Shown here: positions 1 through 64,000 of the stretch, one piece after another
How positions within the stretch are numbered: position 1 is the stretch's first letter
Layout: every line of letters starts with the position of its first letter
Source: Candidatus Doudnabacteria bacterium
Lineage (GTDB): Bacteria > Patescibacteriota > Doudnabacteria > UBA920
Direction: 5' to 3'
Length of the DNA stretch: 64,000 nucleotides
Assembly (NCBI GenBank): GCA_003151625.1
Contig: PLYC01000010.1
Coordinates: forward strand, 133,515-197,514
Made by a program: the position numbers and the translations under genes
Notes under the pieces: model-generated
Database searches by the model: none
What the model saw: only the letters and a program-made list of their open reading frames with translations
Told to the model about the DNA's origin: nothing

Positions 1-36
1 CACGCCAAGGTTAAATATAAAACCATAAGCCACAAG

Positions 37-498
37 GTGGTTTATACGGCTCATGATGCGGCGCAGACGACTAAGAAGAAACTTTCGGAAATAGCTAAGG
101 TAGTTTTGGTTAAGGCTGATAAAGATTTTGTGCTGATAGTTTTACCGGCGGGGAAATACGTGGATTTAAAAGCAGTACAAAAAGCCTTGGCCTCCGCCAA
201 AGGCGGATCCGCCTCCGGCGGAAAAAAAGTCAGTATGGCTTCAGAAAAGGACATTACCAAATATCTTAAGACGAAAGTCGGCTTACTCCATCCTTTTGGC
301 TCCGAATACCCCGCACCAGTCGCTTCGCTCCGGTACGGGGCAAGTAATCTTCAAACACTTCTTGATAAAGGGATGGCGAGATCTAAAAAAATGATTGCAT
401 CTGCCGGAACTTTTACAGACAGCGTGGAAGTAGGGCTAAAAGATTTTCAAAAAATAGTGAAACCGATGCTGGGAAATTTTGCAAAGTCAAAAAAATAA
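37..498 (+). CDS. YbaK/ProX-like aminoacyl-tRNA deacylase domain protein
   Basis: Motifs VVLVKADKDFVLIVLPAGKYVDLKAVQKAL and GLLHPFG are typical of YbaK/ProX trans-editing domains. Complete 153 aa ORF. Confidence 0.6.
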   Translation: MVYTAHDAAQTTKKKLSEIAKVVLVKADKDFVLIVLPAGKYVDLKAVQKALASAKGGSASGGKKVSMASEKDITKYLKTKVGLLHPFGSEYPAPVASLRYGASNLQTLLDKGMARSKKMIASAGTFTDSVEVGLKDFQKIVKPMLGNFAKSKK

Positions 499-501
499 CA
501 A

Positions 502-1224
502 ATGCTCCAAGCCAAAGTAAAACAATTTGAAGGTCCGCTTGATTTACTGCTCAACTTAATCGAGCAGAGACAGCTGGATATTACAACTATTGCCTTGGCC
601 GAAGTGACCGAGCAATTTTTGCAGTATTTAAAACAATTGGAAAAAATTGACCCGACGGTTTTAGCGGATTATTTGTCCATTGCCGCAAAACTTTTAGTAA
701 TAAAGTCTAAAGCAATTCTGCCCACCCTTGAACTGGAAGTTGAGGAAGAAGACGCCGGTTTTGATTTGGAAGCCAGGTTAATTTTGTACAAACAATTCAA
801 AGAAGCCGCTAAGTATTTTAAAAAACTGGACAATAAGAGAAGGCAGGCCTTTTTACGCTCCGTGACCTTCGAGCAAAAAGTCAGCTTTTATCCCGACCCT
901 TCCGTTACCACAAAAGAACTTCACACTGCGATTTTAACGGTTTTAAGCGGACTTAAAGAGCTAGACAATCTGCCTAAGGCCAAACTAAAAGAAGCCATAT
1001 CCATTCAGGAAAAAATTGACCATTTAAGGGATCTCTTAAGCTCCAAAATAGAAACCCGTCTTAGCGATTTAATAAAAACCGCCAAAAATAAAGGCGAAAT
1101 AATTGTGACTTTTTTGGCGTTGCTCGAATTAATTAAACAAAAAGTCTTTGTGGCCGACCAGGAAGCCATGTTTGCCGACGTGGTAATAAAAAAATATGAA
1201 AACAGACCTGTAACAAATGAGTAA
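502..1224 (+). CDS. scpA: Segregation and condensation protein A (ScpA)
   Basis: N-terminus FEGPLDLLLNLIEQRQLDITTIALAEVTEQFLQYL is the ScpA signature. It is followed by scpB. Confidence 0.85.
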   Translation: MLQAKVKQFEGPLDLLLNLIEQRQLDITTIALAEVTEQFLQYLKQLEKIDPTVLADYLSIAAKLLVIKSKAILPTLELEVEEEDAGFDLEARLILYKQFKEAAKYFKKLDNKRRQAFLRSVTFEQKVSFYPDPSVTTKELHTAILTVLSGLKELDNLPKAKLKEAISIQEKIDHLRDLLSSKIETRLSDLIKTAKNKGEIIVTFLALLELIKQKVFVADQEAMFADVVIKKYENRPVTNE

Positions 1225-1456
1225 AACACTTATTGGGTTGATATTTATATTAGCCGGGGTGATTTACGGAGCCATGGCCGTGGACGGAATTTACAACCAC
1301 ACGCTCGGCTGGCTGCTCGCTAATGATTGGATAAAACCGCCGCAACCGGGCAAAAATAACGCGAGCAATTTTTTGGGTCGCAAGCCGCTAATTTTATTAT
1401 ATTCAGCTATTTTAATTATTATTGGCCTATTTATTTTATGGAACAGGAACAACTAA
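1217..1456 (+). CDS. Small two-TM membrane protein (hypothetical)
   Basis: 79 aa ORF between scpA and scpB with two hydrophobic segments. Its ends overlap both neighbours. Confidence 0.35.
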   Translation: MSKTLIGLIFILAGVIYGAMAVDGIYNHTLGWLLANDWIKPPQPGKNNASNFLGRKPLILLYSAILIIIGLFILWNRNN

Positions 1457-2304
1457 ACACGGTTGGCAAAACTAATGATCAATCGGTTGGCAATCAGGAT
1501 GTGGATAGTAAACAAATACTAAAAGAAAAAGCTCCCAAGCTGACCGCAAACGGCGTGAAAAAAATATTAGAGGCGGTACTTTTTGTGGCCAGCAAGCCTT
1601 TTAAGGCGAAAGATTTTGCCAAAATATTTGAATTGGAGGAATCTGCGGTAAAACTGGCGCTCGATGCTTTGGCCGAAGAAAAAAAAGATTCCGGGATTGT
1701 GCTTTTAGAAAATAGGGGTGAGTATCAGCTTTCCACAAACAGCGCCTGCTCAACACAGGTGAAAAATTTTCTTAACGCGGAATTGCGGGAAAAATTAACA
1801 GACGCGACAGTGGAAGTATTAGCTATTATTGCCTATCGCCAGCCTATTTCCAAAGCAGAAATAGAAGCTATTAGAGGTGTAAACTCCCAATACAGCCTAA
1901 GGCATTTACTTATGCGCGGGTTGATAGAAAAAATTAACAACCCGGCCGATGCCCGTAGCTTTTTATACCAAACCACAACGGAATTCTTAATGCACATGGG
2001 CATGATTTCTGTCAGCGAATTGCCGGAATTCGCAAAACTGGTGGAAAACATTAAGCTTCCCCAAACAGCCGGTTTAAACCAGCAAGCTTCCCCTGTGGAG
2101 GCAAATGATAATAACCCGATTGAAGAATTAGAAGTCCTAACTACAAAAATGGGATCACAAGATTCCGTAAAAACGGAAAACAATTTGGAAAAAACACAAA
2201 CCGAAAGTTCAAATATCACGCCGCAGGAGCCTGCTACAGAGGTCATACCTAACAAACAAACAGAAGAAGATGATGATGCTGAAGACGACGATGAAGAAGA
2301 ATAG
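1438..2304 (+). CDS. scpB: Segregation and condensation protein B (ScpB) with acidic C-terminal tail
   Basis: Motifs ILEAVLFVASKP, AYRQPISKAEIEAIRGV and LLMRGLIE. C-terminal run EEDDDAEDDDEEE. Confidence 0.85.
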   Translation: MEQEQLNTVGKTNDQSVGNQDVDSKQILKEKAPKLTANGVKKILEAVLFVASKPFKAKDFAKIFELEESAVKLALDALAEEKKDSGIVLLENRGEYQLSTNSACSTQVKNFLNAELREKLTDATVEVLAIIAYRQPISKAEIEAIRGVNSQYSLRHLLMRGLIEKINNPADARSFLYQTTTEFLMHMGMISVSELPEFAKLVENIKLPQTAGLNQQASPVEANDNNPIEELEVLTTKMGSQDSVKTENNLEKTQTESSNITPQEPATEVIPNKQTEEDDDAEDDDEEE

Positions 2305-2311
2305 CCAAATC

Positions 2312-2448
2312 TATTGCGGCAACTGCTCGTAAGATTCTTTTGGCGATGTGGGGATTTCCTGTTTAAGCTGAACCTTAGCACATCCGACAGCCAATAAGGC
2401 AAGCAAGCTCAAAAGTAAAATAAATCTTTTTTTGTTTGTTATCATAAA
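2312..2448 (-). CDS. Possible small lipoprotein (44 aa)
   Basis: Manual translation gives MITNKKRFILLLSLLALLAVGCAKV..., with a lipobox-like AVGC. Not in the ORF track because it is under 60 aa. Ends are approximate. Confidence 0.25.
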
Positions 2449-2491
2449 TTTCCTGCATATAATAAATTGCGTGGCCGCGTAATTTATTATA

Positions 2492-3250
2492 TCACCTTAT
2501 TAGCAATGCCGCGCCCAAGGCGCCGGCGTTTTTTAATTTGGAAACCACAATACGAGGTTTTACTCTATAAGTTGAAAACATATTGGCGCAAATTGTTTCG
2601 GCATTTTTCACAAATTTGCGTTTACTATCGGTTGAGACTCCCCCGCCCAAAACTATAATATCCGGATCAAGCATGCGGCAAATATTCCACAATAAGAGGC
2701 TTACGATTTGTGACAGCTGCCTGTTATTATGGGAGTCGCGGGCTTTTTGAAAAAGACTTTCAAAAGTGTGCTTGCCGTCGTAAAGCATCCGGCCTACTTC
2801 TCCGGCTCCATAATGCCCTCCGGTATAAACTTTTCCGTCTAAAACAAAACCGCTGCCTACGCCGGTTCCTAAGATTACACCGACAACACTGTTATAATTC
2901 TTTCCTTGCCCTAATTTTGCTTCGGCGTAAGCAAAACACTTGGCATCGTTTGCGACCTCGAGTTTGAATTTATTCCCAAATAATTTTTTAAAATTAAAAT
3001 TGTTAATATACTTAATGTTCGGCGAATAAACGGCCGTTTGCTTTTTTATATTTATCACTCCTGCCATGCCTATGCCAATGCCGGTAATTTTCCGTCCGAC
3101 CGATAAAAAAGCCACCAAATGTTTTAGGCCATATGCAAAATCAGCCGCTGTTTTTGGAGTGACGATGGTCAGTTCTTTAATAACTTTTTTCCCGTCAAAC
3201 AAAATACCGGCGATTTTTGTCCCCCCAATATCTATTCCAATAATGTACAT
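2492..3250 (-). CDS. ROK-family sugar kinase (glucokinase-like)
   Basis: N-terminus YIIGIDIGGTKIAGILFDGK and GILGTGVGSGFVLDGKVYTGGHYGAGEVG are ROK signatures. Confidence 0.75.
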   Translation of the reverse strand: MYIIGIDIGGTKIAGILFDGKKVIKELTIVTPKTAADFAYGLKHLVAFLSVGRKITGIGIGMAGVINIKKQTAVYSPNIKYINNFNFKKLFGNKFKLEVANDAKCFAYAEAKLGQGKNYNSVVGVILGTGVGSGFVLDGKVYTGGHYGAGEVGRMLYDGKHTFESLFQKARDSHNNRQLSQIVSLLLWNICRMLDPDIIVLGGGVSTDSKRKFVKNAETICANMFSTYRVKPRIVVSKLKNAGALGAALLIR

Positions 3251-3255
3251 AGTAC

Positions 3256-3335
3256 TAAATAAAATTGACCAAAATTAAATAAAATTAAATAAAATTTGGA
3301 GATGTCTCTCAATTTTACTTATTTTTACTTAATTT
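3256..3335. repeat. AT-rich inverted-array element R5 (AAATAAAATT direct repeats facing AATTTTACTT repeats). Other copies at 9265-9370 and 57640-57735
   Basis: All three copies share the core aaattgaccaWaattaaRtaaaatt ... aattttacttaattttatttaatt. Confidence 0.5.
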
Positions 3336-3338
3336 TAT

Positions 3339-4328
3339 TTAATTCTTAAATAACTCTCTTGCCCTGTCCCAAAACTCCGGATGCCCGTGTTGCTGCATCC
3401 AATACCACCATTCTACACCCCATAGGTACTGCGGCGAAAACCCGGTTCCCGCGGCATGGGAAATAATTGTATTAAAATTATACATACTCATTGTTTTAAA
3501 CTGCTGGTCTATGGGCGTATTTGGAATGCCGGCGGTTGTCCATGGCTCTGCCTCAAGCTCGACTATCATTACTGGCTTGCCCGGATGAAGCACTCTTAAC
3601 AGCCCTGCTTTGAAACGGTAAAACCACGAAAAAAAATAAAAGTTTGTCCAATAGCGGTGCAGCACATCGGAATAAACATACCGGTAGTATGTTGTGCCAA
3701 ATTCATCTCCTCTGTCGCCCGCTTTAACCCACCAGTTTAGCTCACCGCTGTCGGTAATTAAAACCGAGCGGGACGGATCTAAATTTTTTACCAAAGCAAT
3801 TTCCTTATCAAAAAAGTTGACATCGAGCGGCGGACAGGGGCCAAATGAAGATAAAAATGGTTCGTTTTCCACCTGCCAAGTAGTTACAGAGCTGTCACCC
3901 TGGTATTTTTGTACCACAGTTTCTACATAAGACAACTGGGCATTTTGTTCGTCGGCAATTGATAATTTTGATGCCCATCCAGGTTCGTGACACTCCGGCC
4001 AACGCGGCAGGCGCTTACCAACAGCTAGAACTACCTGGACATGATTTTGCTTAGCCAAATCCAGCATATAATTTATATCATCAAAATTATATTGGTCGCG
4101 AGTATTTTCTACCTCGTCCCAATAAACCGGAATGCGGATTAATTTTACGCCGAGATCTTGGGTTGTGGACGCGTATGCCGCTTTCCAATCTATGCCCAAA
4201 CCCTGGGCGTAAGGCACGCTAAAAGTCACTCCGTACTGGATTTTTTTTGCTTTGGTACCGGCATTAAGCGTTACACACCAAATCGCCAGAACAATTAAAA
4301 TTACGGCAATTAATATTTTTCTTAACAT
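3339..4328 (-). CDS. Secreted glycoside hydrolase, clan GH-A (GH5-like TIM barrel)
   Basis: N-terminal signal peptide MLRKILIAVILIVLAIWCVTLNA. Motif WQVENEP carries the NEP acid/base; YWDEVE is also present. Confidence 0.6.
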   Translation of the reverse strand: MLRKILIAVILIVLAIWCVTLNAGTKAKKIQYGVTFSVPYAQGLGIDWKAAYASTTQDLGVKLIRIPVYWDEVENTRDQYNFDDINYMLDLAKQNHVQVVLAVGKRLPRWPECHEPGWASKLSIADEQNAQLSYVETVVQKYQGDSSVTTWQVENEPFLSSFGPCPPLDVNFFDKEIALVKNLDPSRSVLITDSGELNWWVKAGDRGDEFGTTYYRYVYSDVLHRYWTNFYFFSWFYRFKAGLLRVLHPGKPVMIVELEAEPWTTAGIPNTPIDQQFKTMSMYNFNTIISHAAGTGFSPQYLWGVEWWYWMQQHGHPEFWDRARELFKN

Positions 4329-4331
4329 AAT

Positions 4332-5216
4332 TTATATAAACAAAAATATTGTTCCCAAAAAAATCAAAATTACGCCAAAACTTTTCTGTGTAAAAATGTG
4401 CCGGCCGGAATCTTCTTCTATTAAATGCCGGCGCTTTTTGCTTAAAAACAAACTAAACAGCAGCAAAAATATGTATCTAAAACCCTGTAGGCCGTTTACT
4501 ATGGCAATTTTGCCTAATACCAATAAAAAGCTAAAAAAAACAAAGTTTAAACCGCCTAACAACTGCTTGAATAAAAACATTATCGACGTTCCGGTCTTAT
4601 TTTTTATGGCTTCGGTGGCAAAAACTTTTTTCTTGAACGAGGGAAGAATTAACAGCGCCAATAAAACCAAAGCCGCGCCTAGCCGGTTCCACATTAGATT
4701 ATTTAAAACCGGCCCCACTTGGGAGCTGTATTGCCATAGCGCGTAATAAACGCTAAATAAAAAAGCGCTTAAAACTTTGAGGCTGACATGTTTGCCCCAG
4801 CCGCTGGATTGTTGATGTGAAATTAGCAGAGCGCCGGGAATAAGCAAAAACATCGCCGCCACCTCGTTTACCCGCAAAATGTTCCTGCCGGTTAAAACTG
4901 AAATTAAAATATCAAAAACCGGAACAAGACCAAACACAAATGGTACCACCCGGGAAACTTCTCCTTGTGACAGGGCTTTAAAAAAGACATAAATCGCCAA
5001 CGAAAACATGGCGCCGGAAAGCATGCACAGAAAAATTAAATGCGCCGGGAGGCTGTAGTAACTCCAAGGCCACGCGGCCAACAAAACCAAACCGGTAACC
5101 ACTGTGTAAAAAGTGTATTTAACCGGCTCCAGTTTGCGCGCGGTAATCAAAAACTTATCCATTAAGTCGACAACGGCCTGGATAAGGTACTGAAAAATTG
5201 TAAGAAAAATAATCAT
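4332..5216 (-). CDS. Polytopic membrane protein (possible DMT/EamA-like permease)
   Basis: About eight or more hydrophobic helices. Its start overlaps the GH1 gene stop (ATGA). Family assignment is uncertain. Confidence 0.5.
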   Translation of the reverse strand: MIIFLTIFQYLIQAVVDLMDKFLITARKLEPVKYTFYTVVTGLVLLAAWPWSYYSLPAHLIFLCMLSGAMFSLAIYVFFKALSQGEVSRVVPFVFGLVPVFDILISVLTGRNILRVNEVAAMFLLIPGALLISHQQSSGWGKHVSLKVLSAFLFSVYYALWQYSSQVGPVLNNLMWNRLGAALVLLALLILPSFKKKVFATEAIKNKTGTSIMFLFKQLLGGLNFVFFSFLLVLGKIAIVNGLQGFRYIFLLLFSLFLSKKRRHLIEEDSGRHIFTQKSFGVILIFLGTIFLFI

Positions 5217-6448
5217 GCGGGTTTTGTTTCTACTTCGTATTCAAACTGATTATTTTTACATATCTCCGCGTATTTTAAAGCGCTATAGCGGACTTTGCGG
5301 CGCAATAAATCATTCCTGTCAATTTCTATAAGTCCGAATTTTGGCCCGTGCCCTTCCTCCCATTCAAAATTATCAGTTAACGACCAGTGCAAATAGCCCC
5401 GGACATCCGCGCCGCGTGAAATGGCCTTATAGACATAATACAAGTTGTCTTTTATATATTTCTCCCGCCGGCTGTCTTTGGCGTCTGCCAGCCCATTTTC
5501 CAAAATATATATTGGTTTGCCAAAATCTTTTAATCCCATTAATACAGGCTCCATACCTTCGGGATGAATGCCCCATCCGCGGTCGGTTAATTCGTGTTTG
5601 TGGGCGCTATGTCTCCGCCATCCTAAAATACTTAAGTGGTGATGAAAATAATAATTTACGCCAATAAAGTCGCAAAATTTAATCGTTCTCGACAAAATAT
5701 AACTGTTGGCAAAGTATCGGACTATTCGAACCGCGAACTCGCCCAAAAACCCGCTCGGCTCCAGGTCCACCTGGTTAAAAGCCATACTTACAGGGGCGGG
5801 ATAATTCTGTTTAATGTAAACACTTAACTCGTTATGTGCGGAAATTAAATTATTTACGGTTCGCAAAGTTAAAAATAGGTTCTTTTTTTGGGGAGGAAAA
5901 GTTCCCACCAAATAGGACTGCATTGCGTAAAGCTCTGGCTCGTTAATAGTTACCCAAAAATCCACATATTGGGAATACCGCGCCACCATTTTTTTTGCGT
6001 AATTTAAAAAGTGTATCAAATTTTGTTTTTTACTAAAACCGCCTTTTTTGGCGAACCAAAGAGGGTTGGTATAATGATGCAGGGTTAAAAACACCGTCAA
6101 CCCATGGTATTTAGCCGACTGGAATATTTTTTCATAATGATCCATTACCGCTTCATCGAACACCCCTTCTTTGGGCTGAATTCTCGACCATTCTATGCCA
6201 AACCTTATGGCATTATGGTTTAAATGCTGGGCAAGTGAGAAATCTTCGTCAAAACGGTGGTAAAAATCGCAGGCCTCGCCGGAACAAAAACCGGCAGGAT
6301 CAAGACCCTTAGCTCTAAGCTCCATTTCTCTTTTTTGGCTGTGCTCCCAAGTCCACCAATCGGCATTGGTGTTTCCGCCTTCCGTTTGATACGAACTTGA
6401 GGCCGCGCCCCACAAAAAATCTTTTGGGAATTTTAGTATTTGTTTCAT
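5213..6448 (-). CDS. GH1 beta-glucosidase
   Basis: FLWGAASSSYQTEGG N-terminal signature, TINEP acid/base and YILENG nucleophile motifs. Confidence 0.85.
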   Translation of the reverse strand: MKQILKFPKDFLWGAASSSYQTEGGNTNADWWTWEHSQKREMELRAKGLDPAGFCSGEACDFYHRFDEDFSLAQHLNHNAIRFGIEWSRIQPKEGVFDEAVMDHYEKIFQSAKYHGLTVFLTLHHYTNPLWFAKKGGFSKKQNLIHFLNYAKKMVARYSQYVDFWVTINEPELYAMQSYLVGTFPPQKKNLFLTLRTVNNLISAHNELSVYIKQNYPAPVSMAFNQVDLEPSGFLGEFAVRIVRYFANSYILSRTIKFCDFIGVNYYFHHHLSILGWRRHSAHKHELTDRGWGIHPEGMEPVLMGLKDFGKPIYILENGLADAKDSRREKYIKDNLYYVYKAISRGADVRGYLHWSLTDNFEWEEGHGPKFGLIEIDRNDLLRRKVRYSALKYAEICKNNQFEYEVETKPA

Positions 6449-6690
6449 TGGTTTGTTTATAAGCTTTTACCGAACACCAACCAGGCTAGAAAACTACATT
6501 GGGGTAGAAAATTTTATTTTAGTACTTTTAGTTTCTTTGGCATTCAGTAGAAATATACCTATATATTATGCCACACTTGGCTAAATTATCAAAATCTGAT
6601 AAGATTGGTAAGACCTATAGGTCATATAGGACAAATAAAGACTTTGATTTGCAATCTTAAATCTAAAATCTTTAACCTAATATCAAACAC

Positions 6691-6765
6691 GGCGCTATCA
6701 TCTAATGGTTAGGATAAGTGGTTCTCATCCACTAAATCCGGGTCCGATTCCCGGTAGCGCTACCA
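6691..6765 (+). tRNA. tRNA-Glu (anticodon CUC)
   Basis: Manual cloverleaf: acceptor GGCGCTA/TAGCGCT, anticodon stem AGTGG/CCACT with loop TTCTCAT, T-arm GGGTC-CGATTCC-CGG(T)AGC, 3' CCA encoded. Confidence 0.8.
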
Positions 6766-6772
6766 AAATTAA

Positions 6773-6804
6773 AATACCGCAATGCATGCGGTATTTTAAT
6801 TTTA
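6773..6804 (+). terminator. Rho-independent terminator after tRNA-Glu
   Basis: Hairpin ATACCGC-AATGCAT-GCGGTAT followed by a T-rich run. Confidence 0.6.
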
Positions 6805-7184
6805 TCCCGAGCGAGTCCTGCAAAGCAGGACTAGTCGAGAGGCAAAACTAAATTAATTGTATCGGACAATTTTTCTTAGACCAAATGTCGCTGATGGCCA
6901 GTAAATAGACACGCTACGCTTAATATACGCGGCCGGCCACTAAATTCTAGGCCATAAAACTCCCTTAAACTGACTGTTCACGATTAGTGGGACTCCGCGC
7001 AGGGATTGGACGCGCAGAGAGATTTCCCTTACCGGACAGCGGTGTTGGCGGTTTGAACCGGATGAGCAATGAGCACATAGGCCGGAAAGCTGGGAAAGAA
7101 TATTTTGTTTTATTTTCATCATTTCTGACATATAGTTAAACATTTAGCAGTTAGCAATTAGCCCTTAGCCAACCACTTATTAGT

Positions 7185-7535
7185 TTATCTGTTTATTAAA
7201 AGCACGCTAAGTATTTTCATCACCTCTTCTAGCAAAGAATCAACTTTGGTAAAATTTAAATTTTTTCCCAATGGAAGTTTTTTTGCAATTTCAATTTGAG
7301 TTTCAAGCCCCGCTCCCGAACCAAACGCTATGGATAAAAAATGATAGAATTCTTTATCGGAGCCGCGTCGTCTCCCCTCAGCAATATTTGAAGGCATTGA
7401 TACTCCGCATCGTCTCGACTGAGAAACCAATCCGTACAACTCACTCCTAGGGTAATTCTCTGTAAGTAGATAAACTTCTAATACCAACTCCATCGATTTC
7501 TGCCAGACTATTAAATTTTTATAATTGGGCTGCAT
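7185..7535 (-). CDS. Four-helix-bundle protein (TIGR02436 / 23S rRNA IVS protein family)
   Basis: Motifs NLIVWQKSMELVLEVY, SQSRRCGVSMPSNIAEGRRRGSDKEFYHFLSIAFGS and ETQIEIAKKL. Confidence 0.75.
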   Translation of the reverse strand: MQPNYKNLIVWQKSMELVLEVYLLTENYPRSELYGLVSQSRRCGVSMPSNIAEGRRRGSDKEFYHFLSIAFGSGAGLETQIEIAKKLPLGKNLNFTKVDSLLEEVMKILSVLLINR

Positions 7536-7582
7536 GTGTTTGTTTGGCTGAACGCTACCAGCTAAATGCTAACTGCTAGCAA

Positions 7583-8200
7583 CTACTCTAAGCTTCTAAT
7601 TACACCGACCACTTTACCCTGCACCATCCATTCTTCTTTGGGGTAAATATTTTTGTAGTCCGGGTTTTCCGCTTTTAGATAGGCGCGATTCTTTATTTGA
7701 ATAAAGCGTTTAACCGTGGCTTCGTCGTGGAGCAAGGCTACGACAATGTCATTATTTTTTACATCGTGGGTTGGGCGGACAATAACTAAATCTCCCTCAA
7801 AAATTCCGGCGTTTATCATACTGTCGCCTCTGACTTTTAACAAAAAAACGTCACGGCGGCTTTTAATTAATGTTTGCGGCAAATTAATCCATTCCTCTAT
7901 ATTTTCTTCGGCTAGATGAGGAGTACCGGCCTGAATATTCCCGAGCAGAGGAACTGCCACCAAACCTTTTTGCAAACTTTGGCCAAGGGAATTTAAAACT
8001 TCTATTCCTCTGGCCTTGCCCGTAGTTTTAACAAACCCCTGATCTTCCAAAGCGTTTAACAGCTTTGCAACACCATTTTTGGATTTAACCTTTAAAAAGG
8101 TTGCCATTTCGGAAATACTTGGCGGCAAACTATGATTTCTAATTTGCTCTATAATAAAATGCAACAACTCCTTTTGTCGGTCTGTAATTTCTTTTGGCAT
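7583..8200 (-). CDS. lexA: LexA repressor (S24 peptidase)
   Basis: N-terminal wHTH LTDRQKELLHFI, cleavage-site region VPLLGNIQAG, catalytic GDSM and a downstream Lys. Confidence 0.9.
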   Translation of the reverse strand: MPKEITDRQKELLHFIIEQIRNHSLPPSISEMATFLKVKSKNGVAKLLNALEDQGFVKTTGKARGIEVLNSLGQSLQKGLVAVPLLGNIQAGTPHLAEENIEEWINLPQTLIKSRRDVFLLKVRGDSMINAGIFEGDLVIVRPTHDVKNNDIVVALLHDEATVKRFIQIKNRAYLKAENPDYKNIYPKEEWMVQGKVVGVIRSLE

Positions 8201-8271
8201 ATATTTATTTATTAATGTTTACTTCTAAATAATATACGAACGTTCACCGAGTGTCAAATGCCCATAAACAT

Positions 8272-8285
8272 TGTACATTTGTACA
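8272..8285. promoter_or_regulatory. Candidate LexA operator TGTACATTTGTACA (GTAC-N4-GTAC palindrome) upstream of lexA
   Basis: Perfect palindrome in the lexA 5' region. A second palindrome GAACGTTC lies at 8239-8246. Confidence 0.45.
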
Positions 8286-8408
8286 CCTGAATTGAGTTAT
8301 CCACAGCACCTAGCGATTTGCCCTTAGCATTTAGCCAAACAAAAACCAGCACTTTACTCGTGCTGGCTAACTGCTAAACGCTAATTGCTAAATACTAACT
8401 ACTAAAGC

Positions 8409-8651
8409 CTACTTCGTATTCAGCAAAAACTTAATAAACACAACCAGAGCCTCCCAAACATTTTGCAGAATAGATTTACTTGCCGGCAAAAGAATAACTA
8501 AGGCAATAAGGAAAATCCAGTCCTTTTTTAAGACTTTAAATATAGAGTAAACAATTAACACAGCCAAACCAATGGAAATTAGCGGCCGTAGATTAACCGG
8601 AAAATTATTTAAGAATTGCAAGTATAGATTTTGGATATCGGCTAACGACAT
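8409..8651 (-). CDS. Small membrane protein (hypothetical)
   Basis: 80 aa with two hydrophobic helices. Confidence 0.35.
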   Translation of the reverse strand: MSLADIQNLYLQFLNNFPVNLRPLISIGLAVLIVYSIFKVLKKDWIFLIALVILLPASKSILQNVWEALVVFIKFLLNTK

Positions 8652-8695
8652 ATCTTTAATTCTGGATTATTTTAGGGCTTAAGTCCCATATTCTA

Positions 8696-9304
8696 CTATT
8701 TTTTCTTGCTTAATTCGTCTGTAACCACCAGATGCCTGTAATCAAACACATCTTTAATAAATTTGTCAAAAGTATTGCGGCGCTGTAAAAATTCGTCTAC
8801 CGTCATTACGCTATAATTAATTTCCTGCCCCATCATTTTTTCCGCTGCTTTTAGGAAATCCGATAATTTCTTTAAATTTATTTTACCGACCAGTAAAACG
8901 TCTACCGGTAAATTAGGGTAGCCGGTAAAAATACCGCTCAAAAAAGCCGCGCGAACATCGCCCAGGCGTTTTATCGCGGAGAATAACTCGTCTTTACCCT
9001 TTTGCGAATTTTTTGCCCAAAAATTTTTAATTTCCGGCAGGAGTTTATAGTGCGAGTTAATATAATAATATTTTTTGCTTTTTTTGGAAAAAACAGCCAA
9101 GAGCCCGACACTCGCCAATTTAGCCAGACTATGAGCAGTCTTTAAATACGGGGTATGCAGTCTCCTGGAGACCTCTAAAACCGAGAAGCTCCTTTCAGGC
9201 ATACTAAGAAAAAAACTTAAAATACCGGAATCTGTTTTAGAGTCTATAATTTCTTCAAGCATAAAATAATTGACAAAAATGACATAATTGAACAAAATTG
9301 ACAA
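8696..9304 (-). CDS. Hypothetical protein (possible wHTH regulator)
   Basis: 202 aa ORF. The track start is TTG; the first ATG is at residue 15. No recognisable family. Confidence 0.45.
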   Translation of the reverse strand: MSILFNYVIFVNYFMLEEIIDSKTDSGILSFFLSMPERSFSVLEVSRRLHTPYLKTAHSLAKLASVGLLAVFSKKSKKYYYINSHYKLLPEIKNFWAKNSQKGKDELFSAIKRLGDVRAAFLSGIFTGYPNLPVDVLLVGKINLKKLSDFLKAAEKMMGQEINYSVMTVDEFLQRRNTFDKFIKDVFDYRHLVVTDELSKKK

Positions 9305-9406
9305 AAATGGGGTGCTACATAATTATGTCAATTTTTTAAATTTTACTTAATTTTGCTCAATTCATTTTATTATACCATATCTATGGAGATTATCCCAGGG
9401 CAAATT

Positions 9407-9434
9407 TTGAATTTGGGTATAAATGTGGTATAAT
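9407..9434 (+). promoter_or_regulatory. Sigma70-type promoter (TTGAAT-16-TGgTATAAT)
   Basis: -35 TTGAAT at 9407-9412 and extended -10 TGGTATAAT at 9426-9434, upstream of the structured leader and the 9614 gene. Confidence 0.55.
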
Positions 9435-9447
9435 CAGATTAAAGATT

Positions 9448-9532
9448 TTCCGCCAGCCTAGGCTGGCGGATCCGCCTCCCTTCGAGGGTCTGAGGACCAC
9501 TCAGGGTCTCGAACGACCGGCGGAAAGTACAG
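9448..9532 (+). ncRNA. Candidate structured leader or small RNA
   Basis: GC-rich multi-hairpin segment in an AT-rich spacer: CCGCCAGCC-TAG-GCTGGCGG, CCCTTCGAGGG, CTGAG-GACCA-CTCAG, GGTC-TCGAAC-GACC. Sits directly downstream of a strong promoter. Confidence 0.3.
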
Positions 9533-9613
9533 AAAGATCAAAGTTAAGGATAAAAAAGCATTTTTACTCGGTTTTAATCTTAAATCCTTAATCCTAAATC
9601 TGTTAACTGACTT

Positions 9614-11668
9614 ATGGAAGCCCTGGAATCACAAATTGCTAAAATCCTGCTTGGAAACAATAAATCTTCCCAGACTTATGTTTACGTAATGGCGGAAAAG
9701 GCTCCAATTGGCGAAGCGGAGCTCTATTTAGTCGCGGAACTCCCCCTGTTTAACCCCGCGGCCGAGGAAGCCTGCGAGAGAATTTGCCTGGCCATTGCCT
9801 CCACCTTAAAACGCAGTTACAGGAGAATGCCTTCCGCCGAAAGTAATTTTGAAAATGCCATAAGCCAAATTAACGAGGAGCTTGGCAAACTGGCGGCTAT
9901 GGGCCAAACGCAATGGATAGATAAATTAAACTGCATTATTGGCGTAAAGGAGACTGCGGATTTAAGCATTGCCAGCTGTGGTAAAATTTCCGCATACCTT
10001 TTAAGAAACGGGGAACTAACAGACATTTCCTGTTCCCAGACAAAAAGCCATCCGCTCAAAACCTTTGAAAATTTCGCCGTCGGCAAAATTCGCCTTGGCG
10101 ATTTAATTTTGCTTTCCACCTCCCAGCTGTTTAACTACGTTTCCATGGATCGCCTGCTTGGCATTTTTGGCCACATGGACTTTTTAACGGCGACACAAAC
10201 CGTAATCCAGCTTTTAAAAGAAAACGCAGAGCCGCAAATTAGTTTTGGCACTTTGCTTAATTTGCAAGTCCCGGAGGGCGAAACCCCGGACGCGGAAATG
10301 GATTTGGAAAATTATGTGGTGGAAAAACCTAGCGGTCAGCCTAATGCGCTTAATAAAGTTTTAAGTTACATTAAGAGCGCCTTTGCCATCGGGGGTGTGT
10401 CCCCCGCGCGGATACCAAAAGTCGGCTTACCGGGAATTTCCTTTGGCCAAAAACTAAAAAACTTTTCCGGCAACACCAAAAACTTTTTTTACCGCTTGCC
10501 CCATTGGTGGAATTCTCTAACGGGATTTACCAAGTCTCAAGCAAAAACGGTTAAAGCAAACGCCAATCTTGAAAATTTTAAACAATTAAGCTCAACAAAA
10601 AAATTCTTTTTGGCTTCCGCAATAATTTTATTTATCGCGGTTATCGCCAACATTGGCGTGGCGATCCATTTAAAAAAAATCCGAACAAGCCAAAGCCAAA
10701 CTTTGGGACAACTAACTCAAATTCAGACCCTGTTGTCTAACGCCCAGTCTTCACATTTATATAAAGATGACGCTTCAGCTTCCAATTTTTTGCAGGAAGC
10801 CAAAAGTAAATTGCCCGGTGCAAAAACAATAAATTCCGCGGATCTGGCTCTTTACAATAAACTGGTCAGTCAAATGTCCGATTTAGACACCCAACTGCAA
10901 AAAGTTTTTAAGCCCCAAGTAACTAACCTCGGCAGTTTGGGAGCGGGCACTAATTTAATTAAACTGCCCGATTACGATGCCATCCAGGTAAATTCCACAA
11001 TTATTAGTTACCAAAAAAGCACCGGGCAAATTCAGGATAACGGCCTTAAACTTACCCTGGCCGCACTGGCCAACGCATATATAAGCGGCAACACTGCGGC
11101 TGTTTACGATGGCAGTAATTTATACCTTTGGGATTTTTCCGCCGGCAAAATTCTGGGAGCGGGCTTTGCGCAAGACTTGCCGGCTAAAGATGATTTTGCC
11201 GGGATTGCCCAATACCCTGTAAACGGCCGGGTTTATGTGGCTGACAAAAAAGCTGATCAAATAATAAGTTATTTGCCCGGAAAAATAACCTTTTCCAAAC
11301 TTGTTGTGGCGGTGCGCGACCCAAGCCTTGGACAGGCCGTGGACATTACTATAGACACCAATATTTACGTACTGACTAAAAATGGGGTCAGCAAGTTCCA
11401 GGCAGGCAAGCTGGCCGATTTTTCTCTGCAGAGTTTGCCCACTCCCCTTTCCGGCAGCGGTAAAATTTATACCCAAAAAGATTTTAGCCATATTTATATT
11501 TTAGATGCCGGCAACAACCGCATTTTAATTTTTGACAAAAGCGGTAATCTGGTAAACACTTTGCTGTCCGACAGCTTTACAAACATGAAAGATTTTCAGG
11601 TGGATGAAAAAAATAAAACTGTTTACGTTTTGAATGATGGGAGTTTATTGAAGATATTATTGCCATGA
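9614..11668 (+). CDS. Membrane-anchored protein with N-terminal PP2C-like (possibly degenerate) domain and C-terminal NHL/beta-propeller-like repeats
   Basis: PP2C-like block CIIGVKETADLSIASCGKISAYLLRNGELTDIS. Single TM FFLASAIILFIAVIANIGVAIHL. C-terminal repeats of the type YVADKKADQII and IYILDAGNNRILIFDKSGNLV. Confidence 0.6.
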   Translation: MEALESQIAKILLGNNKSSQTYVYVMAEKAPIGEAELYLVAELPLFNPAAEEACERICLAIASTLKRSYRRMPSAESNFENAISQINEELGKLAAMGQTQWIDKLNCIIGVKETADLSIASCGKISAYLLRNGELTDISCSQTKSHPLKTFENFAVGKIRLGDLILLSTSQLFNYVSMDRLLGIFGHMDFLTATQTVIQLLKENAEPQISFGTLLNLQVPEGETPDAEMDLENYVVEKPSGQPNALNKVLSYIKSAFAIGGVSPARIPKVGLPGISFGQKLKNFSGNTKNFFYRLPHWWNSLTGFTKSQAKTVKANANLENFKQLSSTKKFFLASAIILFIAVIANIGVAIHLKKIRTSQSQTLGQLTQIQTLLSNAQSSHLYKDDASASNFLQEAKSKLPGAKTINSADLALYNKLVSQMSDLDTQLQKVFKPQVTNLGSLGAGTNLIKLPDYDAIQVNSTIISYQKSTGQIQDNGLKLTLAALANAYISGNTAAVYDGSNLYLWDFSAGKILGAGFAQDLPAKDDFAGIAQYPVNGRVYVADKKADQIISYLPGKITFSKLVVAVRDPSLGQAVDITIDTNIYVLTKNGVSKFQAGKLADFSLQSLPTPLSGSGKIYTQKDFSHIYILDAGNNRILIFDKSGNLVNTLLSDSFTNMKDFQVDEKNKTVYVLNDGSLLKILLP

Positions 11669-11740
11669 TATTAATTGATATTAGGATATTAGGATATTCT
11701 TGATAATATCAGCCAATATCTATAATATCTATTAATATCT
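11666..11740. repeat. AT-rich inverted array (GATATTA x4 / TAATATC-type) between convergent genes
   Basis: tGATATTAattGATATTAgGATATTAgGATATT ... ATATCTATAATATCTATTAATATC. Likely a bidirectional terminator hairpin. Confidence 0.5.
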
Positions 11741-13018
11741 TTCCAGGTATCCCAAGACTATATCTTCCGCTTCTTCCAAATCTTTTGCGTTTAAAAGTTT
11801 GGCGCGGAGTTCGTGGGCGCCATTAAAACCACTGCAATAGGTTTTAAACTGTTTGCGCATTATAAAAAAAGATTTATGCTCGCCCAAGGTGTCTTGGAAT
11901 AGTTTGGCATGTTCGAGCATTGCCCGAAATCTCTCATTTAAACCAGGATGATAATCATCGGCGAGGAATAGCCACGGATTGCCAAACGCTCCCCTGCCTA
12001 TCATAACCCCGTCGCATCCGGTTTGCGCCACCCGTTCCAAGCCTTCTTGGCGTGACTTAATATCGCCGTTGCCTATAATTAGCGGCCGCAGGCCAACTTC
12101 TTTCCCTCTCCCTCTGGGAGAGGGTGAAGGGTGAGGGTTCATCGGAAACATTTCATCCCTAATCTCAACCGCCTCTTTAATGGCTTCCCAATGCGCCGGG
12201 GCTTTGGATTTTTCCTGCTTGGTGCGGGCGTGCAAAGTTAAAGCCGCAATGTTGGTTTCCAATAAATTTCTAACCCAATCGCCCATTTCATCGGTTTTAC
12301 TGTATCCCAATCTGGTTTTGACCGATACCGGTAAAAAACCGGCGGCTTTTTTTGTGGCGCTAATAATTTCCTGCGCCAATTTTGGCTCACGAATTAACGC
12401 GGCACAAGCGCCAATGCCGATTTCTTTGTCCTGCGGACAGCCCATATTTATGTCTATTCCGTCAAAACCCAAATCCACAATAATTTTGGCCGCCTCCTCA
12501 AACTTGGCCGGAGAATTTCCCCAAATTTGAGCGACTATCGGCCGCTGGATTTCCGAGTACTTTAAATCTATGGCCAAATTTTTCCTGCCCTCCGGATGCG
12601 TTAACCCGTCTACATTTATAAATTCCGTATACATTACGAAGCTATTACCACCTCCCCCCGCTGCGCGGGGTACTCCTCCTATGATAGGAGGAGATCTCCG
12701 CGTGTCATTCTGGGATAACTGCGGAGCGTTCCCCTCCTTGCTTAGGAGGGGTGGCTCGCGCAGCGAGACGGGGTGGTGACCGCTATAGCGGGCAAACATT
12801 TCCCGAAACGCAAAATCCGTTACCTCCTCCATGGGAGCAAGACAGAAAATCGGTTTACCCAGCACCTTCCAAAAATTATGCCCACCAGCTTCACCCAAAG
12901 CAAAAACCTCTGATTTTACATCAGATTTTCCATTTTGAAAGAAGGTGCTGGGCTTGTTAAGTTTTTGCCAGAAGCTGGACATATAGCTAAGTTTAATCAA
13001 AATACCGCTCCCGTGCAA
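11732..13018 (-). CDS. tRNA-dihydrouridine synthase (Dus family) carrying two in-frame GC-rich insertions
   Basis: Motifs LAPMEEVTDFAFREM, IDINMGCPQ and NGDI fit the Dus family. The probable true start is the Met at 12981, because the first Met lies inside the rplL terminator hairpin. Confidence 0.8.
   Translation of the reverse strand: MHGSGILIKLSYMSSFWQKLNKPSTFFQNGKSDVKSEVFALGEAGGHNFWKVLGKPIFCLAPMEEVTDFAFREMFARYSGHHPVSLREPPLLSKEGNAPQLSQNDTRRSPPIIGGVPRAAGGGGNSFVMYTEFINVDGLTHPEGRKNLAIDLKYSEIQRPIVAQIWGNSPAKFEEAAKIIVDLGFDGIDINMGCPQDKEIGIGACAALIREPKLAQEIISATKKAAGFLPVSVKTRLGYSKTDEMGDWVRNLLETNIAALTLHARTKQEKSKAPAHWEAIKEAVEIRDEMFPMNPHPSPSPRGRGKEVGLRPLIIGNGDIKSRQEGLERVAQTGCDGVMIGRGAFGNPWLFLADDYHPGLNERFRAMLEHAKLFQDTLGEHKSFFIMRKQFKTYCSGFNGAHELRAKLLNAKDLEEAEDIVLGYLERY
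12104..12137. repeat. Short GC-rich palindromic in-frame insertion in the Dus gene
   Basis: CCCTCTCCCTCTGGGAGAGGGTGAAGGGTGAGGG encodes the extra segment PHPSPSPRGRGKEVG. Confidence 0.6.
12648..12778. repeat. GC-rich palindromic element inserted in-frame in the Dus gene (family with 60840-60937 and 12104-12137)
   Basis: Terminal CCACCTCCCC...GGGGTGGTG, internal hairpins CTCCTCCTATGATAGGAGGAG and CCCCTCCTTGCTTAGGAGGGG. GC content far above the surrounding gene. Confidence 0.7.
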
Positions 13019-13035
13019 CGGGAGCGGTATTTGAA
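13000..13035 (-). terminator. Rho-independent terminator downstream of rplL
   Basis: Perfect hairpin ATACCGCTCCCG-TGCAA-CGGGAGCGGTAT followed by TTTTGATT on the minus strand. Confidence 0.7.
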
Positions 13036-13131
13036 TATTCGATGATAATCAATATTGCCTTAGAAGGGATCCTTCGCCCTCGGATGCACTCGGGCTCAGG
13101 ATGACCCTCAAATAATTTTATTGCTGAAAAA

Positions 13132-13527
13132 TTATTTGAGGGTCACTTTGCCACCAGCCTCTTCCAATTTCTTTTTTAAGGCTTCGGCATCGGCTTTCGG
13201 CATGTTTTCTTTGATAATTTTAGGAGCGCCGTCTACCATATCTTTGGCTTCCTTAAGACCGACCTGGGTAACTTCGCGGACAACTTTAATAACGTTAATT
13301 TTGCTGGCACCGGCTTCGGTTAATTCAACCGAGAATTCGGTTTTCTCTTCCGCAACGGCGGCGGCCGGACCTGCGGCCATCATCATAGGAGCGGCGGCAG
13401 AAACGCCAAACTTGCCTTCCAAAACTTTTACCAATTCAGCCAACTCCATAACGGAGAGCTTTTCTACCTGTTCCACGAGAGTTTTAAACTTCTCGGGCAC
13501 AACTACGGATTCTTTTTCTTCACTCAT
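13132..13527 (-). CDS. rplL: Ribosomal protein L7/L12
   Basis: Motifs [20 protein letters not shown] and [26 protein letters not shown]. Confidence 0.92.
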
Positions 13528-13570
13528 AATTTACCTTTCTATTAAAATCAATTAATAATTTACCTTTCCC

Positions 13571-13712
13571 GCTGATTAGTTGCTGATATGTACGCTGACT
13601 TTACGCTGAGCCTCAATACCTTCCTCGTGGATGATAGTTTAGATTCAGCGACTTATCAGCGTCCGCCTCGGCTCGAGTCGAGACGGGTCCCTATCGGCGT
13701 AGGTTCAGCGGC
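13571..13712. repeat. Phased GCTGA(T)/TCAGCG inverted-array element in the rplJ-rplL spacer (paralog of 62313-62433)
   Basis: gctgattagttgctgatatgtacgctgactttacgctga ... ttcagcgacttatcagcg ... ttcagcgg. About 80% identity with the element upstream of mraZ. Confidence 0.6.
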
Positions 13713-14222
13713 CTATACTGCAACAGGTACGCTTTCTCCAAGTTTTTTGGAACGCGCATCCAAAACTCTGACAAACGCGGATATGGTGCCGTTTAAAACA
13801 GACATAAACTGGGCACGCAACTGGTCTTTGGACGGCAGACTGCCCAAATCTTCCACCTGGATTTTGGAAAACAGTTTGCCTTCTACAAAACCTTCCAGAA
13901 TAGAAATAGTCTTAACCTCTTTGGTAAGATTTTTAACAATTCTGGCCGGAGCAACTTCGTCTTCGTTGGAAATTGACAGAATTACCGGGGTTTTATAATC
14001 GGCGATTTCAACCATAAGGCCGGCGTCCTTAATGGCTTTTTTTACCAAAGTCAGTTTATAAACTTTGGAAAAAACTTTTTCGGCGCGCAGGACTTTGCGG
14101 ATTTTATCCATATCTTTTACCGTTGTTCCGCGGTAATCGGTAAACACCACGGCTTTGGCCTCTTTAAGCTTGGCCGTGAGCTCTTTAAGGTCTTCTGTTT
14201 TTTGTGATTTTCCTTTTGGCAT
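13713..14222 (-). CDS. rplJ: Ribosomal protein L10
   Basis: Motifs KAVVFTDYRGTTVKDMDKIRK and EGKLFSKIQVEDLGSLPSK. Confidence 0.92.
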   Translation of the reverse strand: MPKGKSQKTEDLKELTAKLKEAKAVVFTDYRGTTVKDMDKIRKVLRAEKVFSKVYKLTLVKKAIKDAGLMVEIADYKTPVILSISNEDEVAPARIVKNLTKEVKTISILEGFVEGKLFSKIQVEDLGSLPSKDQLRAQFMSVLNGTISAFVRVLDARSKKLGESVPVAV

Positions 14223-14465
14223 AAATTAGTAGTTAGTAGTTAGTATCTAGCTTTTCGACCTTTAATTGTAAATATCTCAAAAATAAAACTCGGGCTTACC
14301 CGAGTGGTTGTAGTTGCCCGATTCATCAGGCCATAAAGCTTCATAAATGAAGCAACTACATATTCCTCGGTGGGCAACCATCTTGCGATGATAATTATGA
14401 CCCTACGGGTCACCAACTGTCTTTGGATATTTTCCCGCAGAGCGGGATCCGCCTTTGGCGGAAAC
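14223..14465 (-). promoter_or_regulatory. Putative rplJ (L10) leader region
   Basis: About 240 nt structured 5' UTR between the mapped promoter and the rplJ start, where the L10(L12)4 autoregulatory leader normally lies. Contains hairpins, for example GGGATCCGCCTTTGGCGG. Confidence 0.4.
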
Positions 14466-14472
14466 TTTTGTT

Positions 14473-14501
14473 ATTATACCAAAACCCTCAAAACCCGTCA
14501 A
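14473..14501 (-). promoter_or_regulatory. Sigma70 promoter for rplJ-rplL (TTGACG-17-TATAAT)
   Basis: Minus-strand reading gives cgTTTGACGggttttgagggttttggTATAATaac. Confidence 0.6.
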
Positions 14502-14535
14502 ACGCTGTATTATCCAGATCGGTAATCCGTAGACA

Positions 14536-15111
14536 CTATCCAAAAATAAATTTGGGAATATAATCTATCATCGCGAACATTTCGCGCATAAAATAGAAGG
14601 CCAGTTCGGGCTTGGTGTAGTAGAAGGGATTTGGGGAGCTCCAATAAATTGGACCAAAGCCTTCGCGCTTGGCCATTAAGACGGCGCGGGCTAAATGGAA
14701 ATCATCACTCACTATAATAAGACTTTTTGCTCCGGGTATTAAGACTTTGGAGTTTACGATATTTCCGTAGGTGGAGTTGGCGTTTTTCTCCAAAATTAAC
14801 GGCGGAACCGTTGAGGCGTTTTGTCTAATTACATTTTGCATATACACAGCCTCCGGTATGGATTTAGGATAATCCACGCCGCCCGTAAGCACTAAGACAT
14901 TGGCCTTTCCCTGATTGTAAAGCTCCAGCCCCTCCAAAGTCCGGTTATACAAAGCCGGCGTATTTATTGCCGCTCCTAAAACCACTATAGCGTCGGCTTT
15001 CTGTATGGGTGGCCGATAGACGCTAAAAAAGACCACCACGGCCAGGTCTATTAATAAAAAACTGATAACGGTGTATGCTAAGTACTTTAAAATTTTTAAC
15101 AGCTTTTTCAT
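14536..15111 (-). CDS. DUF218 (YdcF/SanA/ElyC-like) membrane-anchored protein
   Basis: N-terminal TM, then ADAIVVLGAAIN and LIIVSDDFHLARA typical of DUF218. Confidence 0.7.
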   Translation of the reverse strand: MKKLLKILKYLAYTVISFLLIDLAVVVFFSVYRPPIQKADAIVVLGAAINTPALYNRTLEGLELYNQGKANVLVLTGGVDYPKSIPEAVYMQNVIRQNASTVPPLILEKNANSTYGNIVNSKVLIPGAKSLIIVSDDFHLARAVLMAKREGFGPIYWSSPNPFYYTKPELAFYFMREMFAMIDYIPKFIFG

Positions 15112-15132
15112 GCCAACTAATTATAACATCTT

Positions 15133-15849
15133 TTGTTCAGAGATGGGCACGTTCTCGCAGCGAGAAGGTGCCCATCTCTTTTGCGTGATATAATAAGACT
15201 AACTGCCGACGGCCGAGGGATCGGCAACGGAGAATTTAAGAATAAAAAGGAGACCATAGGAGGTGCTTTATGCCCCTTCAGCAAGGGCGAAAACGTTTTA
15301 GGCAACGGCAAAGAGCTCGGGGGTCGCTTTAGCGGTCTTCTGCAAAACGCCGCGGTGCGATGGATAATTTTGTTTGGTCTGCCAATGTTGTTTTCATCAG
15401 TTGGTACAATTTTTGCCTCCGGGTGGACAAACGGCTGGAAGAACGACTTTGCCATCGTACTCGCCGAATTAATGGTAGAAAATGCCGTGTTTTACCCGGT
15501 AGCCTGGGTATGCTGGCGGTTTCTGCCGAAACAGAAAACAAACAAACAACACGAAAATCTTTTGGAGGGACTGGTTCTCGTGGAAGTATTGGACATAATC
15601 CTCCGACTTGCCTGTTTTTTGTGGGCCTTAAAATTCCCCAGCGTTAAAGGGTGGCTCACGGGATCCGGCAGTCTGCTGTTGGATGGGGTGTTTTTGATCT
15701 CTTTGAGCCAAAGCCATCGGCTCGTGGAGATTGTCCGCTGCTCAAGACAGCGTTTCAGTGTTTCCGGTACGATTATCAAGGCGCGTTGCAAAGCCGCTTT
15801 AGATCGTCCTTATATCTCAGCATGGGTTTTTTCTCGCCCAGCCTGCTGA
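15133..15849 (+). CDS. Hypothetical membrane protein (start uncertain; possibly 15355 or 15385)
   Basis: ORF with four predicted TM helices and higher GC than its neighbours, followed by a canonical terminator. An SD-like AAAGGAG precedes a 20-codon basic upstream mini-ORF in another frame. Confidence 0.35.
   Translation: MFRDGHVLAARRCPSLLRDIIRLTADGRGIGNGEFKNKKETIGGALCPFSKGENVLGNGKELGGRFSGLLQNAAVRWIILFGLPMLFSSVGTIFASGWTNGWKNDFAIVLAELMVENAVFYPVAWVCWRFLPKQKTNKQHENLLEGLVLVEVLDIILRLACFLWALKFPSVKGWLTGSGSLLLDGVFLISLSQSHRLVEIVRCSRQRFSVSGTIIKARCKAALDRPYISAWVFSRPAC
15138..15176. repeat. Near-perfect 39-nt palindrome GAGATGGGCACGTTCTCGC-A-GCGAGAAGGTGCCCATCTC
   Basis: Seen directly. Lies 27 nt upstream of the DUF218 start and shares the ATGGGCAC core with the palindrome at 15926-15968. 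Confidence 0.6.
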
Positions 15850-15873
15850 AGTTCTAAGCCGGAAAACTTTTGG

Positions 15874-15905
15874 GCGGTTTGCGAAGCGAACCGCCCCTTT
15901 TTTAT
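15874..15905 (+). terminator. Rho-independent terminator (GGGCGGTT-loop-AACCGCCC + T-run)
   Basis: Hairpin followed by CTTTTTTATTTT. Confidence 0.65.
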
Positions 15906-15925
15906 TTTGGGGAACCTCTCAACCG

Positions 15926-15968
15926 AATCAATGGGCACCATTGTGCAGCACAATGGTGCCCATTGATT
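15926..15968. repeat. Perfect 21-bp-stem palindrome AATCAATGGGCACCATTGTGC-A-GCACAATGGTGCCCATTGATT
   Basis: Seen directly. Confidence 0.6.
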
Positions 15969-16131
15969 ACAAAAATGGCTTATTCATAAGCTTTTATTAT
16001 ACAACGCTTGACGAAAATATCAAAAAGTGATATAATTATTTTTTATAAAGTCATTTTGACTTTGCTTCGGATCTTGTTTTTAAAGAATACCGCAAGCACC
16101 TTGCTGCACTTGTAGCTTTTCGAAATGACAA

Positions 16132-16293
16132 GGGTTTGTTGCCAAATGTGCTTTTGAGATGAAATTTCAGAATTTTGAGCAGATTGACGCAAATAAATTT
16201 TGACGTTTACCTAAAAGGTAAGCGGATAAATTTTTTGCGGCAAGATGCCAAAGTTATGAAATTTCGGTCAAAATGACATTTGGCAACAAACCC
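16132..16293 (+). promoter_or_regulatory. Long structured 5' UTR of the DEAD-box helicase gene (18-bp long-range stem)
   Basis: GGGTTTGTTGCCAAATGT (16132-16149) is the reverse complement of ACATTTGGCAACAAACCC (16276-16293). Internal repeats ATGAAATTTC occur twice. Confidence 0.5.
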
Positions 16294-16307
16294 AACAAAG
16301 GAAACAC

Positions 16308-17627
16308 ATGACACCAATCACCATACACACATCTTTTAGCGGGCTGGGACTTGCCCCGCGTCTTTTGGAAATTCTCCAAAAAAAAGGCTTTACAATTCCT
16401 ACGCCAATTCAAAGCCAAGCCATTCCCGTTGCCATTTCCGGCAAAGACGTAATGGGCATAGCGCAGACCGGCACGGGAAAAACCTTGGCTTTTGGTTTGC
16501 CAATGATTCAAAGCATTGCCGCCACCAAAAAAATGGGGCTGATTGTTTTGCCGACCCGCGAACTGGCTTTGCAGGTTAACGAAGCTCTGGATAACATCGG
16601 CCGCTCCTTTGGCCTAAAAACCGCGGTGCTAATTGGCGGCGAAAGTATAAACCGCCAGCTTATGGCTTTGCGCAGACAGCCGCACATTATTATTGCCACT
16701 CCCGGAAGATTAATTGACCACCTTGAACAAAGAACTGTCCGTCTTGATAAAGTGGGTATTTTGGTTTTGGACGAAGCCGACCGTATGCTTGATATGGGTT
16801 TTGCCCCCCAGCTTAAACAAATTATGAAAACCGTTCCGGCCGTTCGCCAGACAATGCTTTTTTCCGCGACTATGCCTTCGGAGATTATCAACATCGCCAA
16901 CTCTTATATGAAACTCCCGATAAGAGTGGAAGTCGCTCCGTCCGGAACCACCGTAAACAAAATTACGCAGGAAATTATTTTTGTGGAGAAACACCAAAAG
17001 CCCGAACAGCTAATGAAAATTTTAGCGGAATATAAAGGCAGCACTTTAATTTTTACCCGCACCAAATTTGGCGCAAAAAAACTTGCGCAAATTATCCGCA
17101 ATGCCGGACATTCATCGTCCGAAATCCACAGTAACCGCTCCCTAAACCAGCGCATAGAAGCTTTGCAGGGATTTAAAATGGGCAAATACCGCGTGCTGGT
17201 TGCCACCGACATTGCGGCCAGAGGGATAGACGTTACCGGAATTGAGTTAGTTTTAAACTACGATTTGCCGGAAAACCCCGAAGATTACGTTCACCGCATT
17301 GGCAGGACCGGCCGCGCGGGACTCGAAGGCCACGCCATTTCTTTAGCCACTTCCGACCAGCGCCGCGATGTTATGGATATTGAAAGGCTGATAAAAAAAC
17401 AGCTTCCGGTTTCCAAAGTCGCCTACTCCCCCGCTCCGCCGAGAAGCGCCGCGGATAACGCCCGTCCGCCCTTTGGCCAACGAAGTTCGTTCGCCCGCCG
17501 CAATCCTTTTGCTTCCAGGCCGCCTTCGGAATCCGGCCAACATCGCGGTTTCGGCCACAGCCGTCCCTTTTCTCCCAACCCTCAAGGCCGCGGCAAATTC
17601 AGCCGCCACAGAAGCCAGTCATACTAA
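16308..17627 (+). CDS. DEAD-box ATP-dependent RNA helicase with RG-rich C-terminal tail
   Basis: Q-motif TPIQ, AQTGTGKT, DEAD, SAT and HRIGRTGRAG motifs. C-terminal RGRG-rich tail. Confidence 0.9.
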   Translation: MTPITIHTSFSGLGLAPRLLEILQKKGFTIPTPIQSQAIPVAISGKDVMGIAQTGTGKTLAFGLPMIQSIAATKKMGLIVLPTRELALQVNEALDNIGRSFGLKTAVLIGGESINRQLMALRRQPHIIIATPGRLIDHLEQRTVRLDKVGILVLDEADRMLDMGFAPQLKQIMKTVPAVRQTMLFSATMPSEIINIANSYMKLPIRVEVAPSGTTVNKITQEIIFVEKHQKPEQLMKILAEYKGSTLIFTRTKFGAKKLAQIIRNAGHSSSEIHSNRSLNQRIEALQGFKMGKYRVLVATDIAARGIDVTGIELVLNYDLPENPEDYVHRIGRTGRAGLEGHAISLATSDQRRDVMDIERLIKKQLPVSKVAYSPAPPRSAADNARPPFGQRSSFARRNPFASRPPSESGQHRGFGHSRPFSPNPQGRGKFSRHRSQSY

Positions 17628-17666
17628 CAAAACAAATTAACACAAATTATAGACGAATTAACACAA

Positions 17667-17696
17667 AACACGAATCGTGCGATTCGTGTTTTTTCG
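17667..17696. terminator. Bidirectional terminator hairpin ACACGAATCG-TGC-GATTCGTGT flanked by A and T runs
   Basis: Lies between the convergent helicase (+) and SRPBCC (-) genes. Confidence 0.65.
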
Positions 17697-17711
17697 TTTG
17701 CGGTATTTGTG

Positions 17712-18149
17712 TTAATTTGTTTGTATTTCCAATATTTCCTTCATTTTTCCCAAAACCATTTTCCAGTTGTCGCCAGAGTGTTCGGCGGATTCGGCGGTGG
17801 GGTTATTTTCCTGGGTGATTTTTAAAGTAGTTTGTCCATCTTTTTCTTCCAGTTCGTAGCTGACTTTTTGGTAATTTTCCGGAACATCAGGCTTCCCGGC
17901 AAAGCCGCTCCAATAGGTGCTTACCAATTTCTTATTTGGAACAAACTCCAAAATCACACCCTTGTCCTCATAAGCTTTGCCTTCCCACACGCCTTTATAA
18001 GTAATTGGGCTCCCAACTTTCCAATCCGATTTTGCTTCAGTGCCGAATAAATACTTCTTAATTAATTCCGGCTTGGTCAACGCCTCCCAAACTTTGGCCG
18101 CAGGAACGTTTATGGTTATTTGGCTGTTGGCAATTAAGTTGCTCTCCAT
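17712..18149 (-). CDS. SRPBCC-superfamily protein (Aha1/AHSA1-like domain)
   Basis: Pattern ITINVPAAKVWEALTKPELIKKYLFG...WKVGSPITYKG fits Aha1-domain SRPBCC proteins. Confidence 0.65.
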   Translation of the reverse strand: MESNLIANSQITINVPAAKVWEALTKPELIKKYLFGTEAKSDWKVGSPITYKGVWEGKAYEDKGVILEFVPNKKLVSTYWSGFAGKPDVPENYQKVSYELEEKDGQTTLKITQENNPTAESAEHSGDNWKMVLGKMKEILEIQTN

Positions 18150-18332
18150 AATTACTCCTTTTATTAATTATTATTATTTTTTGCTTCCACTGCTTTTTTG
18201 AGCTTTTCAAATTTTTTCATAAGACTTTCCATTACATTCAAATCTAAATTTTCACCTTCTAAAACCAAAACTTCCAGCTCGTCCAGCGCCGTTTGCAAAG
18301 CTTTTACTATGTTTGATTGTTTTTCCATATAT

Positions 18333-19127
18333 TTATTGGTTTAATGCTAAATAATAACCGGGATAATAGAAGCCGGTTTTGCGTTTTTGGATGTTGGTAA
18401 AATCCAGGTGGCCGTTTGGACCGCCGGAATAAATTTTGCGGTTTAAGGCTTTTGCCGCGTGCAGCGCCACTGTGGCGTCGTAAACATTCAGGTCTTCGGC
18501 GTAAAACCCAGCTGTTTGTTTTAAAATAAACATAGACTGCTCATCGGCATCATCCATGCTGTTTCCCCAGTTAATAAACTTAATACCTTTGTCGGTAAGC
18601 TCTTTATAAATATCCCCTAAGGCTGTTTTGGGGTTGCCTTTATAATAAAGAACCGCATTTTTTTCCGCCAATGTAGATTCAAATTTTGGCTGGATTCCCA
18701 CAGTTGAATAGGTGTTTTTAATAATTTTTATGGTCCAGTCCAAAACCGGAAAATGTTTAAAAGTATAAAGCAGATTTTTTCCATCGTGCAGAGAAACAAT
18801 AACATTAAAAAATTTGCCTCCTCTGGCATAAATAGCCGTCCCATCAATGGGATCAATTGCCAGGTAGTAACCGTTTGTACCGGTAAATTTTGAAACCAAA
18901 GGCGTGTCTTCTTCGGCCAGCAAACGGCAATTAACCAAATCCGTCTTCACCATCTCCCCCAACAAAAATTCCTGCACAGCCAAATCCGCTTCCGTCACAA
19001 TATCAACCACATTTAACCCCGTGTTAGTTTTGTTGTGATGTTTTGCCGTGCTTTGCATTCTGCAAGCTATTTGCCCTGCTTGCATAAACACAGGTTCCAA
19101 TTCAATTAAAGTTTCAATTAAATTCAT
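18333..19127 (-). CDS. Inositol monophosphatase-family phosphatase
   Basis: Motifs EEDT, AIDPIDGT and a downstream WD pattern of the IMPase/FIG fold. Confidence 0.75.
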   Translation of the reverse strand: MNLIETLIELEPVFMQAGQIACRMQSTAKHHNKTNTGLNVVDIVTEADLAVQEFLLGEMVKTDLVNCRLLAEEDTPLVSKFTGTNGYYLAIDPIDGTAIYARGGKFFNVIVSLHDGKNLLYTFKHFPVLDWTIKIIKNTYSTVGIQPKFESTLAEKNAVLYYKGNPKTALGDIYKELTDKGIKFINWGNSMDDADEQSMFILKQTAGFYAEDLNVYDATVALHAAKALNRKIYSGGPNGHLDFTNIQKRKTGFYYPGYYLALNQ

Positions 19128-19327
19128 ATTCCTGTTTATTATAGCACGATTAAGCAGGCTTTTCTTTTTCCCTGTTTTATCTTATAATATACCTTAGTTG
19201 TCTTGTTTCGGATTTCGATTTTCGACATTCGAATTTTTAATACCTTGGGGCGTCGCCAAGCGGCCCGTCTCGGCCGAGGTTATCCGAATTAGCCGAGCCG
19301 AGGTGGATAAGGCAGCACAAAAAAACT

Positions 19328-19582
19328 ATGCCAGGCTATATTTATGTCCTTTTTAGTAACAAGGACAGTAAAACTTATTTGGGCTCAACCGATAATCTTC
19401 AAAGAAGACTGGACGAACATTTTGCGGGAAAAGTAAAAGCAACAAAAAATAGAAGGCCTTTAAAATTAATTTATACTGAAGAATATATGCTTTTGGGAGA
19501 AGCCAGAAAGAGAGAAATGTACTTAAAAACCCACGCCGGAAGAAAAAGATTAAAGGAATTGCTAAAGAATTTTACAAAATAA
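19328..19582 (+). CDS. Small GIY-YIG nuclease-family protein (YhbQ/UPF0213-like)
   Basis: YIYVLFSNKDSKTYLGSTDNLQRRLDEH...GKVKATKNRRPLKLIYTEEY matches the short GIY-YIG family. Confidence 0.8.
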   Translation: MPGYIYVLFSNKDSKTYLGSTDNLQRRLDEHFAGKVKATKNRRPLKLIYTEEYMLLGEARKREMYLKTHAGRKRLKELLKNFTK

Positions 19583-19598
19583 ATTTTTTACTAACGAT

Positions 19599-19673
19599 TG
19601 GGGTGTCGCCAAGCGGTAAGGCAGGGGCCTTTGAAGCCCCCATTCGTAGGTCCGAATCCTACCACCCCAGCCA
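19599..19673 (+). tRNA. tRNA-Gln (anticodon UUG)
   Basis: Manual cloverleaf: acceptor TGGGGTG/CACCCCA (U1-A72 as in E. coli tRNA-Gln), D-arm GCC-AAGCGGTAA-GGC, anticodon arm GGGGC-CTTTGAA-GCCCC, T-arm GTAGG-TCCGAAT-CCTAC, G73, CCA. Confidence 0.8.
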
Positions 19674-19909
19674 TTAGTAAATAATTTATAAAGCATTGGC
19701 GTCGCTCGTCTCGGCTTCGCCGAGCCGAAGTCGGACCAAGCAGCCCGTCTCGGCCGAGGCTATCCGAATTAGCCGAGCCGAGGTCGGATAAGGCAGGGGC
19801 CTTTGAAGCCCCCATTCGTAGGTTCGAATCCTACCGCCCCAGCCAACAACTCTCTCATAATACCGGAGACCGAAGAGTATCAGCGTTTCAAGAGACAGTC
19901 AATGATTTT

Positions 19910-20584
19910 ATGCCGTCAGATAAATTCGAAAAAACAATAGCTGCAATAGTCTGCTGCTACAACGAGGCTCGAACGATTGAACGAGTAATATCCGATTTAC
20001 TCAAAATCCCATTTTTATCGCAAATTATTGTTGTGGATGATGGTTCCTCTGACAATAGCCGGCAAATATTACAAAAATATAAAGAAGAAGTTACTATTCT
20101 TTTCAATGCATCTAATAAAGGAAAAGGTTGTAGTGTTGCCCGTGCATTGGAGATTGCAAATTGCGATATCATCCTACTATTAGACGCTGACATCATTAAC
20201 TATACTGCTGCTGATTTAAAGTTGCTTGTAGAGCCAGTTATGCAGTGGAAGTTCGACTTTAGTGTAAAAGTTCCTGATAGTTATTTTTTTCTTTATGTAA
20301 ACGTTAGCGGAATCCGATGTTATTGGCGTAAAGATTTATTGCCTCTTGCTACCGCTTTTACGCGAACCAGCAAATACGGTATAGAGTTGTTTTTAAACAA
20401 AGCAATGCGGCAAAAAAGCGGGGTATTTATAAAACTAAGCGATTACCGGCACACTGATAAATTCCAGAAGTATCCTTTTTTCAGAGCTGTTTGGGAATAT
20501 GGCAAAGAGGCCGGGAGCCTATTGTATCAGATAATTCTTACTTCCGACCGAGGGGCGTTATACAGTATTAAAAAGAATCCCTAA
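19910..20584 (+). CDS. Family 2 glycosyltransferase (DPM1-like)
   Basis: IVCCYNEARTIERVI, VVDDGSSDNS and LLDADI (DxD) motifs. Confidence 0.75.
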   Translation: MPSDKFEKTIAAIVCCYNEARTIERVISDLLKIPFLSQIIVVDDGSSDNSRQILQKYKEEVTILFNASNKGKGCSVARALEIANCDIILLLDADIINYTAADLKLLVEPVMQWKFDFSVKVPDSYFFLYVNVSGIRCYWRKDLLPLATAFTRTSKYGIELFLNKAMRQKSGVFIKLSDYRHTDKFQKYPFFRAVWEYGKEAGSLLYQIILTSDRGALYSIKKNP

Positions 20585-20649
20585 AAACCCTTTGAAGGCC
20601 GCTAAAATGGTGGTTCTAAACCGGGTTACACAGCCAGTAATTTTATAAA

Positions 20650-21141
20650 ATGGAAGCTACTCAAAATTCATTACCCGAAATTGCCATTAGGGAATATAGA
20701 CTCGATGACTCTTTACAAATAAAAGAGTGTTTGCTTGTATTGCAGGATTTTGTTCACCTTTTGGAGCCAAAAATTGTTGCCACCGGCTCAAAGGTTTTTG
20801 ACAGTTATTTTGAATATTTGATAAATGAAATAAATAAAAAGGATGGTAAAATTTTTGTTGTTGAATCAAGGAATGCAATTGTTGGTTTTGTTGGATTATT
20901 TGTTACACAGGAAGAATGGGAATCGGAAAAATCTTTGTACATTTCCGATCTTGTCGTGTTAGAAAAATACCGTGGTCTAGGCTTAGGAACTAAACTTTTG
21001 GAATATGTTGAAGATTATGCAAAACAACAGGGTGCAAAATTCATAAAAATCGGGGCGCTCGAAAAAAATCACGGCGCACTAGATTTGTATCGCAAAATGG
21101 GTTTTGCTGATTATTTGGTTGTCTTGCTAAAAACGCTATAA
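20650..21141 (+). CDS. GNAT-family N-acetyltransferase
   Basis: Motif LVVLEKYRGLGLGTKLLEYVEDYAKQQGAKFIKIGALEKN is the GNAT A/B motif. Confidence 0.8.
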   Translation: MEATQNSLPEIAIREYRLDDSLQIKECLLVLQDFVHLLEPKIVATGSKVFDSYFEYLINEINKKDGKIFVVESRNAIVGFVGLFVTQEEWESEKSLYISDLVVLEKYRGLGLGTKLLEYVEDYAKQQGAKFIKIGALEKNHGALDLYRKMGFADYLVVLLKTL

Positions 21142-21177
21142 TTTTATAACAAAATTGTTCTAATTTGGTCAAATAAA

Positions 21178-21256
21178 GCCAGCCAACGTTTTTCACCAAT
21201 GTTTATTGGTGATTTTTTGTAAGGCCATATAGTACTTTGGAACCGTGGTATAATAA
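21178..21256 (+). promoter_or_regulatory. Repeated promoter cassette R1: CAGCCAAC...CACCAAT-N5-ATTGGTG palindrome...TGGTATAAT (second copy at 39488-39562)
   Basis: About 85% identity between the two copies. A 7-bp inverted repeat lies 25-30 nt upstream of an extended -10. Confidence 0.5.
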
Positions 21257-21282
21257 ACTTGTTGACTAATTAAAATGTAATT

Positions 21283-21708
21283 ATGCAAACAAACAATTTT
21301 TGGATTTTGGTTTTAATAATTTTATTTATCGTTGCCTATTATTACGGAGGCGCATATTTGATTTATTCTCGGATGAAAGCAAGGAATGACAAAATGGAGA
21401 AACTGGCCTTGGAGTATGGCTTAAAGTTTGAAAATAAAATGCCTCCTTATAATCGGTCGCACTACAGAAACTTTAAGCAGTTAGTCGCCAACTGGGTATC
21501 TGGTAATATAGGCCAGCACTCTATCGAAATCAGCGATGTATATCACGACGAGCTACACCAGGACTTGAAAGATTACTTAAGATTTACACGCACTATCTTT
21601 AAAATCGACGACAAAGAAAAAATGGAAATTAAAGACCAATTGACTCTCCGCTCCTCAAGATTGACCACAATCAATGAACTTCGTTCAGATTTAAAAAAGT
21701 TGTTTTAG
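21283..21708 (+). CDS. Hypothetical protein with N-terminal TM
   Basis: 141 aa ORF immediately downstream of the R1 promoter cassette. Confidence 0.4.
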   Translation: MQTNNFWILVLIILFIVAYYYGGAYLIYSRMKARNDKMEKLALEYGLKFENKMPPYNRSHYRNFKQLVANWVSGNIGQHSIEISDVYHDELHQDLKDYLRFTRTIFKIDDKEKMEIKDQLTLRSSRLTTINELRSDLKKLF

Positions 21709-21737
21709 GAAGCAAGCAGTCGCATCTTTGCTCAATT

Positions 21738-21772
21738 TTTGTTCGAACATCGTCCCACAGCCCCAGCCAACA
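21738..21772 (+). repeat. tRNA-3'-end-like direct repeat TTGTTCGAACATCGTCCCACAGCCCCAGCCA (second copy at 53915-53950)
   Basis: 24-nt identical core plus a CCAGCCA ending. The two copies bracket about 32 kb. Confidence 0.5.
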
Positions 21773-21918
21773 ATTTTGGTTCCTACAGACCTACCAACCC
21801 TGAACCAAAGTTACAAGTCTTAAGAAAATAAGAGCATGGATTTTGCATCCATGCTCTTATTTTTTTCTACATTCAGTAAAAATATGCTAAAATAAGGTCA
21901 TAATTTCAATAGAATTCT

Positions 21919-22914
21919 ATGAACAAAATATATCCGGAAAAATTAAAAGTTGGAGATGAAGTTAGAATTATAGCGCCTTCAAGATCGCTCGGCATTATCT
22001 CAAATAATTTAAGAGAGATAGCCAACCGCCGATTTAGGGATTTAGGGCTTAAAGTCAGTTTTGGCAAGCATGTTGAAGAAAAAGACGAGCTTGATTCTTC
22101 CGGTATAGAATCTCGCATTGAGGACTTGCATGAAGCGTTTGCCGACAAAAACATCAAAGCAATTTTTACCGTCATTGGCGGGTATAATTCCAACCAGTTG
22201 TTGAAGCATATTGATTGGCAATTGATAAAAAATAACCCAAAAATACTTTGTGGCTATTCTGATATTACAATCTTAAATAATGCTATTTACGCCAAGACCG
22301 GATTGATAAGCTACTACGGCCCGCATTATTCCACTTTCGGGCAGGAAAAGCACTTTGACTATACTTTGGATTACTGTAAAAAATGTTTGTTTTCTGACGA
22401 ACCGTTTGAAATTAAACCCAGCGAAAATTGGAGTGATGATTTTTGGTTTAAAGATCAAAACAACCGCACCTTCATTCCTAACGAAGGGTGGTTGGCAGTA
22501 AACGAAGGCGAAGCTGAGGGAACTATCCTCGGAGGTAATCTTTGCACTTTTAATTTGATACAAGGCACGGAATTTTTTCCAGATTTGAACGACAGTATTT
22601 TATGTTTGGAAGACGATGATTTACCAAAAGAAAATTCCGCTGTGGAATTTGACCGCAATCTGCAATCCTTAATTCAGCAACCAAATTTTGAAAAAGTCCA
22701 AGGTTTGGTCATTGGCAGATTCCAAAAAGGCAGCCAAATTACGAACGAAAAGATAAAACAAATTATAAAATCAAAAAAAGAGCTGGCTAATATGCCCATA
22801 ATTGCCAATGTCGATTTTGGCCACACCGATCCCAAAATAACCCTTCCAATTGGCGGAGAAATTCAGATTAAAGCGCATTTTCAGAATTCCCAAATAAACA
22901 TAACTAAACATTAA
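21919..22914 (+). CDS. LD-carboxypeptidase (peptidase S66; LdcA/MccF-like)
   Basis: VRIIAPSRSL, ILCGYSDITILNNAIY (Ser nucleophile) and a C-terminal His/Glu region. Confidence 0.8.
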   Translation: MNKIYPEKLKVGDEVRIIAPSRSLGIISNNLREIANRRFRDLGLKVSFGKHVEEKDELDSSGIESRIEDLHEAFADKNIKAIFTVIGGYNSNQLLKHIDWQLIKNNPKILCGYSDITILNNAIYAKTGLISYYGPHYSTFGQEKHFDYTLDYCKKCLFSDEPFEIKPSENWSDDFWFKDQNNRTFIPNEGWLAVNEGEAEGTILGGNLCTFNLIQGTEFFPDLNDSILCLEDDDLPKENSAVEFDRNLQSLIQQPNFEKVQGLVIGRFQKGSQITNEKIKQIIKSKKELANMPIIANVDFGHTDPKITLPIGGEIQIKAHFQNSQINITKH

Positions 22915-23055
22915 AGTTACCATTCAAGCAAAAAAATAAGGGCATGGACAAAAAATCCAAGCTCTTTTTTATCTAATGTTATTCCAAGTCTTTAAAATAT
23001 AGGACAATAGGGGTCGACGAGAGCCGGCCCCTATTTGGTTTGAGCGCCATTGCGC

Positions 23056-23508
23056 TCAGTTGATGGTGACGGGACGCAGCTCGAGGGGTTCCTGTTCGTA
23101 GGGAACGAAGAACGCTTTGGATCCCGCCACAGCTACGCCCTTTCCGGAAGTCCCGTCCGCCAAGGCGAGACCGATGTTGCAGCGGCAGCCTAATCCTGGA
23201 GTGGTGATGAGTTCGTGATACTGCTGAAAGGCCTCGCTCCACCTCTCCAGGACGATATGGTGACCGTGGTCGTCAGTGTAGACATTGACACCCTCTTCGT
23301 GCAGGAGGCGGAGAACGGCGTTCTCCACAACCTTGCCCGAGAAGGGCTTGTCCGCATTGATTACCAGGTGAAACAGGCGGCCGGTCATCCGGGCGCCGTT
23401 CATGATGATGGTTTCTGGGTTGCCGACAACGAACTTCGTATCCGGTTGGCCGGATCGTAAATGCATTGCCAGCGTTTCCGCAATCTGCCCTTGACGTTCT
23501 GTGAACAT
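23056..23508 (-). CDS. Hypothetical 150-aa protein of the high-GC island
   Basis: High-GC codon usage continuous with the island. No confident family; motifs VVGNPE and TDDHGHH noted. Confidence 0.45.
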   Translation of the reverse strand: MFTERQGQIAETLAMHLRSGQPDTKFVVGNPETIIMNGARMTGRLFHLVINADKPFSGKVVENAVLRLLHEEGVNVYTDDHGHHIVLERWSEAFQQYHELITTPGLGCRCNIGLALADGTSGKGVAVAGSKAFFVPYEQEPLELRPVTIN

Positions 23509-23544
23509 ACACGCTCCTTGGTTGGTTGTCGGTAACTTTCGGTA

Positions 23545-23754
23545 TTAGGCCGAGTGAACGCAGGTGCCGTCGGAATTGTAGGCATAAACTTCAATGCCGA
23601 CGCCGCGGTTGGTGTGAGCGATGTCATCGATCTCCCGTTGGCTTAACGGTGCGTTGTAGTCGCCAATAAAGAAATCTTCGCCATGCTCGTGCCCGATGAA
23701 ACGGATCTTACCATCCGGAGCCTTGGGCTCCGTATCTGACTTTCGGAATAGCAT
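23545..23754 (-). CDS. Hypothetical 69-aa protein of the high-GC island
   Basis: ORF upstream of the 150-aa gene in the same transcription unit. An AT-rich promoter spacer precedes it. Confidence 0.35.
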   Translation of the reverse strand: MLFRKSDTEPKAPDGKIRFIGHEHGEDFFIGDYNAPLSQREIDDIAHTNRGVGIEVYAYNSDGTCVHSA

Positions 23755-23904
23755 GATTCCTCCCCCTTTGCAAATTTATATCGCACGTTTCAAAACATAT
23801 TTATAAACTCTGTGAACCGTAAAATAATGAAAATACTACTTACTGAGAAAATGATCTTGGTTTGAAATAATTATATACCTATTCAATAAATAAAAACAAC
23901 CTGA

Positions 23905-23945
23905 AAAAATCAACCCGGCGCGTCCTCCTTTGCGCCGGGCGTGGT
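23905..23945 (-). terminator. Terminator after HisRS-like paralog 1 (CCCGGCGC-loop-GCGCCGGG + T-run on the minus strand)
   Basis: Seen directly. Confidence 0.6.
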
Positions 23946-23959
23946 TGAAGAACAACAAC

Positions 23960-25285
23960 TTAAACCTCCTGGAGCACCTGCCCCAGGGCATTCCGGACAT
24001 CGGCCTCGAAAGCGGAGCGGCATTCGAGGGCGTGGGTGAGGGTGGCTTCTTTGCCGCTGACGCAGACCACCAACTGGCATCCGCGGAGTTTGGCCTGTTC
24101 TACCGCTCCCGCGGAGGAAAGCGGGTCGTAGCTCAGGTCAACGTTGATGCCAGCATTGCGAAGCTGCTGGGCGAATCGGAAAGCCATGGCTGTACTGTCG
24201 TTATTGCCGCAGTACGCTACCAGGACTTTATCCGGAAGGACAAGCTCGGATTTGAGCATGTCCAATTCCTTCATGACTGCAAGGATGCGGTCGAGGCCGA
24301 AGGCCATGCCGACCGCCGGTTCAGGCGGAGCGCCGAAAGCGCCCACCAGATTGTCGAATCGGCCACCGCCGAGTACCGCGCCGATTGGCACGCCGGGAAT
24401 CACTCCTTCCAGAATGAAACCGGTGTAATAGTCGGCGCCGCGAGCCAACGTAAGGTCGATTCTGACGTGAGATAGCACTTCGTCGGGCAGATAAGAGAAA
24501 ATCTCCCGGAGCTCAGCGATGCCGGTTAATCCGGCCGGCTGGTCGTGAAGATTGTCTTGAAGGTGTTGAAGCATGTCTTCGAGCGAGCCGGAAATAGCGA
24601 TGACGCCCATAATGCTTTCTATCAGGGCGCTGCCAACCCGGCGGCGTTTCAGGTCTTCGCGAATCCCTTCCAGGCCTGCCTTGGTCACCTTGTCGGCGTA
24701 ATCCATAGCGCGTTGCACCTTGAGGATGCCGTCTTTGCCGGTGATACCGGCGCGGGCAGCAATGGCCTGGATGATCATGCGATGATTGACGCGGATGACG
24801 AACTGCCGGAAACCGAGGTCGCAAAGGCCGCGGTATGCTACGGAGATAATATCAGCGTCAGCCAGAAGGCTGGAAGCGCCAATGATGTCCCCATCGCATT
24901 GCATAAACTCGCGGAAGTGCCCCTTGTCCGGTTTGTCATCGCGAAACACATAGCCGAACTGATACCGCTTGTAGGGGCGGGGCAGGTCGGGGTGCATGCT
25001 GGCTACGCGAGCCAGCGGTACCGTTAGGTCGTAGCGGAGAACGAGACGGTGTTTCTTGTTGTCTCCCAGGCGGAAGATGAGCTTCTCGCCCTCGCCGTGG
25101 TGGCCGTCAAATACGACCTCGTTCTCGATGGTGGGGGTATCGTGGGGAGTGAAACCGCTCTTCTCGTAGACAGAACGGAGAATACGGATAACGTAATCAC
25201 GCACCCGCATTCCAAGCCCCAGCTTGTCAGTAGTGCCCGGAGGGACGGCGTTCTTAAGCCGAGACCGGGTCTGTGGATGACCCAT
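23960..25285 (-). CDS. Divergent class-II HisRS-like paralog 1 (full length with anticodon-binding-like domain)
   Basis: Altered motif 2 RDDKPDKGHFREFMQCDGDIIG, histidine-binding ARGADYYTG, motif 3 LGGGRFDNL and a C-terminal alpha/beta ABD-like region. Confidence 0.8.
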   Translation of the reverse strand: MGHPQTRSRLKNAVPPGTTDKLGLGMRVRDYVIRILRSVYEKSGFTPHDTPTIENEVVFDGHHGEGEKLIFRLGDNKKHRLVLRYDLTVPLARVASMHPDLPRPYKRYQFGYVFRDDKPDKGHFREFMQCDGDIIGASSLLADADIISVAYRGLCDLGFRQFVIRVNHRMIIQAIAARAGITGKDGILKVQRAMDYADKVTKAGLEGIREDLKRRRVGSALIESIMGVIAISGSLEDMLQHLQDNLHDQPAGLTGIAELREIFSYLPDEVLSHVRIDLTLARGADYYTGFILEGVIPGVPIGAVLGGGRFDNLVGAFGAPPEPAVGMAFGLDRILAVMKELDMLKSELVLPDKVLVAYCGNNDSTAMAFRFAQQLRNAGINVDLSYDPLSSAGAVEQAKLRGCQLVVCVSGKEATLTHALECRSAFEADVRNALGQVLQEV

Positions 25286-26621
25286 TGTTTGCGCTCTCCT
25301 TGGCGCGGATGAGGCTAATAGCCTCTTTGGTGCTCACGTTGCTGGTTTGTCCTGTGGACATATCCTTGAGGGAAACATAGCCGCCGGCGACTTCGTCGTC
25401 GCCGATCACGATGATGAAAGGAATTCCCAGCCGGCTGGCGTAGGTTACCTTTTTTTTCAGCTTGGCATCATCGAAGTATACGGCCGTAGGTATGCCGCCT
25501 TCGCGCAACTCGGTAGCTGCCTGCAAAGGAACGCGGAGATCGGAAGTTTGCGGAATGACCAGCACTATAGCGGGCGTTGCGGATTTGGGAGTAATGATGC
25601 CCGCTTCGCGAAGCTGGTAAAACAGCCTGGTCAGGCCAATGGAAATTCCGACGCCGGGCAACTGTTTGTTGGTATAGTACCCAGCCAGGTCGTCGTAACG
25701 TCCGCCCGAACAGACACTGCCGATGCCGGGGTAGTCATTCAGCACCGTTTCGTACACGGTGCCCGTGTAATAGTCGAGGCCGCGGGCGATTGTCAGGTCA
25801 ATAGCGTAATTCTGCCCGGGAACCCCAAGCGCCGAGACGTAGGAAATTACCTTCTCCAATTCGTCGACGCCGGTATGGAAAGTGCCGTTGCTGATCTGCA
25901 TCTGCTTGAGCTGGGAGAGGATGGCGGCCGTGTCGCCTGTCAATCCGATGAACGCAAGAACTTCGCGCGCCGCATTGGGTGGCGCTCCTAGACCGGCCAA
26001 CTCCTGCTGAACTGCTTCCTGCCCGGCTTTCTCCAGCCTGTCGACCGAACGGAGGATGTCCGCGGCCTGGCTGGCAAGTCCGAGCGATTCGAAGAAGCCG
26101 TTCAGAATCTTGCGATTGTTGATTTTGATGGTGAAGCGGGAAAAGCCGAGCGCCGTAAAGGTTGCGTAGATGACGCTGGGAATTTCCGCGTCGTTTAGCA
26201 AACTCAAAGCGCCGTCGCCGATGATGTCGATGTCGCACTGGTAGAATTCCCGGAAACGGCCTCTCTGCGGCCGCTCTCCGCGGAACACTTTTCCGATGTG
26301 GTAGCGCCGGAAAGGAAACGCGAGGTCCGGATAGTGCTGCGCTACATAGCGGGCCAACGGAACCGTGAGATCAAACCTCAAGGCCAAATCGCTGTCGCCC
26401 TTGGTGAAGCGGTAAATCTGCTTTTCGGTCTCACCGCCCGCCTTGGCCAAAAGCACTTCGGCCAATTCGATGACGGGGGTATCTAGCGGAATGAACCCGA
26501 ACCGTTCATAGCTTTTCTGGATTACTCCCAACATGCCGTTGAACAGCATTTGGTCTGCCGGGAGCAGTTCCATAAAGCCGGAAAGGATCCGGGGGGTGAC
26601 TTTACTTGGATTGTTGTTCAT
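25254..26621 (-). CDS. Class-II HisRS-like paralog 2 (more canonical)
   Basis: Motif 2 FRGERPQRGRFREFYQCDIDIIG, ARGLDYYTG, CSGGRYDDL and ABD region AIVLVIP...IPFIIVIGDDE. Its 3' end overlaps paralog 1 by 32 nt. Confidence 0.8.
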   Translation of the reverse strand: MNNNPSKVTPRILSGFMELLPADQMLFNGMLGVIQKSYERFGFIPLDTPVIELAEVLLAKAGGETEKQIYRFTKGDSDLALRFDLTVPLARYVAQHYPDLAFPFRRYHIGKVFRGERPQRGRFREFYQCDIDIIGDGALSLLNDAEIPSVIYATFTALGFSRFTIKINNRKILNGFFESLGLASQAADILRSVDRLEKAGQEAVQQELAGLGAPPNAAREVLAFIGLTGDTAAILSQLKQMQISNGTFHTGVDELEKVISYVSALGVPGQNYAIDLTIARGLDYYTGTVYETVLNDYPGIGSVCSGGRYDDLAGYYTNKQLPGVGISIGLTRLFYQLREAGIITPKSATPAIVLVIPQTSDLRVPLQAATELREGGIPTAVYFDDAKLKKKVTYASRLGIPFIIVIGDDEVAGGYVSLKDMSTGQTSNVSTKEAISLIRAKESANNGSSTDPVSA

Positions 26622-26875
26622 AATATTTGATCAATCCTCCTGCATGGTACAAACTACGGAATGACTGGCTCCATAATTCTGCCAATCGATGGTAAAGAAC
26701 AAACAAGCTCATCCTTATTGCACGGATAAACTTATCGTATTACTATAAATCAATTTAGCTTATATTGTCAAGGAGATTGGGTTTGGCCAGAGAAGCCCCT
26801 GACAAAATTTTTTAACTTGATTTTATTGGATAAATAATATATATAAAAGTCGAGTGAACTGTAAAAAAAGATATC

Positions 26876-26920
26876 CGGGCAGCTCCTAAGAGGAACTGCC
26901 CGGAAGATAAAACCTTTGCC
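26876..26920 (-). terminator. Terminator after the MIO-lyase gene (CCGGGCAG...CTGCCCGG + T7 on the minus strand)
   Basis: Seen directly. Confidence 0.6.
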
Positions 26921-26933
26921 AAACGGCTCGGGT

Positions 26934-28589
26934 CTAAGTGGTCAACGCGTTGCAGGCTGACTGCATCAGACTTCCGTCTGCCAGCATGCCCTCGACTGCG
27001 TCCAACTCGGCCTTGAGATACCGGTCATCAAACCAGGTCTGGTGGCCTTTTGCCGTTTCCTTCTGGAATACGCCGCGGATGTGGCCGTAAGCCTCGCTCG
27101 TTCCGAGCCCGAGCTGCTGGAGGTTTTCCGGCAGCAAATGCTGAGTGAGGGTGATCCCTTGCGACGCCATGAACAGTTCGGCGGCAAGCACGCGACGGAT
27201 GATCGGCAGCATGGAGCGAACTTTGAGAGCGCTGTTCATTCCCATGCTCACCCAGTCTTCCTGGTCTGCCGAGGTCGTGATCGAATGAGTCGAGCAGGGA
27301 TTGGCCAGAAGCGCAATCTGATTCACCAAGGAGGCAACCCCATATTGCACGATCATCAGGCCGGTATTGGCCGTATTGGGACCGGCAAGATCCGCAGGCA
27401 AACCGTAGCTTAACCTGGGAGTAGTCAGAGCGAAACCTCGCCGGTCACTGGCGCCGGCAAGCGGCGTCAGGGCTATTGCGAGGTAATCCAGCGGCGCCGC
27501 CAAAGGCTGACCGTGAAAATTGCCGCCTGAAATGGCTATGTATTGCGCGCCGTTCTCATCATCCTCGAACACCAGAGGATTGTCGGTTGCCGAGTTGAGT
27601 TCGACTTCGAGAATCGATTCCAGATGAGAAAGTGCTTGGTATGCCGCCGCATGAATCTGGGGCGCACAGCGGAACGAGTAAGCGTCCTGAACGCGGGGAA
27701 CCTGCTTGCCGTGGCTAAACTTCTTCTGTTCGTCCGGAAAGGCTACGGATCTGGCTTCTTCCGTAATTCTCCTGGATCCTTCGGTAAACTTCCTGATGCG
27801 CGCCGCGGAATGAACCTGACCGGGTAATGGCCTGGCTTCATGGATGCGGGCATCGAAAGCGTTCTGTTCTCCGCGAATAGCCTCTAAAGACAAGGCCGTA
27901 GCGAGGTCGGCGGTTTCCAAGAGAATCCAGCCGTCCACTACCGCAAGACACGCAATTGCCGCAATGAAGTTGGCGCCGTTTGTCAGTGCCATGGCTTCTT
28001 TGGCCGCAAGCGTGAGGGGTTTGAGGCCGTGGTTTTCAAGAACTGTTCTGGCCGGTTGAATTTCGCCCGCCACGAACATTTGACCTTCCTCAAGGCCGAT
28101 TATGCCCGCGGACATGTGAGCCAAGGGAATTAAATCTCCCGAGGCGCCCACCGATCCGAACTCAGGGACTACCGGGGTAAGCCCCAAATTCAGGCAATCG
28201 CGGAGCCTTTCAATCAGGCAAGGTCGCACGCCGGAGTGACCCTTCAAAAAGTTGTTCAGCCGAACAAGCATGGCTGCTCGGGTGACTTCGGGTGAAAGCG
28301 GGTTCCCATAGCCGCAGCAATGGGCCGGGATATAACGCATCTGGTAATCGGACAGTTCGTCCGACGGCAACACTTGGTTCTTGCGGGAGCCACAGCCGGT
28401 ATTGACACCGTACATGATGTCTCCACGGATAGCGGCGGCTTCGAGTCCTTGACGGAAACGTTCGATTTTCGCAAACGTCTCGGGGTTGATCTGAACCTCG
28501 TGATGATGTCTGGCCACGGCTATAACCTGTTCAGTGGTTAAGCTGTGACCGTCTACCTCCACGATTCTCTGCGTAAGCATAGATTTCAC
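26934..28589 (-). CDS. MIO-dependent aromatic amino-acid ammonia-lyase/aminomutase family protein (HAL/PAL-like)
   Basis: Ala-Ser-Gly MIO triad in GSVGASGDLIPLAHM, plus YGVNTGCG and a selectivity-region A-H (IPAHCCGYG) resembling the HAL S-H. 551 aa. Confidence 0.85.
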   Translation of the reverse strand: MKSMLTQRIVEVDGHSLTTEQVIAVARHHHEVQINPETFAKIERFRQGLEAAAIRGDIMYGVNTGCGSRKNQVLPSDELSDYQMRYIPAHCCGYGNPLSPEVTRAAMLVRLNNFLKGHSGVRPCLIERLRDCLNLGLTPVVPEFGSVGASGDLIPLAHMSAGIIGLEEGQMFVAGEIQPARTVLENHGLKPLTLAAKEAMALTNGANFIAAIACLAVVDGWILLETADLATALSLEAIRGEQNAFDARIHEARPLPGQVHSAARIRKFTEGSRRITEEARSVAFPDEQKKFSHGKQVPRVQDAYSFRCAPQIHAAAYQALSHLESILEVELNSATDNPLVFEDDENGAQYIAISGGNFHGQPLAAPLDYLAIALTPLAGASDRRGFALTTPRLSYGLPADLAGPNTANTGLMIVQYGVASLVNQIALLANPCSTHSITTSADQEDWVSMGMNSALKVRSMLPIIRRVLAAELFMASQGITLTQHLLPENLQQLGLGTSEAYGHIRGVFQKETAKGHQTWFDDRYLKAELDAVEGMLADGSLMQSACNALTT

Positions 28590-28774
28590 TCCTAAACCGA
28601 GATTTCAACTGTACTGAGACTTAGAACAGACAACCCAAAAATAGGTGCGTTGATGTTATTTTTCCTCCAAATTCAAGGCAAAACAAACAACTCAACCCTT
28701 TGAGCGGTCTGGTCTGTGCTATATGCATATACCTTTTAACACCCTTCTGTCAAGGGCTTAAATAAAAGAGTTTT

Positions 28775-29374
28775 TTATCTACGCTTACCGACTTCGTCCG
28801 TAATATTTTTAAAAGAGATATCTTTTTCTGCCAGTAAAACGAACAGGTGGTAAATTAAATCCACAGTTTCCTCAATTAATCTGGGTTTGGTTTGTTTTTG
28901 CGCTGCGTGTACAACTTCGAGTGCTTCCTCGGCCACTTTTAGGGAAATTTTGTCCAAACCAGCTTTGAATAAAGAGGCTGTATAGGATTTTTTTGGCATC
29001 TTTAATTTTCGCTCCTGGATTACGCTGAACAACTCCAATAATTTGTTGGGGTCAAAATTTTCTTTAAAACAGGAATAAGCACCCGTATGGCACGTCGGAC
29101 CTACCGGTTTGGCTTTAATTAGTATTGCGTCGTTATCACAGTCTAACTTTATATCAACAAGGTTTAAGATGTTCTTGCTGGTTTCGCCTTTCATCCAGAG
29201 CCGCTGTTTGCTTCGGCTATAAAACCAAACTTTTTTTGTCTTTAAAGTTTTGGCGAAAGATTCCTTATTCATATAACCCAGCATCAAAACAGCGGACGTG
29301 TCGGCATCTTGAATGACGGCCGGTACCAGACCTTGACTTTTTGTCCAATTTATTTTTTTGATTAAATTTTTCAT
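28775..29374 (-). CDS. hisIE: Bifunctional phosphoribosyl-AMP cyclohydrolase / phosphoribosyl-ATP pyrophosphatase
   Basis: N-terminal HisI ([18 protein letters not shown]) and C-terminal HisE helices. Confidence 0.85.
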
Positions 29375-30855
29375 AAGCGTATTGGTATGTTATTAGTTGA
29401 TAAATAATTTTTAACCTGGCTGACGCTAAATTGTCCATAATGGAACAAACTTGCTACCAATGCCGCGTCTGCCTTGCCCTCGGTAAAAGCCAATTTTAAA
29501 TCTTCCAAAGATCCGGCGCCGCCTGATGCGATAACAGGGATTTTTACCGCTTCCGAAACTTTTTTCAAAAGCTCTAAATCATAACCTGATTTTGTGCCGT
29601 CCTTATCCATAGAGGTCAATAAAATTTCTCCCGCTCCTCTTTTTTCAGCTTCTTTGGCCCAGTCGATTGCGTTTAATGAAGTTTCATCGCGGCCGCCCTT
29701 TAGAAATACTTTATATACGCCATCCTTCTTTTTTGCGTCAATTGCTACCACCACGCATTGCCGGCCAAAAGCAAGCGCTGCTTCGGAAATAAATTCGGGG
29801 TTAAGCACGGCCGTGGTATTAATGGAAATTTTGTCAGCGCCTAATTGCAATAATTTGCGAATATCATCAACGGTCTTAATTCCGCCCCCAACGGTGAAAG
29901 GTATAAAGACCTCTTTGGCCACCTGGGCTACCATGTCAAATAACGTCTGCCGATTCTCATGCGACGCGGTAATGTCAAGAAAGACCAGCTCGTCAGCGCC
30001 TTCTTCAGAATACCTGCGACCCAAGGCTACCGGGTCGCCCGCATCCCTCAGGTTTACAAAAGATACGCCCTTAACCACCCTGCCGTCTTTAACGTCCAAG
30101 CAGGGAATAATTCGTTTGGTTAAGTTTGATACAGGTGTTTGAAAATTTAAAGCCTCAGCCAACGTTAGCCTATTTTCATACAAAGCTTTGCCCAAAATGG
30201 CGCCAAAGGCACCCAATGTATTTATTTTTTTCAGAGATTTTAAATCGGAAATTCCTCCGGACGCTATAACATTAAACCCCAAATTTATCAGTTCTTTTAA
30301 AACTATAAAATTTGGCTCGGTTAGGCTGCCGTCTTTTTCCACGTCCGTAAACAAGATTTCGGTTATCCCAAGGGTTTTAAGTTCTTTGGCAAAATCCAAA
30401 TAATTTTTATCAACGGTTTCCTGCCACCCTTTTATCGCAATTTTGCCTTTTTTAATTTCCAGCGCTACTACTATTCGCTTGCTGCCGAACTCTTTAATTA
30501 AAGATGATAATAGGCCAAAATCCGTTAATGCTTTGGTGCCTAAAACAGCACGCCGCACGCCGGAATTTAAATATTTTTGCGCGGTACTTATATCGCGGAT
30601 CCCTCCGCCGACTTCTATGGGAATTTTGACAGCCTTACAAATTTTGGTAATCAGTTCCTGGTTGACCGGCACTCCTGTTTTAGCCGCATCCAAATCAATA
30701 ATATGAAGCATGGCCGCCCCTTGCCGCTCAAAGTCTTGGGCCACGCCTAAAGGATCGGAAGAATAAATTTTTTTCGTGGAAAATTCTCCCTTAGTTAACC
30801 TTACACATTTGCCGTCAATAATGTCTATCGCGGGAATAATTAACATAAATCGCAA
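29371..30855 (-). CDS. hisAF: Fused HisA-HisF protein (ProFAR isomerase + IGP synthase cyclase subunit)
   Basis: The first ~240 aa are HisA-like ([27 protein letters not shown]). The last ~250 aa are HisF-like ([44 protein letters not shown]). Continuous 494-aa ORF. Confidence 0.85.
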
Positions 30856-31430
30856 AAGTTAGATAATAATTTCATTCCCCATTGTCCGGATTTTTCCGGA
30901 TGGAATTGAGTAGCGTAAAAGTTATCTTTCTGTGCGATGGCCGCAAAATCAACATCATAAGCGGTTTGACCGATAACGTATTTTAAGTCCGTTGCCAAAT
31001 AATACGAGTGCACAAAGTAAAAGAAACTACCTGTCGGAATTTCTGTCGTAAGCTTGGATTCTTTAATTAGCTCAACTTTATTCCAGCCCATATGCGGGAC
31101 TTTTAAGTCTGTTTGGAATCTTACTACCCGGCCGGGAATTATAGATAAACATTCGGTGTTATCTTCTTCCGAAAATTCCGCCATCAACTGCATGCCTAGA
31201 CATATCCCTAAAGTAGGAACTTTAAGTTTAGGTAAAACTTTGGCAAAGCCGCTTCCTATTAGTTTCTCCATAGCGCTTCCCGCCGCGCCAACCCCGGGCA
31301 AAATAACCTTATCAAAAGCAGCCAAGCTTTCCGGTTTGTTTACAATCTCAAAAGACTTGCCAAGCGAAGTTAACGCGTTGGCTACGCTTTGTAAGTTACT
31401 CGCGCCATAATCTATAATCGCGATTTTCAT
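30840..31430 (-). CDS. hisH: Imidazole glycerol phosphate synthase glutaminase subunit
   Basis: [22 protein letters not shown] (catalytic Cys) and VHSYY. Confidence 0.9.
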
Positions 31431-32489
31431 TTATAATGACCCTTTCGTGGAAGGCAGTATATCCTTTTGCCGGAAGTCCTTATCAACCGCCATACGCAAA
31501 GCCTTGGCAAAAGCTTTGAAGATTGCCTCTATTTTGTGATGTTCATTCCGGCTATATTTAACATTAATGTGAATATTGGCCTTCATTGTTTCGGCAACTG
31601 AACGGAAAAAGTGTTCTACCATTTCCGTTGGCAGGTCTCCGACCTTCTCTCTTTTAAAATCACAGTTAAACACTAAATACGGTCTGCCGCCCAAGTCTAT
31701 CGCAACCTCCACAAGCGTATCGTCCATTGGCAATAAGAATCCATAACGTTTTATGCCTTTTCTTTCGCCCAATGCCTGTAATAGAGTCTGCCCCAATGTT
31801 AGCCCCACATCTTCTATTGTGTGGTGGTCATCTATCTGTAAATCGCCCTTGGCTTTAATTGTTAAATCAATCAGCGAGTGTTTGGAAAGCTGTTCCAGCA
31901 TGTGGTTGAAAAAATTGATTCCCGTATCAACGCTAAAATTCCCTTGTCCATCCAGATTGCACAAAATAAAAACTTCGGTTTCTTTTGTGCCGCGCTCCAA
32001 GCTTGCGATTCTCGGAAATATTGAATTGGTTTGCATGCCAAAAAACTTCACTCCGATATTTTTGGCAAATCCCGCATCGCTTTCCCTGTCTCCGACCATA
32101 AAAGATTTTTCAAAGTCTATAAGTTCTTTTTGCAAGAAACTTTTCAATAATCCGGCTTTCGGCTTCCTGCAATTGCATTTATCTTTAGCAAAATGAGGGC
32201 AGGTAAATATTCCGTAAAATTCTACCCCTTCCTTTTTTAGCAGTTTCAAAAAAGCATTTTGTACTATTTCAAAATCTTTTTTTGGAAAGGACATTGTACC
32301 CAGGCCGTCCTGATTGGAAACCATAACCAGTTTATAGTTTTGATTTGTCAGATTCTGTAGAACTAAAATTACCCCAGGCAAAATTTTAAGTTTGTCCAGG
32401 CTGTCTACCTGCTCGGTAACCGGCGGTTCAATAATTAGTGTGCCGTCCCTGTCCAAAAAGGCAATTTTTAACAGTTGTCCGGAATTCAT
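31431..32489 (-). CDS. hisB: Bifunctional histidinol-phosphatase / imidazoleglycerol-phosphate dehydratase
   Basis: N-terminal HAD motif FLDRDGTL. C-terminal IGPD motifs (DDHHTIED, RNEHHKIEA). Confidence 0.9.
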   Translation of the reverse strand: MNSGQLLKIAFLDRDGTLIIEPPVTEQVDSLDKLKILPGVILVLQNLTNQNYKLVMVSNQDGLGTMSFPKKDFEIVQNAFLKLLKKEGVEFYGIFTCPHFAKDKCNCRKPKAGLLKSFLQKELIDFEKSFMVGDRESDAGFAKNIGVKFFGMQTNSIFPRIASLERGTKETEVFILCNLDGQGNFSVDTGINFFNHMLEQLSKHSLIDLTIKAKGDLQIDDHHTIEDVGLTLGQTLLQALGERKGIKRYGFLLPMDDTLVEVAIDLGGRPYLVFNCDFKREKVGDLPTEMVEHFFRSVAETMKANIHINVKYSRNEHHKIEAIFKAFAKALRMAVDKDFRQKDILPSTKGSL

Positions 32490-33526
32490 ATAATTGATGA
32501 TAAATTTTTAATTAATAATTGATTTTGCTCCGGTGTGCCAATGGAAATCCTAATGCAGTTTTCGAGTTTGGGTTTGGAATTAAAATCTCTTACGATAATT
32601 CCAAAATCTTCGGCTAATTTTTTCGCTATCAGCGATGCGTTAGGATAACGAACCAGTAAAAAATTGGCTTCGCTGGGAAAAACTTTAAATCCTAATTTAG
32701 TTAATTCCAAAGCCAATTTTTCTCTTTCCCTGAGTATTAAGGTTTTAAATTCCAACATCTTTGGGTATTGCTGCAAGGCCTGTATAGCTATCTTGCTGGA
32801 AACACGGTTTAAATTATATGGCGGCTTAATTTTGTTTAAATATTCAATAGGAGCCTCCTGCGCTACGGCATAACCTACCCGAATACCGGCTAATCCCCAG
32901 GCTTTGGAAAAAGTTCTAAGTATAATCAAATTTTCCAAACTTGATATTTTGCCGATTAAAGACGGCTTTGAAGCAAACTCAACGTAAGCCTCATCAACCA
33001 CTACAATGCCGCGGAAATTGCCGCAAATCTTTTCCAATTCTTCCGGCTTAATTAAAGTTCCGGTAGGGTTGTTTGGGGAGCAACAAAAAATAATCTTTGT
33101 TTTGCTGTTTATTTGGGAAAGCAGGTTTGGAACATCCACTTGGAAATCTGAAGTCAAAGAAATATTTTTTACTGCCACCCCGGCAACTTCGGCCGCAACT
33201 TTGTACATCCCGTATGTGGGTTCCATTATTATAATTTCTTCGTCTGGCTCTACAAAAAGACGAATAAGCAAATCTATGGCCTCGTCCGAACCGTTACCCA
33301 CAAAAATGTTTTTTTCCGAAATTCCCAAAAATTTTCCCAATGCTTTGCGCAAATCAAGGGAGTAGGGATCGGGATAACGGTTAAGTTCGTTGTCGATTGA
33401 TTCGTTAATGACACTGCCAAGCGAGTTTTCGTTGGCGTCCATAAAGACGCCTTTTTGATAAAGGCTGCGGGCCGAACTATAAGGTTTAAAGCCTCTTAAA
33501 TTGGAACGTATTAAATCGGTAATCAT
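32486..33526 (-). CDS. hisC: Histidinol-phosphate aminotransferase
   Basis: Class-II aminotransferase with GSDEAIDLL and the PLP-Lys region TFSKAWGLAGIRVGY. Confidence 0.9.
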   Translation of the reverse strand: MITDLIRSNLRGFKPYSSARSLYQKGVFMDANENSLGSVINESIDNELNRYPDPYSLDLRKALGKFLGISEKNIFVGNGSDEAIDLLIRLFVEPDEEIIIMEPTYGMYKVAAEVAGVAVKNISLTSDFQVDVPNLLSQINSKTKIIFCCSPNNPTGTLIKPEELEKICGNFRGIVVVDEAYVEFASKPSLIGKISSLENLIILRTFSKAWGLAGIRVGYAVAQEAPIEYLNKIKPPYNLNRVSSKIAIQALQQYPKMLEFKTLILREREKLALELTKLGFKVFPSEANFLLVRYPNASLIAKKLAEDFGIIVRDFNSKPKLENCIRISIGTPEQNQLLIKNLSSII

Positions 33527-34818
33527 AAATTTTTCTTGAATCTTATACTTACGGCATTTTTGTGGGCATCAAGGCCTTCTTTTGCAGCCAGGACTTCAAC
33601 CGTGGTTCTTAAATTTTTAATTCCTTCTTTGGTGACTTGTTGAATTTGCATTTTCTTTCCAAAAGATTCTACGGAAAGCGCCGAGAACATTTTAGCATAA
33701 CCGGAGGTAGGCAAGGTGTGATTACTGCCTGTGGCGTAATCTCCCAAAGGCTCGCTGGAATAATTTCCCAAAAATACCGAACCCGCGTTGTTTATTCTTT
33801 TCAGTATGGCATTCTCGTTCTTACAAACTATTTCCAAGTGCTCGGGAGCATAATCGTTAATTAAATCACAAGCTTCCGTTATGGTTTTTGTGATAATAAT
33901 AAAGCTGTTTTTTAAAGACTGCCGCACAATCTGCAACCGGAAAAGTTGCTCGGCCTGTTTTAAAACTTGATCGTAAACCTGTTTTGCCAAAGTTTCGGAT
34001 AAAGTAACCAAAATCGCCTGAGAGTCTTCGCCGTGTTCTAACTGCGAAAGCAGATCCGCGGCAATCCAATCCGGGTCAGCGCTTTCGTCCGCTAAGGCTA
34101 AAACCTCGGAAGGGCCAGCCGGCATATCTATATCCACCTCTCCATATACCATCATTTTTGCAGTGGTAACGTATTGATTCCCGGGACCAAAAATTTTTGA
34201 TACTTTAGGTATGGACTCTGTACCGTAAGCCATGGCCGCAACAGCCTGTGCCCCGCCTACTTTAAAAATTTTTGATATACCGCACAAATCAGCTGCTATC
34301 AGTACCGCGCTTGGAACCTTTCCTTCTTTGTTCGGAGGCACGCAAAGCACAATTTCTTTACAACCGGCAATTTTTGCGGGAATGGCTAACATTAAAACCG
34401 TGGAAGGATAAGCCGCCTTTCCGCCGGGAATATAAAGGCCAACCTTTTCAATCGGGCGAAATTCCCGCCAGATTTGGACGCCTTTGGCGGTTGTGACTTT
34501 TTGTTCCTTAATTTGCACGTTGCTTTTGTGAAATTTTTCAATGTTAGTTTTAGCTACTTTTAGCGCCTTAACCAATTCCTTACTTTCTTGTTTATAAGCC
34601 GTAGCTATTTCTTGTTTAGAGACCGCTAGGACTTTTAAATCCGCCCCTTCAAATTTTTTAGTAAAAGCAAAAAGCGCTTTGTCTTTATTTTTTCGGACAT
34701 CGCCAATTATTTTACTTACTACCGCCTCTACATTTGTTTTTTTGCTTTGCCTTTCCCGGATCAAATTCAGTATAGTTTGAAAGGAATATTGCTTTGTAGA
34801 TATAATTTTCATAAACAT
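33523..34818 (-). CDS. hisD: Histidinol dehydrogenase
   Basis: Typical HisD length and motifs ([22 protein letters not shown]). Confidence 0.9.
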
Positions 34819-35438
34819 TAATTAATACCGCACTTGGATAAGAATTTTGCTTTGGCCTGCTTATTAATCGGGCTTTCGATTAATACGGCTTGGGATTCTA
34901 ATATCGTGAATAACGGCACCAAATTATGCGCTTTTAAAGTAGTGCCGGTTTGCACTATATCGCAAATAGCGTCTGCCAGGTTCAAATCTGGCGTTATTTC
35001 CACGGAACCGGAAATGGGAATTATGGCCGCCTCAAGCTTCTCTTTTTTTAAATAGTCGGTAAGCAGTTTTGGATAGGAAGTGGCGATTCTTTCTCCTTCC
35101 AAATCCTTGGAGGTTTTTATAACGGAGTCTGCCGGAGCCGCTATCATCAGCCTGCATTTGCCAAAATCAAACTTTTTTAATATTTTCGGTTCAAATTCTT
35201 TTTCCGCGAGGACATTTTGTCCCACAATGCCAAAATCCGCCACGCCCCGGCTCACGTATTCCGGAATATCATCGTCCCTAAGATATAATACATCAAGGTC
35301 AAAATTTTGACAGGGCAGAATTAGCGAATGCCCGTTTGGAGCAAAAGTCAGCCCGCAAGAAACAAGGAAGTCCATACTGCCCTGATTCAGCCGGCCGCTT
35401 TTTTGAACGGCAATTCTTAGTCTTTCCGGAGTTTTCAT
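34818..35438 (-). CDS. hisG: ATP phosphoribosyltransferase, short form
   Basis: 206 aa short HisG (LRIAVQKSGRL). Overlaps the upstream HisRS gene by ATGA. Confidence 0.9.
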   Translation of the reverse strand: MKTPERLRIAVQKSGRLNQGSMDFLVSCGLTFAPNGHSLILPCQNFDLDVLYLRDDDIPEYVSRGVADFGIVGQNVLAEKEFEPKILKKFDFGKCRLMIAAPADSVIKTSKDLEGERIATSYPKLLTDYLKKEKLEAAIIPISGSVEITPDLNLADAICDIVQTGTTLKAHNLVPLFTILESQAVLIESPINKQAKAKFLSKCGIN

Positions 35439-36727
35439 AATGAGCTATATCCTTTAAAGTAATTAATAATCTGGTCCTGCGGTATAGTTTTTTGCTTGCC
35501 GGTCTTCATCATTTTAATGGTTACCTCGCCGCGTTCCTTTTCGTCCGATCCGCACATAACAACAAAAGGTATGCTTTTTTTGTCCGCGTATTTTAATTGT
35601 TTCGCAATTTTGGCCGGTTCAAAATAAATTTCCGCTTTTAACCCAGCCGTCTGTATATCACCCAAAATTTTAAGTGAATCCGGCAAGGTGTCCGCGTCAA
35701 AATATGCTACTAATGCCTGCGAATTTAAGCTTATTTCGTCAAGCAGTTTAAGTTGTTCCATCGCTACAATAATACGGTCAAATCCAAAGGCAACGCCCAC
35801 CCCGCTGAATTTTTCAGGGCAAAAAAGTGAGCACAGGTCGTCATACCTGCCTCCGGCGCAAACGGCTCCAATGTCCACTTCCGGTATGTAAACTTCAAAA
35901 ATAACGCCGGTATAATAATCCAGACCCCGCGCCAGACTGGGATCAAAAACCAAAACTTCATCCGGAATTCCAAACCCCTTTGCAATTTTTAAAAACTCCT
36001 GGATTTCAGTAATGTTATATTTTTGAAATAAGTTTAATCTTTCGTTTGAACTGCCTTCTACGCACACTAATTCCAATAATTTTGAAACCTCGGAGTCAGA
36101 AGCTAAAGACTTAAGCTCCTGTTTGATTTCGGCAGGGCTTAACTTATCCATTTTATCCAATATCCTAATCATCCCTGCCTGATTCTCGGCCGGGATTTTT
36201 AGGTCGTTCAAAATACTGTTAATCAATCTGCGGCTGTTAAATTTAATTTTAAACTTGGAAAAGCCCAAGGTAGTAAAAACTTCGGCCATTACTTTGGCGA
36301 TTTCGGCTTCAGCCACCAGGCTCTGTGTGCCGATAATATCTATGTCGCACTGGTAAAATTCCCTATATCTGCCTTTTGCCGGCCTGTCAGCCCGCCAAAC
36401 TCTTCCAATCTGGTACCGCTTAAAAGGCATTGGTAAAGTTTTGTAGTTGGCGGCCACCACTCTGGCAAAGGGGACGGTTTGATCATAACGCAGGCAAATA
36501 TCTCTGTCGCCATTATCCTTAAAACGGTAAACTAGTTTGGATCCCTCTTCGCCATACTTGCCTAATATTGTTTCCGCGTATTCAATTGCCGGAGTTTCGA
36601 TGGCATCGTAGCCAAACTTTGTAAACACAGTTTTAATTTTTTCCAAAACATAATCTCTCTTTGCCATTTGTTCGGGCAAAAAGTCCCTTGTTCCCTGTAA
36701 TATTTTTGGTTCAATAAATTGGTTCAT
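35435..36727 (-). CDS. hisS: Histidyl-tRNA synthetase (catalytically intact), translationally coupled to short hisG; possible dual HisS/HisZ role
   Basis: Motif 2 WRADRPAKGRYREFYQCDIDIIG, ARGLDYYTG, motif 3 GGRYDDL and a complete anticodon-binding domain. Confidence 0.85.
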   Translation of the reverse strand: MNQFIEPKILQGTRDFLPEQMAKRDYVLEKIKTVFTKFGYDAIETPAIEYAETILGKYGEEGSKLVYRFKDNGDRDICLRYDQTVPFARVVAANYKTLPMPFKRYQIGRVWRADRPAKGRYREFYQCDIDIIGTQSLVAEAEIAKVMAEVFTTLGFSKFKIKFNSRRLINSILNDLKIPAENQAGMIRILDKMDKLSPAEIKQELKSLASDSEVSKLLELVCVEGSSNERLNLFQKYNITEIQEFLKIAKGFGIPDEVLVFDPSLARGLDYYTGVIFEVYIPEVDIGAVCAGGRYDDLCSLFCPEKFSGVGVAFGFDRIIVAMEQLKLLDEISLNSQALVAYFDADTLPDSLKILGDIQTAGLKAEIYFEPAKIAKQLKYADKKSIPFVVMCGSDEKERGEVTIKMMKTGKQKTIPQDQIINYFKGYSSL

Positions 36728-36785
36728 AAAAAAAATGTTAATTAAAAATCCACCCTGCTAATTTAGGGTGGGCGGTTTAAGAGCT

Positions 36786-37085
36786 TTAATTCGTCTTAAC
36801 GCCGAGACGTTTAAGCACCAAACCATACCCACCCATGCCATGATGCAGCCAGTGGGCAACACGAGTGATAGTAGCGGTGCTGGAACCGGTTTGTTTGCAA
36901 ATTTCTCTATAAGATTCCTGATTGGAAACTTTCTTGGCTACCTGAAAACGTTCTGCCATAGCTTCAAGCTCGGCAATCGTGCATAAATCTCTAAAGAATT
37001 GTTTGCATTCTTTGGTATTTTTGAGTTTAAGAATACCTAAAAACAACTCCTCAAATTCTTTGGTATTTAACAACTTGTCTTCCAT
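36786..37085 (-). CDS. TrpR-like YerC/YecD-family protein
   Basis: FFRDLCTIAELEAMAERFQVAK and TGSSTATITRV match the YerC/YecD family. Confidence 0.7.
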   Translation of the reverse strand: MEDKLLNTKEFEELFLGILKLKNTKECKQFFRDLCTIAELEAMAERFQVAKKVSNQESYREICKQTGSSTATITRVAHWLHHGMGGYGLVLKRLGVKTN

Positions 37086-37220
37086 AAATATAACTGTTTT
37101 AACGTGTTAATACACTAACACGATTATATTAGCAGGGTGCTAAAAATTTGTCAATAGTTTATCGGCTGTCATTGGCTGGCTCTTAGGACTGGCCCTGAAA
37201 CAATTTAGGAACCGGCGGTA

Positions 37221-37961
37221 TTAAAATTGGCATTGGTTTCTTTCGTAAATTTTGATTTCATTTGTTTCCATATCCTGCACCACGTTTTCAATCCTTCTCT
37301 TATCGCCGTTGGTGGATACAGTATCGTCCAGAGAATATGCTTGTAGCGGTTTTAAACCCCAGCCGCTGTATTCTAATGTTCTAAACAAATAACCGATAAA
37401 CGTTCCTGTGAACCGGTATAGTCGGATGCAGGATTTTATTTTGTCTTCTACGTCATCGCCGTAACCTTTCCACTTCCGTAGCCTCGGCGATAATTCAATC
37501 CACTGGTCAACCATAAAGCGCAACAGTGGTATAAGTTCCTGCTGCGCTTTTATATTACCTTTTTGAGCAAGCCGAACCAAGGCAATACTTATGGCATCAC
37601 GAAACATTCGGTCGTCCGGATCTGCCGGCGCGATAAAAATATACAGCTTTTCTTGGAATGGTTTTAGCACCGCCCGAACTTCCCGGATATTTCTGTACGG
37701 CTTAACTTTTTTCGGTCTGCGCTGCGTCCAGCGCTTTTGAAACTCCCGGTCCAACTTGCGAACCACTGCATCCCAATCAATGTCGCCAAGCGGAGTTTTT
37801 ACCTTTCTCCAGACGTAATGGTAGACCTGCGGGGTTTGGTAATATATCCAAGAACTGCTAAATAAGGCCGGTTGTTGCTTTTGGAGGGTGGTGTTTAGTA
37901 GTTGGATAGCTTCGTTAATATCCATGGTATAATTACACCATAGAGACAGCGGAACAGCCAA
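37221..37961 (-). CDS. Hypothetical protein
   Basis: 246 aa ORF adjacent to the IS3 element. No family recognised. Confidence 0.4.
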   Translation of the reverse strand: MAVPLSLWCNYTMDINEAIQLLNTTLQKQQPALFSSSWIYYQTPQVYHYVWRKVKTPLGDIDWDAVVRKLDREFQKRWTQRRPKKVKPYRNIREVRAVLKPFQEKLYIFIAPADPDDRMFRDAISIALVRLAQKGNIKAQQELIPLLRFMVDQWIELSPRLRKWKGYGDDVEDKIKSCIRLYRFTGTFIGYLFRTLEYSGWGLKPLQAYSLDDTVSTNGDKRRIENVVQDMETNEIKIYERNQCQF

Positions 37962-38071
37962 GTTTGGACACGTGACGCAGGCTTATGATCTGTACCCCGA
38001 AAAGTAGACACTCGTGTCTCTTTTTTTGTATCCGTCTACAATAAGTACAGATCAACTAATTCATACTAACC

Positions 38072-38443
38072 ATGAGCAGAAAACAAGCATTCACCAGCGA
38101 CCAAATCAGACAACTGTCCAAGAACCCCAACATCTCCCGTTGCGGCAGCAATACGGTCCGTTACAGCAGGGCGTTCAAGCAAGAGGCCATGAGGCAGTAC
38201 GAGGCAGGATTATCCGCAGTGGAGATATTCCAAAATGCCGGAATTGATTTGGATACCATCGGCAAGTACGCCCCCAACCACTTAATGCACCAATGGCGGG
38301 CATCACTTCGGGCCAAGTCCGGAGAAAAGGTCGATCCCTTAACAAGGCCAAACAACAACCTGGAAATGCTGAAGGCCCAGGTGGCCTACCTGAAGGCGGA
38401 AAACGATTTTTTAGCCAAGCTCCGGGCACGGAAAAGAAAATAG
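38072..38443 (+). CDS. IS3-family transposase OrfA (HTH + leucine zipper)
   Basis: LEMLKAQVAYLKAENDFLAKL zipper. Ends in the A-rich frameshift window CGGAAAAGAAAATAG. Confidence 0.85.
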   Translation: MSRKQAFTSDQIRQLSKNPNISRCGSNTVRYSRAFKQEAMRQYEAGLSAVEIFQNAGIDLDTIGKYAPNHLMHQWRASLRAKSGEKVDPLTRPNNNLEMLKAQVAYLKAENDFLAKLRARKRK

Positions 38444-39315
38444 GCTTAAGGCCTTGCCAGCAGTTTGCCATTATCAAAAAGCTTGGCGGAAACCTCAAGC
38501 TCCTCTGCGGGATCGCCCGGGTCTCGCGGGCCGGTTACTACAAATGGCTCAAGGGGCAAGGCAAGCAGCCCAAAGATTATGAGGATTATCTGCTGGTTAA
38601 GAAAATCTTTGACCAAGGCAAGGGCAAGTGGGGCTGGAGAACCATCCAGATGCATTTAAAGGATGATTACGGTATAATTATGAACCACAAGAAGATTGAG
38701 AGGATCAAAAATGACTACGGCTTAATTACCAAAATCAGGAGGAAAAATCCGTACAAGGCCATGCTCAAAAAGACTCTTGAGCACCGGGTGTACCCCAATA
38801 TCTTAAATCGGCAGTTCCGGCAAACTCAGCCCAAGACGGTTTTTTGCACGGACATTACCTATTTGCCTTTTAGCGACAAGCTGACCTACCTTTCTGCGGT
38901 CAAAGACATCGCCAGCCGGGAAATCGTAGGCTGGAGCATGTCACAAAATATCCAGATGGATTTAGTCTTAAACACCTTGGACAATTTAAAACAAAACATG
39001 CCTGGAAAAGAGGTACTCCTGCATTCGGATCAAGGTTCTCATTACACCAGCCCGGACTTCGCCTTAAAGGCCAAGGCGCTTAATCTGATCCAGTCCATGT
39101 CCCGGAAAGGCAACTGCACGGATAACGGTCCCATGGAATCGTTCTTCGGCCACTTCAAGGACGAGGTGGATTTTAAGGACTGCAAAACCTTCGCGGAGCT
39201 GGAAGAGTTGACCGCCGCCTACATGGACTATTACAATACCAAAAGGAAGCAGTGGAACTTAAACAAAATGACGCCGGAACAATACCGGCAATACCTGATA
39301 GAAAAAAGCGGCTAA
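38293..39315 (+). CDS. IS3-family transposase OrfB (DDE integrase core)
   Basis: ARVSRAGYYKW, CTDITYLP and SDQGSHYTS are DDE motifs. The likely product is an OrfAB fusion via a -1 frameshift near 38430-38445. Confidence 0.85.
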   Translation: MAGITSGQVRRKGRSLNKAKQQPGNAEGPGGLPEGGKRFFSQAPGTEKKIGLRPCQQFAIIKKLGGNLKLLCGIARVSRAGYYKWLKGQGKQPKDYEDYLLVKKIFDQGKGKWGWRTIQMHLKDDYGIIMNHKKIERIKNDYGLITKIRRKNPYKAMLKKTLEHRVYPNILNRQFRQTQPKTVFCTDITYLPFSDKLTYLSAVKDIASREIVGWSMSQNIQMDLVLNTLDNLKQNMPGKEVLLHSDQGSHYTSPDFALKAKALNLIQSMSRKGNCTDNGPMESFFGHFKDEVDFKDCKTFAELEELTAAYMDYYNTKRKQWNLNKMTPEQYRQYLIEKSG

Positions 39316-39487
39316 AACCAGGCCGCCGATCGTGTCTACTAAATGGGGTACGCATCACATTAAGGCGTGTTCCAAGTGTTCCAAAACGGTCCAGCGCGGC
39401 GCGACCTACCAACCCTGGCCGCCATTGGTCAAGACTCCAAAAACCCCTTATAATGGTTGTAACGGACGGGTACTAGACCTGTACGTT

Positions 39488-39562
39488 CAGCCAACACTTT
39501 TCACCAATGTCTATTGGTGTTTTTTGTTAGGCCACAAATTACTTTGGAACTATGGTATAATA
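39488..39562 (+). promoter_or_regulatory. Second copy of the R1 promoter cassette (CACCAATGTCTATTGGTG...TGGTATAAT)
   Basis: See 21178-21256. Confidence 0.5.
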
Positions 39563-39678
39563 CAATTACAAAATATTAAGTCTTAAAACTAACATGTCAG
39601 CAGAAAAATCAACAAACTCTGAATACTCAAGGGCCCAGGATGAAGCTCGAGAGGTCAGGGCGGACATCATTCCATAAG

Positions 39679-39794
39679 GCCAGCCAACAACTTTTTTTAT
39701 CGTAGAGACCGAGGAGCATTGTAGATAAGCCAGATTTTTAGTTCTTATCCTAGGTGCGTGACTGCTCCCCCATTTAGGATTCGAACCAAAATAA
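39679..39794 (+). repeat. tRNA-fragment-like repeat R2 (CAGCCAACAAC...AGACCGAGGAG...TAGGATTCGAACCAAAAT)
   Basis: About 115 nt, closely similar to 49778-49893. Partial copies at 19846-19885, 44620-44760 and 53769-53795. Confidence 0.55.
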
Positions 39795-39894
39795 CACTAA
39801 AATAATCATATGATTTAATAGTTTGCGATCAAAACTTGCGTTGTTTAGGAATAATTACAAATAATTCTTTATTTAAATTAATTTCAATGGCCTT

Positions 39895-41376
39895 ATGAAG
39901 CTAAACGAACCGTTAAAAATTCTGTTTGTCGGATCCGAAGCGTCACCTTTTGTAAAAATCGGAGGGTTGGGCGAGTTTCTTTATACTTTGCCAAAAGCGC
40001 TTCGGGAGCTGAATCATGACGTTCGCGTGATAATTCCCAAATACGCGAGCGTTGATGCGGAAAAATTTCCCATGACCACCGTGATCGAAGGATTAATAGT
40101 TCCCAATCCGGGGCACGAGGACATCGTTTGCAACATTAAAAAATATAATAACGACAACCCGCTGGATCCGATCAATTATTTTTTGGAAAATGAAGAATAT
40201 TACGAGAAACGCGGTAGTGTTTATGGCTACGACGATGATGCTGACCGTTGGGCTCTTCTGTCCCGCGGTACGATAGAATTTATTCGAAACCAGAACGAGT
40301 GGCGGCCGGATATTATTGTAGCCAACGATTGGCAGGGGGGACTTCTCCCTAATTATATGAAAACTGAATATAAGGATGATCCGGTAATTTCCAAAATTGC
40401 GACCGTGTTTGTAATTCACAATTTATACTTCCAGGGAATGTTTGACCACCATCACATCAGTGAGCTTAATTATGACGATGGCAAGTCAGATGTCCCACCG
40501 ATCACCGACCCGAGGCTGTTAAAGACAAATTTCATGAGCCGCGGCATACGTTTTGCGGATGTGGTTAGCACTGTCTCAGCCAACTACGCCCGTGAAATTA
40601 CCACTCCTGAGTACGGCGAGCGCCTCGACACTTTGTTGCAGGAGCGAAGGTCCCATCTGTATGGGATACTTAACGGTATCAGCTATCAGCGGTATAACCC
40701 CGAAACTAACCCTTATGTTGAATTTAAATACAACGCCGAAAGTTTAAACGAACGGAGCAGAAATAAAAAGATTCTTCAACAAAAATTCAATTTGGCGGAG
40801 CAGGGCGATGTTTTTGTGGTCGCGATTGTTTCCCGATTGAATGATCAAAAGGGATTGGATTTGGTGACCGGGACGATTGAGCCTCTCTTGGATAATTTTG
40901 ATTTTCAATTTGTGGTGGTGGGGTCGGGCGAGTCCAAGTATCTTACATTTTTCGAAGACCTCGACAAAAAGTACCCGCAAGTGGCGACTCATCTTTCGTA
41001 TGACGAAATTTTACCCCAAGTAATTTATTCCGGCGCTGATATGATTCTTATCCCATCCAAGTTTGAGCCGTCGGGTTTAACCCAAATGGAGGCCATGCGC
41101 TATGGCATGATTCCTTTGGTGCGCAAAACCGGAGGGCTGGCCGACAGTGTCGAGGATTACAATCCGATTACTCAGACCGGAACCGGTTTCGTGTTTGAAA
41201 AATATGAGCAATACGCCTTCTTCGGGACATTCGTTCGCGCGCTTGAGACATATAAATATCATAACATTTGGCAGGGTATCCAAAAACGCGCCATGGCCGC
41301 CAATTTTTCCTGGGAAAAATCCGCTAAAGAATACGTCAAGCTTTTCAAACGCGCACTGGACCAATTTAACCTGTAA
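39895..41376 (+). CDS. glgA: Glycogen synthase (GT5)
   Basis: KILFVGSEASPFVKIGGLGEF N-terminal signature. Length fits. Confidence 0.9.
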   Translation: MKLNEPLKILFVGSEASPFVKIGGLGEFLYTLPKALRELNHDVRVIIPKYASVDAEKFPMTTVIEGLIVPNPGHEDIVCNIKKYNNDNPLDPINYFLENEEYYEKRGSVYGYDDDADRWALLSRGTIEFIRNQNEWRPDIIVANDWQGGLLPNYMKTEYKDDPVISKIATVFVIHNLYFQGMFDHHHISELNYDDGKSDVPPITDPRLLKTNFMSRGIRFADVVSTVSANYAREITTPEYGERLDTLLQERRSHLYGILNGISYQRYNPETNPYVEFKYNAESLNERSRNKKILQQKFNLAEQGDVFVVAIVSRLNDQKGLDLVTGTIEPLLDNFDFQFVVVGSGESKYLTFFEDLDKKYPQVATHLSYDEILPQVIYSGADMILIPSKFEPSGLTQMEAMRYGMIPLVRKTGGLADSVEDYNPITQTGTGFVFEKYEQYAFFGTFVRALETYKYHNIWQGIQKRAMAANFSWEKSAKEYVKLFKRALDQFNL

Positions 41377-41394
41377 TCATTAAGACTAATATGT

Positions 41395-42888
41395 ATGCGG
41401 TGGGCAAATTTTTTGCACATGTACCAGCCGGCAGAACAGCAGCCGGATATTCTGGAGGCGATTGTCGTCCAAAGCTACCGGCCAATTATCGAAGGCTTGC
41501 TTAAGCATAAGCAGGTACGTCTGACGCTGAACATCAACGGCGCTTTATTGGAATTATTGGATAAGTATAATCATCGCGATATTATCGACAATCTTCGAGA
41601 GCTTGGGTCACAAAAGCGGATTGAGTTTACATCCTCGGCCAAATACCATGCTTTGCTGCCTTTTTTAAATGGCCAGGAAATCGACCGTCAAATTAGGCTT
41701 AATAATGAATCACTGGAATTTTTTCTCGGGAAAGATGTCAAACCCCAAGGTTTTTTTGCGCCAGAAATGGCCTATGATGAAAAAATTCTGTCGATTGTCG
41801 AAAGTTTGGGTTTTAAATGGCTGATCTTGGACGAAATTTCCTGCGGAGGGGAAGTCGGCCATGTCGATTATAATAAAATTTACAAGATTACTGGCACCAA
41901 CCTGAGCGTCTTTTTCCGCGACCGGAGGTTGAGCAATTTAATTATGAGCGCGGTGGTACGGTCCAGGGAGACTCTGCTTGAAGCCATGCGCGACAACCTC
42001 AACAGCGGCCGCTACATTGTGACTGCCATGGATATGGAAACCTTTGGCCACCATCGCCCAGGCCTGGAAAAAATGCTGTTTGAAGTATTTGACACTCCCG
42101 AATTCGAGCTAATTCAAATTTCGGATATTGCCGGGTATTACAAAGAAACCAAAGAAATAATTCCTGCCAAAGCGACCTGGGCCTCAAGCAAGCAGGACAT
42201 TGATAATGGAAGCCAATTCCTCTCGTGGTCGGATCCGGAAAATATTATCCATAAATGGCAGTGGGCATTCACTGGCATGGTGCTCAAAGAAGTATACGCA
42301 ATGGATAAAATCCATCCAAGATATAATTTGGTCCGTAAAAAAATGGATATTGCCCTAGCCTCAGACCAATTTTGGTGGGCCTCAGCCAAGCCATGGTGGA
42401 GCTTGGAAATGATTGAGGATGGGGCTTACCGTCTCCTTGATACGTTGCGCTACATTCCTGATGTCGGGAAAGAGAAACTTGAGCAAGGGCGTGATTTTTA
42501 TGAGCATATTATCGCTACCGCCTTCAATTGGCAAAGAACCGGAAAAATCCGTCAGATGATGGCGGAGCAGGGAGCCATTTTGCGCATACCGTTTAAGGAC
42601 CGAACCATCGGCCGGGGCGGCGCGGAAGAAGGGGTATACTGGGCGTTTATTGATATAATGAAGCGGCTGGAAAAAACGGCCGCTTCAAGTGGCGAGTACG
42701 AGAAAGCGATTCTTTGGCGCGATGCGATCTACAAGCTTGAAAATAAACTGGATATTTACGACACCATCAACGCCATCGATCTTTTGCGCGTTGAAATCCC
42801 TCATAATGAAGTCGAAGCCACGATTGAAAAATACAAGGCGAAATATTACGCCATTCGTGGCGGCCAGCCGGAACAGCGCGGCACGTAA
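41395..42888 (+). CDS. GH57-family alpha-glucan-active enzyme (amylase / 4-alpha-glucanotransferase / branching type)
   Basis: N-terminal HMYQP and typical GH57 blocks. Sits in the glycogen gene cluster. Confidence 0.75.
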   Translation: MRWANFLHMYQPAEQQPDILEAIVVQSYRPIIEGLLKHKQVRLTLNINGALLELLDKYNHRDIIDNLRELGSQKRIEFTSSAKYHALLPFLNGQEIDRQIRLNNESLEFFLGKDVKPQGFFAPEMAYDEKILSIVESLGFKWLILDEISCGGEVGHVDYNKIYKITGTNLSVFFRDRRLSNLIMSAVVRSRETLLEAMRDNLNSGRYIVTAMDMETFGHHRPGLEKMLFEVFDTPEFELIQISDIAGYYKETKEIIPAKATWASSKQDIDNGSQFLSWSDPENIIHKWQWAFTGMVLKEVYAMDKIHPRYNLVRKKMDIALASDQFWWASAKPWWSLEMIEDGAYRLLDTLRYIPDVGKEKLEQGRDFYEHIIATAFNWQRTGKIRQMMAEQGAILRIPFKDRTIGRGGAEEGVYWAFIDIMKRLEKTAASSGEYEKAILWRDAIYKLENKLDIYDTINAIDLLRVEIPHNEVEATIEKYKAKYYAIRGGQPEQRGT

Positions 42889-42896
42889 TTCCATTT

Positions 42897-44600
42897 ATGA
42901 ATATATCAACTGATTATAAGACTTGGTTTGATGGTTTTAAAACCAGACAGGAGTACGGGGATTTTTTAAAAAAACCGGTGGCTTACTTTTGCGCAGAGTA
43001 CGAGCTGTTTGCCTATCTGCCTACTTATGCCGGAGGATTGGGAATCCTGGCCGGAGATTATGCCAGGGAAGCCGGAATTCGAAAATTCCCTCTGCTCTTT
43101 GTCGGTCTTTACTATCGCAACGCGCAAAATAGCCTAACCCCATCAAGCAGTTCACGCGGGGATTTTTTAGAGGAAGCCGGGCTTAAATTGGTGACAAACA
43201 GGCACAATGAGCGCCTGCTCATCAGCCTCCCCATCCACGATCGCGTAATTCATGCACAGGCCTGGGCGTGGACCAGGGAGGGGGCCACAGTGTATCTGCT
43301 GGATACCAATATAGAAGAAAACCAGCCGCACGACCGCGTTATCACCGCCCGCCTTTACACAGACGACCGTGAAATGCGCCTAAAGCAGGAAATACTTCTT
43401 GGCATAGGGGGCTTCCGCCTGCTGGAGCAGCTTGATTATCACTGTTCCGTTTACCACTTAAATGAGGGGCATTCAGCGTTTTTGGCTTTGGAATTAATCC
43501 ATCATGAAATGAAGCACCAGCGCGTTGATTTTCAGACCGCTGTCGTATACGCACGCCAGCATATTGTTTTTACCAACCACACCCTGATTGCTGCCGGGCA
43601 AGAGCAATTTACCACCGAGCTGATCTCGGCAATGATGATTGAATACGCCAAAGAAATGGAAGTTAGCGTGGCTGACATCATTTCTTTGGGCACGATTGAA
43701 GGTTCAAATCTTTTTTCTATGACTGTGCTGTCTTTCCGTCTGGCCAGCAGAATAAGCGGTGTGAGCAAACTTCACGCCGCTAAAGCGCATGAAATTTGGC
43801 CCCAGCACCCGATGAATTACGTGACCAACGGCATTTTTTTGCCGCATTGGGACAAAATCGGCAGTCGGGATGGCGCAAATTTTTGGGAACAGCACCAGGA
43901 AAATAAAAAAAGGCTTCTCTCTCATATCAAAGATAAAACAGGCGAGGTCTGGGACGAAAACATTTTGCTTTTCGGCTGGGCGCGGCGCGTCGTTCCTTAT
44001 AAACGGCCGTTGGTGTTTTTGGAACCGCTCGAACAGTTTTTGGCGCTTGCAAAAGATGCAAGTAAACCGCTCAGAGTTGTCTTTGCCGGACCCACTGATA
44101 ATGACAACGGATTAAATAACGAGCTGTTAGTTAAGCTTAAAAAAATTATTGAAGAAAAATTAAAAGGCATCGGAGTATTTTTACCGAACTACAATGTGGA
44201 ACTGGCGAAACTGATGACTGCCGGCTCGGATGTTTGGCTCAATACTCCAGTGGTCGGTTCTGAAGCGTGCGGCACCAGCGGCATGAAGGCATTACTCAAC
44301 GGCGTACTTCCGCTGTCCACTCGCGACGGCTGGGTTGACGAGGTTGACCTCTCGGCTATCGGTTGGGTTGTTGATGAACCAAATGTCGGGGTAAAGATGC
44401 TTGATGTCGCGGCCAAGGAAATTATCCCGGCCTATTACGGGCATCGTGCCAACCCCAATGGATCAAAGTGGCTAAATCGCATGCAAAATGGCCGTCGGAT
44501 CATTATTGAGCAATTTTCAACCTCGCGCGTGCTTAAACAATATATTGAGGAACTGTATATCCCTACTCTGGCCCAAAAGCACGAGCATAAGTATGAATAA
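42897..44600 (+). CDS. glgP: Alpha-glucan (glycogen/maltodextrin) phosphorylase, short GT35 type
   Basis: AEYELFAYLPTYAGGLGILAGD and the PLP-Lys region ACGTSGMKALLNG. Confidence 0.85.
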   Translation: MNISTDYKTWFDGFKTRQEYGDFLKKPVAYFCAEYELFAYLPTYAGGLGILAGDYAREAGIRKFPLLFVGLYYRNAQNSLTPSSSSRGDFLEEAGLKLVTNRHNERLLISLPIHDRVIHAQAWAWTREGATVYLLDTNIEENQPHDRVITARLYTDDREMRLKQEILLGIGGFRLLEQLDYHCSVYHLNEGHSAFLALELIHHEMKHQRVDFQTAVVYARQHIVFTNHTLIAAGQEQFTTELISAMMIEYAKEMEVSVADIISLGTIEGSNLFSMTVLSFRLASRISGVSKLHAAKAHEIWPQHPMNYVTNGIFLPHWDKIGSRDGANFWEQHQENKKRLLSHIKDKTGEVWDENILLFGWARRVVPYKRPLVFLEPLEQFLALAKDASKPLRVVFAGPTDNDNGLNNELLVKLKKIIEEKLKGIGVFLPNYNVELAKLMTAGSDVWLNTPVVGSEACGTSGMKALLNGVLPLSTRDGWVDEVDLSAIGWVVDEPNVGVKMLDVAAKEIIPAYYGHRANPNGSKWLNRMQNGRRIIIEQFSTSRVLKQYIEELYIPTLAQKHEHKYE

Positions 44601-44887
44601 AGAGTCTCTTTATAATTTTCCTGCTAGGGTTCGAACCAATTTTTTGATAATTGGTAGAAAGCATTCCGCATATTTAAGACAATTTAGATTCTGAACCGAG
44701 CAGGGTTCGAATACTAGCGCCGCAGCCATCAACACTTTTTATCGAGTGACCGAGGTGCGTCTCAAAAAGTCCACATCCGAGACGCGTCACCACACAGTGA
44801 TGCGTGCAATCGTACCGAGAGGTGTCAGCCCCGCGTGGCCAAATTTTTACACCCCGACAGGGATGGAGCCACAAAGATAGAGAATAA

Positions 44888-44916
44888 AAAAAATCCGGAT
44901 GCCCCGGATTTTTTTG
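44888..44916. terminator. Bidirectional terminator AAAAAAAATCCGG-ATGCC-CCGGATTTTTTT
   Basis: Seen directly. Confidence 0.65.
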
Positions 44917-45192
44917 TTGAGAAGTTTTAGTTAGTCATCCCCGCGATGCTGAGTAAATAATCTTTTTAAATAATAAATACATCCCTCCTTTAAGTAACAC
45001 TGCTTGAATTCCCTGATGCTACGGCCGTAAGGCCGTAGTACTTCACTTTCTTAAATCTTGAACGCAAAATAAACAGAAAGCTCCTAATAAGTGCATAACT
45101 TACCTTTGGGCTATATACTGTATCTAAAATAGGGAGTATGCTTAAAGCCGATGGTATGAATAGTTAAATTATTAGCCAATCGTTTAATTAGT

Positions 45193-45810
45193 GTGCTTAA
45201 TTATAATTATATGAACAATTCAAAACTGGAGTTATTAACTCCAAAAAACAGCCTCTTGCTGTTGGTTGATTACCAGTCCGCCATGTTTAACGGCGTCGGT
45301 TCGGGAGACCGGACAAACATCAAAAATAACGCCGTAGCAACAGCCAAGGCCGCCAGTATATTAAGCGTGCCAACAGTGTTTACTTCCATTTACCCTAAAG
45401 GGAATGGAGAATTTATTAAAGAACTTACCGATATCTTTCCCAAACTCAAAGTCATTGCCCGTAAATTGCCCGGCTTTGATGCCTTGGAAGATAAGGCGGT
45501 GCTTTCAGCCGTCAAAGCTACCGGACATAAAAAATTGGTTATTTCGGGTTTATGGACCAGTATGTGTTTTGCCTTCACGGCTCTGCATGGTTTGAGCGAG
45601 GGAATGGATGTTTATGGTCTTATGGACGCTGCCGGGGACGCGACACGGGACGCCCACAAGTACGGCATTAAGCGGATGATGCAGGCGGGCGTAATACCCA
45701 TTACTTGGGAGACAGTAACTTCCGAATGGATGCATGACTGGAATAATCCTAAAGCGTCGCGGTTGAAAAAGGAAGTCTATGGAAAATATGATGTGATGTT
45801 GGGAATATAA
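45193..45810 (+). CDS. Isochorismatase-family cysteine hydrolase (YcaC-like)
   Basis: LLLVDYQSAMF (Asp), a Lys, and SGLWTSMCF (catalytic Cys). Confidence 0.8.
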   Translation: MLNYNYMNNSKLELLTPKNSLLLLVDYQSAMFNGVGSGDRTNIKNNAVATAKAASILSVPTVFTSIYPKGNGEFIKELTDIFPKLKVIARKLPGFDALEDKAVLSAVKATGHKKLVISGLWTSMCFAFTALHGLSEGMDVYGLMDAAGDATRDAHKYGIKRMMQAGVIPITWETVTSEWMHDWNNPKASRLKKEVYGKYDVMLGI

Positions 45811-45870
45811 TTTTTAGCGTGAAGAAGTAATAAAATAGGATAGAGCAGCGACATTATTAATTCAAAAATT

Positions 45871-46926
45871 ATGACCAAAAAAATTAAAGGCTACGCGGCG
45901 ATTGGCGCGGATAAACCGCTGGAGTTCTACGAATTCGAACGCCGCGAACTGCGCCCTCATGATATTGAATTCGACATACTCTATTGTGGTGTATGTCATT
46001 CAGACGTTCATCAGGCGCGTAATGAATGGGGTATTTCGGTATATCCGATGGTGCCGGGTCACGAACTGGTCGGACACGTAACGCGTATTGGCAAAGAGGT
46101 ATCAAAATTCAAAGTTGACGACATGGCGGGTGTCGGCTGCATGGTGGATTCATGCCGTAAGTGCGCTGCGTGTCTGGCCGGTCTTGAACAATATTGTGAA
46201 CACGACATGCTGCAAACCTACAATGCCGTTGATCCGATTGACGGCATGAAAATCCAGGGAGGTTATTCACAGACAGAAGTTGTTGATGAAAATTACGCGT
46301 TGCATATTCCGAAATCAATAGATCCCGCCAAGGCCGCGCCGTTGCTTTGCGCCGGCATCACAACGTATTCTCCGCTCCGGCATTGGAAAGTCGGCTCGGG
46401 CCATAAAGTCGGTGTTGTCGGCATCGGCGGTCTTGGTCATATGGCGGTGCAATACGCAAAATCTTTCGGTGCTGAGGTTTATATGATTACGACGACTTCC
46501 GGAAAAGCTTCCGATGCCGCAGAGCTTGGCGCGGACGGCGCCATTATTGCAACTGATATGGCTGCCATGGAAGCGCAGGCAAAGAGCTTTGATTTTCTTT
46601 TAAGCACCATTCCGCAAAGCCATGACTTGCAGCTTTATCTTAATCTCTTGAAGCAAGGCGGTACTCTGATCATTGTCGGTGCGCTGACGCAGATAGAGCC
46701 GGGAATCAACGGTATGAATATGGCAGCCAGGCGCTTGAGCATCGGTACTTCGCTCATTGGAGGTATTAAAGAAACTCAGGAAATGCTTGATTACAGTGCA
46801 AAAAATAATATTGCTCCCGCAATCGAACTTATCAAAATAGAAGATATTAATAAAGCCTTTGATCGTATGGTAAATAAAGATGTGCGCTACCGTTTTGTTA
46901 TCGACCTCAAGGCTTCGTTTAAATAA
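45871..46926 (+). CDS. yahK: NADPH-dependent zinc alcohol/aldehyde reductase (YahK / CAD family); elevated GC and proteobacterial-like codon usage
   Basis: Strong colinearity with E. coli YahK: YCGVCHSD, VPGHE, GGYSQ, PLLCAGITTYSPL, VGVVGIGGLGHM, IGGIPETQEMLDF, VRYRFVID. Confidence 0.9.
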   Translation: MTKKIKGYAAIGADKPLEFYEFERRELRPHDIEFDILYCGVCHSDVHQARNEWGISVYPMVPGHELVGHVTRIGKEVSKFKVDDMAGVGCMVDSCRKCAACLAGLEQYCEHDMLQTYNAVDPIDGMKIQGGYSQTEVVDENYALHIPKSIDPAKAAPLLCAGITTYSPLRHWKVGSGHKVGVVGIGGLGHMAVQYAKSFGAEVYMITTTSGKASDAAELGADGAIIATDMAAMEAQAKSFDFLLSTIPQSHDLQLYLNLLKQGGTLIIVGALTQIEPGINGMNMAARRLSIGTSLIGGIKETQEMLDYSAKNNIAPAIELIKIEDINKAFDRMVNKDVRYRFVIDLKASFK

Positions 46927-47061
46927 TATGAAATTGACCAGTCCGCGACTTTTATATTTGCCGTTGTTTGCGCACTACTTTCGCTGATAATATTTGCCGG
47001 CATTAAAACCAATAGCCCAAAGTCCTATTAGGACACGGGTGCTATAATTTAATAAGAAAAC

Positions 47062-47490
47062 TTGCTAATAATTAAACTTAATTTTATGAAAGGATTTAAC
47101 ACCAATATCGAAAAAGCGACTTTAGAAAATAATAATTTTCGTAAAGTCTTGTATACGGCTAAACATAGCCAATTAGTACTAATGAGCCTTTTACCAAACG
47201 AGGAGATTGGTATGGAGGTACACAAGGATAATGACCAATTCTTCCGTTTTGAACAGGGCCAAGGCAAGTGCATTATTGACGGCAATGAATATCAAGTTAC
47301 GGATGGCTCGGCCATAATAGTTCCGGCCGGAGCGGAGCATAATGTAATTAATACCTCCGAAACCGAGGAGCTAAAGCTCTACACCATTTATTCCCCGGCT
47401 CACCATAGAGACGGAGTGGTGCGGATGACTAAAGAACAGGCCGAAGCAAAAGAAAATGAAGAAGAGTTTGATGGGGTGACGACGGAATAA
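47062..47490 (+). CDS. Cupin-domain protein (paralog of 55173-55577)
   Basis: About 80% amino-acid identity with the minus-strand copy 8 kb away. Cupin motifs G(X)5HxH...G and PAGxxH. Confidence 0.7.
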   Translation: MLIIKLNFMKGFNTNIEKATLENNNFRKVLYTAKHSQLVLMSLLPNEEIGMEVHKDNDQFFRFEQGQGKCIIDGNEYQVTDGSAIIVPAGAEHNVINTSETEELKLYTIYSPAHHRDGVVRMTKEQAEAKENEEEFDGVTTE

Positions 47491-47605
47491 GCGATTTATA
47501 GTCCTATTTTGCCTTAATCAAACAATGAGCCCCGTGAATCTCCCCGAAGATACCGTGAGTCCGGTATGGGGGCTCAAATAAGAGCAATTTTGTTATCCTT
47601 TAATT

Positions 47606-48739
47606 ATGGTAAAAATCGCAAAAGAAAAGGAAATAATAAGCCAACTGCTGGCCTTTGGCAATATCACCCCCAATGGCAATAAGCCGTGGGATATTACCAT
47701 TCATAATGAAGCATTTTACGGCAGGGTTTTAAGCCGGGGCAGTTTGGGCTTGGGTGAATCTTACATGGAAGGCTGGTGGGATTGCCGGGAGCTGGACCAA
47801 TTTTTTTATCAGCTTATGCACGGAAGCCTAAACCATAAGTTAAAGCTTAACTTAACCATGGTGGCTCATTATTTAAAAAACCGAATCCTAAATTTGGAAA
47901 AGAAAAGCCGCGCTTTTAACCTTAAGCACTATGACATAGGCAATAACCTTTATGTCAAAATGTTGGATAAACGAATGACCTATACCTGCGGCTGTTGGGA
48001 GAATGCGGAAAATTTGGATCAAGCCCAGGAAGCAAAATTGGAACTGGTTTGCCGTAAAATCGGATTAAAACCCGGAATGAAAATTTTGGACATTGGTTGT
48101 GGTTGGGGTAGTTTTATGAAATATGCCGCGGAAAGGTACGGGGTTACCTGCGTAGGCATTACCATTTCTCAATCGCAAATTGATTTAGGCAAGCAAATGT
48201 GCCAAGGTCTCCCTATTGAATTTAGGTTACAAGATTATAGGGATACGCAAGGGCAATACGACGCTGTGGTTTCTTTGGGTATGTTTGAGCATGTAGGTTT
48301 TAAAAATTACCGGACATATATGAAGCTGGTGCATAAATGTTTAAAGGATGACGGACTATTTTTGCTCCAGACTATTGGCAGTAACAGCTCAAACCCGGCT
48401 CATACCTCCGATCCGTGGATTAAAAAGTATGTTTTTACTACCGGCGCACTGCCTTCCGCTAAGCAAATTTCCGGCTCCGTGGAAAATTTGTTCATTATGG
48501 AAGACTGGCATAATTTCGGCGCGGATTATGATAAAACTTTAATGGCTTGGTGCCGTAATTTTGAAACTCACTGGCCGGAGTTTGAAAAAGATTATGGGGC
48601 TGTTTTTTATAGGATGTGGAGGTATTACCTGCTGTCCTGCGCCGGATCATTCCGCAACCGGTCTATCCAATTGGGGCAGGTCGTGTTTTCCAAAACAGGG
48701 GTGCCTGGAGGGTATAAATTGGTCAGGTCTTTAAACTAA
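47606..48739 (+). CDS. cfa: Cyclopropane-fatty-acyl-phospholipid synthase
   Basis: ILDIGCGWGSF SAM motif and a full Cfa-family alignment (YEHVG, FYRMWRYYL). Confidence 0.9.
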   Translation: MVKIAKEKEIISQLLAFGNITPNGNKPWDITIHNEAFYGRVLSRGSLGLGESYMEGWWDCRELDQFFYQLMHGSLNHKLKLNLTMVAHYLKNRILNLEKKSRAFNLKHYDIGNNLYVKMLDKRMTYTCGCWENAENLDQAQEAKLELVCRKIGLKPGMKILDIGCGWGSFMKYAAERYGVTCVGITISQSQIDLGKQMCQGLPIEFRLQDYRDTQGQYDAVVSLGMFEHVGFKNYRTYMKLVHKCLKDDGLFLLQTIGSNSSNPAHTSDPWIKKYVFTTGALPSAKQISGSVENLFIMEDWHNFGADYDKTLMAWCRNFETHWPEFEKDYGAVFYRMWRYYLLSCAGSFRNRSIQLGQVVFSKTGVPGGYKLVRSLN

Positions 48740-48768
48740 AATTATTAATAATTAATTTAGATAAAAAT

Positions 48769-49050
48769 ATGCTTTCAAAAACGCCAATGGATTTTAAGAA
48801 TATAAATATAAAAGATGCCGATAAAGAGATTTTGCGACTGGGGATAATCTCCGAGTTGGATGCAATCAACCTGTATGAACAGTTGTCCGCAACAACAAAA
48901 AACAAAAATCTAAAGGTAATACTTTTGGATATAGCGAAAGAGGAAAAAACCCACATGGGAGAATTTCAGGCGCTGCTGTTAAAACTGGATAAGGAACAAG
49001 TTGAAGAACTGGAAGCGGGCAAAAAAGAGGTTGAAGAAAAAACGGAATAA
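48769..49050 (+). CDS. Small ferritin/rubrerythrin-like domain protein (tentative)
   Basis: DAINLYEQLS...AKEEKTHMGEFQ resembles an ExxH diiron helix pair. Confidence 0.35.
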   Translation: MLSKTPMDFKNINIKDADKEILRLGIISELDAINLYEQLSATTKNKNLKVILLDIAKEEKTHMGEFQALLLKLDKEQVEELEAGKKEVEEKTE

Positions 49051-49070
49051 GGTTTTGAATTAAATCATTT

Positions 49071-49743
49071 ATGCTTCCTCGAGCTATGGTCAAAGAGTTG
49101 GCCGATTTGCCAATAGAAAATTTGGACGAATTTAATTCGTCGGTGCAGTATTTTAAAAAAACAAATAAATTGTTTTTTAATTACTGGTTAATTTATTTCA
49201 ATTTATGCCCATTCCTTAATAAGGAAACCATCAACAAAATTGTTGATTTTGGAACGGGAATCGGCGACTTGCCAGTTTATTTAGCGGAAAAGTTGGAGCA
49301 AAAGAAAATAAATTATTTTATAACTGGCATAGATACTAATGTCCAAGTCATTTCATTGGCAAAAAATGAAGTGAAAAATTACCGAAATATAAAAGTTGTT
49401 TGTTGTAATCTAAATGATTTGGTTGAACGGTTTGATATCGCATTGCCTCGCAGGTTTTTCATCATTTATCGCCAGAAGAAGCCGTTGATTTTTTAAAAAC
49501 AGCTTATACAAAAGTTAACAATGTTTTAATTATTTCGGATTTAATTAGAAGCAAGTTAGTTTATTGGCTGGTCAAAGGGTTTGTTTTCTTGACAACCACA
49601 AATAAAATCAACAGATATGACGGTGCTATTTCGGTTTTACGGTGCTACAATGATGGTGAAATTAAGCAGTTACTACACCAAGCAGACATAAAAAATTTTA
49701 AAATCCGTAATATATTTTTTAGAAAATTCATCATCATCCCAAA
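49071..49743 (+). pseudogene. Class I SAM-dependent methyltransferase interrupted by a frameshift near 49440-49460
   Basis: The N-terminal part (motif I VDFGTGIGD) ends at 49496. The continuation VFHHLSPEEAVDFLKTAYTKV...IIIPKQ runs in another frame to 49743. The shift lies at a T5 run. Confidence 0.5.
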
Positions 49744-49777
49744 ACAATAGTGGACGGCAGGGTGGGCACCCGTGCCA

Positions 49778-49893
49778 CACAGCCACCTACTTTTGTTATC
49801 GTACAGACCGAGAGGCGTTGTAGATAAGACATAAATTCGAGTTCTAATCCGAGAGGGATCATAAGGATCCTGCTAGGGTTCGAACCAAAATCA
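49778..49893 (+). repeat. R2 tRNA-fragment-like repeat, second full copy
   Basis: See 39679-39794. Confidence 0.55.
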
Positions 49894-50246
49894 GACGATT
49901 AAAAAGTTGATTCCCGTCCCCGGTAGTTAATAAAATATTGTTTTTTATAGATAAAAAGTTGCAGACGTTTCGTCTGTAATTTTTTTTGGCTATGTTCTTT
50001 AAATGTCCTGCCAATTCGTAACAGGTGGAAAACTTATCTGGCTTTGGTTAAAGAAATTTTTGAATGCTTTAGCGATGGCTACTGTTCTATGCGCTTTGTA
50101 CTGAAAAACTTGCATGAAGAAAAGAACAATAAAAAACCCCAGGGTTGCGCCCCGAATTTTTGTTTTGCATAAATGCCTAATCTTTTGAAGAATTACCCCA
50201 AACCCTTACATCCTGCATATGGAAAAAATGCGTATTAAAACATTAC

Positions 50247-50412
50247 AGCCAGAGCTAAGCCTTAAGAAATGTTTAACGCCGTAGTTAAGCTTTTAAATAG
50301 TTATTTAATTAAAATATCGAACATAAAAGAGCTAAAAACTTCATAATTAAGTGCATAACCCCCCCAGCTATATACTATATTCACAATAAGGAACATACTT
50401 AGGGCTATAGTA
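50247..50412 (+). repeat. Conserved upstream element R3 (GCTAAGCCTTAAGAAAT...AAGTGCATAAC...GCTATATACT...ACTTAGGGCT). Other copies at 55833-55990 and a partial copy at 45085-45150
   Basis: Three copies. Each lies 10-40 nt upstream of a plus-strand start codon (isochorismatase, ArsR, and the 68-aa ORF). Confidence 0.5.
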
Positions 50413-50425
50413 ATAAAATAAAAAT

Positions 50426-50734
50426 ATGCTCACTGATAAACAAATAACAAACATCCGCGAAGCGTTTAACGGTACCGACCAAAGAGTAATTCTTAAGGCT
50501 CTCGGCGACACCAACCGTTATCGCATTTTTGAAATGCTGGGCAAGCTGCCAAGATTGGCCGTCAGCGATATTGCCAAAGTCCTAAAAATCTCCGTACTTT
50601 TGGCATCGCAGCATCTTAAAATTTTAGAGCAAGGCAAAATGCTAGAAAAAGAAGAACAAGGCCAAAAAATTTATTATAAACTCAAGGCCGATAGGATTGT
50701 CCAATCTTTTATTCCAGTACTCAAAATTAAATAA
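50426..50734 (+). CDS. ArsR/SmtB-family transcriptional regulator
   Basis: LGDTNRYRIFEML and ASQHLKIL HTH motifs. Confidence 0.8.
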   Translation: MLTDKQITNIREAFNGTDQRVILKALGDTNRYRIFEMLGKLPRLAVSDIAKVLKISVLLASQHLKILEQGKMLEKEEQGQKIYYKLKADRIVQSFIPVLKIK

Positions 50735-50742
50735 TTCTTTTT

Positions 50743-51060
50743 ATGCTTTCAAGCCAAGAAATAAAAAAAGTGCAGAGCTATCTCGAAGATGGGGATGTGG
50801 ATACGGCATTGACCAAGATTTTTAAAAGCCTGAGCGACATAAATCGCTGCAAAATTTTTAGAATGCTCGCGGTCCAGCCCCAGCTCTCTGTTAGCAGTGT
50901 GGCCAAGGTACTTAATATTTCCACGCCTTTGGCATCGCAGCATCTTAAAATTCTTATGCAAAACGGACTATTGACCAAAGAAAAGGTGGGGATAAGGGTC
51001 TACTATAAATTAAAAGACAAAAATCCAATTATAGCCACCATTCTTAAAGTAATTAAATAA
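50743..51060 (+). CDS. ArsR/SmtB-family transcriptional regulator (tandem paralog)
   Basis: LSDINRCKIFRML and ASQHLKIL. Confidence 0.8.
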   Translation: MLSSQEIKKVQSYLEDGDVDTALTKIFKSLSDINRCKIFRMLAVQPQLSVSSVAKVLNISTPLASQHLKILMQNGLLTKEKVGIRVYYKLKDKNPIIATILKVIK

Positions 51061-51087
51061 TTTTTTTATAACTGAAACTCCACCGGT

Positions 51088-51483
51088 ATGAAAACACAAA
51101 AAATAATATTGGTGGTTGAAGATGAAAAAAGTCTGCGTGAAGCCATTGTGGATATTCTTCGCCGCAAAAACTACAACCCTCTTGAAGCAAAAAACGGCAG
51201 AGAAGGCGTAGAGATAGCGCTCTCTAAACATCCCGACCTTATTTTGCTTGACCTTATTATGCCGGAGATGGACGGCATGACTGCTCTTAAAAAGATTCGG
51301 CAAGACGTTTGGGGGGCAAAAGTTCCCATTATTATTCTGACGAATTTAAGCATGAACAACAAACAGCTGGCGGACGATATGGCAAAGCATAAGCCAATAT
51401 TTTATTTAATAAAATCAGACTGGAAGATCCATGATGTCGTAGATAAGGTTGCAAAGATATTAGAAGAAACAAATTCTTTATGA
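51088..51483 (+). CDS. Stand-alone response-regulator receiver domain
   Basis: VVEDE...LILLDLIMPEMDG...TNLS matches the CheY-like phosphoacceptor fold. Confidence 0.85.
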   Translation: MKTQKIILVVEDEKSLREAIVDILRRKNYNPLEAKNGREGVEIALSKHPDLILLDLIMPEMDGMTALKKIRQDVWGAKVPIIILTNLSMNNKQLADDMAKHKPIFYLIKSDWKIHDVVDKVAKILEETNSL

Positions 51484-51770
51484 ATAAAAAAAATGTTAAA
51501 TCTTCATCCTATAACATAACCTTTAAGCTAAAAGCTTTGGCTAAGGAAAAGGAAGAAGTCAGACACAGGCTGGTAATAACCGCAAAAAACCTCAGCCTCA
51601 AAGCTAAACAACTGGTTAAGATAGCCAAGGAAAAAGAAGACGTTAGGCTCAGGCTGGCGGTAACGGCCAAAAACCTTAGCCTTAAAGCCAAACAACTCGT
51701 GGTAACGGCCAAGGAAAAGGAAGAAGTCAGACGCAGGTTGGTAGTAACGGCAAAGAACCTCAGCCTTTAA
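51480..51770 (+). CDS. N-terminal coiled-coil tandem-repeat segment of the histidine kinase, cut off by a 1-nt indel
   Basis: 27-aa repeats KAKQLV(K/V)IAKEKEDVRLRLAVTAKNLSL x3.5. Removing one T at about 51766 fuses this frame to the kinase ORF. Confidence 0.5.
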   Translation: MNKKNVKSSSYNITFKLKALAKEKEEVRHRLVITAKNLSLKAKQLVKIAKEKEDVRLRLAVTAKNLSLKAKQLVVTAKEKEEVRRRLVVTAKNLSL

Positions 51771-51786
51771 AGCTAAGCAGCTACTT

Positions 51787-53118
51787 GTGATAGCCAAGGA
51801 AAAAGAAGACGTTAGGCTCAAGCTGGCGGTAACGGCAAATGAATTGAAAAAGTCGCGCGAAACGCTCGAGAAAAAAGTTCTTGAACGGACCAAAAACCTT
51901 GAGCGGATTACAGCCAGAAACGAAGCCATGCTTGCGAGTGTTGGCGATGGTTTGGTGGTGGTGGATAAAGAAGGTAAAATAACTTATATTAACAAATCTT
52001 TTGAGGAGACGCTTGGTTTGAAAGTGCAGGAAGTAATCGGCAGGAGCATGGTTAAAGTGGTGCCCAGGGAAGACCAGAGCGGGACAGAGGTGCAATTTAA
52101 AGAAAGAATTTTAACTCAAGTCTTGCTGGGAAAAAAGTTTGTAGCCGATTTAACCAACCCTTTTTATTATATCCGTAAAGATAAAAGCAGATTCCCTGTC
52201 AGTAGTATTATAACGCCTGTCGTTCTGGACGGAAAAATTATTGGGGCGGTAGAAACGTTTAGAGATATTACCAAAGAAAAAGATATTGACAAAGCCAAAT
52301 CGGAATTCGTCTCGCTGGCTTCGCACCAGCTCCGTACCCCGCTTTCTACCATTAATTGGTATACGGAGATGCTTCTGGCGGAAGACGTCGGCAAAATCAT
52401 GCCTGAACAGAAAAAATATCTGGACGAGGTCTACCGCGGTACTCAAAGAATGACTGAGCTGGTCAACGCTCTTTTGAATATTTCCAGCATTGAATTAGGG
52501 ACATTTGTTGTTGACCCGGAACCAACAGACATAATCAAACTCGCGCAAGGCGAAATTGAGGAACAAAAACTGCAAATTGACGCCAAGCGTATAAAATTTT
52601 CTTCCTCATTCAAAAAGGATATTCCCGTGATTCTCGCCGATCCGAAACTCCTGCATATGGTCATGCAAAATCTTTTGACTAACGTCGTGAAATATACTCC
52701 CGAAGGGGGCAAGGTTACGCTTGAGATTGTCTTATCAGATGACCAAGGACGAACGACTCTCCCGAGTAAAATTAAAAGGTCACATGTCCTGATTAAAGTT
52801 TCCGATACGGGTTATGGCATTCCAAAGAACCAACAGGACAAAATTTTTACCAAGCTGTTCCGTGCCGATAACGTGCGGGACAAAGATACCGAAGGAACAG
52901 GCCTCGGGCTTTACATTGTAAAATCAATTATTGAACATTCCGGCGGCAAGATTTGGTTTGAGTCTCCGGGAGATGCACCTGTGGGAGGGAAGGATTTAGC
53001 CTTGGAGGGCAACCCCGGCACCACTTTTTATGCAACGCTTCCTTTGAATTCGGTGAAAAAGTCCGTCGAACGTGGATCTGTCTCTGATAAAAAAGAAGCC
53101 GCCAAGACAAATGATTAA
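51787..53118 (+). CDS. Sensor histidine kinase (PAS + HisKA + HATPase_c), cytoplasmic
   Basis: H-box FVSLASHQLRTPLSTI, N-box LLTNVVKYTPEGG and G-boxes DTGYGIP and GTGLGLYIVK. Confidence 0.85.
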   Translation: MIAKEKEDVRLKLAVTANELKKSRETLEKKVLERTKNLERITARNEAMLASVGDGLVVVDKEGKITYINKSFEETLGLKVQEVIGRSMVKVVPREDQSGTEVQFKERILTQVLLGKKFVADLTNPFYYIRKDKSRFPVSSIITPVVLDGKIIGAVETFRDITKEKDIDKAKSEFVSLASHQLRTPLSTINWYTEMLLAEDVGKIMPEQKKYLDEVYRGTQRMTELVNALLNISSIELGTFVVDPEPTDIIKLAQGEIEEQKLQIDAKRIKFSSSFKKDIPVILADPKLLHMVMQNLLTNVVKYTPEGGKVTLEIVLSDDQGRTTLPSKIKRSHVLIKVSDTGYGIPKNQQDKIFTKLFRADNVRDKDTEGTGLGLYIVKSIIEHSGGKIWFESPGDAPVGGKDLALEGNPGTTFYATLPLNSVKKSVERGSVSDKKEAAKTND

Positions 53119-53151
53119 TAAACGCTCCAAAGGTGTAGTATACTAAAACAT

Positions 53152-53553
53152 ATGATAAACGAATCTACAAAAGATAAAATGCAAATATTAGTCATTGAAG
53201 ACGAGCTTCCTCTAATGGAAGCAATAAAGGCAAAACTTGAAAAAAATGGCTTTGAGGTTATTACTGCACGTAGTATCACATTCAGCTCTCTTCTGGATTT
53301 GGGGCAGGTTGACGCAATCTGGCTGGATCACTATCTCTTGGGAAAAGAAAATGGCCTTGATTTTGTAAAAAAATTAAAAGCTAAAGGCAGCCGATTGAAT
53401 AAGACTCCTATCTTTGTTGTCTCCAATACGGCATCTCCTGCTGAAATAAAATCATACAAACGGTTGGGAATAACTAAATACTACGTTAAAGCCGAACATC
53501 GAATTGCCGCGATTGTCGACGAAATAAAATTGTTTCTGGATCGTAGTAAATAA
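53152..53553 (+). CDS. Stand-alone receiver-domain protein
   Basis: ILVIEDE...AIWLDHYL...VVSNT matches the receiver fold. Confidence 0.75.
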   Translation: MINESTKDKMQILVIEDELPLMEAIKAKLEKNGFEVITARSITFSSLLDLGQVDAIWLDHYLLGKENGLDFVKKLKAKGSRLNKTPIFVVSNTASPAEIKSYKRLGITKYYVKAEHRIAAIVDEIKLFLDRSK

Positions 53554-53942
53554 ATAACCGGACACGACCATTTATTTTAACATCTAGATCATTAACCAAA
53601 AATTATGCAAAAACCTCCACTCAAACTTTATGTAATTGCGGTAATCATCCTTTGGACGCTTAACTAAATCAATAAATAAAAAAACTGCGGACATTTGCTC
53701 ATAGTTTTTTTATTTTTATTTTTGGCTATCATATTTTTGCAGGCTTATCACTTTGTGGGGCTATTTACCCATTTAGGATTAGAACCACAATAAAAGAAGC
53801 CGCTCCGCATAATTAAGATAAAGTTGTGGTGGGGTCAAGTCTGAATATTCAACAAATTATTTCAACATAAACCAAAATGTCAAAAATTCAGACTTGACCC
53901 TCTGTTTTGTTTTTTGTTCGAACATCGTCCCACAAGTCCAGC

Positions 53943-53980
53943 CAGAAAATACTCAAGCAAAAGCTTGAGTATTTTGTTTT
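53943..53980. terminator. Perfect 13-bp hairpin AAAATACTCAAGC-AAAA-GCTTGAGTATTTT flanked by A and T runs
   Basis: Seen directly. Confidence 0.6.
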
Positions 53981-54001
53981 AAAGTATGTTAAAATTTATG
54001 T

Positions 54002-54679
54002 ATGATTGAATTAAACAAAAAAGCCTTTGGGGGATTATTTTTCTTGATTGTTGCCTTGGCGCTGCTCATATTCCTTCCGGCGTGGACGGTTTATTACTGG
54101 CAGGCTTGGATTTTTTTGGCTGTGTTTTCGGTAACGGTGCTGGCAATTACTTTTTATTTAATGAAAAAAGACCCCAAACTGTTGGAGCGCAGGGTAAATG
54201 CGGGGGCGGCGGCAGAGAAGGAAAAGAGCCAAAAAGTAATTCAGTTTGTGGCTCAATTAGCTTTTATAACCGTTATTGTTTTCCCGCCCGTAGATCACCG
54301 CTTTAACTGGTCGCTTGTGTCCCCTTTTGTATCTGTTATTGGAGACGTTATGGTCTTTTTGGGACTCCTGTTTGTATTTTTTGTTTTTAAGGAAAATTCC
54401 TTTACCTCGGCTATTATTGAAGTCGCCAAAGAACAAAAAATTATCACCACCGGCCCATACGCGTTGGTGCGGCACCCCATGTATTTGGGGGCTTTAGTAA
54501 TGCTGTTTGGAGTACCTTTGGCGCTTGGTTCATACTGGGGATTACTGGCTGTCATCCCTATCGATCTAGTGATTGTCTGGAGGCTGCTTGATGAGGAAAA
54601 ATTTTTAGCAAAGAACCTGCCGGGATATTTGGAGTATAAAAATAAAGTGAGATGCCGCTTAATACCTTTCATCTGGTAA
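54002..54679 (+). CDS. Isoprenylcysteine carboxyl methyltransferase (ICMT/PEMT)-family membrane methyltransferase
   Basis: Multi-TM protein with the C-terminal motif ITTGPYALVRHPMYLG...EE. Confidence 0.8.
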   Translation: MIELNKKAFGGLFFLIVALALLIFLPAWTVYYWQAWIFLAVFSVTVLAITFYLMKKDPKLLERRVNAGAAAEKEKSQKVIQFVAQLAFITVIVFPPVDHRFNWSLVSPFVSVIGDVMVFLGLLFVFFVFKENSFTSAIIEVAKEQKIITTGPYALVRHPMYLGALVMLFGVPLALGSYWGLLAVIPIDLVIVWRLLDEEKFLAKNLPGYLEYKNKVRCRLIPFIW

Positions 54680-54682
54680 CTT

Positions 54683-54922
54683 TTACTCTACGCCGGTATT
54701 AGCATCTTTCTCGGTGGCGCTGTATATTTCTTCCGCCAGTTGTATGGGATCTGTGGTCCGGTCGTAAGGAAGGTTATTGTCATCGGCTAATCCGCGCAAG
54801 CGCTCCAAGGATTCTGAAGTACCGGCCTGCGCAAGCTCTTGTAACTCTTTGTAATTTATCTGCCCATGGTCACTAAGCCAGTCATTAGCATTACTAATTT
54901 GTTTTTGGTCTGAATTGGGCAT
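54683..54922 (-). CDS. Hypothetical small protein
   Basis: 79 aa ORF. No family recognised. Confidence 0.3.
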   Translation of the reverse strand: MPNSDQKQISNANDWLSDHGQINYKELQELAQAGTSESLERLRGLADDNNLPYDRTTDPIQLAEEIYSATEKDANTGVE

Positions 54923-55172
54923 AATATTTTTTTAAATAAACTACCTAATCCACCTTTGGCTTACGCATTCTTTGGGTGGCTTTTGTCCTGTATTTTCCTT
55001 GTTTCAAATTTTTCAACTGGAGCTGGGCGACATTAATAATATCTTCAAGCCGGTTGCGGTTATCTTCCGGATTTTCTATTATTGTCCTGGCGCTTCTGAC
55101 AATATTTTCCAGCCCCTTAGCCAAATCATTTACCGCTTTGTCGTCCATTGTATACATAAAATTTTTTATTAT

Positions 55173-55577
55173 TTATTCAGTTGTAACACCGTCAAACTCT
55201 TCGTCATTTTCCTTTGCTTCAGCTTGTTGTTTGGTCGTACGTACAATGCTGTCTTTATGATGGGGCGGAGAATAAAGGGTGTACATTTTAAGATCTTCTT
55301 TTTTTGAAGTGTTAATAATATTGTGTTGCGATCCAGCAGGCACAATAACAGCTGACCCGTCAGCAATCGGGTATTCGTTGCCGTCAATAACGCATTTGCC
55401 CTGACCCTGTTCAAAACGGAAAAACTGGTCGTTGTCTTCATGGACCTCCATGCCGATTTCCTCTTGCGGCTTCAAACACATCAATACCAGCTGGCTGCGT
55501 TTAGCTGTATAAAGCACTTTGCGGAAATTATTGTTTCCCAAAGTATTTTTTTCAATGTCCGTTTTAAATCCCTTCAT
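55173..55577 (-). CDS. Cupin-domain protein (inverted paralog of 47062-47490)
   Basis: See the plus-strand copy. Confidence 0.7.
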   Translation of the reverse strand: MKGFKTDIEKNTLGNNNFRKVLYTAKRSQLVLMCLKPQEEIGMEVHEDNDQFFRFEQGQGKCVIDGNEYPIADGSAVIVPAGSQHNIINTSKKEDLKMYTLYSPPHHKDSIVRTTKQQAEAKENDEEFDGVTTE

Positions 55578-56037
55578 AAAAAATTTAATTTATTATACTT
55601 CCACGCAATAAGTTTGTTCACAAAATTATTATTTTATATTAATATAGTTTTAGTTTTCGGCCTTTGCTTTTACCGGTATAAGTTTTCTGTAGCCGCTCCA
55701 TCGTGTTGGAAATGATTTTAAATCCAATAGCCATTTTTTAATTTTCGTAAAGTTTTTTTCCTTGGCTCCTTAAGCATAGAATTTATTATAACTTCTGTAT
55801 ACGGCAAAAATCTGTATTACAACATTAAAGCCTCAGCTAAGCCTTAAGAAATATTTAATAGCCTAGTTAAATAACTTATTAATTGTTTAACTGAAGATAT
55901 TACCCATAAAATAGGTAGAAGGTTCACAACAAGTGGATAATTAACCTTGTAGCTATATCTATCCTCCATAATAGAGAGTACGCTTAAGGCTCTGGATATA
56001 AAGCAACAAAGGTCGAAAATAATAAGGAGAAAAATAT

Positions 56038-56244
56038 ATGGATTCCAAAAAATCAATACTACCCGCCAAAAAAAGGCAACACAAAATATCTTTTCATGAA
56101 GGCGGATTGCACGCCTCTACCGGTACTCCTTTGTCAAAAAAGATTTCACCCGCAAAGCACGCCTCGGCAAAATCCGGAAAACTAGGTTCAAAGGCCCAAA
56201 AACAGGAAATGTTTTATGAAAATGTTTTAAAACGCCGAAAATAA
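56038..56244 (+). CDS. Hypothetical small basic protein
   Basis: 68 aa ORF downstream of an R3 element. Confidence 0.3.
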   Translation: MDSKKSILPAKKRQHKISFHEGGLHASTGTPLSKKISPAKHASAKSGKLGSKAQKQEMFYENVLKRRK

Positions 56245-56681
56245 AGGTTTCCCCGCCGCAAGCAGCGGAGTATTACCGCAAGGACATTTCTGTAAATTCG
56301 CGGCAAGCCGCGGGGTATTAAACCTTTCTTAGCTCCTCGGCTCGCAAAGTAATGCCTTAAGGCATTACTTTGTCTCGCCTACGTCGCGAATAACAAAGAA
56401 TTAAAGCACACACAATCGGCATAAAACTATGGGCATTTGAGCAATCCGACGGCTTTATAAAAGCTTTTGCCTTAGGTTTTACGCTAGTTAAACTTTTCTG
56501 CCGATATCTCCGTACCAGATTTAACCACCGGTTGCTGGAATTACAATAAATTTTGGGTACGCACATTCCAATTTTATCAAATAGAGCCAGCCAAACAAAA
56601 ATCGCAAGTGGCGGTTTTTTTAGTTTTACAAAACTATGCCCGCTCTATTTATGATATAATGTAGTAAATTAATCCAACAAA

Positions 56682-57230
56682 ATGAAACAAAATAATATTG
56701 AATTTTTAGAGCCTCCGTTTTCACGGTTTTTGTTTGCTAATACAAAAATGGCTTGGTTATGGCTAATTATTCGTCTTTATGTGGGATGGCAATGGGTGGA
56801 AGCCGGCTGGGGCAAGGTGCATAGCAATTTATGGGTGGGTAGCCAGGCCGGCGTAGCTTTACGGGGGTTTTTACAAAGCTCACTGGTTAAGGCCGCGGGC
56901 GCGCATCCGGACGTACAGGGGTGGTACGCAGGATACATCCAAAACTTTGTAATGCCCCATGCCGCGGGTTTTGGCTATTTGGTGGCCTATGGCGAGCTTT
57001 TGGTGGGTATTGCCCTAATTTTGGGCATTTTTACGGGTATTGCGGCATTTTTTGGCACCTTTATGAACCTTAATTATCTGTTAGCCGGAGCTGTGAGCAT
57101 AAACCCCATTTTACTGTTATTACAATTATTTTTAATACTGGCCTGGCGGGTGGCCGGCTGGTATGGATTTGACCGTTGGGCACTCCCCGCTCTCGGGACG
57201 CCCTGGCAAAAAGGAAGTGTGTTTAAATAA
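56682..57230 (+). CDS. DoxX-family membrane protein
   Basis: WLWLIIRLYVGWQWVEAGWGKV is the DoxX signature. Four TM segments. Confidence 0.8.
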   Translation: MKQNNIEFLEPPFSRFLFANTKMAWLWLIIRLYVGWQWVEAGWGKVHSNLWVGSQAGVALRGFLQSSLVKAAGAHPDVQGWYAGYIQNFVMPHAAGFGYLVAYGELLVGIALILGIFTGIAAFFGTFMNLNYLLAGAVSINPILLLLQLFLILAWRVAGWYGFDRWALPALGTPWQKGSVFK

Positions 57231-57256
57231 AGAGATTAGAGATTAAAGATTAAAGT

Positions 57257-57634
57257 ATGGATCAGGACAAAGATTTAGAAAAAAAAATAAATTTATATCA
57301 AGATGTGGCAAAAGACAACCCCAATGTGGATGTAGGGATGTTAATGTTAAATGCTCTGCAGAATGAAGATAAAAACAAAGTTTCGTCTAAAATGAAACGC
57401 TGGTCGTATTTAATTTCCCTGAGCGCGCCGCCTTTTGGTCTGCTGTTTGCTTTAAAACTTTATTTTAGCGACGAGGACGATGCCAAAGATGTGGCCTGGA
57501 TGTGCGTAACTTTAACAGCGGTATCTATATTGCTGTTTGCCATTGGCGCCAAAATGTTGTTTTCCAGTTCCGGTGCCAGCGTCAGCCAAATTGAAAAAAT
57601 TACTCCCCAGCAAATTCAGGAGCTGGGACAATAA
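57257..57634 (+). CDS. Hypothetical membrane protein
   Basis: 125 aa with two hydrophobic segments. Confidence 0.4.
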   Translation: MDQDKDLEKKINLYQDVAKDNPNVDVGMLMLNALQNEDKNKVSSKMKRWSYLISLSAPPFGLLFALKLYFSDEDDAKDVAWMCVTLTAVSILLFAIGAKMLFSSSGASVSQIEKITPQQIQELGQ

Positions 57635-57741
57635 AAAGTATTAAGTAAAATTGACCATAATTAAGTAAAATTAAATAAAATTTACTTCAGCCCAATTTTA
57701 CTTAATTTTATTTATTTTTATTTATTTTTAATTAATACTCT

Positions 57742-59475
57742 TTATTTTCCCGCCGTTCGTGTGGGAGCTACCTGCATATAATTTAAAATAAATTGCGCCA
57801 ATTGGCCCCAGGGCGGCACAGCCGTGCTTTCGGCAAAGTTGGCGTCACGCGGATGGTCCACCCGAATAAGCATGACAAACTGGGGATTTTCCACCGGCGC
57901 GAAACCAATAAAAGATCCGATGTTGTCGTTGACAATATATTTACCGTTTTGAACAACTTGAGCGGTGCCGGTTTTCCCCGCCACATAATAACCCGGCACT
58001 GCGGCTTTTTTTCCAAAACCGTTTTCCACTACATCCACCAGCATCGCGTCTATTGTGGCGGCAGTTTGAGGCGAAATTACCTGGCTAACAACCTGGGCTT
58101 GGGTGTTTTTGATAGTTCCATCGGGATAAATTTTAGACTGAACAATATACGGCTTCATCATTTTCCCGCCGTTGGCCAGGGCTCCGTAAGCCTGAAGCAT
58201 TTGGATTGGCGTAGCGGAAATCCCCTGCCCAAAACTCGCCGTGTCATAATTTACCGCAACATTGCCGTTAAGCCCGCTTAAGTCGCCTCTGGTCTCCGGC
58301 AGTTCAATGCCGGTGGGTTTGCCAAACCCGAACTTTTGTACATATTTTAAAAAGTCCGGGTTGCCCAATTGATTTTCCGTGTAAATCGCGCCAGTGTTAA
58401 GCGACCAATCCAAAACCTGGGTCATAGTTTGTACGCCACGCGCGCCGGGTTCCGCATTTTTAATTACATAATTATCCACCGCGACCTTCCCGGTATCGGT
58501 GTAAGTGGTGTCCGGGGTAATTTTCCCCTCGTCCAAAGCCGCGGCCATAGTAATGGCTTTAAAAGTTGAGCCCGGCTCGTAAGCCCCGGTTACAGCCTGG
58601 TTGTTGAACACCGAGGGGTCAGTAACTTTTCCGTAATTATTAGGGTCAAAATCGGGATAACTGGCAATGGCTAAAATCGCTCCGGTTTTGGGATTCATAA
58701 CAATAACATCACCGCTGTCCGCGCCGTTTTTGGTTACCATATCTTTAAGCACGCTCTCGGCCTGAAACTGGATGGTCTTGTCCACGGTCAAAATTAAATT
58801 CACACCGTCTTCGGCCGGTTTTTCGTTATTCGTCGCTCCAAAAATTTGCGCTCCGGATGGATCTTGCTCCGCTACCAGTTCACCGGGCGTGCCGGCTAGC
58901 TCTTTATCAAAATATCTTTCCAGCCCGTACAAACCCGATTTTTGCCCCGCGGCGTTAAAGCCCACAAAACCCAAAGTCTGGCTTAGCAACGTGTTTTGCG
59001 GGTATATTCTGGTGTCCTCGGAATCAAAATAAATTCCCGGGAGAGCCAAATCTTTTATTTTTTGCTGTTCGCTGTCCGTGAGCTGTTTTTTTAACGGGAC
59101 ATATTTTTTGTCCGTTTGAATAATTTTTGCCAGAACATCTTTTGAATTTAAATTTAAAACCGATGCCAAACTGCTGGCGGCTAAATTGGGATTTAAAATG
59201 TCGTTTGGCACAGCGTAAACTAAATAGCTTTTGGTATTGGTGGCCACCGGAACGGTTTGCTCGGAAAATTTGTCCGCCAATTTAATTTCGCCGCGGCTGG
59301 GAAATAATTTTAAATATATGCTGTGTTGTTGGTTGGCTTCCAGCCTGGCCTGGGCGCCGCGAATCACCTGCAAATAAAATAATCTATAAACTATAACGGC
59401 AAAAAACAGCAATAAAAAAGCAGTCAAAAGGCTGCTTCTGTGGTTAAAGGAACTTTGAACTATTTTACGAGCCAT
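57742..59475 (-). CDS. ftsI: Peptidoglycan D,D-transpeptidase (class B PBP, FtsI-like)
   Basis: N-terminal TM anchor, STFK active-site motif, SLN and KTGTA. dcw-cluster context with ftsL, rsmH and mraZ. Confidence 0.9.
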   Translation of the reverse strand: MARKIVQSSFNHRSSLLTAFLLLFFAVIVYRLFYLQVIRGAQARLEANQQHSIYLKLFPSRGEIKLADKFSEQTVPVATNTKSYLVYAVPNDILNPNLAASSLASVLNLNSKDVLAKIIQTDKKYVPLKKQLTDSEQQKIKDLALPGIYFDSEDTRIYPQNTLLSQTLGFVGFNAAGQKSGLYGLERYFDKELAGTPGELVAEQDPSGAQIFGATNNEKPAEDGVNLILTVDKTIQFQAESVLKDMVTKNGADSGDVIVMNPKTGAILAIASYPDFDPNNYGKVTDPSVFNNQAVTGAYEPGSTFKAITMAAALDEGKITPDTTYTDTGKVAVDNYVIKNAEPGARGVQTMTQVLDWSLNTGAIYTENQLGNPDFLKYVQKFGFGKPTGIELPETRGDLSGLNGNVAVNYDTASFGQGISATPIQMLQAYGALANGGKMMKPYIVQSKIYPDGTIKNTQAQVVSQVISPQTAATIDAMLVDVVENGFGKKAAVPGYYVAGKTGTAQVVQNGKYIVNDNIGSFIGFAPVENPQFVMLIRVDHPRDANFAESTAVPPWGQLAQFILNYMQVAPTRTAGK

Positions 59476-59623
59476 GGTGTTACATAGTTAAGACTTCCGG
59501 GCGATCGGGTTGTAGCGGAGGGCATTGCCCTCCATTATGTGACGGCCAGCGGTGGCCGCCGCTACATCGCCAATAAATCCACCTCGGCTTCGCGAGAGCG
59601 AGACGGGTCGGCATGCTACATGC

Positions 59624-59995
59624 TTATCTCTCCGCCACCCGCGTTGCCTGTAAAAATTTTGGCGTGCCGGCCGGAACAAAATTTGCGGCTGTAAAATCGT
59701 TTTGGATTTGCACCATAGAAGAGGCTTCGGAGACCTGCAAGTTAATAGATTTATTACTGCTGTTTAAAACATTCAACTGTTTTTGCATAATGGCTATTTG
59801 ATACCCGGTGTCCGCAAACTGGTTTACCCCGTAAATGTAACTCATTAGCAAAACCGCGTTTACGGCAATTAGTGAAATGGAAAACCAAAATTTTAAATTG
59901 CTTTGGGTTTCGACTTTTTTAATTACGCGTATCCCGGGAGCTTTACGGGCGGAAAACGACTGCCAAAAATTATCTAGAACTAAGGCTTTTAACAT
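59624..59995 (-). CDS. ftsL: FtsL-like cell-division protein (single TM + coiled coil)
   Basis: Size, topology and position between rsmH and ftsI. Confidence 0.55.
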   Translation of the reverse strand: MLKALVLDNFWQSFSARKAPGIRVIKKVETQSNLKFWFSISLIAVNAVLLMSYIYGVNQFADTGYQIAIMQKQLNVLNSSNKSINLQVSEASSMVQIQNDFTAANFVPAGTPKFLQATRVAER

Positions 59996-60121
59996 AGACT
60001 CATTTGCTGACGATTTTAATTTTTATTTTTTGTTTTGAGCTTTTGGCTTGTTTTATTTTTATTTTTCCGGCGGAGCCGGATCCCGTTCCGCGGGACATAT
60101 CCATAATCATTTATTTGCGTG

Positions 60122-61168
60122 TTAAAGTTTTGTAATCGCTCTTAGCTTTGCCGGTTTGCTTTTACTATTCAGTGCTAATTCGTGCGAATTAGCACTCACC
60201 GGTTTTTTTGTTAAAATTCTGCCCCTAGGGTCTCGCCCGCAAATACATTGGGGGAAATCTGGAGGGCAAACACAGCCTTTGGTTAACCCAACAAAAAATT
60301 GTTTAACAATTCTGTCTTCCAGAGAATGAAAGCTTACCACCACAAGCCTACCGCCGGGAACTAACAAATCAAAGGCTTTGGGCAAAAATTCCTGCAAATT
60401 TTCCAACTCGTGATTAACCTCTATCCTCAAGGCCTGGAAAATTCTCCTGGCACTGTCATCGGCCTTATGCTTTACCGGCTTTGGCAGCGCCTCTTCGATA
60501 ATCTGATAAAGTTGGTCTGTGTGCGTTATTTGGTTCCTGGTTCTTGAGTCTTGAATCTTCCGGCCTATTTGCCGGGCAAACTTCTCCTCGCCGTAATCTT
60601 CAAAAATTTTTATCAGCCGTTTTTCGTCGTAACTATTTAAAATAAACTTTGCATCTTCCGGCTGGCTTTGGTTAAACCTCATATCCAGCGGCTGGTTTGT
60701 CTGGAAGCTAATTCCGCGATGTTCTAATTCGTACGATGACAGTCCGAGATCTGCGACAATCCCGTCAGGAGCGGGAAAATTATGATTCTTTACTATGTGA
60801 TCTATCTTGGCAAAATTCCCCTGGATTATCATCGCGTTTCCACCCTCCCCTAGCCCCTCCCCTGAAGGGAGGGGAAAAGAACCCCCTAGATGTTCTGCAG
60901 TTTCCTCTCCCTTTAGGGGGGAGGTTAGGTGGGGGTGATTTTTGATATTTAAAATTTGAAGTTTAAAATTTTCTACCGCATCTTTATCCAAATCAATGGC
61001 CAGTAATTTCCCAGTTTTACCAATTTCTTTTAATATCGCTTTACTGTATCCCCCACCTCCTAAAGTCGCGTCCACGATATTCTGACCAGAACCGGGACTA
61101 AGATACTCCAAAACCTCGTTAAGTAGGACTGGAATGTGTTCATAGGTGTTCATTATGATATTAACCAA
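60122..61168 (-). CDS. rsmH: 16S rRNA (cytosine1402-N4)-methyltransferase RsmH with an in-frame GC-rich insertion
   Basis: HIPVLLNEVLEYL, VDATLGGGGYS and FHSLEDRIVK motifs. Extra segment HLTSPLKGEETAEHLGGSFPLPSGEGLGEGG. Confidence 0.9.
   Translation of the reverse strand: MVNIIMNTYEHIPVLLNEVLEYLSPGSGQNIVDATLGGGGYSKAILKEIGKTGKLLAIDLDKDAVENFKLQILNIKNHPHLTSPLKGEETAEHLGGSFPLPSGEGLGEGGNAMIIQGNFAKIDHIVKNHNFPAPDGIVADLGLSSYELEHRGISFQTNQPLDMRFNQSQPEDAKFILNSYDEKRLIKIFEDYGEEKFARQIGRKIQDSRTRNQITHTDQLYQIIEEALPKPVKHKADDSARRIFQALRIEVNHELENLQEFLPKAFDLLVPGGRLVVVSFHSLEDRIVKQFFVGLTKGCVCPPDFPQCICGRDPRGRILTKKPVSANSHELALNSKSKPAKLRAITKL
60840..60937. repeat. GC-rich palindromic element inserted in-frame in rsmH (same family as 12648-12778)
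   Basis: CCACCCTCCCC...GGTGGGGGTG termini. Internal hairpins CCCCTCCCC-TGAA-GGGAGGGG and CCTCTCCC-TTTA-GGGGGGAGG. Confidence 0.7.
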
Positions 61169-61854
61169 AGCATGAAGATGTTTGTAAAATAAACTTCCAA
61201 TTTAAACTTGGAATCCAAATTCCTTTATAATTACACACTGATGCATAGCCTTCTCCTGATTTTAGGGTATCGGTAGTATTCCAGGAAAAGCGAATTCTAT
61301 TTGTCCAAACCAACGCTATTAAAAAAATCAAAATGATTATCGTACCGGTTATCTTTGTAGATTTTTTCATTTTTGTTTTTCCCTGTCATTCCGGAATTTG
61401 GAGTGCGCCCGACAAATATCCGGAATCCAGGTATCCCAGAACGTCGCTAAATAAAACCGGAATGTGGCCATAGTTGTTCATTACTTAAACATTAGTTTTT
61501 TTATTGCCCCGATTTAAAAGGATAAAAACTGCTCCCAAAATACCAGTTATGGGCACAAAGATAGCGATACCAATCCATCCGCTTCCTTGTGTAGAAGGCC
61601 GAAATAATATCACGATAGACCATAACAAATACCCCAAACTAACAATAAAAAAAAGTAGTACTATGATTCTTAAAACTTTTTTAATTTTTTGCCACATTAT
61701 TTTTATTTTTTTGTTTATTTGTCATCCCGCCCGAGTGCATCCGAGAGCCGGGATCTAGTTCAAGCAAGAATCTGGATCCCGGATATTTTTTACGGCTGAC
61801 GATGTGCTTTGGCGTAAAAAATTCCGGGATGACACACCTTTTTTTAAAAAACGG

Positions 61855-62286
61855 CTAAACTCCTAAAGACCCCAACTGTTCCGCTATCTGGTTTGAAGCC
61901 GCTTCGGTTTGCGCTTTGTAGGCTGTCCAGAGTTCTTCGCTCCAAATTTCTATACGGTTGTAGAGGCCGACCACAATAACTTTTTTGTTGATTTTGGCGA
62001 ATGTTTTTAAATAGCCGGGAATGATTATGCGCCCCTGCTTGTCAATTTCACAATCCATGGCGCCGGCCAACATGAGCCTGGAAAAAGCGCGGGTATTGGC
62101 GGTAGAAATTGGGAGACTAGCCAACTTTTCCGCAAGCTTTTTCCACTCATCCATACTATACAAAAAAAGTGAATTGTCTAACCCCCTGGTAACAACAATT
62201 TTTGATTTCAAACTCGGGCGAAACTTTGCCGGAATGGAAATTCTGCCTTTGTCGTCAATACTGGCTTGATATTCGCCGATGAACAT
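61855..62286 (-). CDS. mraZ: Transcriptional regulator MraZ
   Basis: MFIGEYQASIDDKGRISIPAKFR and a second SpoVT/AbrB-like half. Confidence 0.9.
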   Translation of the reverse strand: MFIGEYQASIDDKGRISIPAKFRPSLKSKIVVTRGLDNSLFLYSMDEWKKLAEKLASLPISTANTRAFSRLMLAGAMDCEIDKQGRIIIPGYLKTFAKINKKVIVVGLYNRIEIWSEELWTAYKAQTEAASNQIAEQLGSLGV

Positions 62287-62312
62287 TTTTCTAGTTTAGT
62301 TCTTGTTAGACC

Positions 62313-62433
62313 GCTGATTGGTCGCTGATAGGTACGCTGATCTTGCCGCTGAATTTTACCACCCTACTCGGGGAGAATGCTTAGACTCAGCGACTTTTCA
62401 GCGGTTACAGTCATTCAGCGGCTATTTCAGCGG
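62313..62433. repeat. Phased GCTGAT x4 / TCAGCG x5 inverted-array element upstream of mraZ (paralog of 13571-13712)
   Basis: ccGCTGATtggtcGCTGATaggtacGCTGATcttgccGCTGAA ... acTCAGCGacttTTCAGCGgttacagtcatTCAGCGgctatTTCAGCGG. Repeat period 11-12 bp. Confidence 0.6.
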
Positions 62434-62646
62434 AGTAGGGATATCCACAAGTCACACCACTTATCCCCACTTTTATCCACTTTTTACCATTGCTTATACA
62501 TTATATACCACAAAGACCCATAAGTCAAAGCTCGTAAAACTTTGTCAAACAATTAAAATACCCCTTAATTAAGGAGTATCTTAATACTTTTATAATTGTC
62601 TCTAAACTATATCCACAGCTATAAAAAAATTACTTGTTTTATGTCT

Positions 62647-63129
62647 TTATCCACTGATTATTTTGTAAGCCGCGATGCCAAAGGCCACGGAAACATTTAG
62701 GCTTTCCTTTTTACCGAGCATCGGGATTTCCACTACCGCATCGCAAAGCTTAAGCAATGACTTCTGTATCCCCTCCCGTTCCTCGCCTAAGATTAAAGCC
62801 AACGGAGACTTTGGTTTAAATTTATTTAGCGCCTTGGCTTTTACATTATTTTCCAAGCCGATGACTGTAAGTTTTGGGTATTGCTTGCGAAGTGACCTAA
62901 TAACCGCAAAAGCCGTGGGACTTTTTTCCCATGGTATCCAGGTTTCCGCTCCCAGCGCCACTTTGGATATTTTTGCAAGATGCGCGGGGTTTACAGGCGT
63001 ACCGGTATAGCCGGTTAAATAAATTTTATTGACATTAAAAGCGTCGGCAGTGCGAAAAATTGAGCCGACATTGTATAAAGATCTAATATTATTGGCAATT
63101 ACAAAAAATTCTTTGCCTGATTTTGGCAT
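62647..63129 (-). CDS. SpoU/TrmH-family RNA 2'-O-methyltransferase (SPOUT)
   Basis: GSIFRTADAF, LILGEEREG and VEIPMLG SPOUT motifs. Confidence 0.8.
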   Translation of the reverse strand: MPKSGKEFFVIANNIRSLYNVGSIFRTADAFNVNKIYLTGYTGTPVNPAHLAKISKVALGAETWIPWEKSPTAFAVIRSLRKQYPKLTVIGLENNVKAKALNKFKPKSPLALILGEEREGIQKSLLKLCDAVVEIPMLGKKESLNVSVAFGIAAYKIISG

Positions 63130-63325
63130 TTTTGTATTAGTAGGAATTACGCGCTTGGCCGAGTACGAGGCATTTTGGGAGGATTTTTGGAGGCGTAGTT
63201 CGACTACGTCGGCAAAAACCGCAGCAAAATAACGAAGTAATCGGCCAAGTCCTTGTGGTTTGAGGCAACAAGATATAATTTTTGTTCATTTTTGCCTCAA
63301 ACGCGTAAGTCCTAATTAGGACAAA

Positions 63326-63724
63326 CTATTTTTGAGAAGACCCGGCGTTACAAATTCTGTCAATTCGTTTTGTTAAGATCCCCATTGTGACATCGGACTT
63401 CATAAAATAAGCTTCAACTTTGTATTTAGTGACCTTCTCAATGCTTTCATTATCGCTCAAGTTACTGACCACTAACACGGGAGTTTTTGCCAAAACCTGC
63501 TCCGGCATGGCTCGCAATTTTTCCAGGAACTTGAAACCATCAAGTTTAGGCAAAAGCAAATCCAATACTATTAAGTCCGGCCGACTGGCCTCCACTTGAT
63601 GCAGGGCTTCTTCCCCGTCTTTGGCCGGCACTACCAAATATCTGCCGATTAATTGGCTAAGAATTACGTTTCTTAACATATCATCGTCCTCCACTACTAA
63701 AATTTTTTTATCTGAATAGCTCAT
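63326..63724 (-). CDS. Stand-alone response-regulator receiver domain
   Basis: ILVVEDDD...LIVLDLLLPKLDG...VVSNL. Confidence 0.8.
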   Translation of the reverse strand: MSYSDKKILVVEDDDMLRNVILSQLIGRYLVVPAKDGEEALHQVEASRPDLIVLDLLLPKLDGFKFLEKLRAMPEQVLAKTPVLVVSNLSDNESIEKVTKYKVEAYFMKSDVTMGILTKRIDRICNAGSSQK

Positions 63725-63742
63725 ATTTAAGGTCGATTATTT

Positions 63743-63967
63743 TTATACCAATAAACTTAAATTAACTCCGTCGTCCAACCTGCGGTCAAGCGTGCCATCC
63801 ATTTGAGTTAGAAAAATTTCACAGGTAATTGAAACTGCCATTTTAGATACATGGCCTCCGATGGTGGAAAAATCGGTTCGACCAAACATACCGTGGGAAT
63901 GTAGCACCGGCTGTCCGTCTTTTAAACCGCCGTTGCCGCTGAACGAAATAATTTCCAAATCTTCCAC
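63743..63967 (-). CDS. PPC/DUF296-like small protein (tentative)
   Basis: The HSHGMFGRTDF...GGHV pattern resembles DUF296. Confidence 0.35.
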   Translation of the reverse strand: MEDLEIISFSGNGGLKDGQPVLHSHGMFGRTDFSTIGGHVSKMAVSITCEIFLTQMDGTLDRRLDDGVNLSLLV

Positions 63968-64000
63968 AAAAGGTTTTGTGCGCCAATTTTTTATATGGGT

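What the first reader, a model, noticed from the sequence alone, without database searches (positions are those of the whole stretch)
29371..30855. Natural HisA-HisF fusion protein
One 494-aa ORF concatenates a complete HisA (ProFAR isomerase) and a complete HisF (cyclase) (beta/alpha)8 barrel. These two barrels are classic examples of paralogs derived by gene duplication. A head-to-tail fusion of the two consecutive pathway steps is unusual. HisH is encoded next door, overlapping by 16 nt.
Basis: partly seen in the sequence, partly recalled or inferred. Interest (0 to 1): 0.6.

Follow-up and report, generated by a model that had tools for sequence, protein, structure and literature searches.

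The report
Natural HisA-HisF two-barrel fusion enzyme
One gene in a compact histidine operon really does encode two consecutive histidine-pathway enzymes (HisA and HisF) on a single chain; the fusion is genuine, is conserved across a lineage of uncultured bacteria and has barely been described, but it arose in an ordinary way, by loss of the stop codon between neighbouring genes.

Summary
Window 29371..30846 (-) is one uninterrupted ORF of 491 aa from the ATG (494 aa from an upstream TTG). Its N-terminal half passes the curated HisA model and its C-terminal half passes the curated HisF model. It sits in a tightly overlapping operon: hisR-like, HisRS-like, hisG, D, C, B(NB), H, AF, IE.

It is not a sequencing artefact. 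Identical or 97% identical proteins occur in independent assemblies. At least 118 protein clusters (54-96% identity, about 490 aa) share the architecture, a similar short linker and the same operon.

All catalytic and HisH-docking residues are conserved. The one change is Asp to Glu at the beta5 acid of HisA, which is specific to this subclade. AlphaFold gives two confident barrels (pLDDT 93) but no confident mutual orientation (pTM 0.58).

About 20 other fused clusters have unrelated linkers, and some add HisH and/or HisIE. Two Prevotella MAGs also carry fusions. The fusion has therefore arisen repeatedly, and it makes up roughly 0.5% of HisA/HisF-like clusters.

The reviews of his-gene fusions that I could read do not list it.

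Verdict: a real bifunctional ProFAR isomerase / IGP-synthase cyclase subunit. It is a new variant of a known kind and of moderate interest.

The parts
29371..30846 (-). hisAF fused gene: 491 codons plus stop, starting at ATG 30846. An alternative TTG start at 30855 gives 494 aa.
   Evidence: ORF list. Two His_biosynth domains. 100% identical 491-aa database gene call P0001.
30145..30846 (-). HisA (ProFAR isomerase) barrel, residues 1-234.
   Evidence: TIGR00007 scores 262 bits against a cut-off of 229. The AF2 model has 8 strand/helix units at pLDDT above 90. Residues D8, W141 and D172 align to S. enterica HisA D7, W145 and D176.
30457..30459 (-). Codon for Glu130, at the position of the beta5 acid of HisA (S. 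enterica D129).
   Evidence: Alignment to PDB 5AHE. Among 120 fused sequences the column holds D in 65 and E in 55. Nearly all relatives at 67% identity or more have E.
30124..30144 (-). Linker FQTPVSN, residues 235-241. It replaces the hisA stop codon and the hisF start codon.
   Evidence: Junction codons. Lowest pLDDT block, 72. Shared family motif P-x-S-[NG]-LTKR, with the same length in 83 of 120 sequences.
29374..30123 (-). HisF (cyclase subunit of imidazole glycerol phosphate synthase) barrel, residues 242-491.
   Evidence: TIGR00735 scores 384 bits against a cut-off of 294.5. About 56-57% identity to T. maritima HisF structures. R5, D11, E46, D98, K99, Q123, D130 and E167 (T. maritima numbering) are all present, and seven of the eight are invariant in 120 relatives.
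30840..31430 (-). hisH (glutaminase subunit), separate gene, overlapping the hisAF ATG by 7 nt.
   Evidence: ORF and translation with GICLGMQ and FHPEKS motifs. Pfam GATase on the identical gene in L001.
28775..29374 (-). hisIE (bifunctional), whose start overlaps the hisAF stop by 4 nt.
   Evidence: NF002747 HisIE scores 268 bits against a cut-off of 187.
31431..32489 (-). hisB (hisNB fusion: histidinol-phosphatase plus IGP dehydratase).
   Evidence: NF003937 scores 469.5 bits against a cut-off of 443.
32486..35438 (-). hisC (32486..33526), hisD (33523..34818) and short-form hisG (34818..35438). Each overlaps its neighbour by 1-4 nt.
   Evidence: ORFs. Pfam annotations of the identical genes in L001. 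hisG TIGR00070 scores 186 bits.
35435..36727 (-). HisRS-like gene at the head of the operon, in the position usually held by hisZ before a short hisG.
   Evidence: TIGR00442 hisS scores 404 bits (cut-off 287). The hisZ model scores 215, below its cut-off of 272. The same placement is seen in L085.
36786..37085 (-). YerC/YecD TrpR-related protein, a candidate operon regulator.
   Evidence: TIGR02531 scores 97.7 bits. A Trp_repressor-family gene sits in the same position in L082, L084 and L085.

Best explanation
The gene encodes a bifunctional enzyme. The N-terminal (beta/alpha)8 barrel is HisA, which isomerises ProFAR to PRFAR. The C-terminal (beta/alpha)8 barrel is HisF, which takes PRFAR plus ammonia from the separately encoded HisH and makes imidazole glycerol phosphate and AICAR.

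The fusion arose in a hisBHAF(IE) operon when the hisA stop codon and the hisF start codon were lost. This left a linker of about 7 residues. It then became fixed in a lineage of uncultured bacteria whose relatives are labelled Peregrinibacteria, Gracilibacteria or Saccharibacteria, that is Patescibacteria/CPR.

I infer that the two barrels work as independent catalytic units on a short tether, with HisH still docking on the N-terminal face of the HisF barrel. The likely benefit is obligatory 1:1 co-expression of two consecutive enzymes and release of the intermediate PRFAR close to its consumer. A sealed channel is not required.

Shown here: architecture, conservation, catalytic residues and operon context. 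Inferred: both activities, HisH docking, and the proximity and stoichiometry advantage.
For: Architecture and family assignment:
- Both halves pass curated equivalog cut-offs.
- The ORF is continuous with no internal start codon at the junction, and the hisF Met is absent in all 101 aligned family members.

Catalytic and partner residues:
- In HisA, D172 and W141 are invariant and D8 is near-invariant (116 of 120). The beta5 acid is always D or E. These roles are mapped on S. enterica HisA via and PMC9088769.
- In HisF, D11 and D130, the gate residues R5/E46/K99/E167, and Q123 are invariant. The HisH-contact residue D98 is near-invariant (114 of 120).
- hisH is intact next door.

Conservation:
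- Both halves are under similar purifying conservation: mean identity to the window protein is 57% for the HisA half and 67% for the HisF half, against 28% for the linker.
- The same operon order (hisG, D, C, B, H, AF, IE) occurs in relatives at 56-59% identity.
- At least 118 fused clusters were found.

Structure:
- The AF2 model has pLDDT 93.4 with two 8-fold barrels. Its pTM of 0.58 and a linker pLDDT of about 72 give no confident fixed interface.

Route of origin:
- In many genomes hisA and hisF are separated only by one in-frame stop and 0-15 nt, so a single mutation can give such a fusion.
Against: - No activity data exist.
- The beta5 acid of HisA is Glu rather than Asp in this subclade. 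D129N in S. enterica HisA is among substitutions whose loss of activity that paper describes (PMC9088769), and the effect of D-to-E is untested.
- The linker enters the HisF barrel at residue 2, next to gate residue R5 on the face where HisH docks. Steric compatibility is inferred only. The inference rests on the yeast HisH-HisF fusion (PDB 1JVN) and on natural HisH-HisA-HisF fusions.
- Only 64 kb of the genome was seen, so extra stand-alone hisA or hisF copies cannot be excluded.
- The near-constant linker length in the family could mean a defined inter-barrel geometry that AF2 did not capture.
Confidence: 0.78

Rival explanations
1. Dedicated channelling machine. The two barrels and HisH form one rigid complex with a defined HisA-HisF interface. 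That interface hands PRFAR directly to HisF and couples HisA turnover to allosteric activation of the HisH glutaminase.
For: The linker is short and has the same length in 83 of 120 family members, with semi-conserved Pro238 and Ser240. The two enzymes are consecutive. Natural fusions that also include HisH exist. Reviews invoke channelling or fixed-ratio expression for other his fusions (PMC1963479).
Against: AF2 gives pTM 0.58 despite pLDDT 93, so there is no confident inter-domain packing. Independent fusions have linkers from about 0 to about 75 residues with unrelated sequences, which argues against one required geometry. By general (beta/alpha)8-barrel topology (my inference), the tether joins the N-terminal faces of the barrels while both active sites lie on the C-terminal faces.
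Confidence: 0.15
2. One barrel is catalytically dead. For example, the HisA half could be impaired by Asp-to-Glu at the beta5 acid and serve only as a structural or regulatory appendage of HisF, with true HisA activity supplied elsewhere.
For: Glu130 replaces an Asp whose D129N substitution in S. enterica HisA is among those linked to loss of activity. The rest of the genome was not seen.
Against: The change is carboxylate to carboxylate. All other HisA catalytic and binding residues (D8, W141, D172, the Gly-rich phosphate sites) are invariant or nearly so across the family, including the Glu-bearing subclade. The HisA half passes the equivalog cut-off. No other hisA lies in the operon.
Confidence: 0.04
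3. Artefact: a sequencing or assembly error, or an alternative genetic code, hides a stop between two separate genes.
For: Many genomes have only one in-frame stop between hisA and hisF, so a single base error could mimic a fusion. An NCBI record annotates only a 266-aa HisF inside a fused relative (P0122).
Against: No stop codon of any code is present at the junction. An identical protein is found on 3 contigs, including an independent assembly. The 97%-identical L002 and at least 118 clusters down to 54% identity share the continuous ORF. The HisF initiator Met is replaced in every member.
Confidence: 0.01
4. The C-terminal barrel is a WbuZ/HisF2-type amidotransferase cyclase used for glycan modification, or the N-terminal barrel is a PriA-type dual HisA/TrpF isomerase. 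In either case this would not be a plain histidine enzyme.
For: The C-half scores 297.4 bits on WbuZ, just under its cut-off of 299.7. The N-half gives a partial hit to the hisA-trpF model.
Against: The hisF model scores much higher (384 bits) and is above its cut-off. The hisA-trpF model scores 158 against a cut-off of 306. The gene lies inside a complete his operon, between hisH and hisIE.
Confidence: 0.02

Closest known systems
HIS7 / HisHF (fused glutaminase-cyclase of yeast, plants and a few prokaryotes; PDB 1JVN)
   Same: A HisF barrel carries another histidine-pathway domain fused to its N-terminus. It is a single chain for functionally coupled steps. It appears as a 555-aa PDB hit to the HisF half and is discussed in PMC1963479.
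   Different: There the partner is HisH, the physical partner of HisF, and an ammonia tunnel joins the two sites. Here the partner is HisA, the preceding enzyme and a paralogue of HisF, and HisH stays separate.
hisIE and hisNB fusions of bacterial his operons
   Same: These are fusions of operon neighbours in the same pathway, and both are present in this very operon. The rationale proposed in the literature is fixed stoichiometry and/or channelling (PMC1963479).
   Different: They are long recognised and widespread. The hisA+hisF combination is absent from the fusion lists I could read. The 2023 review names seven fusion-prone his genes, and hisA is not among them.
HisA/F-HisIE fusions reported in DPANN and unclassified archaeal MAGs (PMC11237513)
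   Same: These are multi-domain chains that contain HisA/HisF-type barrels together with other his enzymes. Bacterial counterparts were seen here: P0112 (HisA-HisF-HisIE, 689 aa, found in two JGI samples) and others.
   Different: That paper describes four metagenomic assemblies and does not resolve a HisA+HisF two-barrel unit as such. The window protein is the plain two-barrel form and is conserved in a large bacterial family.
E. coli TrpC-TrpF (IGPS:PRAI), two (beta/alpha)8 barrels on one chain (recalled from memory, PDB 1PII; not checked here)
   Same: Two TIM barrels that catalyse consecutive steps of an amino-acid pathway sit on one polypeptide. One of them is an Amadori-rearrangement isomerase analogous to HisA.
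   Different: The pathway and domain order differ. The two Trp barrels are not close paralogues of each other in the way HisA and HisF are.
Engineered HisAF chimeras made from half-barrels of HisA and HisF (recalled from memory; not checked here)
   Same: They combine HisA and HisF sequence in one chain.
   Different: Those are single artificial barrels built from two half-barrels. The window protein is two complete natural barrels in tandem.

Membership tests
HisA (ProFAR isomerase, TIGR00007) | Profile score above the curated equivalog cut-off, over the full length of the model. | tested here: met
   The N-half alone scores 262 bits against a cut-off of 228.95, covering model positions 1-230 of 231.
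HisA (ProFAR isomerase, TIGR00007) | Catalytic Asp on beta1, catalytic Asp on beta6, and the stacking Trp (S. enterica D7, D176, W145). | tested here: met
   D8, D172 and W141 align to these positions. D172 and W141 are invariant and D8 is near-invariant in the family. Roles are taken from PMC9088769.
HisA (ProFAR isomerase, TIGR00007) | Acidic residue on beta5 (S. enterica D129, T. maritima D127). | tested here: inconclusive
   The window has Glu130. Among 120 fused sequences the column holds D in 65 and E in 55. The carboxylate is kept, but the effect of D-to-E is not known.
HisA (ProFAR isomerase, TIGR00007) | (beta/alpha)8-barrel fold. | tested here: met
   The AF2 model of residues 2-234 has alternating strands and helices, with block pLDDT of 89-98.
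HisA (ProFAR isomerase, TIGR00007) | ProFAR to PRFAR isomerase activity. | not testable with these tools
   Needs an enzyme assay or complementation of a delta-hisA strain.
HisF (cyclase subunit of IGP synthase, TIGR00735) | Profile score above the curated cut-off. | tested here: met
   The C-half alone scores 384 bits against a cut-off of 294.55, covering model positions 2-254 of 254.
HisF (cyclase subunit of IGP synthase, TIGR00735) | Catalytic D11 and D130; ammonia-gate residues R5, E46, K99 and E167; HisH-contact residues D98 and Q123 (T. maritima numbering, roles from my own knowledge). | tested here: met
   The numbering carries over one-to-one in the alignment to T. maritima HisF. All eight residues are present. 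Seven are invariant and D98 is 114 of 120.
HisF (cyclase subunit of IGP synthase, TIGR00735) | A partner glutaminase HisH is encoded and intact. | tested here: met
   A 196-aa hisH lies immediately upstream, with the nucleophile motif GICLGMQ and the FHPEKS motif. Pfam finds GATase in the identical gene.
HisF (cyclase subunit of IGP synthase, TIGR00735) | HisH can dock on the HisF barrel despite the N-terminal HisA extension. | not testable with these tools
   No complex prediction was available. Compatibility is inferred from the HisH-HisF fusion 1JVN and from natural HisH-HisA-HisF chains.
Recognised multifunctional his-gene fusions (hisIE, hisNB, hisHF/HIS7, HIS4) | Two or more his enzymes in one ORF, conserved across taxa rather than a one-off. 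| tested here: met
   At least 118 clusters at 90% identity share the architecture. The operon context is conserved.
Recognised multifunctional his-gene fusions (hisIE, hisNB, hisHF/HIS7, HIS4) | The combination is among those already catalogued. | tested here: not met
   It is absent from PMC1963479, PMC10138114, PMC8305728 and PMC7284861. Full-text searches for 'HisA-HisF fusion' and 'hisAF' found no description of a natural fusion. Only open-access literature was searched.
PriA (dual HisA/TrpF isomerase, TIGR01919) | Profile score above the cut-off. | tested here: not met
   158 bits against a cut-off of 306.45.
WbuZ / HisF2 glycan-amidation cyclases (TIGR03572, NF038364) | Profile score above the cut-off and better than hisF, with a glycan gene context. 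| tested here: not met
   The scores are 297.4 (cut-off 299.7) and 247.5 (cut-off 310), both below the hisF score of 384. The context is a his operon.

The most novel reading that the evidence does not exclude
The fused chain plus HisH forms a defined three-domain histidine 'mini-metabolon'. In it the HisA barrel is held against the HisF barrel, the intermediate PRFAR is passed on without equilibrating with the cytosol, and HisA turnover is coupled to the PRFAR-triggered allosteric activation of the HisH glutaminase. The recurrent natural fusions (HisA-HisF, HisH-HisA-HisF, HisA-HisF-HisIE, HisH-HisA-HisF-HisIE) would then be Rosetta-stone evidence for a HisH/A/F(/IE) complex in ordinary bacteria as well, as has been suspected for the hisBHAF core.
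Probability: 0.15. Interest if true: 0.6.

Novelty: new variant of a known kind. Interest (0 to 1): 0.4.

Why it matters
HisA and HisF are the textbook pair of paralogous (beta/alpha)8 barrels produced by gene duplication, and histidine biosynthesis is the model pathway for studying gene fusion. The fusion catalogues I could read do not include hisA among the fusion-prone his genes.

A natural HisA-HisF chain that is conserved and has arisen repeatedly fills that gap. It gives comparative support to the idea that the hisBHAF core enzymes act in physical proximity. It also offers a ready-made construct for testing whether PRFAR is channelled and whether an N-terminal load on HisF affects HisH docking and allostery.

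Practically, annotation pipelines label these proteins as just 'HisF' or 'HisA', or split them. Pathway reconstructions for these uncultured bacteria can therefore wrongly score one step as missing.

Tried and rejected
- Foldseek against afdb50 was tried in order to find UniProt two-barrel entries and their organisms. The library was unavailable.
- Foldseek and phmmer against PDB found only one-barrel matches, so no solved HisA-HisF chain exists to compare with.
- A neighbour-joining tree of HisF domains with Fitch parsimony was built to count independent fusion events. I rejected it as a count. HisF is too conserved, because unfused sequences lie as close to the family as family members lie to each other. 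Truncated or mis-called proteins also scored as 'unfused'. Linker comparison was used instead.
- I computed the fraction of genomes with hisA and hisF in the same frame. All 77 were in-frame, which reflects how the locus finder ranks single-segment tblastn matches. It is not usable as a frequency.
- Rfam gathering-threshold and tRNA scans gave no T-box or his leader near the operon.
- Taxonomy stayed approximate. Only submitter labels were available: Peregrinibacteria, Gracilibacteria and 'Saccharibacteria'. Cluster look-ups gave few names, and Pfam on ten other window genes gave no marker.
- No complex prediction with HisH was attempted. The tool predicts single chains and accepts only window proteins or homologous-protein results, and the natural HisH-HisA-HisF protein (P0124) came from a different search.
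Full report
OBSERVATION

The DNA across the proposed junction reads [25 protein letters not shown]. It has no stop codon and no in-frame ATG or GTG. Pfam finds two full-length His_biosynth domains with a whole-protein E-value of 6.5e-164.

Scanned separately against NCBIfam, the N-terminal 238 aa score 262 bits on the HisA equivalog TIGR00007 (cut-off 229). The C-terminal 253 aa score 384 bits on the HisF model TIGR00735 (cut-off 294.5). The PriA-type hisA-trpF model and the WbuZ/HisF2 models stay below their cut-offs.

The probable start is the ATG at 30846. That gives 491 aa beginning MLIIPAIDI, identical to the database gene call P0001 and to the family consensus. With that start the overlap with hisH is 7 nt (ATGTTAA) rather than 16 nt. 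The stop overlaps the hisIE start by 4 nt.

NOT AN ARTEFACT

The identical protein is carried by three contigs, among them an independent ENA assembly with the same neighbours (L001). A MAG whose DNA is 92.9% identical over the operon has the same continuous ORF, with 97% protein identity (L002).

The word-indexed protein search returned 120 best hits. At least 118 of them are about 490 aa, cover 97-100% of the query and have 54-96% identity. Every aligned family member lacks the HisF initiator Met; position 241 is mostly N or G, and never M.

ANATOMY

AlphaFold2, run with a 101-sequence alignment, gives mean pLDDT 93.4. The model has two eight-fold strand/helix barrels, at residues 2-234 and 244-491. 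The block containing the linker has the second-lowest confidence (72). The pTM is only 0.58, so the barrels are confident but their mutual placement is not. All PDB matches, by sequence and by fold, cover one barrel only. No two-barrel HisA-HisF chain has been solved.

In the HisF half, numbering carries over one-to-one from T. maritima HisF. The following are all present, and seven of the eight are invariant in 120 fused sequences, D98 being 114 of 120. The roles are from my own knowledge of the T. maritima enzyme.
- Catalytic D11 and D130.
- Gate residues R5, E46, K99 and E167.
- HisH-facing D98 and Q123.

In the HisA half, D8, W141 and D172 align with S. enterica D7, W145 and D176. D172 and W141 are invariant and D8 is near-invariant. 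PMC9088769 names D176 as the catalytic aspartate and W145 as the stacking tryptophan.

The one deviation is Glu130, where S. enterica has D129. Across the 120 fused sequences the column holds D in 65 and E in 55. E is found in nearly all relatives at 67% identity or more, so it is a substitution fixed in this subclade.

Mean identity of family members to the window protein is 57% for the HisA half, 67% for the HisF half and 28% for the linker. Both halves therefore look constrained.

CONTEXT

The gene sits in a minus-strand operon in which every junction abuts or overlaps by 1-7 nt:
- a YerC/TrpR-like gene (36786..37085);
- a HisRS-like gene (35435..36727);
- short-form hisG;
- hisD;
- hisC;
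- bifunctional hisB (hisNB);
- hisH;
- hisAF;
- bifunctional hisIE.

Eleven enzymatic functions are thus carried by eight ORFs.

Relatives at 56-59% identity keep the same order, from the TrpR-like gene through hisG to hisH, hisAF and hisIE (L082, L084, L085). The lineage shows further fusions:
- a HisC plus HAD-phosphatase gene in L082;
- a 689-aa HisA-HisF-HisIE gene found in two separate JGI samples (L085, L086).

The only organism labels available are submitter names. They are Candidatus Peregrinibacteria (KKQ68170.1, 59% identity) and Gracilibacteria for a member of the same cluster, and 'uncultured Candidatus Saccharibacteria' for L002. All three are Patescibacteria/CPR labels. I could not place the window more precisely.

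DISTRIBUTION AND ORIGIN

I searched 1.84 billion cluster representatives at 50% identity. About 22 of the 150 best-scoring proteins carry HisA followed by HisF on one chain, against about 4,500 representatives with E <= 1e-30. The architecture is therefore rare, on the order of 0.5%.

Some of those chains are larger:
- HisH-HisA-HisF (P0124, P0139);
- HisH-HisA-HisF-HisIE (P0138, 933 aa, from three sources);
- HisA-HisF-HisIE (P0147);
- a reversed HisF-HisA-HisI (P0153).

Two Prevotella MAGs also have fused genes, nested among Bacteroidales relatives with separate genes (L064, L066).

Within the window's family the linker has the same length in 83 of 120 sequences and a shared P-x-S-[NG]-LTKR motif. 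The other fused clusters have unrelated linkers of about 0 to 75 residues. This points to one origin within the family and several independent origins elsewhere.

The route is simple. Many genomes have hisA and hisF separated by a single in-frame stop and 0-15 nt. The frequency of that arrangement cannot be read from my sample, because the locus finder favoured in-frame cases.

MECHANISM

Best-supported reading: a bifunctional ProFAR isomerase / IGP-synthase cyclase subunit with two independent active sites on a short tether. HisH binds the HisF barrel as usual. Both activities and the HisH docking are inferred from conserved residues and context. Neither was shown here.

By general (beta/alpha)8-barrel topology, which is my inference, the tether joins the end of HisA helix 8 to the start of HisF strand 1. 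Both points lie on the N-terminal faces of their barrels. A side-by-side arrangement with both catalytic faces pointing the same way, and with HisH under the HisF barrel, is therefore plausible.

The likely selective value is obligatory 1:1 synthesis and proximity for the intermediate PRFAR. This matches the rationale given in the literature for other his fusions (PMC1963479). The 2023 review raises the idea that the hisBHAF core enzymes interact (PMC10138114).

A rigid channelling complex is not excluded, since the family's linker length is nearly constant. It is not supported by the AF2 pTM or by the variable linkers of the independent fusions.

COMPARISON WITH WHAT IS KNOWN

The 2007 review of his-gene fusions lists five cases. 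Its 'hisA/hisF' entry is the ancient internal elongation of each gene, not a concatenation of the two. The 2023 review names seven fusion-prone his genes, and hisA is not among them. The 2020 and 2021 surveys from the same group do not mention such a fusion. Full-text searches for 'HisA-HisF fusion' and 'hisAF' found no description of a natural fusion. A 2024 survey of archaeal fusions mentions HisA/F fused to HisIE in four metagenomic assemblies.

The proteins themselves are in public databases, labelled simply as HisF, 'cyclase' or HisA. One NCBI record annotates only a 266-aa HisF that starts inside the fused reading frame (P0122).

I therefore rate this as a new variant of a known kind, namely a fusion of operon neighbours in the his pathway. 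It is real and conserved but mechanistically unsurprising. The literature check covers only the open-access library.

SCORES

Interest is 0.4. It would interest people who work on the evolution of the his pathway or on the HisA/HisF barrels. It offers a natural construct for testing channelling and HisH allostery. It does not overturn anything.

Noticed in passing
window 23056-28589: GC-rich island (56-59% GC against about 41% around it) directly downstream of the his operon. It holds four minus-strand genes. The first is a MIO-type histidine-ammonia-lyase-like enzyme (26934..28589; hutH model 472 bits, below its cut-off of 539; it also hits tyrosine 2,3-aminomutase). Next come two HisRS-like genes (25254..26621 above the hisS cut-off, and 23960..25285 just below it, overlapping by 32 nt). 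The last is an unassigned 150-aa ORF. The island is present in the independent assembly L001 and in L002, so it is not a chimera. It looks like a horizontally acquired histidine-related cassette of unknown role.
   Followed up: partly
window 35435-36727: A third HisRS-like gene in 13 kb heads the his operon in front of a short-form hisG, where hisZ normally sits. It is full length, has an anticodon-binding domain, and passes the hisS cut-off (404 bits) but not the hisZ cut-off (215 against 272). It could be a HisS doubling as HisZ, or a HisZ that still looks like HisS. The same placement occurs in L085.
   Followed up: partly
window 36786-37085: A YerC/YecD TrpR-related gene lies immediately upstream of the operon. 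A Trp_repressor-family gene holds the same position in L082, L084 and L085. It is a candidate histidine-operon repressor, comparable to the HisR regulator named in the abstract of PMC9413887.
   Followed up: partly
window 30457-30459 (Glu130 of the fused protein): The beta5 acidic residue of HisA (S. enterica D129) is Glu in the window and in nearly all relatives at 67% identity or more. It is Asp in most of the more distant family members.
   Followed up: partly
L085 7001-9070 and L086 1940-4009: A 689-aa HisA-HisF-HisI-HisE gene (P0112, 56% identical to the window protein) occurs in two separate JGI metagenomes. This is the window's hisAF/hisIE 4-nt overlap turned into a further fusion.
   Followed up: partly
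proteins P0124, P0139, P0138, P0147, P0153 (no loci fetched): Still larger or rearranged natural chains exist: HisH-HisA-HisF (707 and 784 aa), HisH-HisA-HisF-HisIE (933 aa, from Logan, JGI and NCBI), HisA-HisF-HisIE (773 aa) and a reversed HisF-HisA-HisI (626 aa).
   Followed up: partly
L082 5328-6824: A relative's his operon encodes a 498-aa HisC aminotransferase fused to a HAD/PNK3P-type phosphatase, with a separate 200-aa IGP dehydratase. This is a different way of attaching the histidinol-phosphatase from the hisNB fusion in the window.
   Followed up: no
L064 6549-8033 and L066 1000-2517: Two Prevotella MAGs carry hisA-hisF fusions with linkers unrelated to each other and to the window's family. 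Neighbouring Bacteroidales genomes have a stop codon at that point. These could be independent fusions or MAG errors; I did not verify which.
   Followed up: partly
protein P0122 (NCBI MFA6550285.1): An NCBI record annotates only a 266-aa 'HisF'. It starts at a Met inside the HisA C-terminus of a protein that is otherwise a member of the fused cluster P0068. Annotation pipelines can split or mislabel this fusion.
   Followed up: no
L002 10027-11106: The 92.9%-identical relative has about 1 kb of extra AT-rich sequence (33% GC) between hisIE and the lyase gene. The window lacks it.
   Followed up: no
window 19776-19834: A partial tRNA-like Rfam match (35.5 bits, model positions 9-63) lies about 100 nt after tRNA-Gln (19599..19673). 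ARAGORN does not call it. It may be a tRNA fragment or a degenerate copy.
   Followed up: no

Follow-up and report, generated by a model that had tools for sequence, protein, structure and literature searches.

The textbook example of a paralog of an aminoacyl-tRNA synthetase that was recruited as the allosteric subunit of an enzyme is HisZ, and we know of no intermediate state in this recruitment. Histidyl-tRNA synthetase and histidine biosynthesis are also linked through regulation. In the Firmicutes hisS and the his operons are under T-box control, and E. coli and Salmonella have the ribosome-mediated his attenuator (hisL). In known systems synthetase and pathway are jointly induced when charged tRNA(His) is scarce. 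The catalytic core of the C. jejuni ATP phosphoribosyltransferase (ATP-PRT; PDB 5UB9), engineered by Mittelstadt et al. 2018, is reportedly dimeric, less active and insensitive to histidine.

The precedent for a HisRS-fold protein that regulates HisG is HisZ; short HisG alone has low activity and does not respond to histidine (PMC10795190). Full-length HisZ proteins with an anticodon-binding domain exist, and they occur in genomes with a separate true hisS (PMC2923632). The HisR (YerC) regulon has been described for the Firmicutes and others in a study that holds no mention of hisS (0 occurrences) and does not cover CPR bacteria (PMC9413887). A literature search returned no report of HisRS-HisG coupling, nor of hisS within the his operons of CPR bacteria.

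Gene content of the operon

The DNA analyzed, called the window below, is a 64-kb stretch from Ca. Doudnabacteria (CPR; assembly GCA_003151625.1, contig PLYC01000010.1, positions 133,515-197,514). On its minus strand the genes run in the order hisR, terminator hairpin, hisS-hisG-hisD-hisC-hisB-hisH-hisAF-hisIE, as follows.

36786-37085, minus strand: hisR, homolog of the YerC/YecD TrpR-family histidine repressor, 99 aa; TIGR02531, 97.7 bits (cutoff 42.2), and a PF01371 match
35435-36727, minus strand: hisS, intact class II histidyl-tRNA synthetase (HisRS), 430 aa; TIGR00442, Pfam, motif and PDB matches
35435-35438, minus strand: overlap of the hisS stop and the hisG start, ATGA, from the sequence of the junction
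34818-35438, minus strand: hisG, catalytic core of ATP phosphoribosyltransferase, 206 aa; PF01634 and TIGR00070; long-form lineage without the C-terminal regulatory domain
33523-34818, minus strand: hisD, histidinol dehydrogenase
32486-33526, minus strand: hisC, histidinol-phosphate aminotransferase
31431-32489, minus strand: hisB, bifunctional histidinol-phosphatase/IGP dehydratase; NF003937, 469.5 bits (cutoff 443)
30840-31430, minus strand: hisH, glutamine amidotransferase subunit
29371-30855, minus strand: hisA-hisF fusion, 494 aa; TIGR00007 (hisA) at residues 6-234 and TIGR00735 (hisF) at 245-493
28775-29374, minus strand: hisIE, the final gene of the operon; NF002747, 267.8 bits (cutoff 187)

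HisRS is thus encoded by the first structural gene of what is probably a single histidine-biosynthesis transcription unit. The best reading of this arrangement, and in our judgment a somewhat probable one, is that a native HisRS is co-regulated with histidine synthesis.

The operon-encoded synthetase

HisS passed the TIGR00442 hisS equivalog model (404.3 bits, cutoff 286.75) and failed the TIGR00443 hisZ model (215 bits, cutoff 271.65); its scores on all of the NF0089xx HisZ models were far under their cutoffs. Pfam placed tRNA-synt_His at residues 12-318 and HGTP_anticodon (PF03129) at 340-425 (50.2 bits), and the best PDB relatives were true HisRS proteins (6nhi, 303 bits; human cytoplasmic HisRS, 244 bits). 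The motifs are intact, with motif 2 reading RVWRADRPAKGRYREFYQCD, HisA LARGLDYYTG, HisB GGRYD and motif 3 GVGVAFGFDRI, and alignment with 6nhi and human HARS bears out all four, the arginines of motifs 2 and 3 included. The initial annotation had described the gene upstream of hisG as an intact HisRS with an anticodon-binding domain, and this description held. Loss of catalytic residues, a hallmark of HisZ, was not seen in HisS, which keeps every catalytic motif; the hallmark of adjacency was seen, as the gene overlaps by 4 nt a hisG that has no regulatory domain.

The aminoacylation motifs were invariant in 16 operon-linked HisS homologs that are only 51-71% identical. In a neighbor-joining tree with bootstrap, HisS fell inside a 96%-supported clade of CPR HisRS that includes genes in housekeeping contexts, next to a class II aaRS, NDK and a release factor in L034 and next to enolase in L030. 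The operon ORF is most likely the native, catalytically active HisRS of Ca. Doudnabacteria, as judged from its sequence. Two unlinked members of the clade have visibly longer branches, an observation that does not sit easily with co-regulation alone.

Other HisRS-like genes in the window

Across the 64 kb, the HisRS HMM detected only three HisRS-like ORFs, each of which failed the HisZ models; within the window, the earlier statement that a separate hisZ is absent was borne out. The two ORFs outside the operon had been placed 7 kb away and in fact lie at a distance of 8.8-11.5 kb (23960-26621).

25254-26621, minus strand: second intact HisRS, 455 aa, outside the operon; TIGR00442, 391.6 bits
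23960-25285, minus strand: HisRS-like paralog, 441 aa, outside the operon; degenerate motif 2 and no detectable anticodon-binding domain

NCBI gives the 98%-identical ortholog of the 441-aa paralog the name 'ATP phosphoribosyltransferase regulatory subunit'. Members of its family are found beside a full HisRS, M42 peptidase, HIT or EamA genes and never beside hisG. The paralog was rejected as the missing HisZ on this ground and because it scores below all hisZ cutoffs.

The 455-aa HisRS is 60-65% identical to HisRS of Ruminiclostridium, Clostridia and Acidobacteria; it and the operon HisS belong to different lineages and are only 34% identical. The gene is situated in an island with a GC content of 0.54-0.58, compared to about 0.41 elsewhere, and its affiliation marks it as a Clostridia-like xenolog. 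Assembly chimera was rejected as the origin of the island because the same arrangement was found in an independent NCBI assembly, a MAG. The island of this NCBI relative has its own second TrpR-like gene adjoining a HAL-like gene. The GC-rich island was seen only in Doudnabacteria, and no other linked locus has the island HisRS in its flanks.

Since a second intact HisRS lies 8.8 kb away, the operon gene might be a dedicated HisZ-like paralog that stands outside translation, with the 455-aa gene as the housekeeping HisRS. Such an arrangement would recall the Geobacteraceae, in which full-length HisZ (Pcar_0202/GSU3307) is HisRS-sized, has an anticodon-binding domain and occurs in a genome with a short hisG and also a separate true hisS (PMC2923632). 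The Geobacter proteins, however, group with HisZ and are dispensable, the essential hisS being a separate gene (PMC2923632), whereas the CPR protein clusters with HisRS and has kept all catalytic motifs. The operon gene scores above the cutoff of the hisS equivalog and below that of every hisZ model, and its clade has members in housekeeping contexts. No variation was seen across the clade in the catalytic and motif residues, and this argues against a pure regulator, in which selection would not keep them. Given also that the second HisRS is a xenolog in an island seen only in Doudnabacteria, we consider a dedicated paralog very improbable.

Two intact HisRS genes of different lineages might also divide the labor, the operon HisRS being inducible by histidine starvation and the island HisRS serving other conditions, with neither touching HisG. 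The position of the operon copy behind a HisR operator-like site and a terminator (described below) is consistent with this, as is the second TrpR-like gene beside the HAL-like gene in the island of the NCBI relative. A division of this kind would be limited to Doudnabacteria, however, and would leave the conserved arrangement in other lineages unexplained; we think it quite unlikely.

HisG is a long-form core that lacks the regulatory domain

HisG matches only the catalytic models PF01634 and TIGR00070 and, at 206 aa, fits the size criterion of the short form. The HisG C-terminal domain (PF08029/TIGR03455) is absent from HisG and from the rest of the 64-kb window, and a detached copy was ruled out, as tblastn of the window and of every short-HisG locus gave no match. 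In sequence comparisons HisG scored 146-168 bits against long forms (E. coli and C. jejuni, including the engineered core 5ub9) but only 71-80 bits against the HisZ-partnered short forms (HisG_S) of P. arcticus, T. maritima, A. baumannii and L. lactis. The catalytic domains are thus of the E. coli/C. jejuni long type, and no affiliation with HisZ-partnered HisG_S was found. The nearest relatives outside the CPR are 286-302 aa long and have the HisG_C regulatory domain, which is also present in the relatives L042 and P0316. The order hisGDCBHAF(IE) and the bifunctional HisB agree with the E. coli type as well.

By sequence affiliation, HisG belongs to a long-form, HisZ-independent lineage that has lost its regulatory domain and is not a HisZ-dependent short enzyme. 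The earlier premise that a short HisG at this locus needs HisZ therefore holds for the length and is weakened by the lineage. The locus resembles the genes of the HisZ-HisG_S hetero-octamers (L. lactis, T. maritima, P. arcticus and A. baumannii) in that a HisRS-fold gene is directly upstream of, and coupled to, a gene for a HisG of about 200 aa without a regulatory domain. It differs in that the upstream CPR protein is a HisRS with its catalytic motifs intact, above the cutoff for hisS and below those for hisZ, and in that HisG is much closer to long forms.

The top PDB match to HisG is the C. jejuni core 5UB9 (168 bits, residues 4-194), and both consist of long-form catalytic domains without the regulatory domain. 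While 5UB9 is a laboratory truncation, the CPR HisG is natural and widely conserved, in at least about 20 clusters at 50% identity. We infer that the HisG core may act alone and be insensitive to histidine, in which case feedback would have shifted to the transcriptional level. Loss of the HisG regulatory domain and linkage to hisS occur in the same clade, which is the pattern expected if HisRS replaced the lost domain and counts against co-regulation alone.

Conservation of the hisS-hisG junction

The hisS/hisG junction reads ...TCATTATGAAAA, in which the ATG of hisG shares 4 nt with the TGA of hisS; the ATGA overlap of hisS with a short hisG had been recognized in the initial annotation and was confirmed. 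The overlap alone is not special because 4-nt overlaps are the norm across the operon of the window. Genes in the related operons also commonly overlap or abut, 63% of the junctions other than hisS-hisG being 2 nt or less. Conservation of the junction is more telling. At least 18 CPR lineages share the order hisR(yerC)-hisS-hisG-hisD..., in every case with hisS and hisG tightly joined, and the coupling has been kept across roughly 50% sequence divergence, which argues that some functional link is real. The gap between hisS and hisG did not exceed 2 nt in 17 of 18 lineages (median -4), compared to 56-63% for the other junctions, making it the tightest and most invariant in the operon; this invariance counts against co-regulation alone. 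Linkage to hisG was seen in all 6 of the HisS homologs sampled from the best 120 and in 8 of the 10 closest metagenome matches, again more than simple co-regulation requires.

Linkage to hisS was not universal. Among nine informative CPR lineages with short HisG, four (L005, L006, L010 and L025) have no hisS upstream, the arrangement there being hisR-hisG or lacking hisS, and these four are nested among hisS-linked lineages. The HisRS HMM found no HisRS- or HisZ-like ORF near the unlinked CPR his operons. In L042, an intact hisS overlaps the gene for a long HisG that retains its own regulatory domain. Because short HisG occurs without hisS in the four lineages and long HisG with hisS in L042, the linkage appears to be optional and independent of the length of HisG. 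The best 150 HisG representatives included fusions of HisR-HisG, HisG-HisD, HisG-inositol phosphatase and peptidase M15-HisG. A HisRS-HisG fusion, which could have served as Rosetta-stone support, was rejected, as none was present among these 150.

These data bear on a further explanation, in which the operon HisRS has two roles, charging tRNA(His) and, as a HisZ-like subunit, binding to the HisG core. HisRS would activate HisG, relay inhibition by histidine through its own histidine pocket, or both. Either the HisZ solution would have been invented here a second time, independently, or the arrangement would be a state that preceded duplication. Translational coupling to hisG in so many divergent lineages, linkage of nearly every close HisRS homolog to hisG, failure to find HisZ or HisG_C sequence in the window or any related locus, loss of the histidine sensor of HisG itself and the precedent of HisZ as a HisRS fold that regulates HisG (PMC10795190) are all consistent with it. 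The support comes from gene order, however, and HisG is outside the family of HisZ partners, so that binding would have required the evolution of a new interface. Furthermore, an adjacent hisS is missing in four of the nine short-HisG lineages, hisS adjoins a long, self-regulated HisG in L042, and HisRS-HisG fusions were not among the best 150 HisG representatives although other fusions were. On balance a second role of this kind seems unlikely. The initial annotation had proposed that HisS doubles as HisZ; conservation of the coupling in at least 18 lineages speaks for that proposal, while the lineage of HisG, the four unlinked lineages, L042 and the second hisS weaken it. The last of these, the 455-aa gene at 25254-26621 (392 bits on the hisS model), is a separate hisS of the kind that the initial annotation had itself named as refuting its proposal if one occurred elsewhere in the genome.

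Regulatory sequences upstream of hisS

Three sequence features upstream of hisS suggest how co-regulation of HisRS with histidine synthesis might be achieved.

37126-37154, minus strand: promoter-like site upstream of hisR, TTGACA, 17-nt spacer, TAATAT and TG extension; consensus match only, at 10 of 12 positions
37103-37122, minus strand: HisR operator-like 20-bp palindrome CGTGTTAgtgtatTAACACG, directly 3' of the -10 element; sequence match
36750-36771, minus strand: terminator-like hairpin, CCACCCU-8 nt-AGGGUGG followed by a U-rich tract; candidate attenuator, dG -12.6

The putative HisR operator, the predicted target DNA at the hisR promoter, is CGTGTTAGTGTATTAACACG. The exact palindrome occurs once in the window, where 0.16 matches at one mismatch or fewer are expected by chance, and it overlaps the predicted transcription start. 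A second HisR-like site at 59477-59494 is probably due to chance because it has one mismatch and lies upstream of a PBP/FtsI gene. In relatives, CTTTA-N6-TAAAG sites were present at 8 of 117 loci (6 distinct lineages), all upstream of hisR and nowhere else, and these fit the published HisR consensus (PMC9413887). The CPR loci resemble the known HisR (YerC) regulon in having a TIGR02531 YerC-family gene upstream of the his operon, and the operator-like 20-bp palindromes of the six lineages fit cacTTTAnnnnnnTAAAgtg; the candidate site in the window differs, being the variant cGTGTTA-N6-TAACACg. Among CPR loci, hisR is conserved upstream of hisS or hisG, and in the linked lineages it is always upstream of hisS with a spacer of 58-374 nt.

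The hairpin ends about 25 nt before the ATG of hisS and is retained in the MFE structure (z = -2.5). Of 16 lineages examined, most have an equivalent hairpin and T-run in the hisR-hisS spacer. In six lineages (L007, L012, L031, L041, L106 and L108) HisR ends in an HHH tail right before the hairpin, so that hisR closes with consecutive His codons just before the terminator, much as in the classical his attenuator. The likeness to hisL of E. coli and Salmonella extends to the terminator hairpin and U-tract just 5' of the first structural gene, but the His run of the relatives is the C-terminal tail of the repressor ORF instead of a separate leader peptide, and the window copy has no His-codon leader or run before its hairpin. 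This last observation is another that fits less well with co-regulation alone. Known RNA regulators (T-box and His leader) were rejected, as Rfam gave no match at the gathering threshold.

Under co-regulation of HisRS with histidine synthesis, expression would probably be set by the supply of histidine through two elements. HisR would bind the palindromic operator at the point where its own promoter starts transcription, and the terminator between hisR and hisS would act conditionally, as an attenuator. With both in place, a shortage of histidine or of His-tRNA(His) would increase HisRS and the biosynthetic enzymes in parallel. By analogy, the logic would be that of T-box co-control of hisS and the his operons in the Firmicutes.

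Implications

The locus shows that some CPR lineages retain a complete histidine pathway, which would be a regulated one. It points to a third ATP-PRT architecture that occurs in nature, in which the catalytic core of the long form has neither a regulatory domain nor HisZ. With it, the HisR (YerC) histidine regulon would come to include CPR bacteria and a gene for a tRNA synthetase. It is also conceivable, though we doubt it, that in a broad set of CPR bacteria one fully active HisRS is at the same time the histidine-sensing partner of an ATP phosphoribosyltransferase that derives from the long form and has lost its domain. If true, these bacteria would offer a living case, either ancestral-like or convergent, of the recruitment of a tRNA synthetase as the allosteric subunit that HisZ represents. 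The conserved and coupled pair of an intact HisRS and a HisG without a regulatory domain offers a concrete system in which such an intermediate state could be tested with two small proteins, by co-purification and by kinetics with and without histidine.

The operon hisS and its neighbors

The genes on which the analysis centers are as follows.

36786-37085, minus strand: hisR, a YerC/YecD TrpR-family gene (TIGR02531, 98 bits), 5' of hisS
35435-36727, minus strand: hisS, 430 aa, HisRS
34818-35438, minus strand: hisG, 206 aa, downstream of hisS, matching catalytic models only
23960-28589, minus strand: GC-rich island after hisIE

The operon ORF scored 404 bits against the NCBIfam hisS equivalog TIGR00442 (cutoff 287) but only 215 bits against the hisZ model TIGR00443, which is under the cutoff of 272. 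Pfam assigned HisRS catalytic and HGTP anticodon-binding domains, and motif 2, HisA, HisB and motif 3 were all intact. The closest solved structures were true synthetases (6nhi, 303 bits; human cytoplasmic HisRS, 244 bits), with HisZ structures far below. The TGA of hisS overlaps the ATG of hisG, which is followed by hisD, hisC, a bifunctional hisB, hisH, a hisA-hisF fusion and hisIE. The initial annotation, which described an intact HisRS overlapping a short hisG inside a his operon, was therefore correct on this point.

Every aminoacylation motif was kept in all 16 aligned homologs that adjoin hisG (51-71% identity). In a bootstrapped NJ tree these linked homologs formed one clade with 96% support and two subclades. 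The same clade includes two members without hisG linkage, each set among ordinary housekeeping genes: the hisS of locus L034 sits between genes for a class II aaRS, NDK and a release factor, and that of locus L030 adjoins enolase. A full-length HisZ has been described in Geobacter (PMC2923632), and motif retention together with the housekeeping members speaks against the operon gene being a dedicated paralog of that kind that does not aminoacylate; we consider a dedicated HisZ-like paralog in the operon very unlikely. Judged by its motifs and model scores, the operon gene codes for a true HisRS.

HisG belongs to the long-form lineage

The rule that short HisG implies HisZ (PMC8305728) underlay the earlier expectation of a HisZ partner. 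Window HisG, however, scored 167-168 bits against the long-form C. jejuni enzyme 4yb5 and its engineered regulatory-domain-less core 5ub9, 151 bits against 7dah and 146 bits against E. coli 1h3d (both long), compared to 71-80 bits for the short, HisZ-partnered subunits of P. arcticus, T. maritima, A. baumannii and L. lactis. Relatives with at least 49% identity were 182-223 aa long, while the next relatives (41-47% identity) were 286-302 aa and carried the HisG C-terminal domain; a gradient from about 200 to about 290 aa also appeared in a search of 1.84 billion representatives. No detached HisG C-terminal domain was present in the window or related loci. The operon order and bifunctional HisB are of the E. 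coli/Campylobacter type. By bit scores and long nearest relatives, the "short" HisG is not a HisG_S but a long-form enzyme that has lost its histidine-binding domain, so the HisZ rule does not automatically apply.

One HisG-related protein (P0242, 312 aa) joins a TrpR-like (HisR) domain to a HisG catalytic core 60% identical to window HisG. This is a genuine fusion of repressor and enzyme or else two genes merged in gene calling.

Conservation of hisS-hisG linkage, and lineages without it

The window lies on ENA contig ERZ27254241:k141_612982. An independent NCBI MAG (GCA_031291995.1) had the identical gene order, with proteins 96-99% identical to those of the window; the nearest named proteins were from Candidatus Doudnabacteria. 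A HisG-seeded genome scan found the order TrpR-like gene, hisS, hisG, hisD and onward in five distinct CPR lineages (Doudnabacteria, Patescibacteria AH-259-L07, Gracilibacteria, Buchananbacteria and one further MAG). In a HisS-seeded scan, hisG lay directly 3' of hisS in 8 of 10 metagenome matches with at least 51% identity, and the arrangement was shared by each of six homologs drawn from the top 120, among them Nomurabacteria, Magasanikbacteria, Gracilibacteria and one on a 1.37 Mb contig. Across 18 lineages the hisS-hisG gap had a median of -4 nt and was ≤2 nt in 17, compared to 56-63% of other his junctions, and the hisR-hisS spacer was 58-374 nt in every case.

If the operon HisRS moonlighted as a HisZ-like partner of HisG, three things would be accounted for: the unusually invariant junction, the fact that close HisS homologs are almost always linked to hisG, and the concurrent loss of the HisG sensor domain. 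The argument is one of synteny, however, and must accommodate short-HisG lineages without the linkage and a long HisG with it; we regard moonlighting as rather improbable. In the HisG-seeded scan, hisS was not adjacent in four of nine informative short-HisG CPR lineages (L005, L006, L010 and L025), whose flanks contained no HisRS/HisZ-like ORF; hisR lay directly 5' of hisG in L005, L010 and L025. Unlinked lineages were nested among linked ones in the HisG tree, one as sister of window HisG. The long-HisG case is locus L042 (734-2945), where an intact hisS (398 bits) overlaps a 286-aa HisG with its own HisG_C, followed by hisD, hisC, hisB and hisH. Locus L042 provides an independent example of a his operon that contains an intact HisRS gene, and its HisRS clade differs from the CPR clade. 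No HisRS-HisG fusion was seen among the best 150 HisG representatives.

Additional HisRS paralogs in a GC-rich island

The island (GC 0.54-0.58, compared to about 0.41) is horizontally acquired and was absent from the other linked lineages among the loci compared. All three of its genes below are on the minus strand.

HAL-like MIO enzyme, 551 aa, under the hutH cutoff
Second intact HisRS, 455 aa, Clostridia-type, sharing 60-65% identity with enzymes from Ruminiclostridium, Clostridia and Acidobacteria
HisRS-like paralog, 441 aa, overlapping the 455-aa HisRS by 32 nt

With the 455-aa enzyme, this genome has a separate hisS, a finding that the initial annotation had named as one that would refute its proposal of one protein acting as both HisS and HisZ. 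A Doudnabacteria-specific division of labor between the two synthetases is possible, at a low probability.

The 441-aa paralog has no detectable anticodon domain and an R to H change in motif 2. NCBI labels an ortholog HisZ, which looks like over-annotation: the protein scores below the cutoff of every HisZ model and its family is never beside hisG. In other bacteria (loci L097, L116 and L117) the family is again paired with a full HisRS, and genes for an M42 peptidase and a HIT protein adjoin the two; from this recurrence, the pair of HisRS and truncated paralog may be an uncharacterized two-gene module.

In L002, an NCBI Doudnabacteria relative, a second TrpR-like gene (18061-18354, 97 aa) separates hisIE from the HAL-like gene. 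The window lacks this gene, and only 185 nt lie between its two neighbors there. A hisR paralog adjoins hutH in Oscillibacter (PMC9413887).

Other genes of the locus

The HisA-HisF fusion (494 aa, 29371-30855, minus strand) matches the hisA model at residues 6-234 and hisF at 245-493. Locus L112, on a 1.37 Mb contig, apparently encodes a 703-aa HisH-HisA-HisF triple fusion (10527-11440, plus strand). Neither fusion is in the his gene fusion list quoted in PMC9413887. Just 5' of the operon is an IS3-family transposase (38072-39315, plus strand; two overlapping ORFs with HTH_21 and rve domains); in L002 the equivalent position (4004-9572) is occupied by a serine recombinase gene together with a restriction-modification system, which makes this flank a variable one, rich in mobile elements. 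About 100 nt after tRNA-Gln, a partial tRNA match (19776-19834, plus strand; Rfam 35.5 bits, model positions 9-63, no ARAGORN call) may be a fragment or degenerate tRNA. A glycogen/alpha-glucan cluster (39895-44600, plus strand; GlgA-like glycogen synthase, GH57, alpha-glucan phosphorylase) adjoins the operon and, with the full his pathway, points to a metabolism that is comparatively rich for a CPR genome.

Putative regulatory sites upstream of hisS

The palindrome CGTGTTAgtgtatTAACACG, whose exact form occurs once in the window, comes directly after a promoter-like site (TTGACA, 17 nt, TAATAT). Sites of the TACTTTA-N6-TAAAGTA type, often tandem, were at the equivalent place in six related lineages, and the core CTTTA-N6-TAAAG was confined to that place in about 0.9 Mb of related loci. 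These sites agree with the HisR operator consensus of PMC9413887, a paper that nowhere mentions hisS.

Between hisR and hisS, a terminator-like hairpin with a U-tract ends about 25 nt 5' of the hisS ATG, and the majority of the 16 linked lineages examined had an equivalent. In six of the 16 (L007, L012, L031, L041, L106 and L108) an HHH-containing C-terminal tail extends the hisR ORF, and a strong terminator hairpin comes directly after it, 5' of hisS; one such tail, NHHHTPLKLAKGSS, runs to the stop codon. Tail and hairpin look like a his attenuator in which the end of the repressor itself would serve as leader peptide. With the operator-like palindrome and the hairpin both 5' of it, hisS is the first gene behind two apparently histidine-responsive controls.

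The spacer/-10 region of the hisR promoter contains the 12-nt CACCCTGCTAAT (about 37137-37148, minus strand), an exact reverse complement of ATTAGCAGGGTG (about 36753-36764, minus strand). The latter lies about 370 nt downstream, where it makes up the loop and 3' arm of the hairpin.

All components of the locus are members of known families. The literature searched contains no report of hisS inside CPR his operons, of HisRS-HisG coupling or of a natural regulatory-domain-less long-type HisG. Co-regulation is the most economical reading, and we favor it somewhat: a native HisRS gene would have been brought into a HisR- and attenuator-controlled his transcription unit, HisG would act alone as a feedback-insensitive core, and control of the histidine pathway would have shifted to transcription.

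Follow-up and report, generated by a model that had tools for sequence, protein, structure and literature searches.

The rsmH gene and its palindromic insert

The DNA analysed (64,000 nt, hereafter the window) carries rsmH at 60122..61153 on the minus strand (Pfam PF01795), encoding the 16S rRNA m4C1402 methyltransferase, a protein of 343 amino acids. The RsmH of this Candidatus Doudnabacteria member of the CPR matched Methyltransf_5 with an E-value of 1.5e-93. The match was broken into two stretches flanking an insert, and RsmH could be aligned with its relatives in the PDB (1m6y, 3tka, and 1wg8) on either side of the insert but not through it. The insert is a composite palindromic element at 60840..60937, consisting of two inverted BoxC/PIT-type units and a variable centre. 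On the plus strand it starts with CCACCCTCCCCTAGCCCCTCCCCTGAAGGGAGGGG and ends with AGGGGGGAGGTTAGGTGGGGGTG, and its GC content is 61%, compared to 43% for the window. The extra block of RsmH comprises 33 codons (H73-G105, 60839-60937), and the palindrome proper measures 97-98 nt, which is no multiple of three. The inner hairpin CCCCTCCCCTGAAGGGAGGGG occurs a single time in the window and had 0 matches in 100 shuffles. When folded, the segment formed one long imperfect hairpin over its full length, with an RNA mfe of -56.2 kcal/mol (z -2.9) for the mRNA strand and -67.5 kcal/mol (z -5.9) for the opposite strand. An earlier note on this DNA had described a GC-rich palindrome of 98 nt that adds about 33 residues in frame to an otherwise canonical RsmH. 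This description was borne out by the sequence, coordinates, and one-hairpin fold of the element, by the H73-G105 block, and by the split Pfam match together with the closest homologue, which is empty at this site.

From the open frame we infer that the insert is translated along with the gene, and the peptide stretch predicted from it is SPLKGEETAEHLGGSFPLPSGEGLGEGG. A protein-database search with the translated insert returned no scored matches, probably as a result of composition filtering. In the AlphaFold2 model, residues 72-104 have pLDDT values below 50 and no secondary structure, and the translated insert is predicted to be a disordered, Pro/Gly/Glu-rich loop of 33 residues. It is placed in the loop joining helix 57-72 to strand 107-111, i.e. 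within the Rossmann fold (helix B / strand 3 loop) and not at a domain boundary. This location led us to reject the idea that the insert pauses translation at a boundary between domains.

Two explanations of the insert can be weighed at this point. It could be missing from the mature protein owing to translational bypass or removal at the RNA level, like yeast mitochondrial byp or T4 gene 60, and both the very stable hairpin and the length of the palindrome would suit such a process. We consider this highly improbable, as the frame is open through the 33 codons in the window, in the rsmH of another locus (L003), and in a copy within prfB (L162), always in the same frame, and a different base occupies the loop position at which a stop would otherwise arise. 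An assembly or binning artefact, e.g. a chimeric join at a repeat, has next to no likelihood. Repeats and strong hairpins can mislead assemblers, but the identical gene, encoding the same RsmH protein (P0001), is present on contigs of two separate assembly records, and a related insert was found at the same position in a third metagenome with its frame intact.

The unit of this repeat family has been defined as a C-rich arm of ~9 nt, a loop of 3-6 nt, a complementary G-rich arm, a loop of ~3 nt, and another G-rich arm, allowing for no more than one mismatch and following the pattern CCCTCNCCC N3-6 GGGNGAGGG N3 GGGNGAGGG (PMC4666352). Unit R of the rsmH element and the shorter of two inserts in the dus gene (see below) both have this three-block build. 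Unit R (60840..60876, minus strand) runs C-arm/G-arm/G-arm on the mRNA strand as TTCCCCTCCC-TTCA-GGGGAGGGG-CTA-GGGGAGGGTGG. Its arms, CCCCTCCC-TTCA-GGGGAGGG(G)-CTA-GGGGAGGG, represent a register variant of the literal CCCTCNCCC pattern. An nhmmer profile of 41 unrelated metagenome units matched 60841-60876 (-) with an E-value of 7.5e-13. Within unit R, a regular expression identified the G4 motif GGGGAGGGGCTAGGGGAGGG at 60843-60862 (-); the window contains only two canonical G-quadruplex motifs, the other being in the short Dus insert. Next to unit R lies the variable centre of 23 nt (60878..60900), the 5' part of which, GGAAACTGCAG, is common to the L162 prfB copy. Unit L (60901..60937) has the order C-arm/G-arm/G-arm on the plus strand, TTTCCTCTCCC-TTTA-GGGGGGAGG-TTA-GGTGGGGGTG, and accordingly C/C/G on the mRNA strand. 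It is the more degenerate copy, with a weak profile match at 60902-60919 (+) (E = 0.054), and is identical to its L003 counterpart at 35 out of 37 nt. At the outer end of unit L there is a degenerate AT-rich tract of five AATTTCA-like heptads (60938..60970, minus strand) encoding KLQILNIKN. It is uncertain whether this tract belongs to the element. A perfect (AATTTCA)4 adjoins the unit in the rsmH of L005 and the rnhA of L176, and the empty rsmH site of L004 has a different heptad, (CAAGAWC)5. Such units form hairpin/G4 and triplex structures in vitro (PMC4666352, PMC5100583), and the units described here can potentially adopt a hairpin, an intrastrand triplex, or a G-quadruplex when single-stranded.

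Inserts in dus and in the same loop of other RsmH proteins

The dus gene (11732-13018, minus strand) carries two inserts. The short one (Dus2, 12102..12137, plus strand) is a TM_ECO-type unit in frame within the gene, CCCTCTCCC-TCT-GGGAGAGGG-TGAA-GGGTGAGGG, which matched a profile of 106 units from diverse genomes with an E-value of 4.2e-8 and has its G4 motif at 12116-12137. The right half of the rsmH element can be aligned with it, and, as judged by eye, it resembles the L005 rsmH insert. The long one (12648..12778) is a nested palindrome of 131 nt and represents a third subtype, with CCCCTCC/GGAGGGG arms. The 141-nt stretch that includes it (12645-12785) gave folding energies of -80 (z -7.1) on the mRNA strand and -88 kcal/mol (z -7.6) on the opposite strand.

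The earlier note had regarded the rsmH and Dus inserts as one family on the basis of shared motifs. In local alignments the rsmH element scored 33 against the short Dus insert in reverse orientation (shuffles 17 +/- 3.2; 1/500 as good). The kinship between the rsmH and Dus inserts is real, all being members of one dispersed family of GC-rich palindromic elements, but it holds at the subfamily level. The similarity to the long insert was not significant, with scores of 19-21 (shuffles 15.7 +/- 2.5; 24-62 out of 500 as good). The long insert is instead related over its first 59 nt to the inserts of L195 and L194, which occupy the same RsmH loop in other Doudnabacteria (scores 69 and 50, respectively; shuffles 15 +/- 2.6; 0/1000). 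Based on these alignment scores, the three elements of the window are different subfamilies with one architecture.

The RsmH loop itself varies among homologues. About 80 out of 120 homologues have a loop of 19-24 amino acids at this position, and the closest homologue in the NJ tree, P0003 (86% identity over aligned columns), is without the insert. The empty sites that the earlier note had proposed to look for thus exist in P0003/L004 and in most homologues. The insert is present at the identical codon position in P0002/L003. Three types of occupants were found in the loop: the composite element (window and L003), a lone unit that differs in both position and reading frame between carriers (two of each; L215 and L005 vs L214), and a Dus1-like insert (L194 and L195). 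In the NJ tree the carriers of inserts are scattered, and the two carriers of the composite element each have an empty site in their nearest neighbours, showing that the loop has been colonised repeatedly, by several subtypes and at several positions and reading frames. P0014 and P0035 also have a long insert in this loop. A tRNA-like origin of that insert was considered and rejected, as ARAGORN was negative and the Rfam tRNA match reached just 17.8 bits.

The comparison of the window with L003 bears on the possibility of an old, vertically inherited insertion that is no longer mobile and is kept for its nucleic-acid structure, with selection conserving the arms. The structure could be a hairpin/G-quadruplex switch in the mRNA, by which ribosomes are slowed or rsmH expression is adjusted, or a DNA structure acting in replication or recombination. 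The arms of the two copies are identical at 68 out of 74 positions and the centre at 5 out of 23, in a gene that is 72% identical around the insert and 50% at third codon positions. The position and length of the insert are the same, which is also compatible with a single old insertion that was later lost precisely several times. The canonical G4 motif on the mRNA strand and the in vitro hairpin/G4 and triplex formation by such units (PMC4666352, PMC5100583) are in line with a structural role. Nevertheless, we regard this explanation as unlikely. Most close homologues, including the nearest one, are without the insert; the same loop is held by different subtypes at different positions and in different frames; the window copy is closer to the prfB copy of another genome than to the rsmH copy of L003; the insert is not at a domain boundary; and the family has shown no regulatory activity in E. 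coli (PMC4666352).

The filled and empty alleles (window vs L004) are too divergent in the loop for defining the junctions or a target-site duplication. Since no target-site duplication could be defined, the 'MITE-like' nature put forward in the earlier note was not established, and there was no transposase in the window either.

A dispersed repeat family and its association with DUF559 genes

The repeat family to which the rsmH segment belongs, as a paired copy, is the known BoxC / PIT / TM_ECO intrastrand-triplex family. The similarity of the segment to other members goes beyond composition, as seen from the nhmmer matches of the rsmH (type A) and Dus2 (type B) sequences and from exact matches of a 24-nt core. 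This core was present in 68 metagenome contigs with a GC content of 38-74%, where with few exceptions it lay between genes. A sister core followed by GGGTGAGGG was present at > 120 genome loci from many phyla. The 98-nt rsmH element consists of two inverted units, and inverted pairs likewise occur in L161, L162, L178, L180, and L201. As to location, the three copies in the window all lie in frame inside genes, and in-frame units were found in other bacteria in prfB (L162), in recJ and rnhA (L176), and in metG (L017). The right arm (unit R) of the window copy is identical to that of the L162 prfB copy over 40/40 nt. Near-identical copies are thus shown to reside in non-homologous genes. An Rfam search with eight element-bearing loci (E ≤ 1) gave no family, only spurious microRNA models, and a literature search with the type A sequence gave no match. 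The same search with the type B sequence pointed to PMC4666352 and PMC5100583. Neither the core nor the composite element was found in the viral contigs scanned, and so there was no sign of phage carriage.

A local origin, by template switching or inverted duplication of the loop, would make the likeness between copies a convergence of GC-rich hairpins. Indeed, the element is an inverted duplication of a ~40-nt unit, and the loop contains slippage-prone simple heptad repeats. The chance of such an origin is nevertheless very slight, because 68 unrelated contigs contain exact 24-nt matches to the unit that take in the loop and linker bases, the match to the prfB copy extends over 40 nt, and identical unpaired bases are not explained by convergence.

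The explanation that we favour as the probable one is that the rsmH segment is a non-autonomous paired ('head-to-head') copy persisting in a tolerant loop of RsmH. A paired unit copy would have lodged in the surface loop that connects helix B with strand 3 in the Rossmann fold, to be transcribed and translated with rsmH as a disordered loop of 33 residues. It would persist because the loop tolerates extra residues and because the frame in which the copy is read is free of stop codons. In this respect, 50 out of 71 copies carry TTGA at a position where the rsmH, prfB, and L003 copies carry TTCA or TAGA, and TTGA would be a stop in the frame used by these three. The earlier note had suggested that the family selects in-frame insertions; as the consensus has stops in all three forward frames, the in-frame copies are better read as the result of survivorship. 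By analogy with the Rickettsia palindromic elements, the element is likely to be selectively near-neutral 'selfish DNA'. New copies would presumably arise by an enzyme-mediated or repair-mediated copying process, for which a DUF559 (Vsr-like PD-(D/E)XK) endonuclease is the best candidate enzyme.

This candidate emerged from the genes next to the units. Pfam assigned the gene that recurs there to DUF559 (E = 1e-33 to 1e-43) and not to Y1_Tnp, and all-against-all clustering of the neighbouring ORFs revealed no other recurrent nuclease family. A link to MetRS or tRNA binding that the clustering had suggested was wrong: the small proteins are DUF559, and MetRS was linked because one metG (L017) carries a complete unit-DUF559-unit block in frame. 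In 1.33 Mb of loci selected for units, all 12 DUF559 genes were flanked by units. When DUF559 genes were selected independently, 12/12 had a unit within 150 nt, compared to a chance expectation of 0-5% in three controls, and in all 12 the flanking units were inverted. DUF559 genes embedded between inverted units were found in many phyla. In E. coli, 5,426 genomes were compared for the presence or absence of the ycjD (DUF559) cassette. The alternative allele has the eef efflux island in place of the cassette, and the breakpoint lies ~40 nt from the BoxC unit. There was no clean indel of the cassette, and the locus therefore says little about mobility.

This consistent neighbourhood, which is a correlation, suggests that DUF559 is a partner of the repeat family; instead of moving the repeats, the gene could also have them as its target or simply have settled between them. 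Tentatively, and as a possibility rather than an expectation, the BoxC / PIT / TM_ECO units may be the cognate ends or targets of DUF559, the two together making up a hitherto unrecognised, pan-bacterial class of selfish elements. This class would comprise autonomous [unit > DUF559 < unit] cassettes as well as gene-less single or paired units lodging in frame in permissive loops or linkers of rsmH, dus, prfB, recJ, rnhA, and metG. Under the same tentative reading, intragenic copies may be the ones seen in CPR genomes as these are gene-dense. Neither DUF559, RAYT, nor another candidate enzyme was found in the window or in the Doudnabacteria loci scanned, and the DUF559 profile gave no gene in the ~150 kb of Doudnabacteria DNA examined. 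Mobilisation here would thus have depended on a gene acting in trans, have occurred in the past, or have followed some other route. The association offers a testable hypothesis for the spread of BoxC/PIT and for the role of DUF559 proteins, including E. coli YcjD.

Comparison with known systems

BoxC has been attributed to the E. coli repeat surveys of the 1990s and the PIT elements to Maher and co-workers in 2000 (Holder et al. 2015, PMC4666352), and the same units were described as HPG1/HPG2, a 'G-quadruplex-hairpin-duplex switch' (Kaplan et al. 2016, PMC5100583). The motif has been reported in proteobacteria and cyanobacteria (PMC4666352, PMC5100583). In E. coli K-12, 23/23 copies are intergenic and 'none within' ORFs; the family was not associated with mobile elements and acted neither as a promoter nor as a terminator, and no explanation was given for its way of spreading (PMC4666352). 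The elements of the window share with this family the order of C-arm, loop, G-arm, 3-4-nt linker, and second G-arm, the inverted pairing, and the G4/triplex potential, and the short Dus insert fits the published pattern except for its second loop of 4 nt. They differ in that the rsmH arms are CCCCTCCC/GGGGAGGG(G) instead of CCCTCNCCC/GGGNGAGGG, that the host is a CPR bacterium with 43% GC, and that the copies lie in frame in conserved genes, while the published ones are intergenic. What is new here is the presence of in-frame copies inside conserved genes, as the family has so far been described only between genes. The GC-rich inserts in CPR housekeeping genes thus represent a repeat family known from E. 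coli and are not lineage-specific, and a family described as strictly intergenic can apparently sit in essential genes as translated disordered loops. It would also be a source of indel variation in the conserved proteins of reduced genomes, which matters for annotation and for alignment-based CPR phylogeny.

MITEs such as Correia and Nezha (PMC10969869) are likewise small, non-coding, palindromic, and multi-copy, and sometimes lie in frame. In contrast to them, the present elements do not end in terminal inverted repeats of the classical transposase kind, and no IS-type parent was found; DUF559, the gene flanked by inverted units, is not a known transposase. GC-rich elements are also present in mitochondrial genes, as with the mobile GC clusters of yeast. 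The coding palindromes of Nematomorpha mitochondria (PMC6649704) resemble the present case as well. In such systems GC-rich or perfect palindromes lie in frame within essential genes, in a genome that is compact and richer in AT. Both mitochondrial systems differ in being organellar and unrelated in sequence, and in having no three-arm unit.

REP/REPIN sequences are similar in being short imperfect palindromes that occur singly, as inverted pairs separated by a short spacer, and in alternating arrays, and in having a small nuclease-type gene between inverted copies (RAYT there, DUF559 here). However, the units described here begin with CACCC/TTCCCC and have no GTAG/CGTC head and no Y1; DUF559 has a PD-(D/E)XK Vsr-like fold and is not a Y1 HUH transposase; and, in contrast to the species-specific REPs, these units hardly differ from one phylum to another.

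The Rickettsia palindromic elements, reportedly described by Ogata and co-workers in 2000, are short palindromic repeats said to be inserted in frame in conserved protein-coding genes of a small genome, where they are translated into additional surface segments that are tolerated. They are reportedly AT-richer, 100-150 nt in length, and confined to Rickettsia. The likeness concerns the mode of persistence only, and the present elements are set apart by their CPR host and their GC-rich unit, as well as by the spread of the unit family over many phyla and its mainly intergenic location apart from the CPR examples. With copies that sit inside essential genes, the 'selfish DNA in proteins' known from Rickettsia would have an independent second instance.

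The rsmH element and its place in the protein

The window belongs to a Candidatus Doudnabacteria (CPR/Patescibacteria) genome. Its rsmH gene (60122-61153, - strand) encodes a protein of 343 aa that matches Pfam Methyltransf_5 with an E-value of 1.5e-93, in two stretches with the middle skipped. The identical protein, P0001, is present on contigs of two assembly records, one of them a 424,907-bp scaffold, and the named homologues are from Doudnabacteria. The element at 60840-60937 (+ strand sequence CCACCCTCCCCTAGCCCCTCCCCTGAAGGGAGGGGAAAAGAACCCCCTAGATGTTCTGCAGTTTCCTCTCCCTTTAGGGGGGAGGTTAGGTGGGGGTG) has a GC content of 61% versus 43% for the window, and we infer that it is translated, as the 33 codons of H73-G105, HPHLTSPLKGEETAEHLGGSFPLPSGEGLGEGG (60839-60937). 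The earlier note's description of its sequence, its position and its in-frame insertion in an otherwise canonical RsmH was confirmed.

Two ~37-nt units in inverted orientation make up the element, with a 23-nt centre between them. The 3' unit on the mRNA strand reads TTCCCCTCCC-TTCA-GGGGAGGGG-CTA-GGGGAGGGTGG, in which a C-rich arm is joined by a loop to its G-rich complement and a linker of 3 nt leads to a further G-rich arm; the 5' unit, CACCCCCACC-TAA-CCTCCCCCC-TAAA-GGGAGAGG, is a degenerate reverse complement of it. The inner hairpin occurs once in the window and in none of 100 shuffles. When folded computationally, the full-length element formed one long imperfect hairpin on either strand, with energies of -56.2 kcal/mol (z -2.9) for the mRNA strand and -67.5 (z -5.9) for the opposite strand. 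Only two canonical G-quadruplex motifs were found across the 64-kb window, one in this element (GGGGAGGGGCTAGGGGAGGG) and one in the short insert of dus. AT-rich heptad repeats adjoin units in the window (60938-60970, degenerate) and in the fetched loci L005 (880-910) and L176 (5085-5115), with a perfect (AATTTCA)4 beside the units of L005 rsmH and L176 rnhA. An empty rsmH allele (L004, ~9520-9560) carries (CAAGAWC)5 at the corresponding place, and the tract could be an element part, a preferred target or a coincidence.

In an alignment of 22 homologues, the insert follows the conserved LLAIDLDxDA helix and precedes the QGNF strand. The site is empty in the nearest homologue, P0003 (encoded at L004), which has 86% identity over aligned columns and is the sister on the NJ tree. 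In about 80 of the 120 best homologues the DLD-to-GNF stretch comprises 19-24 residues. In an AlphaFold2 model built on the same alignment (mean pLDDT 77), residues 72-104, preceded by helix 57-72 and followed by strand 107-111, have a pLDDT below 50 and no secondary structure, and the solved RsmH/MraW structures 1m6y, 3tka and 1wg8 align on either side of the insert and not across it. The insertion sits in a permissive loop.

Besides the window, six filled alleles were confirmed at the DNA level (L003, L005, L194, L195, L214, and L215). The composite form occurs in the window and L003, single units are read as HPHPGPLPEGEG in L215 and NPHSDPLPKGEG in L005, and L214 has a like unit in another frame, 11 codons further upstream, read as TLTLTLSKRERV; L194 and L195 carry the type of the long dus insert. 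Judged from their loop sequences, about 15 of the 70 closest homologues have an insert of the unit type. On the NJ tree the carriers are scattered, and both composite carriers have empty nearest neighbours. The composites of the window and L003 share position and length, and this pair may go back to one old insertion followed by several precise losses. The filled and empty loops have diverged too far for target-site duplications to be delimited. In P0014 (L196 10200-10480) and also P0035, this loop is occupied by an unrelated insert of ~250 nt (85-100 aa); its translation (GGPDGDRTRE) resembles a reverse-strand tRNA T-arm, with no tRNA found by ARAGORN and an Rfam tRNA match of only 17.8 bits.

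Family membership and dispersal

A search of public collections with the 24-nt pattern CCCCTCCCTNNAGGGGAGGGGCTA returned 68 metagenome contigs with 38-74% GC, in which the core mostly continues to ...GGGGAGGGTG. The sister core CCCTCTCCCNNNGGGAGAGGG was found at more than 120 loci among the matches listed, in Pseudomonas, Xanthomonas, Enterobacteriaceae, Acinetobacter, Planctomycetes, Chloroflexi, Acidobacteria, and others, nearly always followed in these matches by a short linker and GGGTGAGGG. A full-text literature search with the sister-core sequence led to Holder et al. 2015 (PMC4666352) and Kaplan et al. 2016 (PMC5100583). The family is that of the E. coli BoxC repeat, for which the names PIT element and TM_ECO came later; its pattern is CCCTCNCCC N3-6 GGGNGAGGG N3 GGGNGAGGG. 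According to these papers, it has 3,610 copies among 262 proteobacterial genomes and occurs in inverted pairs, its single strand forms a triplex in vitro and shows hairpin/G4 behaviour, and neither promoter or terminator activity nor a link to known mobile elements was found (PMC4666352, PMC5100583). The rsmH unit (E = 7.5e-13) and the short dus insert (E = 4.2e-8) were both matched by profile HMMs made from units on unrelated contigs; Rfam held no matching family. The rsmH element is a variant of the BoxC family that is intragenic and composite, has CCCCTCCC-type arms and resides in a CPR host. It lies in frame inside a gene, whereas all 23 BoxC copies of E. coli K-12 are intergenic, with 'none within' ORFs (PMC4666352, PMC5100583).

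The earlier note had assigned the rsmH and dus insertions to one family. In formal local alignment against dinucleotide shuffles, the rsmH element matched the short dus insert (12102-12137) significantly in reverse orientation (score 33 versus 17 +/- 3.2; 1/500), but not the long one (12648-12778; scores 19-21, shuffle mean 15.7, 24-62/500 shuffles as good). By eye, the short insert resembles the single unit in the L005 RsmH loop. The first 59 nt of the long insert scored 69 and 50 against the RsmH-loop inserts of two other Doudnabacteria, L195 and L194 (15 +/- 2.6; 0/1000) and are clearly homologous to them. The family claim therefore holds in the form of subtypes: the window's three elements share one architecture but each represents its own subtype, and they are not copies of a single sequence.

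Dispersal of the family is indicated by the several forms in the RsmH loop and by units in frame in other genes. In L162, from another metagenome, an 84-nt composite lies in prfB in the orientation and frame of the window rsmH copy (EHPSLTLPLKGRETAVIPLPSGEGLGEGG). Its right arm is identical to that of the window copy at 40/40 positions and both share the centre motif GGAAACTGCAG, while the L003 rsmH copy, at the same position as in the window, matches in 68/74 arm and 5/23 centre positions (flanking gene identity 72%, 50% at third codon positions). Thus, the prfB copy is nearer to the window copy than the L003 rsmH copy is. Further in-frame units lie in recJ and rnhA (L176) and in the metG linker of a betaproteobacterial MAG (L017). 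The L176 RecJ, with its unit near the N-terminus, also contains in its C-terminal part (~4480-4600) an in-frame ARSASDEAILFEEKIASS...GLLAMTKK, which looks as if translated from a different, likewise widespread palindromic repeat.

Other repeats were noted in the window. A second GC-rich palindromic family, of the form GTCATCCYG...CCGAGTGCATCCGAG...GGATC and relatives, occupies intergenic spacers (13060-13110, 61380-61440, and 61720-61850), and a related motif, GTCATTCTGGGAT, lies at the centre of the long dus insert. Double-hairpin repeats, TCCGCC-AAA-GGCGGATCCGCC-TCC-GGCGGA, lie at gene ends (193-224, 14433-14464, and 60066-60097, one of them just downstream of rsmH) and may be terminators or a third family. 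The region 23000-28600 contains several large ORFs, on both strands, and has 50-59% GC where the genome has 43%; it may be an island gained by horizontal transfer.

Tolerance in the reading frame

Among 71 copies of the rsmH-like unit type, the majority are intergenic. One group of contigs from sediment and other metagenomes (43-46% GC; L129, L136, L160, L163-L165, L169-L173, L184, L185, L188, and L190) has dense arrays of this type in long non-coding stretches, interleaved with other short repeats such as ctctataatt and ggtctccggtcc. None of the three forward frames of the consensus unit is open: the TTGA loop contributes a TGA, the CTAG linker a TAG, and the end of the unit another TGA. The TTGA loop is present in 50/71 copies; it is replaced by TTCA in the window and prfB copies and by TAGA in L003, so the stop is gone in exactly the used frame (PLP-S/R-GEGLGEGG). 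The window copy further ends in GGGTGG instead of GGGTGA. Stop-free, frame-preserving copies would survive where extra disordered loop residues are harmless. The earlier note's interpretation of a mobile MITE-like family that tolerates or selects in-frame insertions is partly supported: the alignments uphold the family, while the stop-free copies make its 'selection' read as survivorship. By analogy, this looks like the mode of working of the Rickettsia palindromic elements.

Association with DUF559 genes

Clustering of the ORFs near units in 188 fetched loci revealed one recurrent neighbour, small proteins of ~115-125 aa matching Pfam DUF559 (E = 1e-33 to 1e-43), which has a Vsr-like PD-(D/E)XK fold. 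An HMM scan of 1.33 Mb of unit-selected loci detected 12 such genes (L014, L017, L032, L038, L047, L131, L140, L142, L155, L164, L178, and L186), and nearly all of the 10 inspected closely lie between inverted units, [C-G-G unit >] gene [< C-C-G unit]. In L017 (1777-4449, - strand), the complete unit-DUF559-unit block is in frame within metG, giving a MetRS of 891 aa in which Pfam detects all four domains (tRNA-synt_1g 4-406, Anticodon_3 464-564, DUF559 649-758, tRNA_bind 796-888); the block separates the anticodon-binding and tRNA-binding domains, and alignment with uninterrupted MetRS shows unit-derived peptides at both its edges.

In an independent set of tblastn homologues in plasmids/chromids, chosen regardless of repeats (L198-L209; Azospirillum, Shinella, Sinorhizobium, Sphingomonas, Methylobacterium, Neisseria, Photobacterium, Deinococcus, Synechocystis, Picosynechococcus, and two Pseudanabaena), all 12 genes examined had a unit no more than 150 nt away, often one on each side, with arm sequences specific to the lineage. 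In three control stretches of 50 kb each, taken from these replicons, the density of such hairpins was 0-0.18 per kb, which corresponds to a 0-5% chance per gene. In E. coli K-12, the DUF559 protein YcjD has a BoxC unit ~160 nt downstream (L197 2204-2245, 2408-2761), and fabI-ycjD is a published BoxC site. In about 38% of complete E. coli genomes, the match is confined to the fabI end of the query; in the one inspected (L213 2800-3170 versus L197 2150-2210), the ycjD region beside fabI is replaced by an efflux-pump island, taken to be eef, with a breakpoint ~40 nt from the K-12 BoxC unit.

The association, which spans many phyla, is a correlation. No DUF559 gene was detected in the Doudnabacteria DNA scanned with the profile, and no paper tying DUF559 or ycjD to BoxC was found. 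A survey of PD-(D/E)XK proteins grouped DUF559 with Vsr and a group I intron homing endonuclease. The arrangement fits a candidate role of the DUF559 enzyme in moving, or homing into, BoxC-type repeats, and the repeats and these genes may form one widespread class of selfish element. The partnership would then resemble the pairing of REP sequences with RAYT.
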